A stretch of DNA of 59,049 nt from positions 1 through 59,049 of the forward strand of contig JAIOQW010000163.1 in NCBI GenBank assembly GCA_021108405.1. Direction: 5' to 3'. The notes below the pieces were generated by a model. The model saw only the letters and a program-made list of their open reading frames with translations. It was not told where the DNA came from and made no database searches. This document shows, piece after piece, positions 1 through 59,049 of this stretch; within the stretch, counting starts at the first letter, position 1, and every line of letters starts with the position of its first letter. This DNA comes from Methanosarcinales archaeon. Its GTDB lineage: Archaea > Halobacteriota > Methanosarcinia > Methanosarcinales > Methanocomedenaceae. The position numbers and the translations under genes are program-made.

Positions 1-41
1 GTGGGATGTCACCATAAAACCCACATTTGGGTAAATTATTT

Positions 42-147
42 ATTGGGAATTCCCTTATATGCCACAGAGAACACAGAGAAAAAAAACTCTGTGATCTCTG
101 TGTTCTCTGTGGCTATCATTTCTACCCCCTAATTTGAAGTGGATACA
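42..147. repeat. Dispersed hairpin element (CACAGAG-type), copy 1
   Basis: Perfect 19-bp inverted repeat GCCACAGAGAACACAGAGA (61-79) / TCTCTGTGTTCTCTGTGGC (95-113); whole segment recurs inverted at 36639-36756. Confidence 0.85.
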
Positions 148-189
148 GTTCATTATAGATTGGTGAAGGTATTGAAGGAGAAATCATAA

Positions 190-1170
190 TTGTTTGATAA
201 ACTACTGGGAAAAAAGGAACTTGAAAAGCATATTATTGATCTTGAAGCGCAGATCGTAGAGTTGAAGTCAAAGAATGATTCCCTTATTGCCAGGCAGGCA
301 TCTAAAGAGGAGACTGCACGTAAAGCTATATCACAAAAACAAATAGTAGAGCAAGAATTAAATATTTCAAATAAGAAAATCGAGACCCTGGAATATGATA
401 TTTTAAATTTTAAAAAACAAGTAAAAGATGAATTGAATTTTAGCAATATCAGCTTTATTTCAAAACAATCAATAAACAAGTATCTATCCCGTATTAATTC
501 TTTTAAATCCGAGGATCGTGGTCTGATTACCATAACTCTCAAGAACCAGGAGTCATTGTCAAACCAAAAGAACAGTAATGAGCTTTTAAGGTACCTTGAT
601 AAGGATACCGTGAGCTTGATTGATAAAATAGACTCACCTACCGGATTGGTCATATTCTATGATACGGATAGAATGGTGCAGGAAATATTAGCACCGTATT
701 TACCTGTGGATTCATCCGACTGGCAAATAAATACCGGATTTGACATTGGATTACCTCAAAGCCTTATTGAACAAAAGGTGACTCTATGTATTGTACTTGC
801 CCACGCAGGAGAGTCATTTATAGGAATTACGCAAGATTCGAATACTTTTTTATTCCATAGTATTATCAGAAGCAGTGTAAAGGGAAAGCATACGAAAGGT
901 GGGTGGAGTCAGCGCAGGTTCGAGAAATTAAGAACAGAGGATATCCGGCATCATGTTGAAAAAGTGGGAAGTGCACTTAAGACAATGATTACCGATGCAG
1001 ATAACAAAATAGATTATATTATCGCCGGAGGAGACTTCAAGCTGGTTTCAATGATGCTAAAGGATTTCGAATACTCTTTAGTAAAGAGAAGTTTTGACAC
1101 ATCGGTAGATAAAAAAAATATTGATCGGATACTGCAAGAGGTCTGGTCATGCAAGCGATATGAAATATAA
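190..1170 (+). CDS. Vms1/ANKZF1-like release factor 1 (VLRF1) family protein with N-terminal coiled coil
   Basis: Catalytic loop VKGKHTKGGWSQRRFEKLR (GGxSQ); TTG start. Confidence 0.85.
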   Translation: MFDKLLGKKELEKHIIDLEAQIVELKSKNDSLIARQASKEETARKAISQKQIVEQELNISNKKIETLEYDILNFKKQVKDELNFSNISFISKQSINKYLSRINSFKSEDRGLITITLKNQESLSNQKNSNELLRYLDKDTVSLIDKIDSPTGLVIFYDTDRMVQEILAPYLPVDSSDWQINTGFDIGLPQSLIEQKVTLCIVLAHAGESFIGITQDSNTFLFHSIIRSSVKGKHTKGGWSQRRFEKLRTEDIRHHVEKVGSALKTMITDADNKIDYIIAGGDFKLVSMMLKDFEYSLVKRSFDTSVDKKNIDRILQEVWSCKRYEI

Positions 1171-1196
1171 TTGACTGCAACAGTGGATTTTGTTCT

Positions 1197-1742
1197 TTAA
1201 TATTCTATATAAAATGTTGAACCTACAACATATATTTGACCGTTAGATTCGGCTTTTTGGACAAAAGTATATGATCTAGAAGGGTTTAATTCACCTGGTT
1301 TTGGCCATTCATAACTTACCCAATCTCCGCCTGATGCGTTTAATGCAATATCAATAATGCGTTTACCTATTTGATTGCCTTTTGTATCTTCAAACTCGTT
1401 CATATCCTGTCCTTCTTTCCTGAAATCCGGTGGATAAACGACCTGAACACCGTCAATTGTCCATACAAAGACAAAGAAGTCATCATGAAACCATTTACTA
1501 TTAGGTTCCCTGAATTGAGAGAATGCTGCTTCTTTATTTTCTTCAATCAGGTCTACAGCATCATTAACAAGAATAATGACATGCTCTTTATCAGACATAA
1601 GTTCAGATCCTATCTTCTCTTCTTGATCTTTATCATTCAGGCATCCTGGGACGGTAAGTAGTAAAAAAATAATAAAAAAACATGATATTATATGATTTGA
1701 TTTCACTTTATTTATCCCCTCATCCGGATTATTGTAGAACAA
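1197..1742 (-). CDS. Stand-alone Cache-domain lipoprotein (true start probably ~1700)
   Basis: Lipobox-like TVPGC; FVFVWTIDG, DTKGNQIG, GGDWVSYEWPKPG, YVVGS are single-Cache motifs; the annotated start lies inside a repeat element. Confidence 0.8.
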   Translation of the reverse strand: MFYNNPDEGINKVKSNHIISCFFIIFLLLTVPGCLNDKDQEEKIGSELMSDKEHVIILVNDAVDLIEENKEAAFSQFREPNSKWFHDDFFVFVWTIDGVQVVYPPDFRKEGQDMNEFEDTKGNQIGKRIIDIALNASGGDWVSYEWPKPGELNPSRSYTFVQKAESNGQIYVVGSTFYIEY

Positions 1743-1797
1743 AATCTTCCCTTCGGTCGGATTTTTTTGAGTATATCAAGTTATACTTGCTATACTA
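1735..1797. repeat. GAACAAAATCC modular hairpin element (modules A+E)
   Basis: TAGAACAAAATCTTCCCTTCGGTCGGATTTT followed by the palindrome AGTATATCAAG-TTATA-CTTGCTATACT; related copies at 21091, 44091, 46766, 47007, 53632. Confidence 0.85.
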
Positions 1798-2017
1798 TAA
1801 AGAAATTTATTTATTTATTTATTTATTTGTATTGTATATAAGTTTGTTGTAAAATAGTGGTCTTCCATTAGGCATCATGGGACGATCAGTAATAAATTAA
1901 TTCGTTTATACTTTCCCATATGCCAAGTCAAGTTAATTGGACGATAATTATAAGTAATATTACAACTAATTACTGTACTAGTACATATCTGTTCTTTACA
2001 GATAGGAGGAATTATGC

Positions 2018-2713
2018 ATGAAAAGGATTAAATTAATTGCAATAAGTATATTATTCCTGTGTCTGGTTATCATACCTGCGATTGCACAGGAAAATAACAC
2101 AACATCAAATGAAACTAATGTAACGTCAAATGAAACTAATGCAACAGCAACTATCGAACCAACAGCACACCCGAATGCCACAGAAACAGCTACTTCAATA
2201 CCAACTGATGGCAAGTTCCGTGTAGGTCCAACTGTAACGCTACGTCCGGTAAATGATGTAATAGATAAACATCAGGATGGTCTGGTCGAATTGTACATGA
2301 ATAACCCTTCATTGAATGACGTGACTCTTTACGCAGATGTACAGATAAGCGTGCCATCGGGGATCCATGTATACGGAGAAGGATTCGGATATGGCGGTGC
2401 TGCCGGAACAGTAGCCGGGACGTTTGAAGTGCCACCCGGAACAGTCAGGACCATACATATCAACATCAAGAGTGAAAAGGCTGGTAACTTCAATGTTCAT
2501 TTCACAGGCTTATACTGGCCGGATGGTGACAAAGACGCATTCCAGCAGATATCATTGACACACCCACTTACAGTGAAAGAGCCATCATCCAATCCAATGG
2601 ATCCGGAACCTGGCACTAAAATCCCAACAGATAAACCGAATGGACTGGCATTACCATTTGGCATCCTCTCGATGATAGCAATCGTTTTAGTCGTGCTGAT
2701 TATGCGAAAATGA
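2018..2713 (+). CDS. Secreted, C-terminally anchored surface protein with Ig-like domain (paralog 1)
   Basis: Signal peptide, Thr/Asn-rich linker with NxT sequons and a 21-bp tandem repeat (~2101-2144), C-terminal TM helix ending in RK; SD GGAGG upstream. Confidence 0.8.
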   Translation: MKRIKLIAISILFLCLVIIPAIAQENNTTSNETNVTSNETNATATIEPTAHPNATETATSIPTDGKFRVGPTVTLRPVNDVIDKHQDGLVELYMNNPSLNDVTLYADVQISVPSGIHVYGEGFGYGGAAGTVAGTFEVPPGTVRTIHINIKSEKAGNFNVHFTGLYWPDGDKDAFQQISLTHPLTVKEPSSNPMDPEPGTKIPTDKPNGLALPFGILSMIAIVLVVLIMRK

Positions 2714-3495
2714 ATGAAAGAAATAGCAATAAAAGCAAGAAGGAATCGAAAATGGACACAAGAAAATGCTCCCCTTGGTCGCATTTACTTGAGATATATT
2801 TTTATAAAATATATACAGTAAAGAAACTCATTGCCATATTCACCATATGTTTATGTCTGGCACTAATGCCTGTGATAGCGCAGGAAAACAACTCAACTGT
2901 AAATGAAACGAATACAACAGCTACAATTGAACCAACGACAGTGCCGAGCGACCAACCCGGTGAAGCTAAGTTCCGTGTAGCTCCCACTGTGACACTGCGC
3001 CCGGTAAATGATGTGATCAATAAATCACAGGACGGACTGGTTGAATTATACATGAACAATCCATCAGTAAATGACGTGACACTTAACACAGATGTACAAA
3101 TGAGTGTCCCTTCTGGGATCCATGTATATGGAGAAGGATTCGGATATGGCAGTGCAGCCGGAACAGTAGCCGGAACATTTGAGGTGCCGCCCGGAACAGT
3201 CAGGACCATACATATCAACATCAAGAGTGAAAAACCAGGTGACTTTACTATTCATTTCACAGGCTTATACTGGCCGGATGACGACAAAGACGCATTCCAG
3301 CAGATATCATTGACACACCCGTTGACTGTGAGTGAACCATCACCTGATCCACTTAATCCGAATCCAACCGGTGGGAAGGAAGAACTACCATATACTTACA
3401 TAATCGTCGGGTGTCTTGCGGTGATCGCTATTGCATTCATTGCAATGATTATCCGGAAACCTCCAAAGACCGAAGTGGTCATTGAAGAGGAGTAG
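2710..3495 (+). CDS. Surface protein paralog 2 (true start probably ~2818)
   Basis: Core nearly identical to 2018-2713; signal peptide KKLIAIFTICLCLALMPVIAQ; TM helix then tail RKPPKTEVVIEEE. Confidence 0.8.
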   Translation: MNERNSNKSKKESKMDTRKCSPWSHLLEIYFYKIYTVKKLIAIFTICLCLALMPVIAQENNSTVNETNTTATIEPTTVPSDQPGEAKFRVAPTVTLRPVNDVINKSQDGLVELYMNNPSVNDVTLNTDVQMSVPSGIHVYGEGFGYGSAAGTVAGTFEVPPGTVRTIHINIKSEKPGDFTIHFTGLYWPDDDKDAFQQISLTHPLTVSEPSPDPLNPNPTGGKEELPYTYIIVGCLAVIAIAFIAMIIRKPPKTEVVIEEE

Positions 3496-3503
3496 AGAAG
3501 CAG

Positions 3504-4172
3504 ATGAAGAGAATCAAGGTAGGTATAGGTGGAAATGGAACAATCAGGATCAAACTAAAAAAGAAAAAGAGAAACAATGAGCATGCAGGGACATCGGAGA
3601 TGAGAGGGGATTCTCCCGCATTCCCTGCACCTCATGCTTCTTTTTCTGCAGGGCAGAGGATCTCTCTGTCATACCCCATTATCAGCCAGATGGAGATAAG
3701 AGTGGAATCTGTATTCAGACCAAAAGAAACTGATGTTGAAGTAGTATATGCACTTACAGGGTATGGCACAAGCGTTGACCAACTCCATAAATTCACATCA
3801 AATGAGGTAGTAGCTCATGCCACATCAAAGATGATCTCATGTACTGCTGCGAAGATGATCGAGCACATAAGAAGCGAGCGTATCGAGATACCGGACCTGA
3901 TCGTTCATATCCACAGCCATCCATTAGGTGCGCCATCTCTATCTGATGTGGATAAACAGACCATGCCCACGGTTGCTGCACAGATGAGAGCTATTATACC
4001 AGATGCAACCATACTATTTGGTGTACATGCCATAGGCAGTGAAGAGCGAAGAGCACGAATACCACCTGAGCGAGTATCACAAAATACGGTGCGATGGAGC
4101 AGCATCACCCGTGTACACGAGGTTGCGTTCTTTGATGAATATGCAAAACCTATTGAAGTAAGGATTGATTGA
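3504..4172 (+). CDS. JAB/MPN (JAMM) metalloprotease-domain protein
   Basis: JAMM motif HIHSHPLGAPSLSDVD (HxH-x7-S-x2-D) with upstream Glu (EVVYAL). Confidence 0.8.
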   Translation: MKRIKVGIGGNGTIRIKLKKKKRNNEHAGTSEMRGDSPAFPAPHASFSAGQRISLSYPIISQMEIRVESVFRPKETDVEVVYALTGYGTSVDQLHKFTSNEVVAHATSKMISCTAAKMIEHIRSERIEIPDLIVHIHSHPLGAPSLSDVDKQTMPTVAAQMRAIIPDATILFGVHAIGSEERRARIPPERVSQNTVRWSSITRVHEVAFFDEYAKPIEVRID

Positions 4173-4689
4173 TAGCATGGATAGATCAGAGAATATAGAG
4201 AAACTGGCCGGGCTTCTCTCGGCAGATGAGTATGGTGATATTATTGCAGAAACGCTTGTCGAGATCCTTGCCGAGGAGCGCAAACGCAATATCTTTGTTA
4301 CTAAATTACAGGATCTGAAGAATGAAGTAAGAACGATCGACCGGAAGATCACGTTCACACCAATGGAGCAAAGTGTGCTTGATTTCGTAATTGCAATGAA
4401 ACAGCCACTTAATGCGAGTGAAGTTTCAAAAGGAATGGGCGCTGTATATTCAAGTCTGCAACACAGGACACATGCATCAAGTGTACTAAATACGCTTGTT
4501 TCAAAAGGGGTTCTCGGAAAAATTAAAATAGGTCATAGTTACTATTTTACATCACCTGATGAAGCTGTAAGAGAATCCCTAAAAAAGCGGGGAGAAGAAC
4601 CTGATAGATGTTCGCCGGTTAGAATTGGGGATGAGACCGGGTTGCCTCTGGCGGTTGTGCTTGAGGTGATTGGTGGGTTATTAGGGTGA
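4165..4689 (+). CDS. Winged-helix DNA-binding protein
   Basis: TPMEQSVLDFV..PLNASEV..ASSVLNTLVSKGVLGKIKIGHSYYF wHTH pattern; possible second HTH at the C-terminus. Confidence 0.65.
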   Translation: MIDSMDRSENIEKLAGLLSADEYGDIIAETLVEILAEERKRNIFVTKLQDLKNEVRTIDRKITFTPMEQSVLDFVIAMKQPLNASEVSKGMGAVYSSLQHRTHASSVLNTLVSKGVLGKIKIGHSYYFTSPDEAVRESLKKRGEEPDRCSPVRIGDETGLPLAVVLEVIGGLLG

Positions 4690-4699
4690 GGATAAGAAT

Positions 4700-5467
4700 A
4701 TGAGACGAATCGAATTCCACAATAGAGCTGAGGAAAAAAAAGAAATAAAAAGCCTCCTTGAAACTGAGCCAACGCTGATCACTTTCATTTACGGACCGAT
4801 AAACAGCGGGAAGACGGAACTGATCAACCACGTGATAGAAGAGTTACCAGAGGAATATGTCGTCTTCTACATAAACTTAAGGACTAAATTCCTGGTGAGC
4901 TATGATGATTTCATCGAGTCATTATTCGAGATGGAGATGGAATCCGAGGGGATGAAGAGAAAAGGGAAGGAGACGCTCACAGAGTTGGTGTCATCTGTTA
5001 CAAAAGTTGCGGGAATACCGATAAATAAAGAGTTTCTAGATTACGTGTTTAAGGATAATAAGCCGAAGAACGCATCCTCATATATAATTAAACTTTTCGA
5101 AGAGGTGAAGGTAACAGGTAAGCAACCAGTGTTGATTCTGGATGAATTACAGAAGATAGGGGATGTGAAAGTGAATGGAAAAGATGTAGAGAGTGAATCT
5201 AAAAAGCTATTAAAGATCAGAACAAGCCGGATGCTCTCTATATTTGACGACATATCGCTTGGAGAGGTTAAATATTCAGAAAAAAACATAATAAAAGAGT
5301 TTAGGAATTTCGAACAAGAAGAAATACTACTGTATGACAGGATAAATAAAGAAAAAATATTTTTAGTTGGGAGAAATGTCTTGTTTATTGACCCGACACA
5401 AAGAACAATTAAACCACAATCACGGCTGAATCTGCTTGCGATACGAGAGGTGATAAAGGATGTGTAA
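4700..5467 (+). CDS. MJ-type archaeal ATPase (ATPase_2) with a 96-aa internal in-frame deletion; possible pseudogene
   Basis: Walker A GPINSGKT, Walker B LILDELQ; lacks the LLIYKLF..CGGKP segment present in four paralogs. Confidence 0.8.
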   Translation: MRRIEFHNRAEEKKEIKSLLETEPTLITFIYGPINSGKTELINHVIEELPEEYVVFYINLRTKFLVSYDDFIESLFEMEMESEGMKRKGKETLTELVSSVTKVAGIPINKEFLDYVFKDNKPKNASSYIIKLFEEVKVTGKQPVLILDELQKIGDVKVNGKDVESESKKLLKIRTSRMLSIFDDISLGEVKYSEKNIIKEFRNFEQEEILLYDRINKEKIFLVGRNVLFIDPTQRTIKPQSRLNLLAIREVIKDV

Positions 5468-7307
5468 TATGAAAATGGCTGTTCTGGGATCAGTTCTAGC
5501 CAGTCTGCTGCTGCTTGTGGCACTTCCGGTATCTGCAGGAATGCAGGGCTGGCAGTATCAGCAAGAGATTGCGATTCAGGAGAATTCTGGCGAGACACTT
5601 CATGATTACCAGGTGCTAGTGGAACTGGATGGCGGTGACTTTCCAGAAGAGGCACAGCCGGATGGCGATGATATCAGATTCACGGATGCGGACGGACATG
5701 AATTGAGTTACTGGATTGAGGAATTTGATGCGGGATCTGATTACACAAGGATCTGGGTGAAGGTGCCTGAGATTCCCGCTAATGGTGAAGCTAGGATTAT
5801 GATGTGGTATGGGAATCCGGATGCTGAGAGTGTGAGTGATGGTGACGCAGTGTTTGAGTTCTTTGATGATTTTGAAGGATCTCGTTTAGATACAGGTAAA
5901 TGGGATATGAGAAATTCGGAGTATATAACCGTAGCACAGAGTAAGGTAAAAATCGGTGGTGGTGGCAGCTCAGAAACTGATGGTGTGATATGGTCAAAAT
6001 CTACTTTCCCCAGTGAATACATTATAAGAATGAATGCAGAATTGGCTGATAAGTGGCCTGCCATTGTTTGGAACATTCAAAAAGATGGAGGGGGCTACGC
6101 AGAATGGATAAACCCAGAGAATGACAAAGGATATTTCTATTACTATGACGTCTTAGACGGGTCGTATCAGAAATTAGATAAAACTGGGCAGAACACTTAC
6201 ATTTTTAATCAGTTTAAGATAATAGAGGCGGAAATAGCAGGAAATGTTCATAAATTTTATCAAGATGGGATTTTGAAAAGTCATTATACACATTCAGACT
6301 ATCAGAGTGGCGGAAAAATGGGTTTAGAACAGTGGTCTACTGGCTATTCAGAATGTGATTGGCTCTTAGTCCGACAATACACATCCTCCGAACCCACTGT
6401 CACCCTAGCTCCACCCACCCCCGCAATCCATACAGCGCTCTATATTACTAAATCCCCATCCCTCCACTCCATCCGTCAGTTCGGTGAAACCGCAATCATA
6501 CTATCCATCGATAACTCAGGCACCATAGACGCAACCGACATCGAGATCACTGATACGATCCACCCCAGTTTCGATCTCACATCAGGCGACTTCCCGAACC
6601 CGAAGCGCTACGACCTGATCCGACCCGGCGAGACAAGAGATCTCCAATACGCAATCTCATCAAAGGAGAGCGGCACATTTACGCTTGACCCTGCCACTGT
6701 CACATATGCAGATGAGGATGGCAACATCCAGGAAGTGAAATCAAAACCCGCATCTATTAAAGTCATCCCGTCCACAGAGAGCGATACTGCTGGCACATCA
6801 CACAACCCGTCAGTCTCGAGTGCAAGCGTGCAGCTTCACGGCGAAAAAACAGATGTCGTTCTCGGTGAGGATATCCTGTTGAAACTCTCTGCTGTGAACC
6901 TGATCACTAAACCCACGATGCATGTGCAGGTCATAATCATCCCGCCTTCTGGTATGAGTGTCACGTCCTCTGCTTTCGCCAAGTCCGGAGCCGGGCAGTA
7001 TACGACCACTTATGAACTTGAGCCCGGAACCGGTAAAGATATCGAGGTTGCGATACGGTCGAATCAGGTAGGTGATTTCGATGTGAAAGGCAGGATCATC
7101 TACTACTTCGGCAATGATCGCGAAGACGCGGAGGATCACACACTCACCCTGCCGATCACTGTGCAGGCGAAGGCAGAGGCGGGTGCGGGCGCAGAGTGGA
7201 CAGCAGGCACATCAGAATCGGAGGAGAAGGGAACGAGTACGTCTGGATTCGTGGTAGTAATTGCTATCATCGGATTATTACTGGCTTATCTGAGGAAAAG
7301 AGCATGA
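5460..7307 (+). CDS. DUF2341-domain surface protein with lectin-like middle, two Ig-like domains and PGF-CTERM-like anchor
   Basis: Signal peptide; WQYQQEIAI..DGDDIRFTD..LSYWIEE..IWVKVP..YGNPDA..FEFFDDF; C-terminus SGFVVVIAIIGLLLAYLRKRA. Confidence 0.8.
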   Translation: MCNMKMAVLGSVLASLLLLVALPVSAGMQGWQYQQEIAIQENSGETLHDYQVLVELDGGDFPEEAQPDGDDIRFTDADGHELSYWIEEFDAGSDYTRIWVKVPEIPANGEARIMMWYGNPDAESVSDGDAVFEFFDDFEGSRLDTGKWDMRNSEYITVAQSKVKIGGGGSSETDGVIWSKSTFPSEYIIRMNAELADKWPAIVWNIQKDGGGYAEWINPENDKGYFYYYDVLDGSYQKLDKTGQNTYIFNQFKIIEAEIAGNVHKFYQDGILKSHYTHSDYQSGGKMGLEQWSTGYSECDWLLVRQYTSSEPTVTLAPPTPAIHTALYITKSPSLHSIRQFGETAIILSIDNSGTIDATDIEITDTIHPSFDLTSGDFPNPKRYDLIRPGETRDLQYAISSKESGTFTLDPATVTYADEDGNIQEVKSKPASIKVIPSTESDTAGTSHNPSVSSASVQLHGEKTDVVLGEDILLKLSAVNLITKPTMHVQVIIIPPSGMSVTSSAFAKSGAGQYTTTYELEPGTGKDIEVAIRSNQVGDFDVKGRIIYYFGNDREDAEDHTLTLPITVQAKAEAGAGAEWTAGTSESEEKGTSTSGFVVVIAIIGLLLAYLRKRA

Positions 7308-8377
7308 AAAGAATTGCATTCCACGATCGCGAAAGAGAAATAAAAGAGATCATGAATATACTGGACTCGGAGCCGTCCCTGATCACCTTCGTGTACGGTC
7401 CGATAAACAGCGGCAAGACCACACTGATCAGCCATCTGATAAAGGAACTTCCAGACGAGTATGCCCCGTTCTATGTTAATCTGCGAGGACGATTTATTGT
7501 GGACTATGAAGATTTCCTAAACGTCCTTTTCGAGATTGACGAAATAAGTGGGGTTAATAATGTTACCGAGTATTCGAAATCGATATTGAAGGATCTGGGA
7601 GCAGTTAGTGGAATTCCGATACCAATAAATCTATTCGAGCAGATATTTGAAAAAAAGGACAAAAGCAAAGATATGTTTAAATACATAGAACAATTCTTTA
7701 TGCAAATATCAAAGACGCGTACTCCCATTTTAATCATCGATGAATTGCAGGTGGTCGGAGATCTGAAGATCGATGGGTTACTGATGTATAAATTATTCAA
7801 CTTTTTTATACGATTGACAAAGGAGTTACATCTCTGTCACGTCTTCGGTGTTTCATCCGATTCATTATTCATCGAAAAAGTCTACAGTGAGGCGATGCTC
7901 GATGGAAGGTGCAGATATCTACTGGTGGATGATTTTGATTCCGTAACTGCCGCCGTGTTTCTGGAGGAACATGGTTTTACTGAAGCTGAGAAGGCGGTTG
8001 CCTGGGAATACTGCGGCGGAAAGCCAGTGAATTTAATAGAAATGATCTATGCCGATAACAGGGAACGAATTGCAAAGGATATGCTAAAGACAAGAATAAC
8101 CCAGCTCAAGGATTTACTCGACTATCTGGATTATACCAAGCCGAGAATTATGATTGGAGATGATGAATACATGGTTGAAAAGGAAGATATTGTTGATATC
8201 CTTAACAGGTTTGTAGATACGGAATATATCGATGATAAAGGGTTGAACAGACCTGCAAAGCATCTCTTGATCAAGGATAACATCCTGTTCTTTGACCCAC
8301 ATACCGGGGTCATCAAACTGCAGTCGAGGATGAATCTGCTCGCGATACAAGAGGTGATGAAAGATGAAAAGAATTGA
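7304..8377 (+). CDS. MJ-type archaeal ATPase (ATPase_2)
   Basis: Start MKRIAFHDRE overlaps the previous stop (ATGA); GPINSGKT, IIDELQ, CGGKP. Confidence 0.9.
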   Translation: MKRIAFHDREREIKEIMNILDSEPSLITFVYGPINSGKTTLISHLIKELPDEYAPFYVNLRGRFIVDYEDFLNVLFEIDEISGVNNVTEYSKSILKDLGAVSGIPIPINLFEQIFEKKDKSKDMFKYIEQFFMQISKTRTPILIIDELQVVGDLKIDGLLMYKLFNFFIRLTKELHLCHVFGVSSDSLFIEKVYSEAMLDGRCRYLLVDDFDSVTAAVFLEEHGFTEAEKAVAWEYCGGKPVNLIEMIYADNRERIAKDMLKTRITQLKDLLDYLDYTKPRIMIGDDEYMVEKEDIVDILNRFVDTEYIDDKGLNRPAKHLLIKDNILFFDPHTGVIKLQSRMNLLAIQEVMKDEKN

Positions 8378-9440
8378 ATTTTACGACCGCAAAAAGGAAA
8401 TCAAAGAGATCATGAACATATTGGACACAGAGCCATCTCTGATCACCTTCATCTACGGACCGATAAACAGCGGCAAGACCACGATGATCAGCCACCTGAT
8501 AGAACAACTACCAGAAGATTATGCTCCTTTTTATATTAATCTTCGGGGTAGATTCATAACAGATTATGAAGATTTCTTAAACGTATTATTCGAGATTGAC
8601 GAAAAAGGCGTGGTCGATAATGTCACTGAGTATGCAAGATCAATATTAAAAGATATGGGAAATGTTAGTGGAATTCCAATACCAGTTAATCTATTTGAAC
8701 AGATCTTTGAAAAAAAAGATAAAAGCAAAGATATGTTTAAATATATGGAACAGTTCTTTGTAGAAATATCAAAAAAACGTACACCAGTCCTGATCATCGA
8801 TGAGTTGCAGGTGGTTGGAGATATAAAAATCGATGGATTTTTAATATACAAATTATTTAATTTTTTTATACGACTTACCAAGGAACTGCATCTATGCCAT
8901 GTTTTTGCAGTTTCTTCTGACTCACTATTTATCGAACAAGTTTACAGCGAGGCGATGCTACAGGGGCGAAGCAGGCATCTGCTGGTGGATGACTTTAATA
9001 AGGAGATAACGATGGATTTTTTGGATGAATATGGATTTACCGATGTGGAAAAAGAACTTGCATGGAACTACTGTGGTGGCAAGCCAATTTATCTGGTTGA
9101 GTTGGTAAATTCAGGAGAAAACCGAAAAAAGAAGGCAGAAGAGATGCTTGGAATGAGGATAGGACAGATTGAAGGACTCATAGAAGATGCCAGGGAATTT
9201 GGATACAGGATATCCTATGGTGATGAGAAAATCATATTGAGCGAGGAGCATATACTTAAAAATTTAGAGAAATTCAGAGACAGGGATTATCTTAAAGCAA
9301 GTGAGCTTTCAAAATCAGTTAAACTCGGTTTGATTAAAGCAAACATACTCTTTCTTGACTCGGTTAAACAAATCATTAAGCCTCAATCACAATTGGATTT
9401 GCTTGCAATACGAGAGGTGATGAAAGATGAAAAGAATTAA
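8364..9440 (+). CDS. MJ-type archaeal ATPase (ATPase_2)
   Basis: FYDRKKE, GPINSGKT, IIDELQ, CGGKP; SD GAGGTGA at 8351. Confidence 0.9.
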   Translation: MKRIEFYDRKKEIKEIMNILDTEPSLITFIYGPINSGKTTMISHLIEQLPEDYAPFYINLRGRFITDYEDFLNVLFEIDEKGVVDNVTEYARSILKDMGNVSGIPIPVNLFEQIFEKKDKSKDMFKYMEQFFVEISKKRTPVLIIDELQVVGDIKIDGFLIYKLFNFFIRLTKELHLCHVFAVSSDSLFIEQVYSEAMLQGRSRHLLVDDFNKEITMDFLDEYGFTDVEKELAWNYCGGKPIYLVELVNSGENRKKKAEEMLGMRIGQIEGLIEDAREFGYRISYGDEKIILSEEHILKNLEKFRDRDYLKASELSKSVKLGLIKANILFLDSVKQIIKPQSQLDLLAIREVMKDEKN

Positions 9441-10476
9441 ATTTCACGACCGCAAAAAGGAAATCAAAGAGATCATGAACATATTGGACACAGAGCCATC
9501 TCTGATCACCTTCATCTACGGACCGATAAACAGTGGAAAGACCACGATGATCAGCCACCTGATAGAACAACTACCAGAGGATTATGCGCCATTCTATATT
9601 AATCTCCGGGGTAGGTTCATAACAGATTATGAAGATTTCCTAAACGTATTATTCGAGATTGACGAAAAAGGTGTGGTTGATAATGTCACTGAGTACGCAA
9701 GATCAATGTTAAATGATCTGGGGACCGTTAGTGGAATTCCAATACCAGTTAATCTATTTGAACAAATCTTTGAAAAAAAGGATAAAAGTAAAGATATGTT
9801 CAAATATATAGAACAATTTTTTACAGAAATATCAAAGAACCGTGTACCTGTCCTGATCATCGATGAGTTGCAGGTAATTGGTGATCTGAAGATCGATGGA
9901 TTGTTGATATATAAATTATTCAACTTTTTCATACGATTGACAAAGGAGTTACATCTCTGTCATATCTTTGCGGTTTCATCAGATTCACTCTTTATCGAGC
10001 AGGTTTATAGTGAGGCGATGTTGCAAGGGCGCAGCCGGCATCTACTGGTCGATGACTTTAATAAGGTCGATACAATGGATTTTCTTAACAAGCATAACTT
10101 CAGCGATAAGGAGAAAGAACTTACATGGAATTGCTGCGGTGGCAAACCAATATGTTTGGTTGAGCTTGCGAATGCAAAAATGAATGGAAAAGATATCGAG
10201 AGCGAGGCTAAAATGTTAGTAAAGATTAGAACTAGCCAGATACTTTCGATATTTGATGAAATATCACTTGGAAAAGTAGAACATTCAGAAAAGGATATAA
10301 TAGAGGAGTTTAAGAATTTTGAAAAAGAAGAGATAATACAATATGCTAGAGTAAATGAAAGAAAAATTTTTTTAGTTGGAAGAAATGTGTTGTTCATTGA
10401 CCCGGTGCAAAGAACAATTAAGCCACAGTCGAAGTTGAACCTGCTCGCAATACGAGAGGTCATAAACAGTGAATAA
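9427..10476 (+). CDS. MJ-type archaeal ATPase (ATPase_2)
   Basis: N-terminal ~210 aa near-identical to 8364-9440; C-terminus resembles 4700-5467. Confidence 0.9.
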   Translation: MKRIKFHDRKKEIKEIMNILDTEPSLITFIYGPINSGKTTMISHLIEQLPEDYAPFYINLRGRFITDYEDFLNVLFEIDEKGVVDNVTEYARSMLNDLGTVSGIPIPVNLFEQIFEKKDKSKDMFKYIEQFFTEISKNRVPVLIIDELQVIGDLKIDGLLIYKLFNFFIRLTKELHLCHIFAVSSDSLFIEQVYSEAMLQGRSRHLLVDDFNKVDTMDFLNKHNFSDKEKELTWNCCGGKPICLVELANAKMNGKDIESEAKMLVKIRTSQILSIFDEISLGKVEHSEKDIIEEFKNFEKEEIIQYARVNERKIFLVGRNVLFIDPVQRTIKPQSKLNLLAIREVINSE

Positions 10477-11833
10477 AATATATCGAATATGGATGGTACC
10501 TTTTAGTATCATAACAATACTACTGATCATATCAATAGCATCCGCAACCGATTCTCCCCTTGATACAGTTCAGGTCTATGCTCTCGGACCAAAAGACACA
10601 GGTTCATCAGTTGAATCTTCAATAATCCTTGAAAAAGACAGCGAATATTGCATCGTGGTCTCTGGCGTCTTCCAGTTTCGAAGAGATGTTGACTGGGGCC
10701 GGGCAGATGCGCAGTTTCGTATGGGCAATGGGGGTGCATATACTTACTCGTTCAACTCGATCGAGTTCAATGGAAAGCGGATGAATGCAGCAATAAGTGA
10801 TGTCGAGAATCACACATACACATTCTATCACACAGGTGATGGTGAAAAGATCAGGTTCAGTATTTATGACTGCATTATCACTCATGAGCGAGGTGGATAC
10901 GATAACAATGCAGGAATGCTCTTAGTTGAGATATATCCACTAACAACACTTTCTGTAACAAAACTACCATCACCGCATACTATCGAGAAAGGAGATACGT
11001 CAACGATAATCGTGACTGTGAAAAACACAGCTCCAAAAGGAATGGGCGAGTTAAAGGATATCGAAGTGACTGATTCCTGTCCTTCGGGTTTCACACTGAT
11101 AAGCGGTGATGTGCATGCGCAGTATCAGGTACTCAAACCAGATGAGTCACGCACACTCCAATATGTCATAAAACCTACTCAGAGCGGTACATTCAACCTT
11201 GAGCCAGCCAGGGTCTTATACTATGATGAGAGTGGAGAAAATCATACTAAAAGATCAGATACTGCAACACTTACAGTTGTATCATCCCCGGGACTGCAAC
11301 CCACAGCACCACCTAACGCAAGTGTGAAATTACACGGCGAGAGGACTGATGTAGGGATCGGAGATGATATTTTACTCAAGCTCTCGGCTGTGAACCTGAT
11401 AACAAAGCCGGTAATGCATGTTCAAATAATTATCATTCCACCGTCCGGAATGAGTGTAGCATCATCAGGTTTTGTTATGTCAGGAGCCGGGCAGTTCACT
11501 TCTGACTATGAAATTGATCCTGGCGTGGGCAGGGACATTGAGGTCAGGATCGTGGCAAACCAGATAGGCAATTATACAGTGGAAGGAAGGGTGATCTATT
11601 ATTTCGAAGATGATGTCGAGAATGCCGAAGACTATACACTACGTTTACCGATCAGGGTAAGGTCTGTCGGTATAGAGTCAACAATAGCCACATCCACACC
11701 CAAACCTACATCCGATGGTCATGGCATAATACCAGGGTTGCCAGGATTTACTGGTGTGATTATGTTGATCGTAGTGATGATTGTAACTGTTTTAATAAGA
11801 GGAAGAAAAAAACAAAAACGAGATCAATTTTAA
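10469..11833 (+). CDS. Surface protein: putative lectin-like N-domain, two Ig-like (BatD/DUF11-like) domains, PGF-CTERM
   Basis: Signal peptide; C-terminal half homologous to 5460-7307; LPGF + TM + basic tail; GTG start. Confidence 0.8.
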   Translation: MNKIYRIWMVPFSIITILLIISIASATDSPLDTVQVYALGPKDTGSSVESSIILEKDSEYCIVVSGVFQFRRDVDWGRADAQFRMGNGGAYTYSFNSIEFNGKRMNAAISDVENHTYTFYHTGDGEKIRFSIYDCIITHERGGYDNNAGMLLVEIYPLTTLSVTKLPSPHTIEKGDTSTIIVTVKNTAPKGMGELKDIEVTDSCPSGFTLISGDVHAQYQVLKPDESRTLQYVIKPTQSGTFNLEPARVLYYDESGENHTKRSDTATLTVVSSPGLQPTAPPNASVKLHGERTDVGIGDDILLKLSAVNLITKPVMHVQIIIIPPSGMSVASSGFVMSGAGQFTSDYEIDPGVGRDIEVRIVANQIGNYTVEGRVIYYFEDDVENAEDYTLRLPIRVRSVGIESTIATSTPKPTSDGHGIIPGLPGFTGVIMLIVVMIVTVLIRGRKKQKRDQF

Positions 11834-11852
11834 TTCATTGGAGGAAGTATAA

Positions 11853-13889
11853 ATGAAATCAGGAATTCAGAAACAAATAAGATCATTTCGGAGTATCCGA
11901 AGAAGTTGTATATGCCTGATCGCACTTGCAATATTTTCAGGGTGTATATGTATACCGGATGCGGCAGCACAAGCCCCAACCACTATCGACTATATTCACA
12001 TCACAACTAATGTGAACAATGGCTATGCTATAACCACTGTGGAAGAGAAACTCACCAATCCCCACGACACTCCGACAGATGATGAGTTCAGGTTCCTGAT
12101 CCCTGATGATGCATTCATCTCAGGTTTTTCTATATTTGTCGATGGAGTTGAATACAAAGCAGATGTTCTCTTAAAAGAAGAGGCAGATGAGCAGTTTGAG
12201 CAGGCAGTTTCAGAAGGAAAGACTGCAGGCCTTCTAAAGGTAAAAAAAGAGAATATATTCTCATATTCACTGAGTTTTACACCTCACCAGAGTATTACTA
12301 TCCGTTTGACATATGAACAACCAATTAAAAAGATACTTGGTGAATATGAATACATTTTATCATTACGAGAAACCGATGTGGCACATCATGTACCTGATCT
12401 TCTGGTAAACATTACAGTGACATCAGTGAATAAGATCAACACACTGGAAACTCCTGGATTTAAAGAGGCAAACGTGAAATACCTCTCCCCTACGAAAGCA
12501 CGGGTCACTTACAGTGCAACGATGCTTCCGGACAGGGACTTAAGAGTTATTTTTACCACTGATAACACATCACTAAATGGAGAGATGCTCTTCTATGAAA
12601 CAGGTGGGCAGGGTTATTTGATGCATGTTTTCTCACCATCGCAGGAGGACCTGGGGACCACGGCTCTTAGTAAAGAGATCATTTTTGTGGTCGATAAGTC
12701 AGGCTCTATGAGAGGTACCAAAATGGTACAGGTTAAACAGGTCTTTACAGGCATTATCACAGACCTTCCACCTGACGACTACTTCAATATTATTTTCTTT
12801 GAGAGTGATGTTATAACGTTTCGGGATTCACTCATGGAAGCAAACACACAGACAAAGGCAGATGCAGCGAACTTTGTTAACATGCTCGGCGCAGGTGGTG
12901 GCACGAATATTAACGAAGCACTGCTTCAAGCAGTAAATATGTTTGAGCCTGATTCGAAGCGTGTACCTATCATTGTTTTTCTCACGGACGGAGAGCCTAC
13001 GAATGGCGTAACATCACCTCATGTGATCAGAGACAACGTAAAAAACGCAAATAAGGCAGATGTTTCTATATTCACTATCGCATTTGGGATCGAGGATGAA
13101 GAAAACTATGATTTTCTAAGAGCGCTAAGTCTTGAGAACTATGGTGTAGCAGAACAGTTCGACCTCCATGAAAATTCTGAGACCGAAATGAACACATTCT
13201 ATAAGACAATATCCACACCTGTAATAACTGATATGGACTGGAGCTATACTGATTCATCTGATATCGTGAATACAGGTTACAATACTCTCTTTACAGGATC
13301 AGATGCCATTATACTTGCCAGATACCAGGCAGGTAAGAACAATATAGATTCAAGTATTGATGCAATTACACGCACAGGCAACCATAGCTTTGATGAGACA
13401 TTTTCTGTTGTTACCAAACAAGAGAACAGCTTTATTCCAAAGCTCTGGGCATATACAAAGATAAGGCGGCTGATGGACAGGATGGTTGTAGTAGGTGAGA
13501 CAGATACAGATGCACTAGTATCCGAGATCACTGATCTTTCTTTGGAGTACGGTTTTGTCACTCCATACACATCACTATTTGTGGAAGTACCTGTCTTTGA
13601 AAAGATTAGCACAACAGCCACTGAAACTGACATACCGGTAATGTCAGAAGCGGTACCCGATTCAGCCACTGGTGATAAAACCACTTATAATTCAGCCCCC
13701 AGTCATGGAATGGATCAAACAGGAGAAGCTATGGACTGGGATTCCAGACCAATCGACCAGGAAGTTTCTCCTGCAGAAGCAGTTCCTGATGCAGCACCAA
13801 CAGAACAAGAACCAGGCTTTAGCGCTTTCTTAGCAACTACAGGGATTGTCGCTATTGCATATCTGATGAGAATAAACAGAAAAATTTGA
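11853..13889 (+). CDS. VIT + vWA domain protein (inter-alpha-trypsin inhibitor-like) with PGF-CTERM
   Basis: VIT (IPDDAFISGF, ITIRLTYEQ), MIDAS DKSGSM..GGTNI..LTDG, FVTPYTSL, EPGF + TM + RK. Confidence 0.9.
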   Translation: MKSGIQKQIRSFRSIRRSCICLIALAIFSGCICIPDAAAQAPTTIDYIHITTNVNNGYAITTVEEKLTNPHDTPTDDEFRFLIPDDAFISGFSIFVDGVEYKADVLLKEEADEQFEQAVSEGKTAGLLKVKKENIFSYSLSFTPHQSITIRLTYEQPIKKILGEYEYILSLRETDVAHHVPDLLVNITVTSVNKINTLETPGFKEANVKYLSPTKARVTYSATMLPDRDLRVIFTTDNTSLNGEMLFYETGGQGYLMHVFSPSQEDLGTTALSKEIIFVVDKSGSMRGTKMVQVKQVFTGIITDLPPDDYFNIIFFESDVITFRDSLMEANTQTKADAANFVNMLGAGGGTNINEALLQAVNMFEPDSKRVPIIVFLTDGEPTNGVTSPHVIRDNVKNANKADVSIFTIAFGIEDEENYDFLRALSLENYGVAEQFDLHENSETEMNTFYKTISTPVITDMDWSYTDSSDIVNTGYNTLFTGSDAIILARYQAGKNNIDSSIDAITRTGNHSFDETFSVVTKQENSFIPKLWAYTKIRRLMDRMVVVGETDTDALVSEITDLSLEYGFVTPYTSLFVEVPVFEKISTTATETDIPVMSEAVPDSATGDKTTYNSAPSHGMDQTGEAMDWDSRPIDQEVSPAEAVPDAAPTEQEPGFSAFLATTGIVAIAYLMRINRKI

Positions 13890-13924
13890 GTGATAATAGC
13901 AGAATCTGGCAGGAGAGAAACAGC

Positions 13925-14992
13925 ATGAGACATATAGAATTTCATGATAGGGAAAAAGAGATAACAGAGATAATGAGGTTACTCAACACAGATCCATCCC
14001 TGATTACCTTTATTTATGGACCGATAAATAGCGGAAAGACTGAACTGATCACCCATTTGACTAAACAACTACCAGAGAACTATGTTGTTTTTTATATAAA
14101 TCTTCGAGGGAAGTTCATATCAAGTTACGATGACTTTGTAAGGGCTTTATTCAAATTGGATCGCGAAGAGAAGGAATATAAAGCAATATTAAAAAAGATA
14201 TCGGAAGTATCGATAAAAAGTCTGAAGTATACTGGAATACCCATAACTGAAGACATTCTGGAATTATTTTTTAGAGAAAGAAATTATGAAGACGTTTTTG
14301 AGTTTCTAGAAGATTATTTTACCGAAATAGCAGAAAATAAAGTTCCTGTGTTGATAGTGGATGAACTGCAGAAAATTGGAGATGTTAAGATTAATTCATT
14401 TCTGATTTACGAACTCTTCAATCTGTTTATTCGGTTGACAAAAGAGTTACATCTCTGCCACGTCTTTGCGGTTTCATCAGATTCGATCTTCATTGAAAAT
14501 GTCTACAGTGAAGCGATGCTTGAGGGTAGATGTAGGTATCTACTGGTGGATGATTTTGATGAGGAGACCACTACCGCATTTTTAGATAATTATGAATTTA
14601 GCGATGATGAGAAGACGGTTGCCTGGAAATACTGCGGTGGCAAACCGATATGTCTGGTTGAACTCGTGAATATACCAGATGATCGAAAAAACAAGGCAAA
14701 GGAGATGCTCAAGATAAGAAAGGGGCAAATAGAAGAGGTTGTGTATTCGCTTGAAGCGAGGGATAAGAAGATGTTTGACATGATAACAAGAATACTTTTT
14801 GAATTTATCGAGAAGGATAAGGTCGGATACAAATATCTAAACGATGAAATTAAGTTTCTGGTCGGGAAAAACATTATTTTTGCAGATTCAGTAAATAAAG
14901 AATTGAGACCACAATCCAGGTTAAATCTACTTGCTATACGGGAAGTGATGTTATCGATAACTACAACACTGGAATCCACATCTCATCAATAA
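13925..14992 (+). CDS. MJ-type archaeal ATPase (ATPase_2)
   Basis: MRHIEFHDRE start by alignment with paralogs; GPINSGKT, IVDELQ, CGGKP. Confidence 0.9.
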   Translation: MRHIEFHDREKEITEIMRLLNTDPSLITFIYGPINSGKTELITHLTKQLPENYVVFYINLRGKFISSYDDFVRALFKLDREEKEYKAILKKISEVSIKSLKYTGIPITEDILELFFRERNYEDVFEFLEDYFTEIAENKVPVLIVDELQKIGDVKINSFLIYELFNLFIRLTKELHLCHVFAVSSDSIFIENVYSEAMLEGRCRYLLVDDFDEETTTAFLDNYEFSDDEKTVAWKYCGGKPICLVELVNIPDDRKNKAKEMLKIRKGQIEEVVYSLEARDKKMFDMITRILFEFIEKDKVGYKYLNDEIKFLVGKNIIFADSVNKELRPQSRLNLLAIREVMLSITTTLESTSHQ

Positions 14993-15033
14993 AAGGCAAT
15001 TGTTTTATAATTTATAAACAAACCTAATCTATT

Positions 15034-15297
15034 ATGTTCAATTTAGAGTTATGTATCAGATTTCTGATTGGACTTTTCTTCCTCTATGCATGCATATATG
15101 CGGTCAGGTCCGTCAAAATCGATTACTGGAAGCAGTGCTGGTATGTTATCCTACTTGGAAGTATAATCCATATGACCTATATCATAGCTGCTTTTATGGA
15201 ATTTACTTATGCAGGCCATTTAAGAAATCTTGGAATGGGAATTGTGGCGATCGGGATCATAATGGTTGCAAGACGTACTAAAGATATTTTAAGATGA
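15034..15297 (+). CDS. Small three-TM membrane protein
   Basis: 87 aa with three hydrophobic stretches. Confidence 0.6.
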   Translation: MFNLELCIRFLIGLFFLYACIYAVRSVKIDYWKQCWYVILLGSIIHMTYIIAAFMEFTYAGHLRNLGMGIVAIGIIMVARRTKDILR

Positions 15298-15313
15298 TCG
15301 AATAACCATATGA

Positions 15314-16003
15314 TCAAATAATAATGATCCCTTCATCAGTGATCTTGTAATTGGCACTTATATGATCACATCCCATCATCGCTTCAACAGTTATCTTTTT
15401 ACCGTCCATATGCACAATATTATCTACCGTTGCCTTTAACATAGTCTCTATCTGTGAATCTACCACTCCTTCCGTATAGGTGATTATACCTGTACTTCCA
15501 GCCAATTTTATCCTCATAGTATATGATTTAAGTACCCGGATCATAAGTATTGGTGAATTATAGGCAAAAAGGGTAGTTGCAGAATCAAGGATCGATCTGA
15601 ATGTATGTGTTTTTTGGAAGATGGACTGTAGTTCTTCAATAATCTCACTGATGATCTCAGTTGGATTCTGCGGTGAAGAGATCTTGAATGAAGCAGTCTC
15701 TTTTTGTACAGACCCGATTGACCCTGATGCAATATCCATTACATAAAGCTGCTTTTTAGTAAAATAGTCATGAATAAACCATTTGAAGTACATCATTGTC
15801 TCTTCAAGCTGTGGAAGATTATAATCTGTCATTATATAAAGGCAGTATTCATCGTCAGTTATTGCCTGGTGCAGGAACTGGTAACAAAATATGGACTTAC
15901 CTGTCTTTGGTGGCCCGTATACCAATGTAATAGTATTATTAGGGAATCCACCGCCAATTAATTCATCAAGACCTGCGATCCCTGATCTGGTAGATTGTAT
16001 CAT
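15314..16003 (-). CDS. KaiC/RAD55-like RecA-fold ATPase
   Basis: SGIAGLDELIGGGFP, Walker A GPPKTGKS, ILDS Walker B. Confidence 0.9.
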   Translation of the reverse strand: MIQSTRSGIAGLDELIGGGFPNNTITLVYGPPKTGKSIFCYQFLHQAITDDEYCLYIMTDYNLPQLEETMMYFKWFIHDYFTKKQLYVMDIASGSIGSVQKETASFKISSPQNPTEIISEIIEELQSIFQKTHTFRSILDSATTLFAYNSPILMIRVLKSYTMRIKLAGSTGIITYTEGVVDSQIETMLKATVDNIVHMDGKKITVEAMMGCDHISANYKITDEGIIII

Positions 16004-16011
16004 TTTTGTTA

Positions 16012-17196
16012 TTATACTCTGTATATAAGATCAAAAAGCGCATTAAGCGTCTGATTGATCCCCTTATTTTTCTTTACTGAAACTGGCACTATATGTACAT
16101 CTTCCCATAATGCCATACGTTTTTTTATCTCCTCCGGCCGCATAGCACCAGAGAGGTCCTGCTTATTAGCAACAATTATCTTTGGTATTACCTCTGCCCG
16201 GCACATATTTATCATTTCCTTTGCACGGGCAAAGGTATTTGGTTGGGTTGAGTCAATTACAATAAAGGCACCGATCGCTTCTCTTGCCAGCGGCTCAAGT
16301 AATAGATCAAACCGTTCCTGACCAGGTGTGCCAAAAATATCAGCAGAAAATCCCTTGTAATCAACATGTCCGATATCAAGTCCAACCGTAGTTGGAAATA
16401 GTTCATATGCCTGCCTTTCTACCGAGACAGCATCCTGGGAGATCGCATGAACAAATGCTGTCTTTCCTGCATTGTAGGGTCCGGTTACTAACAGCTTTGG
16501 AATAAATACTTTAACTCCTCCGGGCATTACCAGTTCGAAAAACGTTTTAGTCCTGGATATTGTACTCCAACTGGACTTTACCACTACATAGACCTGTCTG
16601 TACATCACTCTTTCTTCTATACCGAAAAGTTCTATCTCACAGTTGAACAGATCTATCAGTTGTTCTATCATCCGGTCCTCATAATCCCATCTGGTAAATA
16701 TATATATCATATTGACATCGTGCTTGTTAGCAGCTTCATTCCATGTTTTGATCAATTCCATTGTGTTATTTGCACCAATAGAATCAATTAATGTGGCTAC
16801 ATTTTCGATCACTGCCGTACCACCGGCAATGTCGTTGATCGCACATAATACGGTATCTTTACTTTTATTAAAATCATCAATGCAGTATTTACCGATCGGT
16901 GGTACTCCCATCATAGGGGAGATGGAATCAACAAAGAATAACTGGCCTGACTGCAGAGGTGTCATAATATCCCATCCGTATTTGTCAAATACCCGCGAAA
17001 TCTCAGCAGGTGTACGGGTATTAGTATATATAAATCCGATCTCTTTATTATTGCGTATACGCTGGGCAATGATCTGATAACCGAAAATATCACATAGCAT
17101 ACCTGGTATTGCATTGAATAATACTGATGTTCCAGGTGGTGTACCCCCTTTCAGGATATCATCCAGTCGCGGAATATAGGTTTTTTTCATATCCAT
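16012..17196 (-). CDS. Fusion of degenerate KaiC-like domain and MglA/CvnD-like small GTPase
   Basis: N-term IPRLDDILKGGTP with broken P-loop (AIPGMLCD); C-term G1 GPYNAGKT, G2 PTTVGLD, G3 GTPGQERF, G4 NKQD. Confidence 0.85.
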   Translation of the reverse strand: MDMKKTYIPRLDDILKGGTPPGTSVLFNAIPGMLCDIFGYQIIAQRIRNNKEIGFIYTNTRTPAEISRVFDKYGWDIMTPLQSGQLFFVDSISPMMGVPPIGKYCIDDFNKSKDTVLCAINDIAGGTAVIENVATLIDSIGANNTMELIKTWNEAANKHDVNMIYIFTRWDYEDRMIEQLIDLFNCEIELFGIEERVMYRQVYVVVKSSWSTISRTKTFFELVMPGGVKVFIPKLLVTGPYNAGKTAFVHAISQDAVSVERQAYELFPTTVGLDIGHVDYKGFSADIFGTPGQERFDLLLEPLAREAIGAFIVIDSTQPNTFARAKEMINMCRAEVIPKIIVANKQDLSGAMRPEEIKKRMALWEDVHIVPVSVKKNKGINQTLNALFDLIYRV

Positions 17197-17200
17197 TATC

Positions 17201-17578
17201 CTATACCTCTTCCAGTATCTCCTGAACCTGTTTGGCCCTTATCTCGATCTCGACTGTGATCAGACCAAGCTGGGCTTCTACCTGCGCCAGTGCAAAGAAT
17301 AGTGCCTTTTCTCCCGAAGGCTTTAACAATAATACACCGTGTTCGGTCTTTACATTAACCTCTGCTACTTCTCCGGTTCCCATTTGCGAACTTGCTGTCT
17401 GGGCACTTGCTATAATTGTTGAGCATAGCGCACCGACAATGCGTTCATTCATATCAGGCGGCATTATTGATGTGATCAGCAGTCCTTCAGTACTCACTAT
17501 CCCTGCAGCGCTTACCTGTCCTACCTGCATAAATTTGGCCAGTACCTGATCCAGCTTTTCTTTTTTAGTTTGCACCAT
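17201..17578 (-). CDS. Roadblock/LC7 (MglB-like) protein
   Basis: AAGIVSTEGLLITS..VGALCSTI..AQLGLI; start MVQTK after SD AGGTGA. Confidence 0.9.
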   Translation of the reverse strand: MVQTKKEKLDQVLAKFMQVGQVSAAGIVSTEGLLITSIMPPDMNERIVGALCSTIIASAQTASSQMGTGEVAEVNVKTEHGVLLLKPSGEKALFFALAQVEAQLGLITVEIEIRAKQVQEILEEV

Positions 17579-17582
17579 ACTC

Positions 17583-20549
17583 TCACCTATTATCATTACT
17601 ATCCTCTGTAATTAATATCGTATATCTTAACCCTTCCTCCAGGGATCGTTCTGCAGTGACAGGATCTAACACAACTCCAAGACCAGACAATCTATCCACT
17701 GTTTCAGGTTTAATACCTGCTATAATACATGTTGCATCAAGTAGCTTTGCATATCGTGCAATGTTGATCAGAGGATTCAATGTTTCAATATCTTGTTCTA
17801 TTCCTGTAATATCAAGAATGACAGCTTTTGTTTTAATGTCAGATACCTCTTCTAATATAGTTACCATCAGACTATTAACGCGGCCCGTATATGCCTCAAG
17901 CCTCTTGATGGTTTCCTGCAGTTCATGCTTTGATCTTTTTCGCTCGGTAATGTCGCGAGCAGCTGCAAATACCCCAACAATCTCTCCAGCTTCATCTTTA
18001 TAGACCGATGCATTATAGGCCACAATAGTTTCGGTTCCATCCTTAGCTTTCATGATCAGTTCATAATCCCTGATTTCTTTGGTCTCAAAGACCAGCTCTA
18101 CAGCTTTGTTTGCCTTTTCAGGGTCTGTGAAATAATCAGCGAATGGTGTTCTTATCAACTCTTCCCTGCTTCTGCCAGTAGCTTTAATTGTAGCCTCGTT
18201 CACATCCAGAATAATACCTTTCTTGTCAAAGGTTACAAGAGGATCTGGGTTTACCTCAATTAATTCCCGATTGTAGAGCTGAAGATCCTGTATTTCCTTT
18301 TTAGCACGCTTGAGCCCGGTGATATCTTTAAAATCCTCTACAATCCCTAAGAATTTGCCGTTTCGATCAAATCTTGCAGCATTCAGAATAATAGGTATCT
18401 CTTTACCGTCCGGTCGGATCTTGATAGATTCTCGCTCAACAAACTCTTCTCCTTTTTTTATCATCTCGAGTGGACATTCTTTAGTATGGCAGCATTCCCC
18501 GCTAAAGATATCGTAGCATTTCTTACCGATGATTTCATCCTCATCCATGCCCACCAATCTGATAAAGGTTTTATTCACCTTGATGATGTTAAAATCAGCA
18601 TCTATTACACACATTGCATTGGCAGCGATCTGGAAGATGAGGTCGAGTTCTGCTTTACTTTCACTTAGTGCAATTTCAGCATTTTTTCGCTCGGTGATGT
18701 CGCGAGCAGCGGCAAAAGCTCCGACTATCTGTCCGGTCTCATCTTTATAGACCGACGCGTTATAAGCAACAATGATTTCGTTTCCATCCCTGGCTTTCAT
18801 GACCAGCTCATAATTCCAAAACTCCCCTATTCCAAAGACCAGGTCCACACCTTTTTGTGCCTTTTCAGGGTCTGTGAAATAATCAGCGAATGGTGTTCCT
18901 ATCAACTCTTCCCTGCTTGTGCCGGTAGCTTTAATTGTAGCCTCGTTCACATCCAGAATAATACCTTTCTTGTCAAAGGTTACAAGAGGATCGAGGTTTA
19001 TCTCAATTAATCCCCGATAGTAGCGCTGAAGATCCTGTATTTCCTTTTCAGCACGCTTGAGCCCGGTGATATCTTTAAAATCCTCTACAATTCCTACAAA
19101 TTTGCCATTTCTATCAAATCTTGCAGCACTCAGAATAATAGGTATCTCTTTACCGTCCGGTCGCTTCTTGACAGATTCACGTTCAATAAATTCTTCTCCC
19201 TTTTTTATCATCTCGAGTGGACAATCTTTAGTATGGCAGAATTCCCCGCTAAAGATATCATAGCATTTCTTACCAATGATTTCATCTTCATTCATGCCCA
19301 CCAATCTTATAAAGGTTTTATTCACCCTAATGATGTTAAAATCAGCATCTATTACACACATTGCATCAGCAGCGATCCGGAAGATGAGGTCGAGTTCTGC
19401 TCTACTTTCACACAGTGCAATTTCAGCATTTTTTCGCTCGGTAATGTCACGGGCAGCGGCAAAAGCACCTGCCACCTGTCCATTTTGATCCCTGTAAACA
19501 GAAGCATTGTATGAAACGATAGTCTCGGTACCATCCCTGGCTTTCATGACCAGCTCACAATTCCGAACCTCTCCAGTCCCAAAGACCAGCATCGCACCTT
19601 TGTGTGCCCTTTCGGGATCAGTGAAATAATCAGCAAATAGTGTTCCTATCAACTCTTCCCGAGTTCTGCCTGTAGCTTTAATTGTAGCCTCGTTTACATC
19701 CTGAATGATCCCTTTATAATTGAATGTTACCAGTGGATCAAGGCTTGTTTCGATCAAGCCTCGATTATAACGCTGAAGATTGTGAATTTCCATATCTGTA
19801 CGCTTTCGCTCAGTAATATCACGGGCGGCAGCAAAAGCACCAATAATCTTTCCACTCTGATCTCTATAGACCGAAGCATTATATGAGACTGTGATCTCTG
19901 TTCCATCCTTTGTTTTCATAACCAGTTCATAATCCCTGACCTCTCCGGTTTCAAAGACCAGGTTCACACCTTTATGTGCCTTTTCAGGGTGTAAGAAATA
20001 ATCAGCGAATGGTGTTCCTATCAACTCTTCCCTGTTTCGACCTATGGCTTTGACTGTTGCCTCATTCACATCCATAATAATTCCATTTTGATCGAATGTT
20101 ACCAGTGGATCGAGGCTTGTCTCGATCAAGCCTCGATTATAACGCTGAAGATTGTGAATTTCCATATCTTTCCGCTTTTGCTCAGTAATATCGCGGGCGG
20201 CAGCAAAGGCACCAATAATCTTTCCACTCTGGTCTCTATGGACCGAAGCATTATATGAGACTGTGATCTCTGTTCCATCCTTTGTTTTCATGACCAGCTC
20301 ATAATCCCTGACCTCTCCGGTTTCAAAGACCAGATTCACACCTTTGTGTGCCCTTTTAGGATCAGTGAAATAATCAGTGAATGGTGTTTTTATCAACTCT
20401 TCCCTGCTTCTGCCTGTGGCTTTGACTGTTGCCTCATTCACGTCCATAATAATTCCATTCTGATCGAATGTTACCAGTGGATCGAGGCTAATTAATTGTA
20501 GCTCTTTTTCTATATACCTAAGAGGCGATTTATTTATTATGTTATTCAT
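17583..20549 (-). CDS. Soluble sensor with seven PAS/PAC domains and a C-terminal RsbR-like (N-truncated) STAS domain
   Basis: Seven repeats ending in DIT; C-term AVILDITGI..AKLLDATCIIAGIKPETV..LGV..SLEEGL; likely ATG at 20549. Confidence 0.85.
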   Translation of the reverse strand: MNNIINKSPLRYIEKELQLISLDPLVTFDQNGIIMDVNEATVKATGRSREELIKTPFTDYFTDPKRAHKGVNLVFETGEVRDYELVMKTKDGTEITVSYNASVHRDQSGKIIGAFAAARDITEQKRKDMEIHNLQRYNRGLIETSLDPLVTFDQNGIIMDVNEATVKAIGRNREELIGTPFADYFLHPEKAHKGVNLVFETGEVRDYELVMKTKDGTEITVSYNASVYRDQSGKIIGAFAAARDITERKRTDMEIHNLQRYNRGLIETSLDPLVTFNYKGIIQDVNEATIKATGRTREELIGTLFADYFTDPERAHKGAMLVFGTGEVRNCELVMKARDGTETIVSYNASVYRDQNGQVAGAFAAARDITERKNAEIALCESRAELDLIFRIAADAMCVIDADFNIIRVNKTFIRLVGMNEDEIIGKKCYDIFSGEFCHTKDCPLEMIKKGEEFIERESVKKRPDGKEIPIILSAARFDRNGKFVGIVEDFKDITGLKRAEKEIQDLQRYYRGLIEINLDPLVTFDKKGIILDVNEATIKATGTSREELIGTPFADYFTDPEKAQKGVDLVFGIGEFWNYELVMKARDGNEIIVAYNASVYKDETGQIVGAFAAARDITERKNAEIALSESKAELDLIFQIAANAMCVIDADFNIIKVNKTFIRLVGMDEDEIIGKKCYDIFSGECCHTKECPLEMIKKGEEFVERESIKIRPDGKEIPIILNAARFDRNGKFLGIVEDFKDITGLKRAKKEIQDLQLYNRELIEVNPDPLVTFDKKGIILDVNEATIKATGRSREELIRTPFADYFTDPEKANKAVELVFETKEIRDYELIMKAKDGTETIVAYNASVYKDEAGEIVGVFAAARDITERKRSKHELQETIKRLEAYTGRVNSLMVTILEEVSDIKTKAVILDITGIEQDIETLNPLINIARYAKLLDATCIIAGIKPETVDRLSGLGVVLDPVTAERSLEEGLRYTILITEDSNDNR

Positions 20550-21090
20550 GTGATAACTTCCAGAGAAATAAAATAAATACAAATTTTTTAGTGATTTATT
20601 GGATAAAGTTATTAATTATATAGTTTTGTTTTCATCTTTTAAAAACCCAACTATAAAGTAAAATATCATATGGCTGGAAATTAAAAATATTAACGTCTGT
20701 TTGGAGTTTTTGGACCATCTGTGAGACTTTTTATTATTTTCTGGAGGATCAACAGCCAGCCGTGTGATACTGCACCGTAAAAAACGTAAAGTGTACCTGT
20801 TCAGCTTTAAATATCCCTGCCATTCTGACTCCAGATTTGAACATTGAATAACTTCAATTTGCAAATAATAACATCAAACTAAAACGAACTGAAACGAACT
20901 CTTTGACCAGAAAAAATAAAAAAGTATCCCATCTGTATGGGAAATGATTATATCTACAAAAATTATATATATACCCTCTCATAATATTATACTAACAAAT
21001 AGATGGTTTTGCAGGAGATCATTTATTACATTAATGAAAAAATCTTACGGTTGGTAGGTTTTCAAGTATAAAATCATACTTAATACACTG

Positions 21091-21345
21091 TAGAACAAAA
21101 TCCTTCCTTCGGTCAGATTTTCTTGACTGAGGCTCTTAAAAGAGCCGAAGATTAGAAGATTCGTAAAATCTTCACCTGAGGCTCTTAAAAGAGCCGAAGA
21201 TTAGAAGATTCGTAAAATCTTCACCTGAGGCTCTTAAAAGAGCCGAAGATTAGAAGATTCGTAAAATCTTCACCTGAGGCTCTTAAAAGAGCCGAAGATT
21301 AGAAAATACAAAGTATTTTCGATTCAAGTTAGACTTGATGTACTA
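21091..21345. repeat. Long GAACAAAATCC modular element containing a 49-bp tandem array (3.6 copies, 21127-21304)
   Basis: Unit CTGAGGCTCTTAAAAGAGCCGAAGATTAGAAGATTCGTAAAATCTTCAC at 21127, 21176, 21225, partial at 21274; no spacers. Confidence 0.95.
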
Positions 21346-21356
21346 TAAAAATATGG

Positions 21357-23342
21357 TTGGAGAGTTGTTATAATATGGTTGATATCAATTACTATAAAGT
21401 TAAAATATATGGATACTGGAATTGTTTGAGTGGAAATAAGGTTTTACTGTTATTTATCTTTATTATTTCTACTCTATTAGTGTTACCTATACTGGCTTTA
21501 GGTGAAATAGAAGTCCTTGAGGTTGATGAATATGAATTTATTGGTTTTGTACAAAATATACATCCAGGTCATGCCCCATATGTCATATTTTCGTTAACTT
21601 CATCAACATACCCGGGTATCCTGTATTATGACTTCCGGACTGGAGATGGTTATGAATCCCTGGACTTTATTGTAGATACTGCCAATCGCCAGATAAAGGG
21701 TATGGATAATTTCACCTATTCAACATCGATCTATAATAAAGATGGTGAAGATTTTATTGCATGGCTCGGTGACCCCTATTTTGTCATAGAAGCTGGTAGT
21801 GATTGGTATCTGGCCCAAATGCTGGTGAATGAAGACGAAGACGATACCCATCTACTGGAATTAGGTGAGAGCTTGTTACTGGAAGAAGGTATTGCAATAA
21901 CCCCACTTGAAATAGATACTAATGATAATAAAGTATGTTTTAGTGTTACAAAGGACGGTGAAGAATTAGATAATTCAACTATCAAGGAAGGAGAGATATT
22001 CACCTACAAGAAAGACCTTAACGAAAGCGGTTATAATGATAACTGGATATTAAGGTTTAATGTGGATGTAGTATTCGAAGGTATGAATACAAATCTTGTC
22101 AAGATTAACAATACGCAACTGATATCAAATGACATAATTAAAATCGAAACACCGGATAATGATATGTTCAGCGGATTTGAGATAACGTCAATAAATAGTG
22201 ATACAACTCTTCAGATCAGATTTGATAATGCTGATGATAATATTTCCCTGATAAAGAACCAAACAGTCGGTTTCATAGGAGACACATTCAATTTCAAGAT
22301 CAATGAAGACGGAGATATCGGCGGACTTGTTGTAATGATTACTGAACCTGGTATTCATGAAATTTTTGCAGAAGTCTGTAATTTATCACCAGGGGTTTAT
22401 TCTTATTTCTATCTGACTTCAGTCAACAATCCAGGTATCCTGTATTATGACTTAGATGAAGGAGTTGGCAGTGAGGTTTTGGACATTACAGTTAGCAATG
22501 ATGATCTCGAGATTGCCAAAGGTAATTTCACATATAATACTACTGCCTATAAAGACGAGAATAATAATAATATGATTGCATGGCTCGGTAAACCATATAG
22601 TGTCGTAAGTAAATGCGGTGATTGGTATTTCAGTGAACTACTTATAGATGATGGTGATGATGATTTTCATCTATTAGAAATCGGCGAGGCACTGACTCTA
22701 AAAGAAGGTTATACTGTAATTCCACAGGAGATTGATGTTGACGGTGAAGAGGCATGGTTTGATATTGTAAAGAATGGTGATGTAATAGACAGTTCAGTTC
22801 AATGTGAAGGGTCTCAGTACATATACGAAGAAGATTTGAACGAAAGCGGGAGCACAGATAACTGGGTAATAAAGTTTAATGTAGAAACTGTTATTGCAGG
22901 GACGAATACCAACACAGTCAAGATCAATCACACAAGTCAGATTTCATCAGATGTTGTTAAAGCCGAAGATGGAGATAAGGATCTATTCGATGGCTTTATA
23001 ATCAAAACATACGATATTGCTCCTGGAAAAATTGAGATAGTGATTGATGGAAGTGATGATGAGATCAAACTGAAGAAAGGCGGAACTGTCAGTTTACTTG
23101 GTGATAGGTTCAACTTCAAAGTCAATGAAAACGGAGATATCGGCGGTATATTAAAGATAGTAAGCATAAATGAATCCTGGAGAGATAGGTGGATGGGTAA
23201 TGGTTCGGAAGGGGGATCGAAAGTTACCACAACAGAGCTTCAGGATGCTATTCACCACTGGTTAGAGGATATCAGGATAAGTGAACATTTGCTTTCCACA
23301 GCAGACCTTCGGGAGGTTATTGCAATATGGCTTTTTGAATAA
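21357..23342 (+). CDS. Methanosarcinales S-layer (DUF1608 x2)-like protein with novel C-terminal tag; start uncertain
   Basis: Two repeats YYD..G.E.L, IAWLG.PY, L.LGE.L.L.EG, EID.D, KDLNESG; acidic. Confidence 0.8.
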   Translation: MESCYNMVDINYYKVKIYGYWNCLSGNKVLLLFIFIISTLLVLPILALGEIEVLEVDEYEFIGFVQNIHPGHAPYVIFSLTSSTYPGILYYDFRTGDGYESLDFIVDTANRQIKGMDNFTYSTSIYNKDGEDFIAWLGDPYFVIEAGSDWYLAQMLVNEDEDDTHLLELGESLLLEEGIAITPLEIDTNDNKVCFSVTKDGEELDNSTIKEGEIFTYKKDLNESGYNDNWILRFNVDVVFEGMNTNLVKINNTQLISNDIIKIETPDNDMFSGFEITSINSDTTLQIRFDNADDNISLIKNQTVGFIGDTFNFKINEDGDIGGLVVMITEPGIHEIFAEVCNLSPGVYSYFYLTSVNNPGILYYDLDEGVGSEVLDITVSNDDLEIAKGNFTYNTTAYKDENNNNMIAWLGKPYSVVSKCGDWYFSELLIDDGDDDFHLLEIGEALTLKEGYTVIPQEIDVDGEEAWFDIVKNGDVIDSSVQCEGSQYIYEEDLNESGSTDNWVIKFNVETVIAGTNTNTVKINHTSQISSDVVKAEDGDKDLFDGFIIKTYDIAPGKIEIVIDGSDDEIKLKKGGTVSLLGDRFNFKVNENGDIGGILKIVSINESWRDRWMGNGSEGGSKVTTTELQDAIHHWLEDIRISEHLLSTADLREVIAIWLFE

Positions 23343-23417
23343 CAAAATCTTCAAATAAGATGAAAATAATACAACAAAATAAATATTACGTATACCCATA
23401 AAAAACGAGGACGTTCA

Positions 23418-25658
23418 ATGAAATATACATATATTGTTTTGTTATTATTATTTATATCTTTATTCCTGATCAATCCTGTCAATGCAGATTCGAAAGTTGC
23501 CCCTTATGCAGATATTCCCATTCAACTTAGTGCAAATTGGCCTAAAAATTATATGGATGCAGAATTTATACAGGTAAATAACAATGATAGGATCAGGCAG
23601 AATGGAGATATTTCTAAAATAAAATTTGCTGTAGCAGATGCTTCAAATTTGATGGAATTTTATTTTACTATTTGGAGAAAAAACGAAATAGGTGGTTATG
23701 ATAGAATAGCTATCACAGATAATTTAAGAGGAGATATTTCAAACGGAATAAACGAAATAGAATTGAGTGAACCAATAAGCGGAGTGCAAGAAGGTGATTA
23801 TTATGGATACCGTATTAAAACTTCCGGACCTGCATTATATGTAGATACAAGAGAGATACGTCTAACATACTATGTAGATGGCAGTGTATTATCTATAATA
23901 AATTTTGACTGGGAAAGCAATAGGGATGATTGGGACTTATATATTTTTGTAATTGAACCCTATATGGATAATCCTTACATGACTTTCATCGGTGATTCAA
24001 TAATAGTTGGAATTCCACAGCATCTTTCTTTCCTTCACGAAAATGAAAATACCAATATCCCATCAACAATTGAATATCAATGGTCAGACAAAGTTAATGA
24101 TAGAATTTATCAAAACATGGGTTACGGCGGTCATGGAACTCCGGAACTACAAAATAGATTCAATGAAGATGTAGTGCAATTAGATCCGGAATTTGCGTTA
24201 ATAGAAGGTGGTATTATTGATATTCGTAGAGTTGGTGGCACAAACGAAGTAATTATTAATAACTGGAGGGCAATGATCGAAGAAGCTTATAATAATGGTA
24301 TAACTCCTGTTATTATGTTAATATTGCCCTGTACAGACATTGATGATTCTAAATCAGAACGAGTAGATGTAATTAATGAACAATTAATAACTATGGCAGC
24401 GGAATATTCTCCGTCGATTGTGGTTGATGCAAGGAGCTATGTAGGTATTGATAGAAGTAGTGGTGTTGATGGAAATTTATGGGATATTATTCCATCTTAT
24501 ACTAGTGATGATTTGCATTTTAATTCTGCTGGTAATGAAAGGATCGCTCAGGCAATTAAAGATTCGTTTAAATATGTCTATGGAAAGCCAGGACTCTGCA
24601 ACCTGATCCAATCTGACGGAACGATCATTTACAGTGGAGGTCTCAGCAATGCAATCAATACTTCCTGGAGAATGGCATCAATCAGCGGCATTGCCAATGT
24701 AATTTATAATGAACCCTCTTCACATGAAATTGCAAGATTTACTATTAATAGTGGTACAGTTGATTGGTTCAGTATATGTGATCTATCATCCGGTCAAGAT
24801 TATTACTTACGAAATTCAGACGGCTCATTTATTGAAAGTAGTACAGCAATAAACGAAATGGTGAAATTTACCACAGATATATCCCACGGTACTTATTATG
24901 TAAACTACATCATTCCTGACATCCTTGATCCGGTAATATTAACTGCAACTGCCGATCCGGATGAAATTGAAGCAAATGGAATAGATAATACTCTATTAAA
25001 TGTCACAGCCTTTGATATTGACAGCGGTATTGCAAGTGTAACTATTAATCTCTTAGCACTCAACGGCTCCCCGGTTCAACCAATGACCAATAATAGCGGT
25101 GTCTGGCAGTGCATTATAAATGCCACAATTATTGGAGATCACATCCTCCCTGTCAATGTAACTGATAATGCCGGGAATTCCAATACTTCGGTGTATATTT
25201 TATTAAATGCAAGCGATACAATATTACCTGTTATCACCAGTCCGGATGATAGACAGGTTGAACAAAATTTATCTGGAAATATCACCTGGAATATAACAGA
25301 AATACATCCTGATAAGTACTGGATATTAAGAAATGGCACCCAGATTATACCTCCTTCATCCTATGAGAACGGCGATAATATCATAGTACCTATAAATACT
25401 TCAACATTAGGTACCTGGGACTATATCATCTTTGCAACTGATGAATCGTGGAATACAGCAAGTGACCAGGTGAATATCTCTATAATCAGCAACTGGCGTG
25501 ATGAGTGGATGGGTGAAAATTCCCCAGGAGGAACTACAGTTACCACAAGCGAGCTTCAGGATGCTATTCACCACTGGTTAGAGAATTTACCGGTCAAAGA
25601 CCATACACTCTCAACACCGGATCTTCAGGAGGTCATAGCAGTGTGGTTGTCAGAATAA
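23418..25658 (+). CDS. Secreted SGNH/GDSL hydrolase with Ig-like domains and the same C-terminal tag
   Basis: Signal peptide; FIGDSI, NMGYGG, GGIID, DDLHFN blocks. Confidence 0.8.
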   Translation: MKYTYIVLLLLFISLFLINPVNADSKVAPYADIPIQLSANWPKNYMDAEFIQVNNNDRIRQNGDISKIKFAVADASNLMEFYFTIWRKNEIGGYDRIAITDNLRGDISNGINEIELSEPISGVQEGDYYGYRIKTSGPALYVDTREIRLTYYVDGSVLSIINFDWESNRDDWDLYIFVIEPYMDNPYMTFIGDSIIVGIPQHLSFLHENENTNIPSTIEYQWSDKVNDRIYQNMGYGGHGTPELQNRFNEDVVQLDPEFALIEGGIIDIRRVGGTNEVIINNWRAMIEEAYNNGITPVIMLILPCTDIDDSKSERVDVINEQLITMAAEYSPSIVVDARSYVGIDRSSGVDGNLWDIIPSYTSDDLHFNSAGNERIAQAIKDSFKYVYGKPGLCNLIQSDGTIIYSGGLSNAINTSWRMASISGIANVIYNEPSSHEIARFTINSGTVDWFSICDLSSGQDYYLRNSDGSFIESSTAINEMVKFTTDISHGTYYVNYIIPDILDPVILTATADPDEIEANGIDNTLLNVTAFDIDSGIASVTINLLALNGSPVQPMTNNSGVWQCIINATIIGDHILPVNVTDNAGNSNTSVYILLNASDTILPVITSPDDRQVEQNLSGNITWNITEIHPDKYWILRNGTQIIPPSSYENGDNIIVPINTSTLGTWDYIIFATDESWNTASDQVNISIISNWRDEWMGENSPGGTTVTTSELQDAIHHWLENLPVKDHTLSTPDLQEVIAVWLSE

Positions 25659-25747
25659 ATGCTAATCTCACATATCTTTATATATTAGCATACAATATAT
25701 TAACATTGTAATTATTTACTGCATGAATGTAATACAGGGGGAAATTT

Positions 25748-26446
25748 ATGGAACGAATATCCACAGGCATCATCGAGCTTGATGCCAAATTAGACGGGGG
25801 TTATCCCGAGGGCAAAGTAATACTGGTCACAGGTACACCAGGGGCAGGAAAATCTATATTCGGGCTGCACTTCCTGTATAAAGCCTGCCAGGACGGGAAA
25901 AAATGCAATTTGATCGCTACGGAAGAGCCTCCTGATGATATCTTCATCCAGGCTGAGATGCTCGGGCTAAATCTAAGACCCTATGTCGATAATAAACAGC
26001 TTGAAGTAGAGCGTATATTTGAGTCCAGAACAGAGACTACCAAACAGGCTGACCAGTATGGGTATGGATTTGAAGGTACGCAGGAAAATATACTTGATAA
26101 GGTAAAATCAGTTCCTGATGATACTGATGTAGTAGTAATAGATAATATAGGTGTATTTGCACTGAACTTGAGTGTAAAGGAATTCAGGGACCAGATAGAT
26201 ACCATAAACAGTGTACTCGTTAAAAAAGGCATATCAACTCTCATTGTCATGGATGAGACCGCTTATGAGATAACTCATAGACTTGCCGAATATTCGGTAT
26301 ACGGTTCTTTGAGGCTTATGATGAAGGAGAATCCTTATACAGGTAAGCGTGAGCGGTATATTGATATCCCGAAGATGCGCTGTACTGACATTTCACTTGA
26401 TCTGTTTGTGTTTGACATAACATCCGAAGGGATCAAACTCAAATAG
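25748..26446 (+). CDS. KaiC/RAD55-like ATPase (pilus-associated)
   Basis: ISTGIIELD..GGYP, GTPGAGKS, TEE, VVIDN, KMR. Confidence 0.9.
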   Translation: MERISTGIIELDAKLDGGYPEGKVILVTGTPGAGKSIFGLHFLYKACQDGKKCNLIATEEPPDDIFIQAEMLGLNLRPYVDNKQLEVERIFESRTETTKQADQYGYGFEGTQENILDKVKSVPDDTDVVVIDNIGVFALNLSVKEFRDQIDTINSVLVKKGISTLIVMDETAYEITHRLAEYSVYGSLRLMMKENPYTGKRERYIDIPKMRCTDISLDLFVFDITSEGIKLK

Positions 26447-26490
26447 ACCAATATAATCCTCGCTGACGCTCAAAAAGGGGGAGAAGGAAA

Positions 26491-27204
26491 ATAGAGCGAA
26501 TATCAACAGGAATAGAAAATCTGGATGAAAAACTTAGTGGAGGTTATCCTAAAAACAGGGGTATACTGGTAACAGGAGTATCAGGTGCAGGCAAGACTAT
26601 TCTCGGACTTCACTTTCTTCATAGATCATGCACTGAAGGTAAACATTGTGTACTTATTGCAACAGAAGAGTTGCCTGAAGATATCCTCTACCAGGCAGAA
26701 ATACTGGGACTTGATCTTGCCGAATATTATAACAGCAAACAGTTAATTATTGAAAGAATGTTTGAAAGTAGGTCACAAAAAGCGGACCATGTGACAAAAT
26801 ACGGTTTTAAGCTGGAAGGACTTGATATTGAACTGCCGTCTCTTTTGAATTTTATTCCTGATGATACGGATATTGTGATTATCGACAATATCGGAGTATT
26901 AATTTTAGGCCTTTCAATTCAGGATTTCAAGAACCAGTTTGATGCATTAAATTATGTTTTCTCCAAAAGAGGCTGCACACCCATGTTTATTATGGATGAT
27001 GTTGCATATAAAATGACAAATCAAGTAGCCGATTATTCGGTATTCAGCCTGATCAAGCTTCTGGTAAAAGAAAATCCTTATACAGGTAAATTAGAGCGTT
27101 ATATGAGTATTCCTAAAATACGCAGTACTAATATCGCACCTGATCTGATGGTGTTTGATATTATGTCCAGGGGGATAAGATTTCGAAGACCACATCTTGA
27201 ATAA
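26491..27204 (+). CDS. Second KaiC/RAD55-like ATPase, ATA start
   Basis: Frame extends 60 codons upstream of the called ORF: (I/M)ERISTGIENLDEKLSGGYP..GVSGAGKT, colinear with the paralog; in-frame TGA at 26464 upstream. Confidence 0.85.
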   Translation: MERISTGIENLDEKLSGGYPKNRGILVTGVSGAGKTILGLHFLHRSCTEGKHCVLIATEELPEDILYQAEILGLDLAEYYNSKQLIIERMFESRSQKADHVTKYGFKLEGLDIELPSLLNFIPDDTDIVIIDNIGVLILGLSIQDFKNQFDALNYVFSKRGCTPMFIMDDVAYKMTNQVADYSVFSLIKLLVKENPYTGKLERYMSIPKIRSTNIAPDLMVFDIMSRGIRFRRPHLE

Positions 27205-27218
27205 GGGGGTTAGATTCA

Positions 27219-28877
27219 TTGGACGAACAAGAGAGACAGGATACAATAAGTACATCTGAAGTAGAAGAAGAATCCGTATTCTTAAATACATTCAATAATC
27301 TGCGCGGGTATTTCCACAAAGAAAAAATAAGAACACTGCCTGATTATGATCAGGAAGTACATGGATCCCTTATAGAATATGAAGTTCCTGAAGAATATAC
27401 GCAGGTTGAGCAGTACTGGTTAGATGAACCATATGCATTAGTAAGTATTCTGCAAAAAAAAAACCAGATGCTCTATCAAGTAATCGAACCAGCTCTCACT
27501 GTATTTGAAAAAGAGATACTTGAGAGAATATATGATGATCTGCAGGATATACTGACACTGACAGATACCAGTACGGATGTAGATAAATCAACAATACTAC
27601 AAAAAAAAGCACTGACTCTTTTGGATTATTATCATGCATCGCTCGAGGTAGCATCAATTCATAAGATATTATATTATCTGGAACGAAATTTACGCGGTTA
27701 CGATAAACTAAATCCCCTTATCCTGGATCCGAATATAGAAGATATCTCATGCGATGGCAATAATATCCCTATTTTTCTTTATCATATAGCATACCGCAAT
27801 ATAAAAACAAATATTGCTTTTGATGAAACAGAATTGAACTCATTTGTGATCAGGATATGCCAGAAATGCGGTAAGCAAATATCGATCGGCGAGCCAATGA
27901 TAGATGCGACAATGCCTGATGGGTCAAGATTACAGGCAACTCTTGGCAAAGAAGTAACCACACGTGGCAGTTCATTCAGTATACGCAAATTCAGGGGAGA
28001 TCCGATCACACCTATTGACCTGGTCAAATTCAATACATGCGATATTGATATGATAGCATATTTATGGCTTGTAACAGAGAATGGAAAAAGTATACTTTTT
28101 GCAGGAGGTACAGCATCAGGAAAAACATCAATGCTCAATTCTGTTTCCCTGTTCATACCGTCTCTGGTAAAGATAATATCGATCGAAGATACACGTGAAC
28201 TGATGCTACATCATGATAACTGGATAGCCGGACTGTCCAGGGAATCGTTTACAGTAAGCGGTGCAGGAGAAGTTTCCATGTATGATCTGCTGCGGTCAGC
28301 TCTACGCCAGCGTCCTGAATATATAATTGTCGGAGAAGTACGCGGCAAAGAGGCATTAACGCTATTCCAGGCAATGTCTACAGGCCATACTACCTATTCT
28401 ACTATGCATGCAGGTGATGTGCAGACAGTAGTAAGCCGGCTTGAGCATGAGCCTATCAATGTACCGCATGTTATGATGCAGTCGCTTAATATAATCTGTA
28501 TCCAGAAGCAGGTAAATTTAAAAGATGAACGGGTCAGGAGAACAAACAATGTTGTGGAAGTAGCAGGACTTGATCCCAAATCCGGAAATATAAGGATAAA
28601 CGAGTGTTTTCAATGGGATCCGTCAACTGATACCTTCAAATTTGCAGGAAATTCTATTATACTGGATAATATCATGTTCTCAAGAGGGTGGGATAAAGAT
28701 ACACTTTTAAATGAACTTAACAATCGCAAGAAGATACTTGCATATATGTGTGATAAGAATATGCGGGATTTTATCAGCGTATCAATGGTTGTACAGGCCT
28801 ATTCTGTAAATCCGGAATTAGTATTAAATGAAATTGAAAATGACACGTTGCAGGAAATGTTCTCACATAGTATTTAA
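27219..28877 (+). CDS. Type IV pilus assembly ATPase (TadA/VirB11/ArlI-like)
   Basis: IEDISCDG, GGTASGKT, IEDTREL, LRQRPEYIIVGEVRG, TGH..STMHA. Confidence 0.95.
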   Translation: MDEQERQDTISTSEVEEESVFLNTFNNLRGYFHKEKIRTLPDYDQEVHGSLIEYEVPEEYTQVEQYWLDEPYALVSILQKKNQMLYQVIEPALTVFEKEILERIYDDLQDILTLTDTSTDVDKSTILQKKALTLLDYYHASLEVASIHKILYYLERNLRGYDKLNPLILDPNIEDISCDGNNIPIFLYHIAYRNIKTNIAFDETELNSFVIRICQKCGKQISIGEPMIDATMPDGSRLQATLGKEVTTRGSSFSIRKFRGDPITPIDLVKFNTCDIDMIAYLWLVTENGKSILFAGGTASGKTSMLNSVSLFIPSLVKIISIEDTRELMLHHDNWIAGLSRESFTVSGAGEVSMYDLLRSALRQRPEYIIVGEVRGKEALTLFQAMSTGHTTYSTMHAGDVQTVVSRLEHEPINVPHVMMQSLNIICIQKQVNLKDERVRRTNNVVEVAGLDPKSGNIRINECFQWDPSTDTFKFAGNSIILDNIMFSRGWDKDTLLNELNNRKKILAYMCDKNMRDFISVSMVVQAYSVNPELVLNEIENDTLQEMFSHSI

Positions 28878-28892
28878 TTAAAGGGTTGGACC

Positions 28893-30881
28893 ATGAGCTT
28901 TCTAAGCAGTACGGCAGATCGAATATTTAGCCACGATATATATAAATATGTACAAAGATACAGCAATCTGCAATCAAATATACGCAAGGCGCATATACCC
29001 GTACCTGTAGAATCATATGTATCGCGTGCTTATCTCTATTCCATACTGATAGGAATTATTGCAGGAATTATTGGTTTTCTGTCTGTAATGTATATTTTAG
29101 ATATTAAAGGCGCTCCGGTCGTTAATTTGGGTACAGGAACTTTATCAGGATGGATGGAGGTTCATATATTTGAACTCACTTCGCTTGCATCCGGGATAGT
29201 TGCCTCTTTAGTGTTTTTCCGTATCACATATCTTGTTTATAACCTTGTCCCTGCAGTTAAATCATCAGTTAACCAGTCAGCTATTGATCGGTCCTTGCCA
29301 CATGCAGTTTCCTATATGTATGGATTAAGCCGCGGCGGTGGAATGAACCTGTTTGATATATTCAAATCCCTGAGTGGTTATTCACATGTTTATGGTGCAA
29401 GCGCCGAAGAAGTGGGGTATGTCGTAAGAGATATGTCATATCTCGGACAGGATCTGCTTACTGCTCTTGGAAATGCCACTATAAGGACATCATCTGAGAA
29501 ATACAAGGATTTTATAGATGGCCTGGTTTCCATTGTTTCAAGCGGAGGTGATACTACAGCATACCTGAAAAATAAAACAGAGCAGTACCGTCTTATTTCA
29601 AGTATAGAACAAAAATTCTTTATGGAAAAACTGGGAATGCTGGCAGAGGTATATATTTCTATCTTTGTGGTTGGTCCCCTGTTTCTTGTGACAATACTTG
29701 TTGTACTTGGTATTATAGGATCGACAGCTACCCAGTTACTATATTTCGTGATATATATAATGATCCCGTTCGGGAGTTTGCTTTTTTTACTGGTATTAGA
29801 GGTAATTGTGGGTGGTGATGAAAAACTTACCTTTGCATATAAAACTAAAAAAAAACTCAATGTCTTTAATGATATTAATGTAAAACCTGAATCAGAGGAT
29901 GATATCAAACGTATACGCCAGATGTATTTTTATGAAAAATTATCCGGATTTATTTATGCATTGTCGCATCCGTTTAAGAATTTATCTGAGAAACCTGCCA
30001 ATACATTTTATTTAACTATCCCGTTAGGTCTGGGGATATTACTACCTATCATATATGCAAAGCTTGCCAGTGAAGGGGTAAATTTACACGATATGCTTTT
30101 CAATGTTGGAAATGTTGATATTGTTGGTAATATTAGCCAGAGTATTTTCGCTAAACTGGATAATTATGTGTTTTACTATCTATTGATCATATTATTTCCG
30201 TATATCTTCTTTTACGAACTTCGAAGTCGCAGAATAAACCGTATCGAAGACCAGATCCCGGAATTCATTAAACGACTGGCAAGTATCAATGAAGCAGGAA
30301 TATTATTAATAGATGCAATTGCTTTAGTAGCGCGCTCAAAGATCGGAATACTGCACTCTGAAATAAGTAGAGTGGTAGAAGATATTTCATGGGGAACAAA
30401 TCTCTCGGATGCACTGCAAAAATTTGAATACCGCGTACGAACAGATATGACAGCCCGTATTATCACTTTGATTATAAAAGCCAGTGAATCAACCAATGAT
30501 GTTAGAAGCGTGCTCGCTATAGCGGCCACTGATGCTAATATCCAGAAACAATTGAAAAAAGAACGCTCAAATGAGATGCTTATATATGTATTTATAATTT
30601 ATATAGCATTCTTTGTATTTTTATTCATCATATATGTGCTTGCAGTGAATTTTCTATCAAATATTCCATCATCACTTGATGAAGTAGCAGAAGGTATGCC
30701 TATGGTTGCTGATTTTAATATTGATGAATATACCATGCTCTTCTTCCACGCTTCAATGATACAGGGATTCTGTTCCGGATTAATTGCAGGAAAGATGGGA
30801 AGCGGGCATATAGCAGCAGGACTGAAGCATTCTATGCTCATGATGTTGATCGCTTATGGTGTATTTATGTTTTTGATCTGA
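28893..30881 (+). CDS. Type IV pilus membrane platform protein, fused TadB/TadC (two T2SSF domains)
   Basis: IDRSLPHAVSYMYGLSRGG and IEDQIPEFIKRLASINEAG repeats; multiple TM; AAGLKHS. Confidence 0.9.
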   Translation: MSFLSSTADRIFSHDIYKYVQRYSNLQSNIRKAHIPVPVESYVSRAYLYSILIGIIAGIIGFLSVMYILDIKGAPVVNLGTGTLSGWMEVHIFELTSLASGIVASLVFFRITYLVYNLVPAVKSSVNQSAIDRSLPHAVSYMYGLSRGGGMNLFDIFKSLSGYSHVYGASAEEVGYVVRDMSYLGQDLLTALGNATIRTSSEKYKDFIDGLVSIVSSGGDTTAYLKNKTEQYRLISSIEQKFFMEKLGMLAEVYISIFVVGPLFLVTILVVLGIIGSTATQLLYFVIYIMIPFGSLLFLLVLEVIVGGDEKLTFAYKTKKKLNVFNDINVKPESEDDIKRIRQMYFYEKLSGFIYALSHPFKNLSEKPANTFYLTIPLGLGILLPIIYAKLASEGVNLHDMLFNVGNVDIVGNISQSIFAKLDNYVFYYLLIILFPYIFFYELRSRRINRIEDQIPEFIKRLASINEAGILLIDAIALVARSKIGILHSEISRVVEDISWGTNLSDALQKFEYRVRTDMTARIITLIIKASESTNDVRSVLAIAATDANIQKQLKKERSNEMLIYVFIIYIAFFVFLFIIYVLAVNFLSNIPSSLDEVAEGMPMVADFNIDEYTMLFFHASMIQGFCSGLIAGKMGSGHIAAGLKHSMLMMLIAYGVFMFLI

Positions 30882-30893
30882 AAAATTATAATT

Positions 30894-33800
30894 GTGGAGA
30901 TAATGACAGGACAACGACCATTTACCCAAAATTGTGAAGCAATGTCTGATATTATTGGAGAGCTGCTTATGATGTCAATTGCTGTTCTTGCTTTTGGTGT
31001 AATAGCAATGCTGGTACTTTCATATATGGAGCCTTCAGATACACTGCACATAGATATTGATGGGTGGGTAGATGTAGGTACTGATACTGTTTATCTTAGG
31101 CACTATGGTGGTGAGTCTGTTGGTTGTAGCGATATTCAAATACGACTGGATATTGATGGTGTGACCAGGGAACTATCATCAGATAATATATCAGCTATTC
31201 TTGGTAGCAGTTACTGGGAGCTTGGGGGTATAATTAATATTAATACCTCTGATATGTGGAATATTACCATTAATACAGATAGTTCGGTCAATTCACTTAT
31301 TATTGCTGATATACCAAATGTTATTGTATTCAAGGGAACACTTCTCGGAGAAGAAATGGCTATTGCGCAGATGCCGACACCAACACCAACGCCAACTCCG
31401 GGTGTAGGATGCCCTCTTTCATGGTGGAGATTTGATGAAAGCAGCGGCAATACAATCGAAGATTCAGCATACGGTAATAATGACGGAACAATGGACGGTG
31501 CAAAATGGGTGCCAGGCATCAGTGGTTCTGCGTTGAGATTCTATGGAACTTCGGGTGATAAAATTTGTAGTGAGTATGTTACTTGTGGGGATAATGCGAA
31601 TTTACGGTTTACAGACGGGTTTACGCTTGAAGCATGGGTAAAATTGAATTCGAGTCAATTAGACTCTGAGTATGGTAGAATCGTAGACAAATTTAGTTCT
31701 CCTGTCGTTCCCCCCCGCTCTCCTGCTCCTGGAAAGGGATACAGCATGAATAGATACTGGGGGTATGACACGGTCCTTCTGGAGTTTTATGCAGATGATG
31801 TCAATCATACTCATTACTGGACAAATAGTACCACGATCATCACCGACGATACATGGCATTACGTGGTCGGGACATACGATGGTACATTGTTAAAGGTCTA
31901 TATCGATGGAATTCTCGAAGGTCAAAATGATACCGGAGGGAAAAACATCAGCATCTCTTCACATCCTCTGATGATAGGATGCTCTGATGATGATAATAAA
32001 ACACAAATAATTAAAGGGGTGATCGACGAAGTAGCGGTATGCGGTGAAGCGTTAACTGCAAATGAGATCCTGGAAAAATACAACAATTCAAAACCAAATA
32101 GAGATCCCATCTCATGGTGGAAATTTAATGAAAACAGCGGTTCAACAGTTATTGACTGCATCGACGGCAATGATGGAACGATTCACGGAGCACAGCGAAC
32201 AACAGGCGTTGAAGGTGGGGCTCTGTTCTTTAATGGTAGTAATTATGTCTCTGTACCTGTTGCTGAAAACCTGAATATGGGCAACTCGGATTATACCATA
32301 GAGGTCTGGGCATGGGTTGATGAATCTGTTTCCTATTCAGACGAAAAGATGCTTGTGGAGTACGGTGTCTGGTGGCCAGCGGATAATTCCTATCGAAATG
32401 GAACCTACCAGATTACATCAATGAATGATACCAATTTCAAGACGAACTTTGTTGGAAGAGATAGTGCAAATGGAAGTGAATGCAATGTCAACTGGACAGA
32501 TTCAAACTGGCATCATCTGGTAGGTGTGTTTAATGATCGTGAAAATCGTTTATATACCTACTATGATGGAGTGCAGTGTAGTACGACTTTGGAAAATGAT
32601 GCTCCATCTGATAATAATAATCCCCTGTTCTTTGGTTCCCGTAACGGGACTGAGAAGTTCTTCGTCGGAAAATTGGATGATATCAAGATCTATAACGTAT
32701 CCTTGACACCAGAAGAGATTCAGGAGCACTACAATTCTGGCAAACCCAAAGCAGAGATGGTGGCACAGTGGCACCTCGACGAGAACACGGGCGCAACTGC
32801 GTACGACTCGAAAGGCAGCAACAATGGAACTATTACAAATGCGACATGGACAACATGCGTAAGAGGTTCTGCGCTTAGCTTTGACGGAGACGGTGACTAT
32901 GTGACCATTCCTGATGACCCGTCCCTCAACTTAACCGACGGGCTCACATTGATGGCATGGATAAATACGGGTGGCAGCGACTCGACTAACCGTCCCAGGA
33001 TCATCAGTAAACGATCAGGGGGGCCGTATGAACTGGTACTCATCAACGAGAGTGGTCACATCCAACTGGTGCTCAACGATACTGATGGGACTGCTCACTA
33101 CCTCGAGTCATCAACAAATGTGATGGACGATACATGGCATCTTGTCACAGGAGTGTGGGACGCAACAACGATGCGAATATACATAGATGGCGAACAAGAG
33201 CGTACTCTTGGCTTCTCTGGCACGTTGAAGACAAGCAATGACAGCGTCCTCATAGGAGCTCAGAACGAGTGGGATTTCTTTAATGGATTGATCGGTGAAG
33301 TTACGATTTATAGCGGTTCATTAGCTGCCAATGAGATCAAGACATACTATGACGAGTCGAAACCCACGTATGTACTTACTCCCGTCTCCTTGTGGCACTT
33401 TGATGAGAATTCAGGAACTACAGCCACCGATTCTGAGGATAGCAATAACGGAACAATCAGCGCTTCAGGCTTGTGGGTATCGGGTATCAATGGTTCTGCC
33501 CTGGACCTCGAGGCGGATTCTTACAATTATATAAATATTAACCATAATAATAATCTTGATATCACAAGTAACATCACAATTGAAGCATGGGTGAAACCTG
33601 AATCGCTTGGTGATTGGGATGAGATTGTCTCAAAAAGGAATGATCAAACCGGATATGCAAATTATATTCTGAGATTCAGTAACACAGGCGCACTCCAATT
33701 CTATTGGAAAAATAGCGGGTGGCAGGTATATACTGCAGATGGCTCGTATAATACTGGACAGTGGTATCATATCATAGCGACAAAGAGTGGAACTGCCCTG

Positions 33801-34037
33801 CCAGTGATATATATCAACGGCAGTGAAGTTTCAGGTAGTTGCACTTATTCCGAAAATAGTTGCGATTGCCTAAATGCGATGTTATCAGATTCAAATGACC
33901 TGAATATCGGTGCAGGAATTGGCGATCTTGGCAGTCCTGATTGGTTTTTTGATGGAATTATAGATGAGGTATCGATCTACGATTCAATTCTAACTGCTGA
34001 TGAGGTTCTTACGCGATATAATGACAATAAACCTTGA
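30894..34037 (+). CDS. Archaeal type IV pilin (Pilin_N) fused to four LamG/concanavalin domains; putative adhesin
   Basis: Class III signal EA|MSDIIGELLM; LRHYGGE; PTPTPT linker; four W.FDE..G / WHH..G / GIIDEV repeats. Confidence 0.9.
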   Translation: MEIMTGQRPFTQNCEAMSDIIGELLMMSIAVLAFGVIAMLVLSYMEPSDTLHIDIDGWVDVGTDTVYLRHYGGESVGCSDIQIRLDIDGVTRELSSDNISAILGSSYWELGGIININTSDMWNITINTDSSVNSLIIADIPNVIVFKGTLLGEEMAIAQMPTPTPTPTPGVGCPLSWWRFDESSGNTIEDSAYGNNDGTMDGAKWVPGISGSALRFYGTSGDKICSEYVTCGDNANLRFTDGFTLEAWVKLNSSQLDSEYGRIVDKFSSPVVPPRSPAPGKGYSMNRYWGYDTVLLEFYADDVNHTHYWTNSTTIITDDTWHYVVGTYDGTLLKVYIDGILEGQNDTGGKNISISSHPLMIGCSDDDNKTQIIKGVIDEVAVCGEALTANEILEKYNNSKPNRDPISWWKFNENSGSTVIDCIDGNDGTIHGAQRTTGVEGGALFFNGSNYVSVPVAENLNMGNSDYTIEVWAWVDESVSYSDEKMLVEYGVWWPADNSYRNGTYQITSMNDTNFKTNFVGRDSANGSECNVNWTDSNWHHLVGVFNDRENRLYTYYDGVQCSTTLENDAPSDNNNPLFFGSRNGTEKFFVGKLDDIKIYNVSLTPEEIQEHYNSGKPKAEMVAQWHLDENTGATAYDSKGSNNGTITNATWTTCVRGSALSFDGDGDYVTIPDDPSLNLTDGLTLMAWINTGGSDSTNRPRIISKRSGGPYELVLINESGHIQLVLNDTDGTAHYLESSTNVMDDTWHLVTGVWDATTMRIYIDGEQERTLGFSGTLKTSNDSVLIGAQNEWDFFNGLIGEVTIYSGSLAANEIKTYYDESKPTYVLTPVSLWHFDENSGTTATDSEDSNNGTISASGLWVSGINGSALDLEADSYNYININHNNNLDITSNITIEAWVKPESLGDWDEIVSKRNDQTGYANYILRFSNTGALQFYWKNSGWQVYTADGSYNTGQWYHIIATKSGTALPVIYINGSEVSGSCTYSENSCDCLNAMLSDSNDLNIGAGIGDLGSPDWFFDGIIDEVSIYDSILTADEVLTRYNDNKP

Positions 34038-34158
34038 TTAGGTGGGAGTAGATGCTAATGATTCGAAATACCACAATGATCAGTCAGTCAATGGCACTAT
34101 TTGAACAACAAATATCAGTAGTTTTACCCTTATATCTTAACAGGAAGTATAGTATATC

Positions 34159-35067
34159 ATGAAACTTAAGTCATTTACCAGATCAGATACTGCAATTTCA
34201 ACAGTCATGTCAGTAGTGCTGATATTAGGTCTGATAGTAGCAGTTTTATCCACCTATCATGTGTATTATGTCCCGGCATGGAAAACAGACGCAGAACATT
34301 CACATATGGATAATGCATGGGAAGATATGGCAGATCTTAAATCACATATGGATATATTGTTGGCTGTTCTTGCTGTTAATAATGAGACTACAATACCAAT
34401 GAGTATTCCGGTTACTATGGGTGGAGGGGGTATTCCGGTTATTTCTCCAGGGAAATCAAGCGGTACACTCTCAATTAATATCAATGATTTCGGCATGAAA
34501 ATTAAGGCAATGAATGGAACTACAACGGTATATGATAGTGAAAGTGATAGCAATAAATCACTGATGAATCTCGGTGCGATCAGTTACAGCTCAGGTAATA
34601 ATTATTATATTAACCAGTTATTTGAGTATGAGAACGGGGCTTTAATGATGGTGCAACAAAATAAATCCCTTATAAAACTCTCACCAGGGATTATATTACA
34701 GCGTGTAAATGAATCAAACCTTAGCATTGTGATCAATGCAGTGAAACTTATCAGTCCTGGCCGGTGTATTAGTAGTACTGCAATCGAAGAGATTAAATTA
34801 TCTTCCAACACATCAGAAGAATTATATTCAAACCACGGAAATATTTCAGAAGTTGGTATTACTATATATACAGCATATCCCGGTGCCTGGGAAGTGTATT
34901 TTAATACATCTGCTCAGAGTGGAAATCTTGAATACGGTCTTCTTAACGATTACACTTTATCGTCTGATAACACATCAGTAAGATTGATAGTGACCGGGGA
35001 GGCGAATGATAATATTCTACTCAATGTTAACAGGAATATAATTGATGTATCTATTGGGAATATGTAA
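34159..35067 (+). CDS. Minor pilin-like protein (class III signal peptide)
   Basis: RSDTA|ISTVMSVVLILG; VPAW..AEHSHM; YENGAL. Confidence 0.8.
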   Translation: MKLKSFTRSDTAISTVMSVVLILGLIVAVLSTYHVYYVPAWKTDAEHSHMDNAWEDMADLKSHMDILLAVLAVNNETTIPMSIPVTMGGGGIPVISPGKSSGTLSININDFGMKIKAMNGTTTVYDSESDSNKSLMNLGAISYSSGNNYYINQLFEYENGALMMVQQNKSLIKLSPGIILQRVNESNLSIVINAVKLISPGRCISSTAIEEIKLSSNTSEELYSNHGNISEVGITIYTAYPGAWEVYFNTSAQSGNLEYGLLNDYTLSSDNTSVRLIVTGEANDNILLNVNRNIIDVSIGNM

Positions 35068-35099
35068 CTGACATTTCTATAAAATTCAAGAGATATCTT

Positions 35100-35630
35100 A
35101 TGAAAAGAAGTTTGCAGCTTTTGATACGAAATTGCGCCGCAATATCAGGGATCATAGGAGAACTATTAATGGTAGGTATTGTGGTTCTTGCGTTCGGTAT
35201 AACTACAGTATTAGTGCTGTCATCCCTGCAACCTTCGCAGGAGCAATTTACTGACATAGAAGGATGGGCGGATGTTGAGAAAGATACCATCTATTTCAGG
35301 CACAGTGGCGGCGAGGTAGTCAGTACTGAAGAGATTCGCATAATTGTTGATTTAAACGGGACCAGATATGAACTCTCATCTGATAATGTGACTGCGATCC
35401 TGGGCAGCAGTATGTGGGAGTTATCCGATACTATTGTTATTAATACATCTGATCTATGGGGAGTTACGATAGAAGATGATGATTATATAGATGCATCTAT
35501 TGTTCATACCGGTTTTTCAAGTATGATAAAAACCGGTGTTATTCTTTAAGGGGACACAGGTGCTTCCACAGAGCCACCTGCGCCGCCTGATCCTGGAGAA
35601 TACACGGGGATGGTCTCTTAGTGGCACATG
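35100..35630 (+). pseudogene. Pilin paralog (ORF 35100-35549) with decayed linker and LamG start downstream
   Basis: Homologous to the N-terminus of 30894; past TAA the frame continues GDTGASTEPPAPPDPGEYTGMVS*WHM. Confidence 0.7.
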
Positions 35631-35722
35631 AGGGATATCTTCAAGTCCGGTTCTGTGAGGGGACTTATAGTAACCTTGGGGCTACTACCTCATCAAGAGG
35701 TGCGCTATGAGCTCTACTCGAC
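35628..35722 (+). mobile_element. Group II intron 3' remnant (partial domain V + domain VI)
   Basis: ATGAGGGATATCTTCAAGTCCGGTTCTGTGAGGGG resembles the 3' part of domain V; TTATAG..CTATGA stem; ends CTACTCGAC. Confidence 0.75.
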
Positions 35723-35733
35723 ATTTTATTCCC

Positions 35734-36459
35734 CTACTTTTTGAAATGGATACGGTTTTTTGTATTAATTCCCAGAACATCCTTCGGATGATCCAGCACA
35801 TTGATCTCATCAAGTTCTTTCAAGATTTGGACATTCCTGGAATCCAGGTCCCTAACCCGAAGTATCACTTCACCGCCCTTAACGGCACCATGCTGGCAGA
35901 GCTCTACGCAATTGCCGCATCCATTACACAACAGTAGGTCTATCTGGGGTTCATCTGTAATAGCCTGTTTCGGACACTGGTCCCTGGGTGGACATATATC
36001 ACATTGCTTGCATATATCCCTATCAATATTAAAGGGAAGTTCCGAGTGTATCACGCCTGATATATCCACAGGTACTACATATACCGGCACGCTTCCTTTT
36101 ACTGCCTGGGTTACAACATTGGTAACTAATGTATCTGCAATACCATGGGCGATCTTTGCTATTGAATTGGATGTGACCGGTGTCACCACAAGAGCGTCAT
36201 ATTTGTCCATTAAAAATCTGCCTATCTTCGGACAACTGTAACCTTGATCTTTTTCAAGAAATATTTCTTCCATATATCCGCCTGGGGATATATTGTTCAG
36301 TGATTCGAACAGGCCGTACATCTTTAGTACTTCGTATCCGGCACCTGATATGAATATTGTGACCTTCAGGTCAGGATTGTTATTTTTCAGTTTAAATAAT
36401 GCTTCATAACTTTCCTTAATAAAATGTCCGGCTCCTGTAATTGCCCATGCTATTCTCAT
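35734..36459 (-). CDS. dmrX: Dihydromethanopterin reductase (archaeoflavoprotein with 2x[4Fe-4S])
   Basis: IAWAITGAGH, PVTSNSIAKIAHGIADTLVTN, CKQCDICPP..C, CNGCGNCVELC. Confidence 0.85.
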   Translation of the reverse strand: MRIAWAITGAGHFIKESYEALFKLKNNNPDLKVTIFISGAGYEVLKMYGLFESLNNISPGGYMEEIFLEKDQGYSCPKIGRFLMDKYDALVVTPVTSNSIAKIAHGIADTLVTNVVTQAVKGSVPVYVVPVDISGVIHSELPFNIDRDICKQCDICPPRDQCPKQAITDEPQIDLLLCNGCGNCVELCQHGAVKGGEVILRVRDLDSRNVQILKELDEINVLDHPKDVLGINTKNRIHFKK

Positions 36460-36638
36460 TGTTATTACCTTTTCGAATCCTTACTGGAATATCTTCTTAA
36501 ACTTGTCTTTTGCTGACTGTTTCGATAGAGAGTTTTACTTTGCATGATTTCAATCTCTTAAGTAAGATAAGTTATAAAGGTCTTTGGGTGGGCTTGAATT
36601 AAGTCCCAATACTTTAAGTATTTTATCAACTCTATTTT

Positions 36639-36756
36639 TGTATCCACTTCAAAACAGAGGGTAAAAATGATGGCCACAAAGAACACAGAGATCACAGAGT
36701 TTTTTTCTCTCTGTGCTCTCTGTGCTCTCTGTGGCAGTCATATAGAGTTCCAAATT
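36639..36756. repeat. Dispersed hairpin element (CACAGAG-type), copy 2, inverted relative to 42-147
   Basis: TGTATCCACTTCAAA..ATGATGGCCACAAAGAACACAGAGATCACAGAG..CTCTGTGCTCTCTGTGGCA. Confidence 0.85.
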
Positions 36757-36785
36757 ACACTTGCAGAGTAGTATATACTTGAGAA

Positions 36786-37106
36786 GGCACTATCCTAAAA
36801 ACCAGTTATTTTAATAGAGGATTATTTAAATCGATACTTGCATAGACACGGATACATTCAACTCCTGCGGAGTTGAATGCCTGCAACGCCTAAGGGGCGT
36901 GCAGGTAACACAGATACACTCACCTCCTACGGAGTTGAGTGCCTGCTACGCCTGAAGGGCGTGCAGGTTACACGGATTTAAGGTTGTTGTGGTCGATATT
37001 ATAAGATCCCATTAAGTTTGTGATAGAAGGTATTCGATTAAAATCAAATCCGTGTAAATCTGTGTAAATCCGTGTCTGAAAAATAACTGGAAAATAGTAC
37101 AGTGCC
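36786..37106. mobile_element. 321-bp non-autonomous MITE
   Basis: Imperfect ~28-bp TIRs GGCACT..CCAGTTATTTT / AAAATAACTGG..AGTGCC; 9-bp direct repeat ACTTGAGAA at 36777-36785 and 37107-37115; internal 62-bp tandem. Confidence 0.9.
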
Positions 37107-37238
37107 ACTTGAGAAATATAAAAAATACATTTTATTAACTGCAAACTCTTGAAGTTCTTTAGAATACAATTCAATTTTTTAATCCCATATAGTTAGGTTT
37201 ATATAGTCAACATACATATATTGACATCATTATAATTA

Positions 37239-38981
37239 ATGGTGGTAATTAGCATGGATTATGAAAATATTTTTAAAAAATTTCATCGTAAATCACGATA
37301 CATAACAATTCCATTATCTCTTTTTATTTTTGCATTTATAATTCGATTAAATGGAGGAATGTGGGATACTCGTATTGGCAATGATGCATATATATCAAGA
37401 CAGGCAGAATACATTTACTCATATGGTCATCCGGCAGTTCCTGACCCTTTTAGTTCTGCTCCATTATATCAACCGGGAATGGCATACCTTCTGGCATTCG
37501 CTGGTAAATTATTTGACTTCATTCCAATCGGTATGTCAAGTATGACTTTGGCGCAAGGATTGATACCGCCGTTTCTGGGTGCTGCAACAGTTTTAGTCAT
37601 ATTTTGGCTGGGCAGTAGGTTCTACAATTTAAAAGCCGGATTAGTAAGTGGAATATTTGCTTGCGTTTCCATTTTCTTACTTACCAGGACATTGAAAGGT
37701 TTTACTTTCCATGATTCACTTTCATTATTCCTGATCGTATTAACAATAGCACTTGTAGTCAAAACACTGGACGTTTTACAGGATCCATTCCCAATAGACA
37801 AGAAAAAACAGGTAATTTACTTATCCTGGATATTATTGCCTGCTGTTTCTGTTGGACTTGCTGGCTTTTCATGGGGTGGATATTTTGTTATTCATGCGAT
37901 ACTTATTCTCTACACTCTATTAATTATCCTATACTTTCTTGCAACTAAAAAGGCATTATATCCTCTTTCCTCCTTCCTGACCTTTATGGCAATCACGCTA
38001 ATCCTGGGGACAATTCTTGCAAGTTTTCTGTATCCTGTAAGGAATCTGGAAGAAATTGTAAGAGCAATGGAGATGATGGGATATGCATCGGGACCAATGG
38101 TATATAAATTTACAGCCGATCTCCAACCCACCAGGTTCCAGGATTTAGAGATGTTCTTCGGAAAATATTTGATATTGGGATTAATATTTTTATTTATCGG
38201 CCTTTATAGAACATATATTAACAACAAGGCCTTTGGGTTACTGTTAATTTCAGCCACAGGAATTTCAATGTTCCTGGGACTGGCCAGATTTCATTTTATG
38301 GATATTTTTTCAATATTCGGATATGTAGGTATCGGAATAGGATTTATTGCACTAATTGACCTGGCTGCCAGGTTTGATTTGAGGAAAAGATCTGCTATTG
38401 TATTGTTATCTATTCTTGCAGCGATCCTATTATTCTCATCTATTGTGGGACCATCCATTGATTATATAAAAAATTCCAGGGGATTGAATGAATATTCCGG
38501 AATAGGGAACGCTGATATGATGGAGGGATACAGTTATATCAGAAATAATACCGCACCTGATGCTCTGATAATTAATTGGTGGGATTATGGCAATGATATT
38601 GGATATCGTGCACAAAGACGAACGGTAATTGACCAAATGTATATTGAAGATGCTGATGTGATCAATGTCTCGAAAATAATAATGGGGACCAGTGGCCCGG
38701 AAGGTTTGCAAATATCGAAATATTATAAAAATAAATTTGACAATCCGGAAGTATTTCTTTTAATCGGGAAATTTGACAGCCAAATTAGTTCCATTATAGC
38801 ATACTGTTCCGGAGAAGGGATGGATGTAGTCTATTCTTTTGACCGGACAGGTAATATTGAAGCTTTGACACCAGATGCATTTGAAACAAATTACTATAAA
38901 TTATGGACCAATCAAACAGTTGAAGGTTACGATATTGTTTATGCAAATGAAGAAATGAAACTTGTTAAATTGGATGTTTGA
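37239..38981 (+). CDS. aglB: STT3/AglB-family oligosaccharyltransferase (compact)
   Basis: GNDAY loop, YQPG, multiple TM, FHD, INWWDYG motif. Confidence 0.8.
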   Translation: MVVISMDYENIFKKFHRKSRYITIPLSLFIFAFIIRLNGGMWDTRIGNDAYISRQAEYIYSYGHPAVPDPFSSAPLYQPGMAYLLAFAGKLFDFIPIGMSSMTLAQGLIPPFLGAATVLVIFWLGSRFYNLKAGLVSGIFACVSIFLLTRTLKGFTFHDSLSLFLIVLTIALVVKTLDVLQDPFPIDKKKQVIYLSWILLPAVSVGLAGFSWGGYFVIHAILILYTLLIILYFLATKKALYPLSSFLTFMAITLILGTILASFLYPVRNLEEIVRAMEMMGYASGPMVYKFTADLQPTRFQDLEMFFGKYLILGLIFLFIGLYRTYINNKAFGLLLISATGISMFLGLARFHFMDIFSIFGYVGIGIGFIALIDLAARFDLRKRSAIVLLSILAAILLFSSIVGPSIDYIKNSRGLNEYSGIGNADMMEGYSYIRNNTAPDALIINWWDYGNDIGYRAQRRTVIDQMYIEDADVINVSKIIMGTSGPEGLQISKYYKNKFDNPEVFLLIGKFDSQISSIIAYCSGEGMDVVYSFDRTGNIEALTPDAFETNYYKLWTNQTVEGYDIVYANEEMKLVKLDV

Positions 38982-39375
38982 TTTGAAACTGAACCCATCT
39001 GTGTACTTCCTTTACACGTTCAAGTGCTCCATGTCTTGAAAACACTTCTTTGTTTGAAGGTGTGAAGACGTCATATCGATATTCTACAGCAAAAGGAGTT
39101 AGATCATCAATATTGTATAACTCGTCTGGAACCTCGATCTCATGTTCAGAGCAAAGATCTATTAATTCTCCTAAATCGTGAGTATGTCGAAATGGAATAA
39201 TTTTAAACATGAGCAGAGCTTTTAGGAGCTTTTCAATTGCCTGCTGTGAGTGGAAACCAAAAATTTCAGAAGAGATGTCTTCATCGTCTACTATTTTTTC
39301 GAGTAATACCATGTCCTCTTCCGCTTTTCGTATCAATGTGCAGATAAGTTCATTGCGAGCATCGGTATCACTCAC
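38965..39375 (-). CDS. HEPN domain protein (HEPN-MNT toxin-antitoxin)
   Basis: FHSQQAIEKLLKA, RHTHDL, EYRY; GTG start at 39375 overlapping the MNT gene. Confidence 0.9.
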   Translation of the reverse strand: MSDTDARNELICTLIRKAEEDMVLLEKIVDDEDISSEIFGFHSQQAIEKLLKALLMFKIIPFRHTHDLGELIDLCSEHEIEVPDELYNIDDLTPFAVEYRYDVFTPSNKEVFSRHGALERVKEVHRWVQFQIKHPI

Positions 39376-39688
39376 TATAGACCACCTTACCTTCATGAAG
39401 CGCCGGATAAAGCACAGTTCCTATTATATTCCCATAACGTTTGACCTCATCTATTGAAAAGACCAAAATGTCTACAGGTACCCGAAGTGATCGCAAAGAA
39501 CGCCGGATCCTGACAGTTTCCTCACGTCTAGCTGTGACCTCACGTTCAATGACAAGTAGATCAAAATCACTGTCCACTCCTGCATCTCCGCGAGCATAGG
39601 ATCCAAAGAGTATGATCTTTTCAGGGTGTGCCACATCTACGATCTGCGCTACAACCTGATCCAATGTTTTAGAAGATAGTTTCTGCAT
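39368..39688 (-). CDS. Minimal nucleotidyltransferase (MNT)
   Basis: LFGSYARGD..DSDFDLLV (GS-x10-DxD). Confidence 0.9.
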   Translation of the reverse strand: MQKLSSKTLDQVVAQIVDVAHPEKIILFGSYARGDAGVDSDFDLLVIEREVTARREETVRIRRSLRSLRVPVDILVFSIDEVKRYGNIIGTVLYPALHEGKVVYSE

Positions 39689-39760
39689 TTTTAATCACTT
39701 ATATATCTGATATGCTATACATCTGTTTTGTATTAATTATCTTTTATTTGTCTTTCATGA

Positions 39761-39970
39761 ATTAAAAGGGTTCTCTCTGAACTTATACAGGTATGTTACA
39801 TGCTTGATGATTTTATAACAAAAGAACGTGAAGTAAAAGCTCTCCTGCAAGGTTCAGAGGAACTTCAATGTGATAATCTGTTAATCATTACATGGGATTA
39901 TGAGGCGGTTGAAATTGTTTCCGGGAAGAATGTCAGATATGTTTCTCTGTGGAAGTGGCTTCTTGGTTAG
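39761..39970 (+). pseudogene. C-terminal fragment of COG1373/DUF4143-type ATPase
   Basis: Translates ELIQVCY..TKEREVKALL..LLIITWDYE..YVSLWKWLLG*; no N-terminal part. Confidence 0.75.
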
Positions 39971-40064
39971 TGTTCTGTTTTTGCACAAACCATCATAACG
40001 GTTTCCGGGGTCGTCGTGTTCAATACACTCAATACCGGAAGGTACAAAGCTAAATGGACTATTT

Positions 40065-40235
40065 TTAAACTGTAGCATTTTTCGTTTGCCCATAGGCTTT
40101 AAGGAAGTCGTTTTGTGGGATACTTACTTGTGTGCAAATAGTTCTTAAAGTTGAGCCTTTGATTCGAGTATGATTAGGCATCGTCAAGGGAGTCCGTGTG
40201 TCATCAGGATTTTCAAGAACCATCGCAATATGTTC
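40065..40235 (-). pseudogene. hicA: 5'-truncated HicA-family toxin
   Basis: Translates EHIAMVLENPDDTRTPLTMPNHTRIKGSTLRTICTQVSIPQNDFLKAY; no start codon. Confidence 0.75.
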
Positions 40236-41021
40236 TCATTTAAAAATAGCTATAGTAGTCAAAACTCCGACAGCATGATACGTTTTATTATAAGGTCTGT
40301 TTCCTTCATCATTCTCCATAGTAGTACCATAGTACTCTTTAATCAACTTTAATTGATTTATAGAGTGTAAATACTGATAATGAAGGATATTTTCTTTCTT
40401 AATTCTATTTTCCACATTATTAAAATATTCTTTTGCTCTTGATCGTATATCTTCACAGTTATACCAATTCATATTCTTCCCTTCCCCTGATTCTGCAAAT
40501 CGTACATTTAACACTGTATAAATAATTGCAATTCGATAGATATGATCTTCAGAAACTAATTCTTCTTCCTCGCAAATATCATCACGATCGATATCATTTA
40601 ATTGATCTTTCGCTTTTTTTAATGCTTTTTTTATATCACTAATTCCAGCTTTTGGTTTACTTTTAGAAATCCATGGGTTCATTCTTTTTGCTTCAATTAC
40701 AGAAGTTAGTGTTTTATTGTTCATTGAACGATCAATTAAGTGTGCATCTACTCTACCTTGTTTAATATTATTTTTTTTTACATCTTTGCGATCAAAAGAA
40801 ACCTCTAAAAAACAAAATCGATCCTTTTTATTTAATCCCTGAATAAAAATGGATGAAAGAGTAGTTTCATTTCCCCATTCAAGAATTGTATTTTTAGAAC
40901 CATTACTATTACAATATTGATCTATAGTTTTATGGAATATTTTGATTCCATCTTCTAATATTTCAAATATTTTATGGTTCCCATGAATTGATACACCTTT
41001 TAATTTTTTAACCATATACAT
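40236..41021 (-). CDS. AT-rich putative PD-(D/E)xK nuclease
   Basis: E..GRVD..VIEAK motif; visibly more AT-rich than neighbours. Confidence 0.55.
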   Translation of the reverse strand: MYMVKKLKGVSIHGNHKIFEILEDGIKIFHKTIDQYCNSNGSKNTILEWGNETTLSSIFIQGLNKKDRFCFLEVSFDRKDVKKNNIKQGRVDAHLIDRSMNNKTLTSVIEAKRMNPWISKSKPKAGISDIKKALKKAKDQLNDIDRDDICEEEELVSEDHIYRIAIIYTVLNVRFAESGEGKNMNWYNCEDIRSRAKEYFNNVENRIKKENILHYQYLHSINQLKLIKEYYGTTMENDEGNRPYNKTYHAVGVLTTIAIFK

Positions 41022-41266
41022 TTGTTTATTATCAATTCTATTTAAATTTATTGTGATTCCAAATAATTATTTGTAATAGATATCGAGCATAGAATACCAC
41101 CCCGCAGGAGTTGAATGTATCAGCGTCTTGAAAATAAAACAGATCAAATTTGAACCCAGTGGATACGACATTTTATTCCTCTCAGAAATCCGTCTCTCAA
41201 AATCCTGATCTAATTAGTAATTCCTATACGTAAGTTAATCTATTAGTAACCCAATATATCTATATT

Positions 41267-41644
41267 ATGGCAATTCCTTTACAATGCCCGAGAACTAAAA
41301 CCGGATCATGTATAGGTAATAAATGTCCAATGTATATAGTGGAGTGGCGCTCAAAAGAAGAATATTGTATAATAGGTTACTACCCCCCGGATGAAAGAAA
41401 AAGTAGAGGAAAACCTATCAATGACGATTATGCCAGAGGCATATTAGGTGAGGCAAAAACCAGGATCACACCAGCAGCCGTCTTGTTTGATCAAAAACAT
41501 ACAATTAATAAACCCGTTATTAATCCAAAGACAGAACCAAAACTAAAAAATAATAAAGATCAAAAGATCAATAAAACCAGGGACATGATGAATATGGAAG
41601 ACATTCCGGATGATTATGAAAAAGAATTCTGGGATCAACAATAA
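41267..41644 (+). CDS. Hypothetical protein with Cys-rich N-terminus
   Basis: CP..SC..KCP..YC; low-complexity C-terminus. Confidence 0.6.
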   Translation: MAIPLQCPRTKTGSCIGNKCPMYIVEWRSKEEYCIIGYYPPDERKSRGKPINDDYARGILGEAKTRITPAAVLFDQKHTINKPVINPKTEPKLKNNKDQKINKTRDMMNMEDIPDDYEKEFWDQQ

Positions 41645-41649
41645 TCCGA

Positions 41650-42687
41650 TCACACCATAGACATCCTCACCAATTCCCCAAGATCAATGATCTTTATACC
41701 TATATCAGAAAGGTTCCTGATGCATAAAGGACATGCAGTTACCACATACTCCATACCTTGCGGTATATTTGCAGCAAGATCTTTTGCTATTGTACTTGAT
41801 AGTTCGGGATAACCTAACCTGACACCACCACCACCTCCGCAACATCCTGCTTTCTCCCTGGAATTCTCCATCTCCACAAGAGTACAGATATGATTGATCA
41901 CTGTCCTGGGAGCATCATAGAGTTTATTGAACCTACCCAGATGACACGGGTCATGGTAGCTTACTGTGATATTAAGTCTCTTAAGCGGTAATTGCTCAAG
42001 CCTATCTGATAAAAATTCACTAAGGTGTATAACATTAAATTCATACTGTCCCTTGAACATGGCATAGCATCCGGCACACTCAGTAATGACCGTATGTGCT
42101 CCTGCTTTCTTGATCTGGTATGAATTATGTTCTATTAATTCCGATGCATCCGAACCGAGTCGAAATAGAGGTGATCCGCAGCATTTCTCATCTTCCAGCA
42201 GCCCCACATTGAACTGCCGCAGGATCGAATATATAGCAGCAGTGGTCTCTTGCTGTCTATATGAAGCAAGACATCCCACAAAATAAATTTGATCAAAAGA
42301 TCCCTGATCAACCGGAATATCAAGCCAGGATGTCCTGGGTGATTCATCTCCCAGTGAATTTTCTGATTCGGATACACGGTTCATTATCTCTATCTGGTGA
42401 GGAGCTACATGTCCCATATCCATAAGTTCACTTCTAACAACTCGTGTAATTTCCAGAGGGTCTGCGCCGGATGGGCATTCGCTTACGCACTGATGACAGG
42501 TTGTACAGGTTAGAAAACTATCGATCATCCTCCGGGACGGTTCAAGACCACAAGTACATCCCAGTGCCATTAACATCCTGCCCCTGGGACCTGATGATTC
42601 CCAACCCAATACTTCCTGGGAAGGGCATACTGTACGGCACCGCCCGCATTTAACACATTTGATGATATCCTTCAGGTACTGTTTCAT
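41650..42687 (-). CDS. GlcF/HdrD-like Fe-S protein with CCG domains
   Basis: CVKCGRC..CP, CTTCHQC..CP, CCG, HDPCHLGR, CCGGGGG. Confidence 0.9.
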   Translation of the reverse strand: MKQYLKDIIKCVKCGRCRTVCPSQEVLGWESSGPRGRMLMALGCTCGLEPSRRMIDSFLTCTTCHQCVSECPSGADPLEITRVVRSELMDMGHVAPHQIEIMNRVSESENSLGDESPRTSWLDIPVDQGSFDQIYFVGCLASYRQQETTAAIYSILRQFNVGLLEDEKCCGSPLFRLGSDASELIEHNSYQIKKAGAHTVITECAGCYAMFKGQYEFNVIHLSEFLSDRLEQLPLKRLNITVSYHDPCHLGRFNKLYDAPRTVINHICTLVEMENSREKAGCCGGGGGVRLGYPELSSTIAKDLAANIPQGMEYVVTACPLCIRNLSDIGIKIIDLGELVRMSMV

Positions 42688-44063
42688 TCAAGTCCGACCT
42701 TTTGGGGATTCATTATATTATGAGGGTCCAGTGCCTTTTTTATCTGTTTCATTACATCAAGTCCCCTGCCGTGTTCCTGTTCCATATATGCTTCCCTTAC
42801 ACAACCAATACCATGTTCTCCTGATACCGTACCTCCATTTCGAAGAGCAGCCCTGTGGATATCATCAGCCACTTGCTTTAATTGTTCATACTGGTACGTA
42901 TCCAGTATATCAATAGCCATACCAGTGTGTAAGTTACCGTCTCCTGCATGACCATAGGTCATGATCGTAATATTGTAACGTGAAGAGATCGAACGTATAT
43001 CTTTAAGCATTGCCGGGATAGCAGATAGAGGTACTGCAATATCCTCACCTATATAGACCCTGGTCTTATCAGGATATAATCGTGTCATCACAGCACCTAC
43101 TAAGCGTCGTGCTTTCCATATTTCTTGCTGCCCGGAAACAGAACCGGCAGTATTTATATCAAAGGCTCCTAATGCCCGGCAGCAGTTGGCAATATCTACT
43201 GCATCAGAGTCAATACTGCAAGGTGTTCCATCTACTTCAATAAGCAGCAGGGCTTCACATTCGGGAATATCCAGGCCAGGGTCATATATATTAAGTGCCT
43301 GTATTGTTGTACTATCCATCAATTCACAGGCAGAGGGTACAATTCCCTGGCTCATTATAGCAGGAACGGTCCTACCTGCTGCCTCAAGATCATTGAAATG
43401 GGCAAGTACTACTTTTCTGGCTTTTGGTATAGGATGTATCTTTAACCTGGCTGCAGTAATAATTCCAAGCGTGCCTTCAGACCCTACCATAAGTGCAGTG
43501 AGGTCATATCCTGATGCAGATTTCATAGTCATGGATCCTGTTCGGATAATCTCACCATCCGGCAGCACAACCTCGAGGTCCAGTACATATCGGGTAACTG
43601 TTCCGTATTTGACCGAGCGCATACCACTACCGCCATTGGCAATAAATCCGCCCAGTGTACACATTTCACTGCTGCCAGGGTCAGGAGGGAAGAAAAATCC
43701 GTATGGTTCAAGGGCACTGTTAAGCCGGGCATGAATAAGACCGGGTTCGACCAGTACCTGGAGGTTTGGGATATCTATCTTTTGCAGTTTGTTCATACGG
43801 CTCATATCAAGTACTATCCCGCCGCTTATTGGTACAGCACCACCTGATAGGCCCGTACCTGCACCTCTGGGTACTATAGGTATATGATATTGGGATGCAA
43901 GTTTTACTATGGCTGATACTTCTTGCGTGGAATGGGGCATAACGACATAATCAGGGGATGAAGAGATATATGAAGCATCATATGAATAACAGTATAACTC
44001 TGCCGGGTCACGGCTAACGCGATTTAAAGTGACTATGTCCTGGATTTTATTGAATATATCCAC
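42684..44063 (-). CDS. FAD-linked oxidase, GlcD/D-lactate dehydrogenase family
   Basis: PRGAGTGLSGG, PPDPGS, GSEGTLG, GHAGDGNLH, GEHGIG; GTG start at 44063 preferred. Confidence 0.9.
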   Translation of the reverse strand: MDIFNKIQDIVTLNRVSRDPAELYCYSYDASYISSSPDYVVMPHSTQEVSAIVKLASQYHIPIVPRGAGTGLSGGAVPISGGIVLDMSRMNKLQKIDIPNLQVLVEPGLIHARLNSALEPYGFFFPPDPGSSEMCTLGGFIANGGSGMRSVKYGTVTRYVLDLEVVLPDGEIIRTGSMTMKSASGYDLTALMVGSEGTLGIITAARLKIHPIPKARKVVLAHFNDLEAAGRTVPAIMSQGIVPSACELMDSTTIQALNIYDPGLDIPECEALLLIEVDGTPCSIDSDAVDIANCCRALGAFDINTAGSVSGQQEIWKARRLVGAVMTRLYPDKTRVYIGEDIAVPLSAIPAMLKDIRSISSRYNITIMTYGHAGDGNLHTGMAIDILDTYQYEQLKQVADDIHRAALRNGGTVSGEHGIGCVREAYMEQEHGRGLDVMKQIKKALDPHNIMNPQKVGLE

Positions 44064-44090
44064 TGATAAACCCCCGGATGAAATAATAGT

Positions 44091-44181
44091 GAACAAAATC
44101 CTCCCTCCGGCCTGATTTTATTAACTAATGCTCTATAAGAGCCGAAGATTAGAAAATGCGAACGGAGTGAGCATTTTCGAT
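44091..44181. repeat. GAACAAAATCC modular element (modules A, B, D)
   Basis: GAACAAAATCCTCCCTCCGGCCTGATTTT..GCTCTATAAGAGCCGAAGATTAGAAAATGC..GCATTTTCGAT. Confidence 0.85.
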
Positions 44182-44197
44182 ACTGAAGATTGAAAAA

Positions 44198-44707
44198 TCA
44201 GATTCCGGTCCACAGGCATTTTTTATATGATCCGATCACCATTTTTACTTCAGAATCAATGATCCCTTCAATCGTAGAAAACCTATCAATAAAACTCTGC
44301 ATTTCAATAACCGAAGGGAACATTGCTTCGCACATAATGTTGAACTTTGTATTAACGCGATACATAGCGATAATTCGTTCATGATCATTTAGCAGTTCTT
44401 CGACAACCTTCTCAAGGCAGCTATCATCCACTTCCATGTTGATAAATGCCTTTACACATTTTTCAGCTTCCTTGCAATTAAGAAGTAAAATAAACCCCTC
44501 GATGATCCCCTTTTTAATCATTTCATTGATCCGGCGCCTGATGGTACCTTCACTGACATCGATCTTGTTGGCAATATCCACATTACTTATTCTTGCATTC
44601 TCACCAAGTATACCAATGATCTTCATATCAAGATCATCTATCTGCAAATTATCCAACAGATCACCGCATGACTCCTTTCTCCAGCATTTGATCTCATTAT
44701 TATTCAT
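44198..44707 (-). CDS. Lrp/AsnC family transcriptional regulator
   Basis: IDDLDMKIIGILGENARIS..IA..VSEGTIRRRI..GIIEGF. Confidence 0.9.
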   Translation of the reverse strand: MNNNEIKCWRKESCGDLLDNLQIDDLDMKIIGILGENARISNVDIANKIDVSEGTIRRRINEMIKKGIIEGFILLLNCKEAEKCVKAFINMEVDDSCLEKVVEELLNDHERIIAMYRVNTKFNIMCEAMFPSVIEMQSFIDRFSTIEGIIDSEVKMVIGSYKKCLWTGI

Positions 44708-44752
44708 TATTACCTAACTGTCATAATGATATAAATAAATTTTGTGTCGAGA

Positions 44753-44782
44753 TTCGTAAAAGTCATGCGAAATATTTATATG
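44753..44782 (+). promoter_or_regulatory. Putative fsr promoter (BRE/TATA) overlapped by an imperfect palindrome
   Basis: TTCGTA-N7-TGCGAA followed by TTTATATG ~45 bp before the ATG. Confidence 0.45.
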
Positions 44783-44824
44783 GAATTGAAGATTATATCT
44801 ATTCAATCTAATATAGGTGATATT

Positions 44825-46747
44825 ATGGAAGAATATAAATGGTTTCTAAAAGATGAAGTTGTAGATACTGGAATGTGTACATTGTGCGGTGCATGTGCAG
44901 CAGTATGCCCTAATGACCGTATAGAGTTCACAGCCAGTGGCCCCCTATTAAAGGAAGAATGTCCGAGAAACGGGCAGGGAGCCTGTAAAGATGTATGTCA
45001 GCGTATAGTAACATTTGCTTCTAAGATCGGGCCTAATATATTTGGGTTTAAAGCAAAGCCACCGTCACTGCTTGGTCAGTATGAGACACTGGTGGCAGCA
45101 CGTGCGACCGATGCTGCGATCCGTGAAGCCGGGCAGGACGGCGGTGCTGTAACTGCTCTATTGTCATACTGTATTGACCAGGGATTGATCGACGGTGTGG
45201 TTACCACTGGTGAGGTTGGAAAACCGAGTTCTGTAGTGGTCAGATCAAAGGATGAACTGCTCAAGAGCGCAGGCTCAACATATTCAGCAATTCCCGTACT
45301 TTCTGCGATCAAACAGGCAGAAGATATAACTAATGCTGCTGTGGTCGGGCTGCCGTGTCATGTATATGGGGTAAGAAAAACACAATTCTTCCCGGGTATG
45401 ATGGCACATGGTTATGAGGTAGGCGAGAACGGCGAGAAGATAAAAGTGCCCAACATTGCTTACGTTATCGGATTGTTCTGTACGGAGAACTTTAATTATG
45501 ATATCCTGGGGGGCTTTTTGGCAGAAAAAGGAGTGGATATTGAAACAGTCACCAGAGCACAGATACACCTGGATGAACTGGTCGTGACCACTGATAAAGG
45601 TACATTTGAGTTCGATCTTAATGATCTATGGAATGCAGGCTGCGTCCAGGACGGATGTGTAATATGCAGGGATGCGGTCTCAAAACTTGCTGATATCTCA
45701 GCCGGGTACATGGGTTCAGGCAAGGGATGGACCACGCTCATGGGAAGGACCCAAAAAGGTGTTGAACTGATCAAGATGGCAGAAAAAGCAGGATATATCG
45801 AGACTGAATCGAATATCGATCTTCACAGGATCGAGGAGTTTGCCGGTCTTAAGATGCAGCGGTTCAAGTGGGAATTAAAGAGGCGTCTGGATGAAGACAA
45901 GAAGGTCAAGTTCTACTGGGCATCTGATTATCCTGGCGTTATGGGCGAGACAAAGGGAACATTCTTTGTTAAGATTAAGACCAATGCCGGACTGACTAAT
46001 GCAGATAGTCTGGCAAGTGCAGCAGAGCTGGCTAATAAGTACGGCGATGGTACGATTGAGATTACTACCAGACAGAGTGTGGAGATACAGGGTGTTCCGG
46101 GTCCCAATGTAGATAAACTTATGGCAGAACTCTATTCAAAAGGAATGGCAACAATAGGAATGGGGTATGTATTGTCGTGTGTGGGTAGTGAATACTGTAC
46201 AGAAGGGCTGGTTGAGACTAAAAAGCTCGCTGGTGAGCTTACCATGGCATTTGCACAAAAACTTACACCCCATAAAATGAAGATCAGTATATCCGGGTGT
46301 CCGAATGCCTGCAGCAGACCAACCCGTCACGATATTGGTCTTATAGGACAGGTACGTCCTGAACTCGACCCTGAGAAATGTAATGGATGCGGCCGGTGTG
46401 CCGAACTGTGCAGGGTGGATGCTATTTCAATAGTACTTAAAAAGGCCCAGATCGATAAGGATAAGTGCATATCCTGCGGCTGGTGTATCAGGGGCTGTCC
46501 AAGCGAGGCCATGATCGAAAAAGAGCGTGGATACACTATGTGGATAGGCGGAAATGATGCACGAAGGCCTGCAGACGGGATCATATTGAAATCGTTCTGT
46601 ACACAAGAGGAGATACCTAAATTGATCGAGGCTGTTGCTGGTACGTTTGTTAAATACAGGACAAAGCCGGGTCGAGAGAGACTTGGAAATGTCATGAAAC
46701 AGGTAGGAACAGGCAAGTTCATTAAAGAGGTACTAGATCAGGTGTGA
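44825..46747 (+). CDS. fsr: F420-dependent sulfite/nitrite reductase (FrhB-like::siroheme reductase fusion), group II-like
   Basis: CTLCGAC, GQDGGAVT, VGLPC, GLFCTENF (FrhB); TTRQ, CVGSEYC, GCPNAC siroheme-[4Fe-4S] ligands; ferredoxin insert; SD AGGTGA before ATG 44825. Confidence 0.9.
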   Translation: MEEYKWFLKDEVVDTGMCTLCGACAAVCPNDRIEFTASGPLLKEECPRNGQGACKDVCQRIVTFASKIGPNIFGFKAKPPSLLGQYETLVAARATDAAIREAGQDGGAVTALLSYCIDQGLIDGVVTTGEVGKPSSVVVRSKDELLKSAGSTYSAIPVLSAIKQAEDITNAAVVGLPCHVYGVRKTQFFPGMMAHGYEVGENGEKIKVPNIAYVIGLFCTENFNYDILGGFLAEKGVDIETVTRAQIHLDELVVTTDKGTFEFDLNDLWNAGCVQDGCVICRDAVSKLADISAGYMGSGKGWTTLMGRTQKGVELIKMAEKAGYIETESNIDLHRIEEFAGLKMQRFKWELKRRLDEDKKVKFYWASDYPGVMGETKGTFFVKIKTNAGLTNADSLASAAELANKYGDGTIEITTRQSVEIQGVPGPNVDKLMAELYSKGMATIGMGYVLSCVGSEYCTEGLVETKKLAGELTMAFAQKLTPHKMKISISGCPNACSRPTRHDIGLIGQVRPELDPEKCNGCGRCAELCRVDAISIVLKKAQIDKDKCISCGWCIRGCPSEAMIEKERGYTMWIGGNDARRPADGIILKSFCTQEEIPKLIEAVAGTFVKYRTKPGRERLGNVMKQVGTGKFIKEVLDQV

Positions 46748-46765
46748 TCTGCCGGGTTAATAAGA

Positions 46766-46803
46766 GAGAACAAAATCCGAGGGCTAGCGAGGATTTTGTT
46801 CTC
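46766..46803. repeat. Palindromic module A (13-bp arms); probable bidirectional terminator
   Basis: GAGAACAAAATCC-N12-GGATTTTGTTCTC. Confidence 0.85.
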
Positions 46804-46929
46804 AAAATATTTAATAACAGCATCGTTTCCATCAGCAGCTTCAGTGACATAATGTCCGTTCTCTCTTAATAGGTTAACAAGGATAGTTCTTGTAAGGATG
46901 GTATCTTCAACTACTAATATTTCAGCCAT
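46791..46929 (-). pseudogene. Truncated CheY-like receiver domain
   Basis: MAEILVVEDT..LRENGHYVTEAADGNDAVIKYFENK then runs into the palindrome before the phosphoacceptor Asp. Confidence 0.8.
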
Positions 46930-47006
46930 TATCTCCCCTATTATAATTATATCACCATACCAGTTTAATATTATCGGTATATAAAAACATAATACAACTG
47001 AATACC

Positions 47007-47048
47007 AGAACAAAATCCTCCCTTCGGTCGGATTTACTTGATGTATTA
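47007..47048. repeat. GAACAAAATCC modular element (A + half E)
   Basis: AGAACAAAATCCTCCCTTCGGTCGGATTTACTTGATGTATTA. Confidence 0.85.
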
Positions 47049-47100
47049 TTAAAAACGTTTTTAAACAATTACCTATACTTACCTTATAAGGTAGATTTAG

Positions 47101-48246
47101 ATGACATTTGTTTTCCAGGATACTATACCCCTAACTATTCAATGTAATTTCATAGATGACATAAACAATTTTCTCAGTGTAATAGAAAAGATTCTACCTC
47201 TTGAAAATAAGTCTTTTGAATTAAACAACCTTATCAAGCAAGAAGAAGAGAAATACTATAAAAAAACTACAGTGATGGAAGCCTTTCATAGTGATTTTGC
47301 TCAAACTGTTGAGACCCTGTCAAATAAATATAATATCGATCCGGTTGAACAATGTAAGGATGTATTGAATGAATCTGCTACTAACTGCATATATGGGCAG
47401 CGAACCCGGTTGAAAGCAGAACTGGATCATTTAGTTAAATACTCAAAAAAAGAAATCGCCCTAATGGCAGAAAATATCCGCATTAAACTTGAACCATTCT
47501 TATGGTCAGGAGTATACGGAGCAAGTAAGACCCATATTATTTTAGGTAGCACTGATAAAGTAACAGGTACTATTAAATTTAATCTCGATGGACTTTCTTA
47601 TACGTATGAAACTGTTTATACTGATGTTCCATTAAAAATTAAGAAGTTTATCGATGATATATCCTTACCTATTCGCTTAAAAAAAGGTTTGATCCATAAG
47701 GAGGAACGGATCACACAACTTGATATTTCAGAATATATCATTACCAGGATATATGATGGTGAGGACTTCCAGTTAGATATGAAGAATAAAAAAGGTACAA
47801 AAAAGATCAATATCACAGTACCTGGTGATATCAGGGATGTTAGTATAGTCTATATTGCTGAGGAGGTTTGCAATATTATGGCTGATGATCATCTATCATC
47901 CCTGATAAACCTTGATAAACTTGAAAAGCTCAAAAACCTGATATATGAATTTTTTAAAAATGATAGAAATATCATTTCAAAGACATTGGTCAATGTAGAA
48001 ATTGATGAAAAAGAAGCTATCCCAAACCATGAAATATTTGATTGCGTAAAGATCATTGCATCTTCGTACGGGGAAATGATCAACGAGATATTTGATCATG
48101 GGTTTACCAGAGAGGAGATTATTATAAAGGAGATCATTGAGGACGGGACACGTAATGAGCTATTCATTAGTGTGAATGAGATATCAAGTAGACTTTCCGC
48201 ATTGGGCGGAGATGGGCTGGAAATTAAAGACCTGTTAAACCTTTAG
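47101..48246 (+). CDS. Hypothetical soluble protein with helical N-terminus
   Basis: 381-aa ORF, no motif recognised. Confidence 0.7.
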   Translation: MTFVFQDTIPLTIQCNFIDDINNFLSVIEKILPLENKSFELNNLIKQEEEKYYKKTTVMEAFHSDFAQTVETLSNKYNIDPVEQCKDVLNESATNCIYGQRTRLKAELDHLVKYSKKEIALMAENIRIKLEPFLWSGVYGASKTHIILGSTDKVTGTIKFNLDGLSYTYETVYTDVPLKIKKFIDDISLPIRLKKGLIHKEERITQLDISEYIITRIYDGEDFQLDMKNKKGTKKINITVPGDIRDVSIVYIAEEVCNIMADDHLSSLINLDKLEKLKNLIYEFFKNDRNIISKTLVNVEIDEKEAIPNHEIFDCVKIIASSYGEMINEIFDHGFTREEIIIKEIIEDGTRNELFISVNEISSRLSALGGDGLEIKDLLNL

Positions 48247-48264
48247 GGACGATCGGGTGTTATA

Positions 48265-48714
48265 TTGTTCTTTATTCGACCTTTTCAACCAGAGGATTTC
48301 AATGATATTATTAAGATAGAGTGGGAAATTTTTAAAGAACACGACCCTCATATGTATATGGAACTGTATGAAACTGTTTCAGATGGTTTTTATGTGGCAG
48401 TTCATCAACATGTCATTACCGGATTTGTTGTGGGTTTCATTTCCATGCCTGGTAAAGGCCGGATATTTACTCTAGCGGTAAGAGAGAAGTACCGCCGATT
48501 GGGCATAGGTTCTAATCTGATGGATACTATTATTTCAATTCTCTGGAAAAAGGGCGCACAAGATATAAGTCTGGAGGTAAGACTACAAAACATTGCTGCC
48601 CAGCAGTTTTATCTGAAACATGGATTTGTTCCTGAGTGGGTAGAAAAGGGATACTATAATGATGGCGAAAATGCTCTTGTCATGAAGAAAAAGAACATAA
48701 CAATAAGCATTTAA
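48265..48714 (+). CDS. rimI: RimI/Ard1-like GNAT N-acetyltransferase
   Basis: LAVREKYRRLGIGS, LEVR..N..AQQFY.KHGF, YYNDGENALVM. Confidence 0.85.
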   Translation: MFFIRPFQPEDFNDIIKIEWEIFKEHDPHMYMELYETVSDGFYVAVHQHVITGFVVGFISMPGKGRIFTLAVREKYRRLGIGSNLMDTIISILWKKGAQDISLEVRLQNIAAQQFYLKHGFVPEWVEKGYYNDGENALVMKKKNITISI

Positions 48715-48763
48715 CTATTAGTGTATTATACTCATCCAAATTGAACTATTGAGGGAAATAATC

Positions 48764-49612
48764 TTGAAGATAATAGGAGGACCAGCTTCACAACTGCTAT
48801 CAAGTAGAGTAGCTTTCGCATTAGACTGCGAACTTGCACTGTGTGAGTTTAAGATCTTTCCTGATAATGAGTTATATATTCGTATCCTGGATGATATAGG
48901 TCCCGAAGCTGTTATTATCCAGAGCACGGTCACAGATTCTGATCTGATTGCACTACTACAACTTATCGATGCATGCGCTAATGCCGATCGCATCCATGTG
49001 GTCATCCCGTATATGGGTTATGCACGTCAGGATAAACAGTTCAATCCCGGGGAAGCATTGAGTGCCAGGGTTATGGCCCGTACAATAGAGGCAGATAATG
49101 TTATCACAGTAAATATTCATGAGGAAGCGGTACTTGATCATTTCAGGTGCAAAGCAGTAAATATGAACGCTGCCTACTTGATCGGACAATATGTCAGGGA
49201 TATGGGCCTGAGCCAGCCCATTATACTTGCTCCTGATAAAGGGGCAAAAGAACTGGCAGCTTCTGCTGCTCATGAATTAAAGATAGATTATGATTATCTT
49301 GAAAAAAAGCGAATCTCAGGTGATACTGTACAGGTAACTCCCAAGAACCTGGATGTTGCAGGCAGGGATGTAATTATCCTGGATGATATAGTGGCAACAG
49401 GAGGTACAATGGCAGAAGCAGTACGCATGCTGAAAAACCAGGGTGCAGGAGATATTTATATTGCCTGTGTACATCCGGTTCTTACAGGTAGTGCCCTGAT
49501 AAAACTGTATCATTCCGGTGTAAAAGATGTGATTGCTACAGATACTATTGAAAAGGCAATAAGCAAGGTCAGCGTAGCACAACTGCTGGCCGGTATGATA
49601 AAGAACTTATAG
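48764..49612 (+). CDS. prs: Ribose-phosphate pyrophosphokinase
   Basis: FPDNE, PYMGYARQD, APDKGA, DDIVATGGT; TTG start. Confidence 0.95.
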   Translation: MKIIGGPASQLLSSRVAFALDCELALCEFKIFPDNELYIRILDDIGPEAVIIQSTVTDSDLIALLQLIDACANADRIHVVIPYMGYARQDKQFNPGEALSARVMARTIEADNVITVNIHEEAVLDHFRCKAVNMNAAYLIGQYVRDMGLSQPIILAPDKGAKELAASAAHELKIDYDYLEKKRISGDTVQVTPKNLDVAGRDVIILDDIVATGGTMAEAVRMLKNQGAGDIYIACVHPVLTGSALIKLYHSGVKDVIATDTIEKAISKVSVAQLLAGMIKNL

Positions 49613-49615
49613 ATC

Positions 49616-50539
49616 ATGAGTACAGGTAATAATATGAACCTTATGGCACCGGCAGAATCAATGTCTACGGCTGTTAATGTAATTGAAGCAGGTGCTGATG
49701 AGATATACCTGGGCATGGAAACACCGGGACTGGTGAATCTTAACCTATCCGGGCGGGGGCAAAGCTGTAATGTAAAGGATGAGATTGAGCTGGCTGATAT
49801 TGTCTCATATGCCCATGGTAGGAACGTGCTGGTGGATTATACTGTTAATACGCCATTCATGGCTGATGCTATGGAAGAGATGTATATCAGGCATGTCATG
49901 TCCGGAGTTGATGCAGGAGTTGATGCTCTGATAGTAGGTGAATTCGGTGCTCTTGCATTATTGAAAGAACTTGATCTTGGGCTGCCCATACATGCCAGTG
50001 TGCTGCTAAATACTTTTAACAGAGGTCAGGTAGAGATGCTTTACAGTATGGGTGTATCAAAAGTAGTACTACCTTTTAAAATAACCATAGATGAGATCAG
50101 TCAGTTGAATGGTCCGGGTGTAACCCTGGAGGTCTTTGGTCAGTTCGGCTGTTCCAACATTAACGGTACATGTCATCTGATACACAATGCTGATGAAGCT
50201 GTTAAACTAGGGCTACCATGTAGAGCGAATTATAGAGTATCTACAGATGGAAGGATCCACAACATACTGGATGCAGGTACGGACTGTTCCCTATGCAGTA
50301 TTGGTGATTTGATGGATGCAGGTGTTGAGACACTGAAAGTAGTAGGCAGGTGCATGAATCCCGAGATGATACGAACGATAATACGGACTTACCGCCAGGC
50401 TATGGACATGGTCAAAGAAGGAGCCTTACCAGGTGAGATCAAGTCCTGGGTACTTGAAGAAATACCTTTTTGGATGATGTTGTGCGATCAGCAGAGGTGT
50501 AAATATTTACCAACACCCATTAACAATTCATATATTTAA
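49616..50539 (+). CDS. Peptidase U32 family Fe-S protein
   Basis: LMAPA, AGADEIYLG, IHASV, GCSNINGTC, PCR, LKVVGR. Confidence 0.85.
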   Translation: MSTGNNMNLMAPAESMSTAVNVIEAGADEIYLGMETPGLVNLNLSGRGQSCNVKDEIELADIVSYAHGRNVLVDYTVNTPFMADAMEEMYIRHVMSGVDAGVDALIVGEFGALALLKELDLGLPIHASVLLNTFNRGQVEMLYSMGVSKVVLPFKITIDEISQLNGPGVTLEVFGQFGCSNINGTCHLIHNADEAVKLGLPCRANYRVSTDGRIHNILDAGTDCSLCSIGDLMDAGVETLKVVGRCMNPEMIRTIIRTYRQAMDMVKEGALPGEIKSWVLEEIPFWMMLCDQQRCKYLPTPINNSYI

Positions 50540-50709
50540 TCATGATATATGCGAAACAGTTTAATAACATACGAATAAATATGGGCTAAAATTCCATCAA
50601 TAATCTAGAACGAATAATTTTATGCAGTGACTGTGTAATAATTTTGCAATGAAAAGATAATAATAAGATGCAATAGCAGGTCTGACCAACACAGGAGAGA
50701 ATACTTGAA

Positions 50710-53106
50710 ATGGTTTTAAAAAAAGGCAGATTTATTATAGAAGATCTGGAAAATGTCCAGATAAATATAGGTAATATCACAGGTGCCAAAGTCGAAGAAG
50801 AAGAAGACAAAAAAGAAGAAGCACATGGTCCTACCATCGCACCTGGAATACATGGTCTACGTGACTGGGACAGGCGGTTACTTAGCAGGTATGAACCTGT
50901 TTATTCTCCAATTTGTGATTTGTGCTGCTACTGTACTTACGGGAAGTGCGACCTTACAGGTAATAAGGAAGGGGCATGTGGGATCAACATGGAAGCCCAC
51001 CAGGCCCGTGAAGCCATGGTCAGGACCATAACCGGTGCGTCTGCACATGCTGGTCACGGCAGACATCTGTTGCATTACCTGATCGAGCGCTTCGGAGCCG
51101 ACCATCCAATTGATGTGGGACCCAGTAATATAAAAGCCCCTAACACCCAGACAGTACTGGGTATACGTCCGGAGACTATCGGGGATTTTATCCCTGTGCT
51201 AAACTATGTGGAAGAACAGATAACCCAGCTTATAGCAACTGCTCATGCCGGACAGGAAGGAAGTGCACTTGATTTTGACTCAAAGGCCCTTCATGCAGGT
51301 ATGCTTGATCATGTGGGTATGGAAGTATCTGATATAATCCAGATATCATGTCTTGGCTTTCCTAAAAGTGATGAAAATGCTGCTTTTGCCGATATAGGAA
51401 TGGGACTGATCGATTCGGACAAACCTGTACTACTGGTCATAGGACATAACGTTGCTGCTGTAACATATATTATTGACTATGTTGAAGAAAATGACCTGGT
51501 TGATAAGATAGAGGTAGTAGGACTTTGCTGTACTGCAATTGATATGACAAGATACAATATCAGTGCAAAGATCGTAGGATCTATGGCAAAACAGCTAAAA
51601 TATATACGCTCTGGTATTCCTGATGTGATCGTAGTAGATGAACAGTGTATTAGAGGTGATGTATTAAAGGAAGCCAGTAAACTGCATATTCCTGTGATCG
51701 CTACTAATGATAAGATCATGTACAATCTGCCTGATCGAAGCAACGATGATATTAATTCTATTATGGATGATCTCGTATCAGGATCACAGCAAGGAGTATT
51801 ACTATTTGATTTTGATAAGATAGGCGAACTGGCGCCAGAACTTACCTTGAAGATGGCACCTATCAGAAAGGAAAAAGGTTACACAGCCCTGCCTGATGAT
51901 GAAGAGTTCAAGAGACTTACCTCAAGTTGCACTCAGTGTGGTGCCTGTGTGATCAATTGTCCCCAGGGACTTGATATAGATGTAGCTATGACTGCGGCAG
52001 CTGGTGGTGATCTCACTTTATTTGAGATCCTGCATGATAAATGTATAGGGTGCGGCCGGTGTGAGGAAGATTGTCCAAAAGGTATTCCTGTACTGGATGT
52101 GATCGAGAAAGCTGCCCAAAAAGTGATTCGTGAAGAGAAAGGCAAAGTAAGAATAGGGCGCGGCCAGATTGGAGATCCTGAGATAAGGGAAGAAGGAAGA
52201 AATCTTGTGCTTGGGACCACACCAGGTATTGTAGCTATTGTAGGTTGTCCCAACTATCCGGATGGCAGCCGTGATATATATGAAATTGCAGAGGAAATGC
52301 TTAAACGAAGTTATATTGTTGTTACTTCAGGATGCAGTGCTATGGATATAGGTATGTTCAAAGATGATGATGGCAAGACACTATATGAGCGCTTTGGCGG
52401 ACGGTTCTCAAAAGGCAACCTGTTGAATGTAGGTTCGTGCGTCTCAAATGCTCATATCACTGCAACTACTATTAAAGTAGCCAGTATTTTTGCAGGCCGT
52501 AATATAGACGGTAACTATGAAGAGATCGCTGATTATGTATTATGCAGGATAGGTGCCGTGGGACTGGCATGGGGTGCATTTTCACAGAAGGCCCTTTCTA
52601 TCGGTACAGGATGCAACCGTATGGGTATTCCAGTGATACTTGGACCCCACGGACCTAAATATAGACGGGCCTATATTGGGAATCCTTATGATCCTGAAAA
52701 ATGGAATATACTGGATGCACGGGATGGTTCATCTCATTTAATGGAACCTGCTCCCGAACATCTGTTGATTTCGGCTGAAACAAAGGATGAGGCCTTGCCT
52801 ATGCTGGCCAAGCTCTGTTTCAGGCCAGGTGATAACAGTCTGGGTAGAATGATCAAACTTACACATTATATTGAACTTAGCGAGAAGTATCTTGGGGAAC
52901 TCCCTGATGACTGGCATGTGTATGTAAGGAGCGAAGCCGACCTGCCACTGGCAAAGAAAGAAATGCTACTTAAGATCCTAGAACAGGAACACGGGTGGGA
53001 GATTAACTGGAAAAAGAAAAAGATCATAAAAGGACCATTCAGAAGGCCGGATGTTTCTTTCCAGCCTACGAATGTACCCGGATTATGCAAGGGGGTGTCA
53101 GTATAA
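50710..53106 (+). CDS. cdhA: CO dehydrogenase/acetyl-CoA synthase alpha subunit
   Basis: [36 protein letters not shown]. Confidence 0.97.
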
Positions 53107-53651
53107 TGGCACAAAAAACAGTAGATACTACTAAGCGGGCTGTACCATTTGATAGGGCAAATGTGCCCGGACCAAAGATGGCTAAACCTGTGAAAGCCGA
53201 ATTGGCAGGTAAATTAATTTCAAAAGCCAAGCGTCCGCTGCTTATAGTAGGGACACCGGGTGCTGATACGGGGATCCCGGAAATTATCAAGACATTTAAT
53301 AGTAATAATATTCCGGTAGCAGCAACAGGAAGCTGTTTGAAGGCATTAAAGCAAGCAGATGTCGAAGCTACTTATGTAAATCTTCATGCATTAGTCTCAT
53401 ATTTGAAAGACCCTAAATGGAAGGGATTTGATGGCAATGGGAATTATGATACTGCGATCTTTGTGGGTCATACTTACTACTATGCCAGCCAGTTGATGTC
53501 TACGTTAAAGAACTTTACTACGATAAAGGTAATCTCTATTGACAGGCATTATCATCCGAATGCTCAATTGTCGTTTGGGAACCTTAATGATGATGATTTT
53601 AGAACGGCACTTAAAATAGTAGCCGCACAATTAGAACAAAATCCTAGCTAA
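53106..53651 (+). CDS. cdhB: ACDS epsilon subunit
   Basis: AKRPLLIVG, WKGFDGNGNYD, YHPNA; ATG overlaps the cdhA stop. Confidence 0.95.
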   Translation: MAQKTVDTTKRAVPFDRANVPGPKMAKPVKAELAGKLISKAKRPLLIVGTPGADTGIPEIIKTFNSNNIPVAATGSCLKALKQADVEATYVNLHALVSYLKDPKWKGFDGNGNYDTAIFVGHTYYYASQLMSTLKNFTTIKVISIDRHYHPNAQLSFGNLNDDDFRTALKIVAAQLEQNPS

Positions 53652-53695
53652 CGCTCGGATTTTCTTGAGTAAATCAAGTTATACTTAACATATTA
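53632..53695. repeat. GAACAAAATCC modular element (A+E) overlapping the cdhB 3' end
   Basis: TAGAACAAAATCCTAGCTAACGCTCGGATTTTCTTGAGTAAATCAAGTTATACTTAACATATTA. Confidence 0.85.
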
Positions 53696-53753
53696 AAAAA
53701 AAATAACATTAATGAAACAGGTTATGAGATAAACACGCAAGTGAGGCAGAATA

Positions 53754-55163
53754 ATGGCAGACGAATATCCATTTGAAATATCACCTATGTTCGAAGGAGA
53801 AAGGGTTAGAAAGGACGATCTTTATATTGAATTTGCAGGCCCTAAATCCAAAGGATTCGAATTGGTCAGAGTTGCCGAAGAGAATGAGATAGAAGATGAC
53901 GGATTTACACTTATCGGTCCTGATATCTCAGAAATGGAGGAAGGCTTACTCTATCCATTAGGAATGATATACCGTATTTCAGGGGCACTGGTAGAACCGG
54001 ACCTGGAGGCTATTGTAGAGAGACGAAATCATGATTTCCAGAACTATATCCAGGGAATGATGCATTTGAACCAGCGGTATGATGTATGGCTGAGGATCAG
54101 TAAGGACATGATAGCTAATGGCCTGGAATCCCTGGAACATATTGCAAAAGCTACTATGATGCTTTTTAAGAATGAACTTTCCTTTATTGAAAAGATAGAG
54201 GCTGTTTATATCACAGACCTTGAAAAGGTAGAAGAGGAACTTACCAAAGCTATGGAAATATATGCTGCCCGGGATGAAAGGACAAAGAACCTTCATGATG
54301 AGGATGTGGATAATTTCTACGGATGTACACTTTGCCAGAGTTTTGCACCTACCAGTGTATGTGTGATAACACCTGATCGGATCGCACTGTGCGGTGCAAT
54401 TAACTGGTTTGACGGCAGAGCTGCTGCAAAAGTAGACCCGGAAGGTCCGCAGTTCGCTATTGAGAAGGGTGAATGCCTGGATGTAATAGGTGGAGAATAT
54501 ACAGGTGTCAATGAAGTTGCCTTGAAAATGTCAGGCGGTGAATATAATAAGATCAAACTGCATAGTTTCTTTGAATTTCCACATACTTCATGCGGGTGTT
54601 TTGAAGTCGTAGGTTTCTTTATGCCTGAAGTGGATGGTATAGGCTGGGTGGACCGTGATTATACAGGCCTGGCTCCTAACGGGCTGGCATTCAGTACTAT
54701 GGCAGGACAGACCGGTGGCGGTAAGCAGGTCATGGGATTCTTAGGTGTAGGTATCAATTACTTCAGGTCACCTAAGTTCATCCAGGCAGATGGAGGTTGG
54801 AACAGGACAGTATGGATGCCAAAGGACCTTAAAAATAAAGTACTCTCCGATATCCCGTCAAGTATTGTAGATAAAGTAGCAACGCAAGATGATGTTGATG
54901 ACCTGGATAAATTAAAACAGTTCTTGATAGATAAAGAACATCCGGTTGTAGAAAAATGGCCTGCAAAAGAGGAGGAAAAGGCCAAACCACCTGAGAAAAA
55001 AGCAGATGAGGTTGGCCAGGTAGCACCTGGTCCGGGAGTATTTGCTCCGACAATGCCTCTAGATATTCCATCCATGATCGGTGGCGGTGGTGAAGGTATC
55101 AAAGTAACATTAAAGAATGCAAAGATCTCCATTGATAAGATAATTATCACTAATAAGAAGTAA
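53754..55163 (+). CDS. cdhC: ACDS beta subunit (acetyl-CoA synthase)
   Basis: GCTLCQSFAP, LCGAI, TSCGCFE. Confidence 0.97.
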   Translation: MADEYPFEISPMFEGERVRKDDLYIEFAGPKSKGFELVRVAEENEIEDDGFTLIGPDISEMEEGLLYPLGMIYRISGALVEPDLEAIVERRNHDFQNYIQGMMHLNQRYDVWLRISKDMIANGLESLEHIAKATMMLFKNELSFIEKIEAVYITDLEKVEEELTKAMEIYAARDERTKNLHDEDVDNFYGCTLCQSFAPTSVCVITPDRIALCGAINWFDGRAAAKVDPEGPQFAIEKGECLDVIGGEYTGVNEVALKMSGGEYNKIKLHSFFEFPHTSCGCFEVVGFFMPEVDGIGWVDRDYTGLAPNGLAFSTMAGQTGGGKQVMGFLGVGINYFRSPKFIQADGGWNRTVWMPKDLKNKVLSDIPSSIVDKVATQDDVDDLDKLKQFLIDKEHPVVEKWPAKEEEKAKPPEKKADEVGQVAPGPGVFAPTMPLDIPSMIGGGGEGIKVTLKNAKISIDKIIITNKK

Positions 55164-55178
55164 TTTTTAGAGGTAGCC

Positions 55179-55928
55179 TTGAGAGTTATTGCAATTACCG
55201 GAAAAGGAGGAACTGGCAAAACCGCAATCGCAGCAATGCTAATACGGTCATTGGTGAGTAAGAACATGACAATACTTGCAGTAGATGCGGACCCTGACAC
55301 AAATCTTCCTGAAGCACTGGGAGATACGGTTGAGGAGACAGTAGGCGACCAGAGGGAGTTCATGCTAAGAGAACGAGATAATCTGCCTCCTGATGTTGAT
55401 AAGGAAAGGATGCTTGAATCAAAGATATACAGTATACTTGCTGAGCGACATGGATATGACCTGCTTGTTATGGGAAGGCCTGACGGCCCAGGATGTTATT
55501 GTTACACTAATAACCTTTTAAGAGGAATTATGGACAGGATCGTTAAGAACTATGATCTGACAATTATTGATACGGCAGCCGGACTGGAACATCTGAGCAG
55601 ACGTATTATCAGGGATGTGGACGAACTTATTGTAGTAACTGACGGGTCAAAACGAGGACTTCAAACCGCACAACGTATACGTGTGCTTGTAGATGAAATA
55701 GGCTTGAATATTAGTCATATGCATGTTATATTAAATAAAGTGACACCACAGAACCGGGATCGGCTTATCGAATTGGTAAAACAGTTGGAACTTGAGATGG
55801 TTGGAATGGTACCTTATGATGAGGCTTTGGCCAGGTTAGACCTTGAGGGTATTTCGTTAATGGAACTACCAAAAAACTCTTTGGCTCAGGTTGAGATTGA
55901 TAAAATTATTATGAAACTGGGAATGTGA
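55179..55928 (+). CDS. cooC: CODH/ACS nickel-insertion ATPase (CooC/AcsF)
   Basis: GKGGTGKT, DADP, GCYC, DTAAGLEH. Confidence 0.92.
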   Translation: MRVIAITGKGGTGKTAIAAMLIRSLVSKNMTILAVDADPDTNLPEALGDTVEETVGDQREFMLRERDNLPPDVDKERMLESKIYSILAERHGYDLLVMGRPDGPGCYCYTNNLLRGIMDRIVKNYDLTIIDTAAGLEHLSRRIIRDVDELIVVTDGSKRGLQTAQRIRVLVDEIGLNISHMHVILNKVTPQNRDRLIELVKQLELEMVGMVPYDEALARLDLEGISLMELPKNSLAQVEIDKIIMKLGM

Positions 55929-55943
55929 AGGGTGGAATTATTT

Positions 55944-57248
55944 ATGACAAAAAAGATTACTTTATCCAAATTAAACGGTCTGCTTAAAGATATGGAAGTA
56001 GAGGCTTTAGAGGGTGTAACCATTGAAGGTGATATTGAACTGGAAATGGATGCCATAGGCGGGCTTAACCCACAACTAGCTTATATGCTCGGACAGGAGA
56101 CTGCACAGATAGCCGGGCATTTGATCAATATTTCCCAGCTTTTGGGTTATCCTGTAGATCAATTACTTAGTAAACCGGTAAATGATGATAAACAAAGAAT
56201 GATTAAACCAATGGAACTGAACCGCTCTACATTCCAGGTCAATAAGATGGAGGAATGGACGAACGAGATACAGGAAGTTACTCTTGGTGCTTCTTCTTCA
56301 GACGGTGGGACCAGGAAGTCTATCATCACAGTAGGAGGAGAGAATGCACTGCCTTACTATTTTGATAGTCCTATGCCGCACCGTAATCATATCACAATGG
56401 ATGTCTTTGATATGCCTATTGGAATGGCAAAGGCTGTAAAATCAAATTATGAGGATGTGATGGATAGTCCGGCAGAATGGGCTAAAAAAAATGTTAATGA
56501 ATTCGGAGCTGATATGGTTACCATTCACCTGATCAGTACTGACCCTAATATAAAAGATACGTCAGCAAAAGAAGCTGCAGAGACTGTAGCTGATGTGCTT
56601 CAGGCAGTAGATGTGCCAATTGTGATAGGTGGCAGCGGTAATCCTGAGAAAGACCCTGAAGTATTGGAGAAAGCTGCTGAGATTGCGCAGGGTGAGCGGG
56701 TACTACTGGCCAGTGCCAGTCTGAACCTGGATTATGAGCGTATTGCAAATGCAGCCAAAGAGTATGGTCATGTGGTGTTATCATGGACGCAGCTTGAGAT
56801 CAATGCACAAAAGGAACTCAACAGGAAATTAATGAAACAGTGTAATGTCGATAGAGAGGATATTATTATGGACCCGACAACGGCTGCACTGGGTTACGGG
56901 TTGGATTATGCTTATACTAATATGGAACGCATACGCCTTGCTGGTCTTGTCGGAGATGATGAACTGAACTTCCCTATGAGCAGCGGTACTACTAATGCAT
57001 GGGGTGCACGTGAGTCCTGGATGATAGATTCGCCATTAAAAGAAGACAGCGACTGGGGCCCCCGGGAATATAGAGGACCTATCTGGGAGATCATTACAGG
57101 CTTAACCCTGGCACTGGGAGGTAATGACCTGTTCATGATGATGCATCCTGCTTCTGTGGCTGTACTTAAGGAGATCACCAAGAGTCTTCATGGGTCTCTT
57201 GCCAGGGATACGGTTGATATCTCTAACTGGGTAACTACCAAGGTGTAA
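55944..57248 (+). CDS. cdhD: ACDS delta subunit
   Basis: [35 protein letters not shown]. Confidence 0.96.
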
Positions 57249-57250
57249 TA

Positions 57251-58657
57251 ATGAAGATCAACAGCCCTCTTGAAGTATATCAGTATCTCCCACAGACCAA
57301 TTGCCAGGAATGTGGTGAGCTTACATGCATGGCGTTTGCATCTCATTTGATCGATCGCTCAATCAAACTGGAAGATTGTAAACCTATCCTGGAAGACGCT
57401 TATAAGGAAAAGTATCAGGATCTGAGTGAATTAATGGCTCCTGAGATCGCAGAAGTAATTATTGGGGTGGGTGAGCATGCTGTAACAGTCGGTGGTGATG
57501 ATGTGCTGTACCGTCATCAGTTGACCTTTTTTAATCCTCCTGCCTTTGCAGTTGATGTCTGGGATACTATGTCGCAAAGCGATTTGATTGAAAGAGTAAC
57601 ATTTATAAAAGATTATAAAAAATTCTATGTCGGGCGGTTCCTTACACTTGACATGATCGCAATACGCAGTGTTTCGGGTGACCCTGATACTTTCAAACAT
57701 GCTGTTACTTTAGTGATGGAACATACGGAACTTCCCCTGGTATTATGCAGTCTTGATCCTGCGGTACTACAGGCAGGATTGGAAGTGGCAGCAGAGAAAA
57801 AACCGTTATTATATGCTGCTACTAAGGATAACTGGCAGGATGTATATGATCTTGTAGTAGAGTATAATGTGCCTGTAGTTCTGTTCGCACCTGATGAGTT
57901 GGATACTTTAAAGAGCTTGGCAATTACATTCATTGAAAACGGATGTAAGGATCTGATCCTTGATCCTGGTACGAATCCACAGGGTAGGAATCTACGTGAA
58001 TCCTTTGAGAACTTCATAATGATCAGGCGTGCCGGTATCAAGGAAGGACAAAAAGAAATAGCATTTCCATTAATGGCTGTACCTATGACCGCATATATGA
58101 CCAATGATGACCCGGTATCTGCCAGTTACTGGGAAACTGTATTATGTGGTGTATTCACAGTGCGGTACGGGGATATTATGATACTGCATAGCATTGAACC
58201 TTATGCCTTGCTTCCGGAAATGCACATTAAGGATACTGTCTATACTGACCCCAGGACTCCTGTTAAGGTTGATTCGAGGGTATACAAGGTTGGTTCACCT
58301 GATAAGGATTCGCCTGTGTTTGTAACTACTAATTTTGCTCTTACTTTCTATACTGTTGAGAGTGACCTGGCCAGTAATGAGATCAACTGCCATCTACTGG
58401 CTGTGGATACTGATGGACTTGGTGTGGAAGCAGCAGTGGCTGGCGGACAGCTTACTGGTAAAAATATTGCCGATGATTTTAAAAAGAGTAATTTTGATTT
58501 TAGTGATAAGACCAGTCATAATATTGTGATCATTCCGGGTCTGGCTGCAAGATTGCAGGGTGACCTGGAGGATACTTCAGGATTGAATGTGATGGTGGGA
58601 CCACCGGATAGTGGCAGGATTCCTGGGTGGATGGAGAAGAACTGGGATGGCAAATAG
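57251..58657 (+). CDS. cdhE: ACDS gamma subunit
   Basis: LPQTNCQECGELTCMAFA, YTDPRTP, TTNFALT. Confidence 0.97.
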   Translation: MKINSPLEVYQYLPQTNCQECGELTCMAFASHLIDRSIKLEDCKPILEDAYKEKYQDLSELMAPEIAEVIIGVGEHAVTVGGDDVLYRHQLTFFNPPAFAVDVWDTMSQSDLIERVTFIKDYKKFYVGRFLTLDMIAIRSVSGDPDTFKHAVTLVMEHTELPLVLCSLDPAVLQAGLEVAAEKKPLLYAATKDNWQDVYDLVVEYNVPVVLFAPDELDTLKSLAITFIENGCKDLILDPGTNPQGRNLRESFENFIMIRRAGIKEGQKEIAFPLMAVPMTAYMTNDDPVSASYWETVLCGVFTVRYGDIMILHSIEPYALLPEMHIKDTVYTDPRTPVKVDSRVYKVGSPDKDSPVFVTTNFALTFYTVESDLASNEINCHLLAVDTDGLGVEAAVAGGQLTGKNIADDFKKSNFDFSDKTSHNIVIIPGLAARLQGDLEDTSGLNVMVGPPDSGRIPGWMEKNWDGK

Positions 58658-58769
58658 TGAAATAATTGAAAAAATCAAAGATGGAAAATTTGTTAATTAA
58701 CGACAAACTTTCAAGAAAAAAATACCTTATTCCATTACTAATGTGCAATACTTAGGTGAAATTTAGATA

Positions 58770-59033
58770 ATGGAATTTAAGAAAATATTGTATATAATAC
58801 TATTGCTTGCATTTGGTTATTCAATTTATGAATTTATTAAAAATACCACAATAGATACTTTTTTTTATAATTTTATAATTGGGATAATTTCTTATTCAGT
58901 AATTGTAATCTTTTTTTTTCTAATAAATTCGGAAATTGAATATTCTTATAGAAGTCAATCAAAGGAAATTATAAAATTCATGCCCTTATTATTATGGCTC
59001 TTCCTGGATTCCAAGTTGGTGAATTTGAATTGA
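58770..59033 (+). CDS. Small AT-rich membrane protein
   Basis: 87 aa, hydrophobic, very AT-rich. Confidence 0.4.
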   Translation: MEFKKILYIILLLAFGYSIYEFIKNTTIDTFFYNFIIGIISYSVIVIFFFLINSEIEYSYRSQSKEIIKFMPLLLWLFLDSKLVNLN

Positions 59034-59049
59034 ACAAGTAGCTAAAAGC

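Follow-up and report, generated by a model that had tools for sequence, protein, structure and literature searches.

A conserved trio of membrane protein, JAMM protease and winged-helix protein genes within a surface-protein gene cluster of a Methanosarcinales archaeon

Organization of the cluster and its surface proteins

The stretch of DNA analyzed here (59,049 nucleotides of a Methanosarcinales contig, hereafter the window) contains a cluster of 12 + strand open reading frames at positions 2018..14992. The sequence-only reading had described these genes as co-oriented and tightly packed, and the ORF listing confirms this, with overlaps of 4–14 nt at eight of the 11 junctions and gaps of 8–19 nt at the remaining three. 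Because the same synteny is seen again in other genomes, the arrangement is not a product of chance. The cluster and its upstream region comprise the following features.

1948..1956, + strand: TATA-like box TTATAAGTA within a conserved block, candidate operon promoter
1974..1985, unstranded: perfect 12-nt palindrome TGTACTAGTACA, located past the TATA-like box and ahead of the start codon; candidate operator
2018..2713, + strand: surfA (gene 1), with signal peptide, NxT/S-rich linker, Ig-like β-sandwich and C-terminal membrane anchor
2758..2822, unstranded: interspersed repeat of ∼61 nt, inserted between surfA and surfB
2818..3495 (ORF open from 2710), + strand: surfB (gene 2), predicted receptor-like type-I membrane protein
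3504..4172, + strand: JAMM/JAB zinc metalloprotease (gene 3) with intact catalytic motif
4165..4689, + strand: winged helix-turn-helix (wHTH) protein (gene 4), overlapping the JAB stop by 8 nt
4700..5467, + strand: PF01637 ATPase remnant of 255 amino acids (gene 5) with an internal deletion
5460..7307, + strand: DUF2341 surface protein (gene 6), from profile matches
7301..8377 (start 7196/7301), + strand: PF01637 ATPase with MJ1010-like C-terminal domain (gene 7), from profile matches
8364..9440, + strand: PF01637 ATPase with MJ1010-like C-terminal domain (gene 8), from profile matches
9427..10476, + strand: PF01637 ATPase with MJ1010-like C-terminal domain (gene 9), from profile matches
10469..11833, + strand: BatD/DUF11-like surface protein (gene 10), from profile matches
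11853..13889, + strand: VIT-vWA surface protein (gene 11), from profile matches
13886..14992, + strand: PF01637 ATPase with MJ1010-like C-terminal domain (gene 12), from profile matches

The genes that flank the cluster in the window are of signalling and housekeeping types. A small ORF past the cluster (15034–15297) is without a family match, is absent from the printed tblastn match lists and is doubtful as a gene. In an Rfam search of window positions 1–16000, no family reached its gathering score.

The first two genes encode paralogues (74% identical), each with a signal peptide, an 8-strand β-sandwich and a membrane helix. The predicted model of surfB places the β-sandwich at residues 57–171 and the helix at residues 192–212, and Foldseek matches it to PapD-like, MG and TRAP-β folds. 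The cytoplasmic tail of surfB, RKPPKTEVVIEEE, follows the family pattern R-K-P-P-K-T-E-V-x-I-E-E (…KPPKTEV.IEE); surfA is without this KPPK tail, and a surfA-type second copy is limited to ANME-2-type loci. The overlap of genes 1 and 2 is created by the ∼61-nt repeat, which thereby leaves the surfB frame open to an ATG at 2710; the alignment of surfB relatives begins only at residue 37, and the genome holds 37 more full or partial copies of the repeat (85–100% identity).

Two further surface proteins of the cluster, those of gene 6 (E 3e-10) and gene 10 (E 2e-10), have membrane-proximal domains homologous to the surfB ectodomain. In the gene 6 protein, DUF2341 is combined with a BatD/DUF11-like Ig domain, the surfB-like domain and a PGF-CTERM-like anchor. 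The gene 10 protein comprises a BatD/DUF11-like Ig domain, the surfB-like domain, a membrane anchor and an N-terminal domain without a family, for which the lectin named in the sequence-only reading is a weak lead (PA-IL lectin on 17% of one atlas cluster at 0.82). Gene 11 encodes VIT and vWA domains and a PGF-CTERM-like anchor; judged by its profile score (213.4 bits, cut-off 551.65), it shares the architecture of TIGR03788, a marine proteobacterial sortase target, and is not a member. The PGF-CTERM profile scores below its threshold of 18.8 bits in genes 6 (17.0 bits) and 11 (15.1 bits) and has no match in genes 1, 2 and 10; two other surface proteins of a related locus (L011) pass it with 24.1 and 30.0 bits. 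Archaeosortase A is encoded in the genome (240.7 bits, cut-off 75).

A conserved core of three genes

What is conserved beyond this genome is a core of receptor-like membrane protein, JAB and wHTH protein, together with surface proteins, and not the full set of 12 genes. The trio recurs at 39 loci, distributed over ANME-2, Methanoperedens, Ethanoperedens and a small number of distant archaea, and the lecIg and VIT-vWA partners persist with it from ANME-2 to Methanoperedens. The sequence-only reading had made the co-occurrence of these genes elsewhere its test, and JAB, wHTH, Ig proteins and ATPases are indeed found together in other genomes. Its system of 12 genes, however, reduces to the core with surface proteins, which recurs, whereas the ATPase subfamily of the cluster occurs in 10 of the 39 JAB loci only.

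The gene order membrane protein, JAB, wHTH is kept across the 39 loci with few exceptions. Where at least 600 nt of flank are available (31 loci), the wHTH gene lies downstream of JAB on the same strand in 30; in 22 of these the two genes overlap or are at most 30 nt apart. Other genes intervene between the two in L037, L048 and L050, the order is surfB, wHTH, JAB in L040, and no wHTH gene lies within 2.5 kb of JAB in L051. Of 301 genomes of the class, 18 carry JAB, 16 wHTH and 15 both; the three with JAB only show contig ends or broken genes, and the one with wHTH only has a fragment with stops.

The membrane protein has a conserved cytoplasmic tail. The tail motif ends the ORF directly upstream of JAB in 34 of the 39 loci and is kept although the length of the ectodomain ranges from ∼230 to 740 amino acids. 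In two loci the split arrangement is replaced by a fusion: a single frame encodes ectodomain, membrane helix and JAB in L049 (445 amino acids) and L055 (427 amino acids), where both tail and hairpin (see below) are missing and the wHTH gene is still next. The database protein P0131 (1382 amino acids) extends this architecture with two DUF2341 domains, a LamG-like region and a surfB-like domain ahead of the membrane helix and JAB, and P0143 is fused in the same way. Further members of the JAB family have multi-pass membrane N termini. A word-based search with the window protein had returned no longer JAB forms; the profile search and the loci overturned this result, which therefore reflects a limit of sensitivity.

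The JAB protein has an intact catalytic motif (E...HxHx7Sx2D), and Glu-79, His-137, His-139, Ser-147 and Asp-150 do not vary in any of the 20 aligned relatives, fused forms included, nor in the 16 sequences of another alignment. The window protein itself has no Pfam match at E ≤ 0.01 and reaches Prok-JAB at E 0.02 (15.2 bits, cut-off 25); 19 of the 20 relatives match Prok-JAB at E ≤ 0.05 (best 3.1e-8), 11 match RadC-like JAB, and the family profile finds a RadC homologue in the PDB at E 0.0038. The family is marked by an N-terminal β-hairpin with a poly-Lys segment and by the motifs MEIRVESVFRP and WSSITR. A regular-expression classifier run on 105 JAB profile matches was too crude to follow these features, detecting the family motif in 24 of the 105 and the hairpin in 9 of 18 unfused forms. 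The gene is present in a single copy in its own genome.

The wHTH protein is modeled with confidence (pLDDT 90.9) as three N-terminal helices, a winged helix (residues 66–129) and a C-terminal helical, HTH-like part. The model resembles DNA-binding repressors, the top VIA row being MecI (Z 11.0, rmsd 2.2, 70 aligned), tied within 1 Z with other winged-helix repressors, including Fur, PerR and MarR rows. Sequence comparisons point in the same direction below threshold, with PF03965 as best Pfam match (21.6 bits, cut-off 22.6) and 1p6r as a PDB match of the profile at E 0.066; Foldseek with the model returned nothing at E ≤ 0.001, and all protein atlas leads lie below 0.9. A ubiquitin-like reading of the C terminus (…GGLLG) was rejected, because relatives do not conserve the GG and the segment forms a helix-turn-helix.

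A complex model supports binding of the wHTH protein to JAB. Scored for wHTH as the partner, the model reached 0.71, and the best of three controls 0.00. In the calibration, from which this run differed by its custom alignments and three chains, this mark was attained by 58 of the 80 solved complexes and by 2 of the 110 mismatched pairs. The runs share at least 39% of contacts, with a partner pLDDT of at least 78. The modeled interface joins the family-specific motif of JAB (residues 56–73, 182–185 and 200–201) to wHTH residues 129–146 and 171–174. As the catalytic residues lie outside the confident contacts, the predicted binding could be exosite-like or regulatory rather than substrate-like.

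Accessory ATPases and the upstream region

The five ATPases of the cluster consist of PF01637 (ATPase_2) and an MJ1010-like C-terminal domain, with PF21690 in all five. Four of the genes score 178–189 bits against PF01637 (cut-off 33.2), and the motifs GPINSGKT and IIDE/ILDE provide Walker A and Walker B; the C terminus of the gene 8 protein matches the solved MJECL15 and MJ1010 domains. Gene 5 is an internally deleted chimera (92.7 bits, Pfam covering profile positions 1–127 of 225), the N-terminal 160 residues of which are 92.5% identical to the C47 copy, whereas its C terminus resembles gene 9. Of the initial domain calls, JAB, wHTH, Ig, DUF2341, VIT-vWA and five ATPases stand, with the qualification that the first ATPase is deleted internally. 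The term "STAND-like" was loose, since these proteins of ∼350 amino acids end after the winged-helix domain and lack the C-terminal sensor repeats of STAND proteins; nSTAND6 and NPHP3_N match below threshold only.

These ATPases are a lineage-specific accessory of ANME-2-type loci, and they occur in none of the six Methanoperedens-type or distant loci that have 10 kb of downstream sequence. In their own genome, five of the six subfamily copies belong to the cluster; the remaining copy lies behind a wHTH fragment. Seven relatives carry the ATPases but gave no JAB match, so the ATPases are partly scattered outside the JAB context. Copies without JAB often have other secreted-protein genes as neighbors.

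Upstream of the first gene, ∼85 nt are conserved in 17 loci, and the sequence further upstream is unrelated. This block contains a BRE/TATA-like box, which may serve as promoter, and inverted repeats, among them the palindrome at 1974..1985, a candidate operator for the wHTH protein. The palindrome TGTACTAGTACA is also found in L041; L048 and L054 have TGTA-N4-TACA, and L042, L043, L044 and L046 have GTAC-N11-GTAC, GTAC-type palindromes occurring also in Methanoperedens-type and distant loci. A palindrome pattern, defined post hoc, was present in 8 of 30 upstream windows, which come from mutually related loci, and in 56 of 4176 background windows. The conserved block could also be an RNA leader instead of a promoter and operator.

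A possible membrane-coupled switch

We propose that the core is a membrane-coupled protease/repressor switch that controls the adjacent surface-protein genes, a reading that we judge evenly poised between right and wrong. The glycosylated, Ig-like ectodomain of surfB would face outward and its short conserved tail the cytoplasm, and surfB would hold the JAMM protease at the membrane, through a covalent link in the fused forms. In the split forms, the N-terminal β-hairpin and poly-Lys segment of JAB probably dock on the acidic surfB tail, as suggested by co-occurrence and charge complementarity. The protease would bind the winged-helix protein, whose gene follows and overlaps its own, and, upon a change at the cell surface, cleave or release this repressor, which would otherwise occupy the palindromes between the TATA box and the operon start. 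With the repressor gone, the operon would be turned on or retuned, and its surface proteins with it. Because these proteins share the membrane-proximal Ig-like domain of the receptor, surfB may monitor their assembly or take part in it. The PF01637 ATPases, which would have been added in ANME-2-type lineages as ATPase-plus-surface-gene cassettes, are probably extra regulators or assembly factors for neighboring secreted-protein genes. The sequence-only reading had suggested extracellular receptors with protease and DNA-binding outputs in the cytoplasm, and this suggestion fits the fusions, the conserved tail and the JAB–wHTH complex model.

To our knowledge, little is known of archaeal signalling from membrane to transcription, apart from histidine kinases. 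With its natural fused and split forms, the module of receptor, JAMM protease and repressor offers a directly testable mechanism. If the proposal is true, it gives JAMM proteases a regulatory role outside ubiquitin-like pathways and marks the DUF2341, LamG, BatD and VIT-vWA surface proteins as a regulated set; the PF01637 ATPases are marked as recurrent neighbors of secreted-protein genes. Uncultured ANME and alkane-oxidizing archaea rely on cell-surface contacts with partner bacteria. More tentatively, and as a possibility that we would not presume, the core might represent a new class of one-pass archaeal receptors in which JAMM, fused or docked by β-strand addition onto the tail, reads the state of the adhesin and S-layer coat (perhaps contact with syntrophic partners in methane- and alkane-oxidizing consortia) and resets a winged-helix repressor by proteolysis, while recombining AAA+/winged-helix ATPase-plus-adhesin cassettes diversify the surface repertoire of ANME-2.

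The protease could alternatively act in maturation or quality control of the co-encoded surface proteins, trimming or removing their cytoplasmic tails or precursors, with the wHTH protein as a mere local transcription factor or adaptor and not a target. JAMM enzymes typically act on C-terminal tails, JAB always adjoins a membrane protein whose C-terminal tail is conserved, and several co-encoded proteins have PGF-CTERM-like anchors. We nevertheless consider maturation unlikely, since the fused forms have no free tail and yet keep the catalytic residues and the wHTH partner, since PGF-CTERM proteins lack a cytoplasmic tail that could be trimmed and have an archaeosortase in the genome to process them, and since the complex model places wHTH on JAB.

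Equally unlikely, in our estimate, is that the cluster forms no single system at all but a gene island of the cell surface, built up by accretion (through duplication and recombination) of a local regulator pair, adhesin-like genes and copies of a proliferating ATPase family. The ATPases form a large family (1393 proteins at E ≤ 1e-20, compared with 122 at E ≤ 0.001 for JAB), the genome has 39 PF01637 matches over the cut-off, and the ATPases, besides occurring elsewhere without JAB, vary in number and order among loci and include fragments. Accretion does not readily account for the persistence of the core and its lecIg and VIT-vWA partners from ANME-2 to Methanoperedens, for the concentration of the subfamily in the cluster, or for ATPase paralogue lineages common to several genomes; the last point is indicative, as the tree retained 21 of 38 rows after 17 were dropped for a tblastn match crossing a stop.

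A sensor of viruses or other conflict, in which attack on surface proteins, or binding to them, would act through JAB and wHTH (in ANME-2 also the ATPases) on defence or surface switching, appears improbable to us. It would suit the patchy distribution with high identity across families, the variable ATPase/surface-gene cassettes with their fragments and chimeras, and a nucleotidyltransferase/HEPN pair in the JAB–wHTH gap of L011 and L025, gaps of like size (775–782 nt) being found in L024, L030 and L039. Against it, PADLOC-DB 2.0 yielded no family for seven non-ATPase cluster proteins and the small ORF at 15034–15297, and the ATPases matched only weakly as generic AAA (E 1e-6 to 1e-3), leaving the defence role entertained at the outset without support. 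The window cluster contains neither a nuclease nor another effector that we could find, and it is flanked by genes of signalling and housekeeping types. Deconjugation of ubiquitin-like proteins, with JAB as a desampylase-type isopeptidase acting on wHTH or membrane proteins, is very improbable: it draws on a weak NCBIfam desampylase match (E 0.0054, 16.6 bits, cut-off 130) and an N-terminal segment that looks UBA-like by eye in the distant members P0194 and P0205, but the cluster encodes no β-grasp, E1 or E2-like protein (and its 19 proteins with flanks no β-grasp Ubl or E1-like one), the C-terminal GG of the window wHTH is not conserved, and the JAB family is defined by membrane coupling.

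The proposed switch resembles in its logic the bacterial BlaR1/BlaI and MecR1/MecI systems of β-lactam sensing, in which an M56 (HEXXH) sensor-protease acts with an adjacent winged-helix repressor that is inactivated by proteolysis. In those systems as in the proposed switch, an ectodomain sensor and a membrane span are joined to a cytoplasmic zinc metalloprotease and an adjoining winged-helix repressor. The archaeal cluster differs from BlaR1 in its JAMM/MPN protease, in an Ig-like or DUF2341/LamG ectodomain in place of the penicillin-binding sensor and in a receptor and protease that are usually separate chains joined by the tail, and cleavage is only proposed here. ImmA/ImmR and IrrE/DdrO likewise pair a metalloprotease gene with an adjoining HTH repressor gene and use repressor proteolysis as the switch; their proteases are soluble, of COG2856 type and respond to intracellular signals, whereas the cluster protease is a membrane-coupled JAMM enzyme.

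The surface proteins recall a putative archaeal secretion/surface system of vWA protein, MoxR-type AAA+ ATPase and Ig-like S-layer proteins (arCOG01314/arCOG02884; Makarova et al. 2015, PMC5898192). This system and the Bat/MoxR-vWA operons share with the cluster the combination of secreted vWA and Ig-like surface proteins with AAA+ ATPases; the main text of that paper contains neither "JAB" nor "wHTH". Unlike in the MoxR-vWA/Bat operons, the ATPases of the cluster are PF01637 proteins with an MJ1010-type winged helix and not MoxR/COG0714, and a profile search of the cluster proteins found neither MoxR (COG0714) nor DUF58. The main texts of the literature we consulted, including PMC6393860, PMC4158269 and PMC5898192, gave no description of a JAB–wHTH–membrane-tail module; arCOG neighborhood tables in supplements could bear on this. 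The core appears to be an archaeal signalling unit not described before. Its JAB protein has the same catalytic motif as Prok-JAB, RadC and the archaeal desampylase JAMM1 and is set apart from them by its own hairpin, the MEIRVESVFRP and WSSITR motifs and its coupling or fusion to the membrane protein.

Composition and layering of the cluster

The sequence-only reading described 12 co-oriented genes with overlapping or near-adjacent stops and starts. The ORF listing confirms this arrangement, with 12 plus-strand ORFs between 2018 and 14992, overlaps of 4–14 nt at 8 of the 11 junctions, and gaps of 8–19 nt at the other 3.

2018–2713, plus strand: gene 1, small surface protein surfA
2818–3495, plus strand: gene 2, small surface protein surfB (ORF open from 2710)
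3504–4172, plus strand: JAB protease
4165–4689, plus strand: winged-helix protein (wHTH)
4700–5467, plus strand: gene 5, ATPase remnant
5460–7307, plus strand: gene 6, DUF2341 protein
genes 7–9, plus strand: three ATPases
10469–11833, plus strand: gene 10, surface protein
11853–13889, plus strand: gene 11, VIT-vWA protein
13886–14992, plus strand: gene 12, ATPase

The VIT-vWA and DUF2341 calls hold in Pfam, which finds VIT and vWA in gene 11, DUF2341 with a BatD/DUF11/TRAP-beta-like Ig region in gene 6, and BatD/DUF11 in gene 10. MoxR and DUF58, the usual partners of vWA/BatD proteins, are absent among the cluster proteins in Pfam, as had been noted. The count of five ATPases stands in that all five carry PF01637 (ATPase_2) with an MJ1010-like C-terminal domain, four of them scoring 178–189 bits, but gene 5 is a deleted chimera. 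This 255-amino acid protein covers only positions 1–127 of the 225 in the PF01637 profile; residues 1–160 share 92.5% identity with an ATPase of contig C47, and the C terminus is similar to gene 9. The counterpart at the same position in a related genome (G040) is full length.

Genes 1 and 2 appear to overlap because an interspersed repeat of ∼61 nt (2758–2822) leaves the gene 2 frame open as far back as 2710; alignments with relatives of gene 2 start only at residue 37. Across the genome the repeat has another 37 matches, full or partial (85–100% identity). It includes an AT-rich palindromic stretch, UAUAUUUUUAUAAAAUAUA, which folds as a hairpin (z −2.3), and may be MITE-like or act as a mobile promoter or terminator.

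The JAB protein is patchily distributed (9 of 41 related genomes), and a common order recurs around its matches: two small surface proteins, JAB, wHTH, ATPases, a DUF2341 protein, a gene-10-like protein, and VIT-vWA. A scan with one genome per species yielded 39 loci, mainly from ANME-2, Ca. Methanogaster, Ca. Ethanoperedens, and Ca. Methanoperedens, with single contigs labelled Archaeoglobaceae, Halobacteriota, Altiarchaeales, Thermococci, SCGC euryarchaeote, and Dehalococcoidia MAG. Mapping all proteins of the window onto these loci separates three layers. The universal core consists of a membrane protein, JAB, and wHTH (39 loci). Frequent partners are gene-10-like, VIT-vWA, and other surface proteins, including PEGA/Big_7 and LamG/DUF11 types with PGF-CTERM signals. 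The ATPases form the third layer; only 10 of the 39 loci have them, and these 10 belong to the ANME-2c, Ethanoperedens, or unclassified Methanosarcinales/Methanobacteriota types. The six Methanoperedens-type or distant loci with a full 10 kb downstream all lack them. The proposed co-occurrence in other genomes is thus borne out for the trio and the surface proteins, which recur in order, and only in part for the ATPases, which are also found without JAB.

Of the 31 loci whose flank reaches 600 nt or more, 30 have the wHTH gene downstream of JAB and in the same orientation; in 22 of those 30 it overlaps JAB or starts within 30 nt of it. Among 301 genomes of the class, JAB is present in 18, wHTH in 16, and both in 15, on one contig every time; the three JAB-only genomes comprise one broken gene and two contig ends, and the single wHTH-only genome holds a fragment with stops. 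Of 134 Methanosarcinaceae-type genomes, 1 carries the module. An example of module decay is seen in a related genome (G023:C43:59–505, L018/L056), where three stop codons break JAB and the upstream tail-bearing ORF is still recognizable. On the 3.7-kb contig labelled Dehalococcoidia MAG (L051), a JAB family member with a hydrophobic N-terminal extension precedes a membrane protein that has a surfB-like domain, and wHTH was not found within 2.5 kb; the occurrence on a bacterial-binned contig could reflect a binning error or gene transfer. Divergent tubulin/FtsZ-family ORFs (PF00091) lie just upstream of the module in one locus (L011 1980–3086, E = 8e-14) and directly upstream of a lone ATPase of the cluster's subfamily in another (L092 7316–8350, E = 1.5e-12).

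The tail-bearing membrane protein and the JAB protease

Genes 1 and 2 are 74% identical to each other. In the model of surfB, a signal peptide and a disordered NxT/S-rich linker precede an eight-strand β-sandwich (residues 57–171; pLDDT about 85–93) and a membrane helix; the model's Foldseek matches are PapD-like, complement MG, and TRAP-beta sandwiches. On this basis it is fair to speak of anchored Ig-domain surface proteins, as the earlier label does. Homologues of the surfB ectodomain form the membrane-proximal domains of gene 6 (E = 3e-10) and gene 10 (E = 2e-10), so that one Ig-like module is common to four cluster proteins. The genome encodes archaeosortase A; PGF-CTERM matches of genes 6 and 11 are sub-threshold, and two other surface proteins of the related locus L011 pass the threshold. 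The likeness of the VIT-vWA protein to the bacterial sortase-target family is confined to architecture.

A membrane helix and then a conserved tail close the ORF directly upstream of JAB in 34 of the 39 loci. The ectodomain of this protein, unlike the tail, varies (about 230 to 740 amino acids). The tail is probably cytoplasmic, judging by the signal peptide, the sequons, and the basic residues that follow the helix.

Tail, window: RKPPKTEVVIEEE
Tail, Methanoperedens: RRPPKTEVNIEQ
Tail, Archaeoglobaceae: RRKPPKVEIEET
Tail, SCGC: RRKPPKVTVEE
Tail, two uncultured archaea: KRKPPEIQI(R/K)E

A Pfam search with the JAB protein of the window returned no match at E ≤ 0.01. In agreement with the original call, the protein carries HSHPLGAPSLSDVD and a conserved Glu before that motif, two alignments show no variation at the catalytic positions (16 of 16 and 20 of 20 relatives), and Prok-JAB is matched at E ≤ 0.05 by 19 of 20 relatives. 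A profile search of 1.84 billion representatives points to a small family, with 105 proteins at E ≤ 1e-3, of which 47 reach E ≤ 1e-30; a separate count gives 122 proteins at E ≤ 0.001.

Unfused JAB proteins start with a conserved β-hairpin-like segment followed by Lys/Arg runs. Two loci (L049 and L055) encode ectodomain, membrane helix, and JAB in a single frame; here tail and hairpin are both missing, and wHTH still comes next, with overlapping or near-adjacent stop and start. The N-terminal architectures of 16 family members from the profile search vary.

P0131 (1382 amino acids): two DUF2341 regions, LamG-like region, repeats, surfB-like domain, membrane helix, JAB
P0143: same architecture as L055
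P0156, P0158, P0160, P0166, P0167, P0177: multi-pass hydrophobic N termini
P0141: zinc ribbons and a hydrophobic segment
P0138, P0145, P0187, P0188, P0194, P0205: soluble N termini

The fused forms are Rosetta-stone links between the ectodomains of the cluster's surface proteins and the protease. They also account for tail and hairpin as a split interface, at which the two probably dock. In the distant, acidic members P0194 and P0205, the N-terminal segment looks UBA/NAC-like by eye; if real, this would tie one branch of the JAB family to ubiquitin-like recognition.

The winged-helix protein, its predicted pairing with JAB, and the upstream region

The confident model of wHTH (pLDDT 90.9) upholds its assignment and comprises three N-terminal helices, a winged helix (residues 66–129), and a helical C-terminal part. 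Among 48,161 chains compared with VIA-align, MecI ranks first (Z 11.0, rmsd 2.2, 70 aligned residues) and the BlaI homologue Rv1846c fourth (Z 10.3). The best Pfam match, PF03965, is sub-threshold. Because Fur, PerR, MarR, and ArsR-type repressors lie within 1 Z of the top, wHTH is assigned as a repressor-type winged helix, a class broader than BlaI.

The JAB–wHTH complex was predicted with three chains, each with its own alignment, with wHTH as the scored partner and the tail chain left unscored. The score for wHTH was 0.71 (runs 0.71, 0.70, and 0.72) versus 0.00 for the best of three controls, a mark reached by 58 of 80 solved complexes versus 2 of 110 mismatched pairs, in a calibration that holds only roughly for own alignments and more than two chains. 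The runs share at least 39% of contacts, with a partner pLDDT of at least 78. The confident interface involves JAB residues 56–73 (the family-specific MEIRVESVFRP region), 96, 182–185, and 200–201, and wHTH residues 78–81, 122–123, 129–146, and 171–174; catalytic residues are not among these contacts.

In L011 (same contig as L025), a nucleotidyltransferase (MNT) and HEPN pair lies between JAB and wHTH (5473–6196; Pfam). Gaps of like size, 775–782 nt, separate the two genes in L024, L030, and L039. The finding shows that mobile pairs are tolerated here; it does not show a role in defence.

A block of ∼85 nt upstream of the first gene is common to 17 ANME-2-type loci, and sequences farther upstream are unrelated.

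Block: BRE/TATA-like AAAnGTTTAAGTA
Block: TGTAC, invariant
Block: TGAACA-N9-TGTTCA inverted repeat, in most loci
Block: Shine-Dalgarno sequence
Window 1948–1956: TATA-like TTATAAGTA
Window 1974–1985: perfect palindrome TGTACTAGTACA

Similar palindromes occur 3′ of TATA-like boxes in Methanoperedens-type loci, L048, and L054. The palindrome pattern, defined post hoc, is found in 8 of 30 upstream windows versus 56 of 4176 background windows and is a lead only, because the loci are related to one another.

Comparison with known systems, the ATPases, and flanking genes

The likeliest mechanism, to which we give roughly an even chance, would be a switch in which a membrane-coupled JAMM protease and a winged-helix repressor control a surface-protein operon. 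By analogy, the module may be likened to BlaR1/BlaI and MecR1/MecI, and more loosely to ImmA/ImmR and IrrE/DdrO; it belongs to none of them because the protease and sensor families differ. The putative secretion system of Makarova et al. 2015 (PMC5898192) has vWA, MoxR, and Ig-like parts. The module has neither MoxR nor DUF58 and is for this reason set apart from that system and from Bat operons. A search of the literature, covering main article texts, returned no description of the membrane protein/JAB/wHTH trio. The module would be a new form of protease-controlled repressor signalling, undescribed in the literature searched. From the surface recognition or defence module first proposed, a conserved, surface-linked unit with protease and DNA-binding parts is retained, but the ATPases are accessory and the defence role is unsupported: PADLOC gave 0 matches for the non-ATPase cluster proteins and weak generic AAA matches alone for the ATPases.

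The genome holds 53 PF01637 matches, 39 of them above the cut-off. Its subfamily of ∼350-residue ATPases has six copies, five in the cluster and a sixth on C47, where a partial second wHTH–ATPase junction (18995–20240) joins a wHTH fragment, 86% identical to residues 122–158 of the window protein, directly to a full-length ATPase. The subfamily (1393 proteins at E ≤ 1e-20) is present in 13 of 41 related genomes versus 9 for JAB, with both in 6; seven genomes, one of them 99% complete, have the ATPase and no JAB match. At seven loci outside the JAB cluster (L088–L093 and L096), the ATPase adjoins a DUF2341, S-layer, dockerin, or vWA protein in four (L088, L091, L093, and L096), surfB-like fragments in L089, a tubulin-like gene in L092, and a transposase and ABC transporter in L090. 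The ATPases appear to be a lineage-specific accessory tied to secreted-protein genes; with an AAA+ part joined to a winged helix, they may serve as switches that bind DNA or as assembly factors. A tree built from 21 of the 38 copies, with the other 17 left out, has paralogue lineages that are shared between genomes; for instance, the window copy at 7304 groups with one from G033 (support 100/99). Near-identical N-terminal halves, the chimeric gene 5, and fragments elsewhere suggest recombination between ATPase cassettes.

Beside the lone ATPase of L088 (G007:C74), four ORFs (6290–7591, 8735–9331, 10780–13887, and 13986–15293) encode a DUF2341 protein, a small protein, a β-propeller/CARDB protein, and an SPFH/Band-7 protein. 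All four end in a C-terminal zinc ribbon, which is a recurring tag.

The cluster is flanked by further genes in the window.

190–1170, plus strand: eRF1-like/acVLRF1-type release-factor-family protein
1197–1742, minus strand: short Cache-domain ORF, which may be a fragment
15314–20582, minus strand: four co-oriented genes (Pfam)

In the last set, a KaiC-like ATPase is encoded together with a Ras/Arf-like small GTPase that carries a fused KaiC-like domain, a Roadblock/LC7 protein, and a 999-amino acid protein with seven PAS domains; the set resembles a GTPase switch of the MglA/MglB style plus a sensor.

Follow-up and report, generated by a model that had tools for sequence, protein, structure and literature searches.

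What does an archaeal operon do in which a kinase-free PAS sensor, a Roadblock protein, a small GTPase fused to a degenerate KaiC domain and a live KaiC ATPase lie side by side? The question is raised by a 59,049-nucleotide stretch of DNA (hereafter the window) from the metagenome-assembled genome of a methane-oxidising, ANME-2-type Methanosarcinales archaeon, in which four close-packed ORFs, A, B, C and D, occupy positions 15314-20582 of the minus strand. A preliminary description of the locus had called the genes tightly coupled and had read them as PAS7-STAS, Roadblock, dead-KaiC::GTPase and KaiC; Pfam, NCBIfam and PDB-profile searches agree with all four domain assignments, and the spacing confirms the coupling. 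Genes A and B overlap by 14 nt if B is read from 17596 and are 4 nt apart if it begins at Met7, the start favoured by its 125-aa orthologues, which begin there; B and C are separated by 4 nt, C and D by 8 nt. Gene A is likelier to start at ATG 20549, the end coordinate given in the preliminary description, than at TTG 20582, which would give a product of 999 aa (17583..20582), and a TATA-like box picked out by eye, CTATATAATTAA (20612..20623, minus strand), is a candidate archaeal promoter about 65 nt 5′ of this ATG. RNA-library contigs from two studies, derived not from the window's own strain but from a relative about 93% identical to it, span all four genes, and single contigs cross the D/C, C/B and B/A junctions (X18 record 10, covering 15335-18176; X17 record 3; X20 record 27). 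Such contigs are no proof of a single transcript, as libraries of this kind can hold DNA.

Gene C (16012..17196, minus strand; Pfam) encodes a fusion of 394 aa. Its N-terminal part (16501..17196, minus strand) belongs to the KaiC family, with PF06745 covering residues 5-231 at 50.4 bits (cut-off 26.6), and its predicted fold is most like that of the Pyrococcus horikoshii protein PH0284 (2dr3_A; TM-score 0.87 normalised on the target, rmsd 2.3 Å over 231 columns), yet it has lost the nucleotide-binding and catalytic motifs of that family and is thus an inactivated KaiC domain (iKaiC). In place of Walker A stands NAIPGMLCD, without GK[ST], and the catalytic glutamate and the Walker B aspartate are likewise substituted. 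The dead P-loop was part of the preliminary description, and it is a family trait: the Walker A site is PG[VIML]xx[D/E/H]xFG in 79 of 79 members of the fusion family. In the patterns listed, the catalytic-glutamate site is T-N or S-N (covering 74 of the 79 sequences) and the Walker B site is N or E, never D (covering 65). The C-terminal part (16012..16500, minus strand; residues 233-394) is a small GTPase, assigned to the Arf/Ras type by Pfam (residues 234-391), with G1 = GPYNAGKT, G2 = PTT, G3 = GTPGQ and G4 = NKQD. A G1 match (GxxxxGK[ST]) and GTPGQ occur in all 78 related full-length fusions, and PTT in every pattern listed, covering 70 of 79 sequences. Excerpts of PMC4316618 give as hallmarks of MglA groups 2-5 a GTPGQ G3 motif, in which the Asp of DxxGQ is lost, and a Thr-Thr G2 motif in place of the intrinsic Arg finger of group 1. 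The fusion has these features, together with G1 and a coupled Roadblock gene, but departs from the single-domain architecture of those groups in that its G domain is joined to iKaiC. The closest solved relatives of the G domain by sequence are Arf-like and Rab proteins (E 2e-9), and MglA is absent among the 60 matches listed against solved structures. The AlphaFold2 model of the fusion (pLDDT 89.2, pTM 0.84) is consistent with a fixed arrangement of the two domains.

Gene D (15314..16003, minus strand) encodes a single-domain KaiC ATPase of 229 aa with an intact Walker A motif, GPPKTGKS, and a confident family match (PF06745, 104 bits against a cut-off of 26.6, E 9.3e-30). This motif or a close variant is found in 71 of 74 downstream KaiC genes; one locus (L074) has GPAKTGKT, and a Walker A pattern search gave no match in two (L030, L036). 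The position of the catalytic glutamate is taken by Asp (T59-D60), nearly invariant in 70 sequences, so that, judged from sequence, the ATPase activity of KaiC D may be weak. In a profile search against solved proteins gene D matched KaiC with E 5.6e-31 (clock KaiC at about 1e-28) and PH0284 with 3.2e-27. The likeness to clock KaiC, the family being the core of the cyanobacterial clock, invites the idea of a KaiC-based timer or hourglass whose phosphorylation phase is read by the GTPase. We regard this as very improbable: KaiC D departs from circadian KaiC in having one domain and no KaiB or KaiA partners, neither family being found in the operon or the neighbouring genes scanned, and the sequencing-run records name marine sediment and cold seep as the habitat.

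Could the dead domain and the live ATPase next to it form one assembly, as the preliminary description suggested? Complex prediction supports this, with ipSAE values of 0.74, 0.77 and 0.75 for the fusion and KaiC D against 0.02 for the best of three controls, which did not include other KaiC paralogues; 58 of 80 solved complexes and 2 of 110 mismatched pairs reach the mark set by this prediction. The runs share at least 93% of their contacts, and the partner has a pLDDT of 90. On the side of the fusion, every named contact falls within iKaiC (29-199), namely residues 29-36, which form the dead P-loop, 60-68, 92-96, 132-139, 168-172 and 194-199; KaiC D contributes residues 97-133 and 148-169, which take in the invariant N113, P114, T115, L153, R156 and V157. 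KaiC D is thereby predicted to sit on the dead nucleotide pocket of iKaiC and to be its ring partner. In favour of this, both partner KaiC types, that of the operon and that of a paralogous cassette, have an SSP motif at the predicted interface. It is important to point out that columns conserved to at least 90% are not enriched there (9/29 and 9/27 interface residues; hypergeometric p 0.24 and 0.36) and that the score may reflect likeness to solved KaiC homo-hexamers rather than specificity of the pair.

A genome-wide view across species shows which parts of the operon belong together. A survey of 185,579 species genomes gave 367 stretches encoding a relative of the fusion, and among the best 80 loci retained the full-length fusion is present in 78. 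Roadblock lies directly upstream (-46 to +7 nt) in 72 of these and about 1 kb upstream in two; it was not found upstream in the remaining four, two of which lie at contig starts. KaiC lies directly downstream in 74 of the 78, and the contigs of the other four end less than 700 nt past the fusion. These core loci are distributed over ANME-2, Methanocellales, Methanomicrobiales, Methanomassiliicoccales and Methanobacteriaceae. In six of six further loci, including contig C37 of the host genome, a paralogous cassette has the order KaiC, fusion, Roadblock, and many genomes hold two paralogous cassettes. Distribution is nevertheless patchy: a full-length match at E <= 1e-50 was obtained for 52 of the 401 sampled genomes of the phylum (23 of 122 genera) and for none of the 52, mostly complete, genomes of one well-sampled family. 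The arrangement lies far beyond chance because it recurs in dozens of genomes. No description of an iKaiC::GTPase with Roadblock and KaiC was found in the literature searched, which did not extend to Makarova 2017, where it may already be noted, and the three-gene core looks like an unstudied hybrid GTP/ATP switch.

The Roadblock protein that completes the core is encoded by gene B (17201..17596, minus strand; orthologues begin at Met7, position 17578), an MglB-like Robl_LC7 protein (PF03259, 57 bits against a cut-off of 23, E 1.7e-15). Its nearest solved relatives are Roadblock-LC7 proteins (7f8m_A, E 6.6e-15; 9jue_D, 1.9e-13), and the motif VS.EGLLI is conserved to at least 90% across 72 sequences.

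Gene A (17583..20549, minus strand; Pfam and profile search) supplies the sensor: seven PAS domains joined by a coiled linker to STAS at the C-terminus. All seven PAS stretches are recognised by Pfam (PAS_9, E 3.8e-107), and the N-terminal units form a tandem array with a period of 372 nt, 2.8 copies and 85% matches. Two units carry a C-x9-C-x4-C motif (CYDIFSGEFCHTKDC and CYDIFSGECCHTKEC), which was also seen in 11 of the 17 orthologous PAS-STAS ORFs inspected; the six without it are mostly short or cut off by a contig end. As had been noted at the outset, the sensor is without a kinase: Pfam gives neither HisKA nor HATPase_c on gene A, and no REC, DNA-binding or kinase domain is present. The STAS domain (17601..17876, minus strand) falls below the Pfam cut-off (15.3 bits, E 0.017; the Pfam STAS scores of 15.3, 20.3 and 16.2 bits are all below 22.6), though it is assigned to the RsbR/RsbS/YtvA, or stressosome, type by a profile of six orthologous gene A C-termini (A1) searched against PDB sequences. 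This profile matched 17 STAS chains (E 3.6e-13 to 1.5e-6), among them 7o0i_B (3.6e-13), 2vy9_A (2.4e-9), RsbR 6qcm (3.6e-9), YtvA 2mwg (7.4e-8) and RsbS 6qcm_A (5.7e-7). An AlphaFold2 model of the domain was of low quality (pLDDT 61.8), and a Foldseek search found no significant similarity for it. According to the A1 profile, the host genome has only three such STAS domains, each belonging to a PAS protein, and a stand-alone RsbS was not detected; the two further PAS-STAS paralogues have neighbours different from those of gene A.

Upstream of the core, gene content varies from lineage to lineage, and the expectation that PAS-STAS would be conserved beside Roadblock and GTPase holds for one of these lineages. 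PAS-STAS precedes Roadblock in 10 of 10 ANME-2a/b loci with upstream sequence; in 23 loci of ANME-2c type, two unrelated, small Cys-rich proteins take its place; PAS-only proteins lie directly upstream of Roadblock in two Methanobacterium loci and a PAS-HisKA_2-HATPase_c kinase in one Methanobacteriaceae locus (L077), while nothing recognisable was seen with the queries used in most Methanobacteriaceae loci. On this gene content, PAS-STAS is a lineage-specific input outside the conserved core, and since the variable genes lie directly upstream of Roadblock, they fit a processing core with swappable inputs.

These distributions bear on two other readings of the operon. In the first, PAS-STAS would oligomerise via its STAS domain in the manner of stressosome partner switching, KaiC would replace RsbT and phosphorylate the conserved Ser/Thr of its DI[S/T]G motif, and the G protein would be released or captured as the output. 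The specific kinship of the STAS domain with RsbR, RsbS and YtvA speaks for it, as does its linkage to PAS in all three copies; in the alignment with the Moorella RsbS homologue 2vy9, the position of the DIS serine, which we take to be the phospho-acceptor, holds Ser or Thr in 6 of 6 and 13 of 13 gene A orthologues (two sets), and Ser/Thr autophosphorylation by KaiC-family proteins is described in excerpts of PMC4858521. We know of no KaiC-like ATPase, however, for which trans-phosphorylation of another protein is established. Moreover, most lineages with the core do not have PAS-STAS, which therefore cannot be the general substrate of the core, the two paralogues have other neighbours, and HATPase_c_2-type frames are present elsewhere in the genome. 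Taken together, this reading is unlikely. In the second, the core would be a housekeeping NTPase pair for assembly or quality control, for instance in ribosome or envelope biogenesis, and the sensors occasional add-ons. The paralogous cassette adjoins a YhbY/CRM-domain gene in five of six loci, with S19e following in one and archease in another, and TruD lies upstream of it in the host genome; the core has been inherited vertically across several methanogen orders, no output domain is visible in the operon, and most Methanobacteriaceae loci lack a sensor that the queries could recognise. Its patchy distribution, the presence of two paralogous cassettes in many genomes and the recruitment of four kinds of sensor-like gene to the position directly upstream of Roadblock argue against such a role, which we consider rather unlikely.

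The genes surrounding the operon offer another possible target. The preliminary description had proposed an action on the nearby KaiC-containing pilus locus, and a dedicated type IV pilus or adhesion regulator would have as its target the PilB/TadC machine with its KaiC, some 5-7 kb away, where KaiC, a KaiC fragment, PilB, TadC and pilins are encoded at window positions 25748-35549. According to excerpts, the type IV pilus motors of Myxococcus are under the control of MglA and SofG (PMC4316618), and KaiC-family and Roadblock (arCOG02603) genes are frequent in archaeal type IV pilus loci (PMC4858521). In a Methanocellales locus (L062), a PilB gene 58% identical to that of the window and a canonical KaiC lie directly upstream of Roadblock, fusion and KaiC. 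Synteny otherwise gives the proposal little support. The pilus genes of the window lie on the opposite strand, with an S-layer gene and a GDSL gene between them and the operon; a search for PilB, TadC, pilin, S-layer and GDSL genes found none in two other genera (G007, G002) over 16-22 kb on each side of the operon, nor in a sister species (G001) over the 11 kb upstream, and none turned up in the 5-kb flanks of the 79 surveyed loci other than L062. A dedicated pilus function is accordingly improbable. A nearer neighbour, and a possible member of the system, is an 87-aa small membrane protein with three hydrophobic segments (15034..15297, plus strand), convergent to gene D and a conserved neighbour in ANME-2a/b. 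It lies beside KaiC D in 12 loci (63-86% identity) and has the invariant motifs YWKQCWY and RNLGMGIV; it has no Pfam or PADLOC family and was not found at the G002 locus.

The reading that we favour, and hold to be reasonably probable, is that of an MglA/MglB-like switch built into a KaiC/iKaiC hetero-oligomer, joining two nucleotide-driven modules in the cytoplasm. It draws on domain identities, motif states, gene linkage and the predicted interface, from which we infer all binding and catalytic steps. The core would consist of a Roadblock/MglB-like protein, an MglA-type GTPase carried on a KaiC domain without canonical nucleotide binding, and a live KaiC. The conserved trans-acting face of the latter, with its NPT motif and Arg156, would dock on the degenerate P-loop pocket of iKaiC via the ordinary RecA/KaiC ring interface, giving a nucleotide-independent heterodimer or a mixed ring with GTPase domains on display. 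A Roadblock dimer would control whether the G domain holds GTP or GDP, in the way MglB acts on MglA, and this state would pass through the rigidly attached iKaiC to ATP binding, hydrolysis or autophosphorylation in the partner KaiC, or the signal would run in the reverse direction. In ANME-2a/b the input would be the seven-PAS protein, whose Cys-motif units suggest redox or metal/ligand sensing and whose stressosome-type STAS domain probably passes the signal on by docking to Roadblock or KaiC; the whole system would probably act through protein-protein contact.

Several well-studied systems share parts of this design. As in MglA/MglB of Myxococcus xanthus and Thermus thermophilus, a Roadblock-fold regulator adjoins an MglA-family GTPase whose G3 motif is without the usual Asp, and the expected pairing is one G domain per Roadblock dimer. 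The operon differs in that its G domain belongs to the GTPGQ/TT type of groups 2-5, lacks the intrinsic Arg finger that marks group 1, and is fused to iKaiC, with a live KaiC as obligatory neighbour. The survey of MglA proteins took in single-domain GTPases only, and archaeal group 4 is described there as lacking conserved neighbours (excerpts of PMC4316618). The preliminary claim that Roadblock and GTPase normally come with a histidine kinase is, according to the same excerpts, true of the actinobacterial conservon and not of MglAB in general. That conservon, CvnA-CvnB-CvnC-CvnD, is likewise a four-gene operon in which the sensor comes first and Roadblock (CvnB) follows, a GTPGQ-type GTPase (CvnD) is the presumed output, and no response regulator is present; CvnB5 (3leq) is detectable as a relative of gene B (E 1.1e-3), and the L077 locus does have a PAS histidine kinase upstream of Roadblock. 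Unlike the membrane histidine kinase CvnA, gene A has no kinase domains and no membrane part and ends in STAS; nor is there a CvnC (DUF742), the 4 nt between B and C leaving no ORF there and Pfam showing no such family, and the operon adds iKaiC and KaiC.

The stressosome proteins RsbR/RsbS and the LOV-STAS protein YtvA resemble gene A in having an N-terminal sensor (PAS in YtvA) and a C-terminal RsbR-type STAS domain with the Ser/Thr position retained. They differ from it in that gene A has seven PAS domains and has Roadblock, GTPase and KaiC for neighbours; of the RsbR-RsbS-RsbT set, the operon encodes neither a stand-alone RsbS nor an RsbT. PH0284, the RecA-superfamily/KaiC-like protein that matches iKaiC best in structure and KaiC D strongly in the profile search, is a homo-oligomeric ATPase that stands alone, whereas in the operon one partner is P-loop-less and bears a GTPase. 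Finally, archaeal KaiC-like proteins, inactivated KaiC domains included, are reportedly regarded as 'signal transduction hubs' by Makarova, Galperin and Koonin (2017). The iKaiC concept is cited in an excerpt of PMC5847659. The operon shares with these hubs, and with ArlH and CirA, the use of single-domain KaiC ATPases and of iKaiC with sensory or output domains, and it differs from them in that its iKaiC has a Ras-superfamily GTPase as fusion partner and is found together with Roadblock.

The region 15314-20582 on the minus strand holds four open reading frames and nothing else notable. Gene A, the sensor gene, spans 17583..20582 if translated from a TTG, with an alternative ATG at 20549; the ATG is the more likely start, and a TATA-like sequence, CTATATAATTAA, lies ~65 nt upstream of it. 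Gene B encodes a Roadblock/LC7 protein, as judged by Pfam and by its solved relatives. Pfam divides the 394-aa product of gene C into a KaiC-family domain (residues 5-231) and a small GTPase (234-391), and the 229-aa product of gene D is a KaiC by Pfam and by its Walker A motif, GPPKTGKS. Rfam had no matches in 14900-21500, no tRNA was found in the window, and PADLOC returned no defence-system match for B, C, D or the neighbouring orf87; its 20-bit hit for gene A is due to chance.

The three-gene core of Roadblock, fusion and KaiC is old and widespread among methanogen lineages, yet patchy. At E <= 1e-3 a clustered protein collection contains 1053 relatives of the fusion, and the KaiC and small-GTPase Pfam families occur together in 119 of the best 120 of these, which bear generic names only ('GTP-binding protein', 'ATPase domain-containing protein'); the closest named homologues belong to 'ANME-2 cluster archaeon' and 'Methanosarcinales archaeon'. 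A survey of one genome per species yielded 367 stretches that encode a relative, and the best 80 of the 367 were kept. They stem from ANME-2a/b (Methanocomedens-type), ANME-2c (Methanogaster-type), Methanocellales, Thermoplasmata/Methanomassiliicoccales, Methanomicrobiales and many Methanobacteriaceae. The fusion is full-length in 78 of the 80, L038 and L076 being cut by contig ends. Roadblock lies -46 to +7 nt upstream of the fusion in 72 of the 78 loci and ~1 kb upstream in two; it was not found in four, of which L037 and L047 sit at contig starts and L095 and L100 have no such explanation. KaiC follows the fusion directly in 74 of the 78, the other four loci ending <700 nt past the fusion, and a second KaiC gene follows the first in 37 loci, almost all from Methanobacteriaceae. 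Within the family of the window's genome (an assembly of 3.67 Mb in 363 contigs), 16 of 20 genomes have a full-length orthologue with >=64% identity, and the four that lack one are 97%, 80%, 65% and 57% complete; in a second family all five genomes have one. An even sample of the phylum gave full-length matches (E <= 1e-50) in 52 of 401 genomes and 23 of 122 genera, and one well-sampled family gave none at this threshold (0/52 genomes).

A paralogous cassette with the order KaiC - fusion - Roadblock was found in all six further loci examined, with fusions 36-41% identical. One of them lies in the window's own genome (contig C37, 1680-4750; KaiC Walker A GPPMSGKE), where TruD is found upstream and a YhbY/CRM-domain gene and archease follow; the YhbY/CRM gene comes after Roadblock in five of the six cassettes.

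The preliminary description regarded the KaiC domain of the fusion as P-loop-dead, and this is upheld when the window protein is aligned with its 78 full-length relatives. The Walker A position reads NAIPGMLCD in the window and PG[VIML]xx[D/E/H]xFG in 79/79 sequences, none of which has retained GK[ST]. The catalytic glutamate position is T-N (or S-N) in all patterns listed, covering 74/79 fusions, and the Walker B aspartate is N or E in all patterns listed, covering 65/79. Because the motif loss is common to the aligned fusions (Walker A in 79/79), inactivation of this domain (iKaiC) is old and fixed rather than a sign of decay. Walker A pattern matches in the iKaiC of six loci are chance hits on an upstream GGGxPxG motif; the true Walker A column is free of GK[ST] in these loci as well. 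The G domain carries G1 GPYNAGKT, G2 PTT, G3 GTPGQ and G4 NKQD, and GTPGQ is present in G3 of 78/78 related fusions. A sequence search against the PDB found Arf-like and Rab proteins as its best solved relatives. AlphaFold modelled the fusion from 81 sequences with high confidence (pLDDT 89.2, pTM 0.84). The N-terminal domain of this model can be superposed on PH0284, a KaiC-like ATPase, with a TM-score of 0.87 on the target, and in a fold search with the whole fusion all rows listed are KaiC-type.

Co-assembly of the dead KaiC domain with the live KaiC, proposed earlier, gained support from complex prediction. The full fusion (alignment of 81) was modelled with KaiC D (alignment of 70), KaiC D being the scored partner. 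Three runs gave ipSAE values of 0.74, 0.77 and 0.75, compared with 0.02 for the best of three controls; the runs have at least 93% of contacts in common, and the partner pLDDT is 90. The score mark is met by 58/80 solved complexes and 2/110 mismatched pairs, counts that are rough for user-made alignments. All named fusion contacts fall in the iKaiC domain: residues 29-36 (the degenerate P-loop), 60-68 and 92-96, 132-139 (Walker B region), 168-172 (the invariant F-T-x-W-x-Y) and 194-199. On KaiC D the contacts are 97-133 and 148-169, including the invariant N113-P114-T115, L153, R156 and V157. The predicted interface is the ordinary RecA/KaiC ring interface, in which KaiC D would lay its trans-acting face over the dead pocket. 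The KaiC D P-loop (30-37) is absent from the named contacts, an absence that does not prove the P-loop to be free. Since KaiC hexamers have already been solved, the pass may instead reflect likeness to them, and enrichment of columns conserved at >=90% in the interface is not significant (p 0.24 and 0.36). An SSP motif in an interface segment is common to the partner KaiCs of both cassette types and absent from the KaiC of the window's pilus locus.

Gene A encodes seven PAS domains, and no kinase, receiver or DNA-binding domain was found in it by Pfam, in keeping with its first description as a sensor lacking a kinase. Its N-terminal PAS units form a tandem array with a 372-nt period and 85% matches (19432-20489), the product of a recent tandem expansion; PAS-STAS orthologues differ greatly in how many PAS domains they have, and complete-looking genes range from 421 to 1234 aa. 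A C-x9-C-x4-C motif is present in two PAS units of gene A and in 11 of 17 orthologous PAS-STAS reading frames examined. For the STAS call on the C-terminus, the Pfam model scores below its cut-off (15.3 bits in the window, 20.3 and 16.2 in two orthologues, vs 22.6). A profile built from six orthologous C-termini matches RsbR and RsbS at E 3.6e-13 to 1.5e-6; for YtvA, a LOV-STAS photoreceptor, the value is 7.4e-8. The call thus stands and can be narrowed: because the profile matches solved stressosome STAS domains, the C-terminus is a STAS domain of the RsbR/RsbS type. The Ser/Thr of a DI[S/T]G motif is retained in 6/6 and 13/13 orthologues in two alignments and corresponds in the alignment to the DIS serine, the phospho-acceptor, of 2vy9, an RsbS homologue from Moorella. 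The assignment depends on the sequence profile, since an AF2 model of the last 139 aa, built from six sequences, is poor (pLDDT 61.8) and Foldseek gave it no PDB match at E <= 0.001; weak rows (prob 0.25-0.77) led to STAS-bearing SLC26 transporters. The window's genome encodes two further PAS-STAS paralogues that do not adjoin Roadblock and have different neighbours, one of 989 aa with seven PAS domains (contig C107, 7046-10015) and one of 421 aa with two (C115, 8529-9794). After the latter come two genes without a Pfam family, encoding 442 and 288 aa.

Synteny gives a divided answer on the pairing of PAS-STAS with Roadblock and the GTPase: it holds in ANME-2a/b but not in other lineages. All ten ANME-2a/b loci with upstream sequence (L027-L029, L031-L036 and L038; L030, L037 and L039 start too close to be counted) have PAS-STAS immediately upstream of Roadblock, and three of the ten carry two PAS-STAS genes each. 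In 23 ANME-2c-type loci this place belongs to small, conserved Cys-rich proteins, one or two per locus, and 14 of the 23 have a true V4R gene farther upstream. The two Cys-rich families (~150 and 165 aa, directly upstream of Roadblock in L040-L061, L065 and L073) have mean column identities of 78% and 89% and no Pfam or NCBIfam match; hhalign gave a probability of 2% for their relation to each other. Kinship with the V4R neighbour was rejected (0.4% and 0.1%). PAS-only proteins lie 22 nt upstream of Roadblock in two Methanobacterium loci; a STAS domain suspected in a Methanobacterium PAS neighbour (L083) was dismissed, hhalign having aligned the PAS domain end only. One Methanobacteriaceae genome (L077) has a PAS x3 - HisKA_2 - HATPase_c histidine kinase (2141-4324) 340 nt upstream of Roadblock, followed by Roadblock - fusion - KaiC - KaiC, a conservon-like layout. 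The three-gene processing core is fixed, the inputs are lineage-specific, and the sensor is an add-on.

An output to the nearby pilus locus, also suggested earlier, found no backing in synteny across three related genomes. The locus (25748-35549) encodes a KaiC, a KaiC fragment, PilB, TadC and pilins on the strand opposite to the operon, and an S-layer gene and a GDSL gene lie in between. No homologue of these pilus-side genes was found in the 16-22 kb that flank the operon on each side in two other genera, in 11 kb upstream of it in the sister species, or within 5 kb of the other loci, one Methanocellales locus excepted. There, PilB (58% identical to that of the window) and a canonical KaiC lie directly upstream of Roadblock. 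A pilus output is possible because archaeal T4P loci attract KaiC and Roadblock genes (PMC4858521), but synteny does not point to it. The fragment at 26671-27204 (plus strand, 177 aa) begins 225 nt past the complete KaiC at 25748-26446, just before PilB, and matches positions 60-226 only of the KaiC profile, without Walker A; it is perhaps a second KaiC, truncated or mis-started.

Contigs ~93% identical to the stretch in four metatranscriptome runs from two studies cover all four genes. Record 10 of run X18 (15335-18176) bridges the D/C, C/B and B/A junctions, and record 3 of X17 (16357-18295) and record 27 of X20 (16697-17630) are also junction-bridging. The contigs would fit joint expression of the four genes as a unit in a close relative and are no proof of a single transcript, as such libraries can hold DNA. 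One RNA-library contig skips 151 nt of gene A at 18533-18685, which may be repeat collapse or strain variation. The intergenic bins 20564-20991 are uncovered in all four runs, which is not evidence for a transcript end, and in two libraries depth is much the greatest over bins 20992-21400 (8847 and 3299 vs 10-200 over the operon). A perfect 49-nt tandem repeat (21127-21304; 3.6 copies, 100% matches) lies upstream of the S-layer gene at 21357; each unit contains two short hairpins, GGCTCTTAAAAGAGCC and GAAGATTCGTAAAATCTTC, and has no Rfam family match. On the other side, orf87 (15034-15297, plus strand; 87 aa, three hydrophobic segments) converges with KaiC D, their stop codons 16 nt apart. It adjoins the operon in 12 ANME-2a/b loci at 63-86% identity, with invariant YWKQCWY and RNLGMGIV, is missing from one other genus (G002) and matches no known family; it might serve the system as a membrane anchor or partner. 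Farther out, 4700-14992 (plus strand) holds five paralogous PF01637 'archaeal ATPase' genes with an MJ1010-like C-terminal domain, interleaved with DUF2341, BatD/DUF11-like and VIT-VWA proteins.

Signal transduction in archaea is poorly understood; its proposed hubs are KaiC-like ATPases, and pairs of Roadblock and a small GTPase have been put forward as forerunners of G-protein regulation in eukaryotes. One compact conserved gene set physically unites both ideas: it encodes a dead KaiC fused to a GTPase, a Roadblock regulator, and a live KaiC whose predicted seat is the dead nucleotide pocket. The best-supported reading is an MglA/MglB-like G-protein switch within a KaiC/iKaiC hetero-oligomer, to which PAS-STAS supplies the input in ANME-2a/b. 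We consider improbable a more elaborate scheme, conserved across methanogens and ANME and replacing a two-component phosphorelay, in which the GTPase cycle set by Roadblock would gate an ATP-driven KaiC (auto)kinase in a mixed pseudo-KaiC::MglA/KaiC ring, fed in ANME-2a/b by a stressosome-type PAS-STAS whose DI[S/T]G residue KaiC would phosphorylate; if true, a KaiC-family protein would act as a trans-acting protein kinase. A stressosome-type STAS sensor with a partner other than RsbT, as in the best-supported reading, is rare. The hosts are climate-relevant methane-producing and methane-oxidising archaea. Cultured Methanobacteriaceae (Methanothermobacter, Methanobacterium) carry the module, so that the proposed GTP/ATP cross-talk is testable biochemically and possibly genetically. 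The GTPase cycle and KaiC ATPase that the best-supported reading couples in methanogens and methanotrophs form a conserved, compact pair within reach of experiment.

The iKaiC concept is already in print (PMC5847659), and no description of a KaiC-GTPase fusion with Roadblock was found in the literature searched; the 2017 KaiC-hub paper may list one. In the MglA survey by Wuichet and Sogaard-Andersen (PMC4316618), which deals with single-domain GTPases, MglA groups 2-5 are marked by GTPGQ in G3 and a Thr replacing the G2 Arg finger, and include the conservon GTPase CvnD; both marks are present in the window's G domain. The system is not a member of MglAB or the conservon as defined, because its GTPase is not single-domain and it has neither a CvnA-type kinase nor CvnC. 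In its proposed working it nevertheless resembles both, and the module fits the 'KaiC hub' idea.
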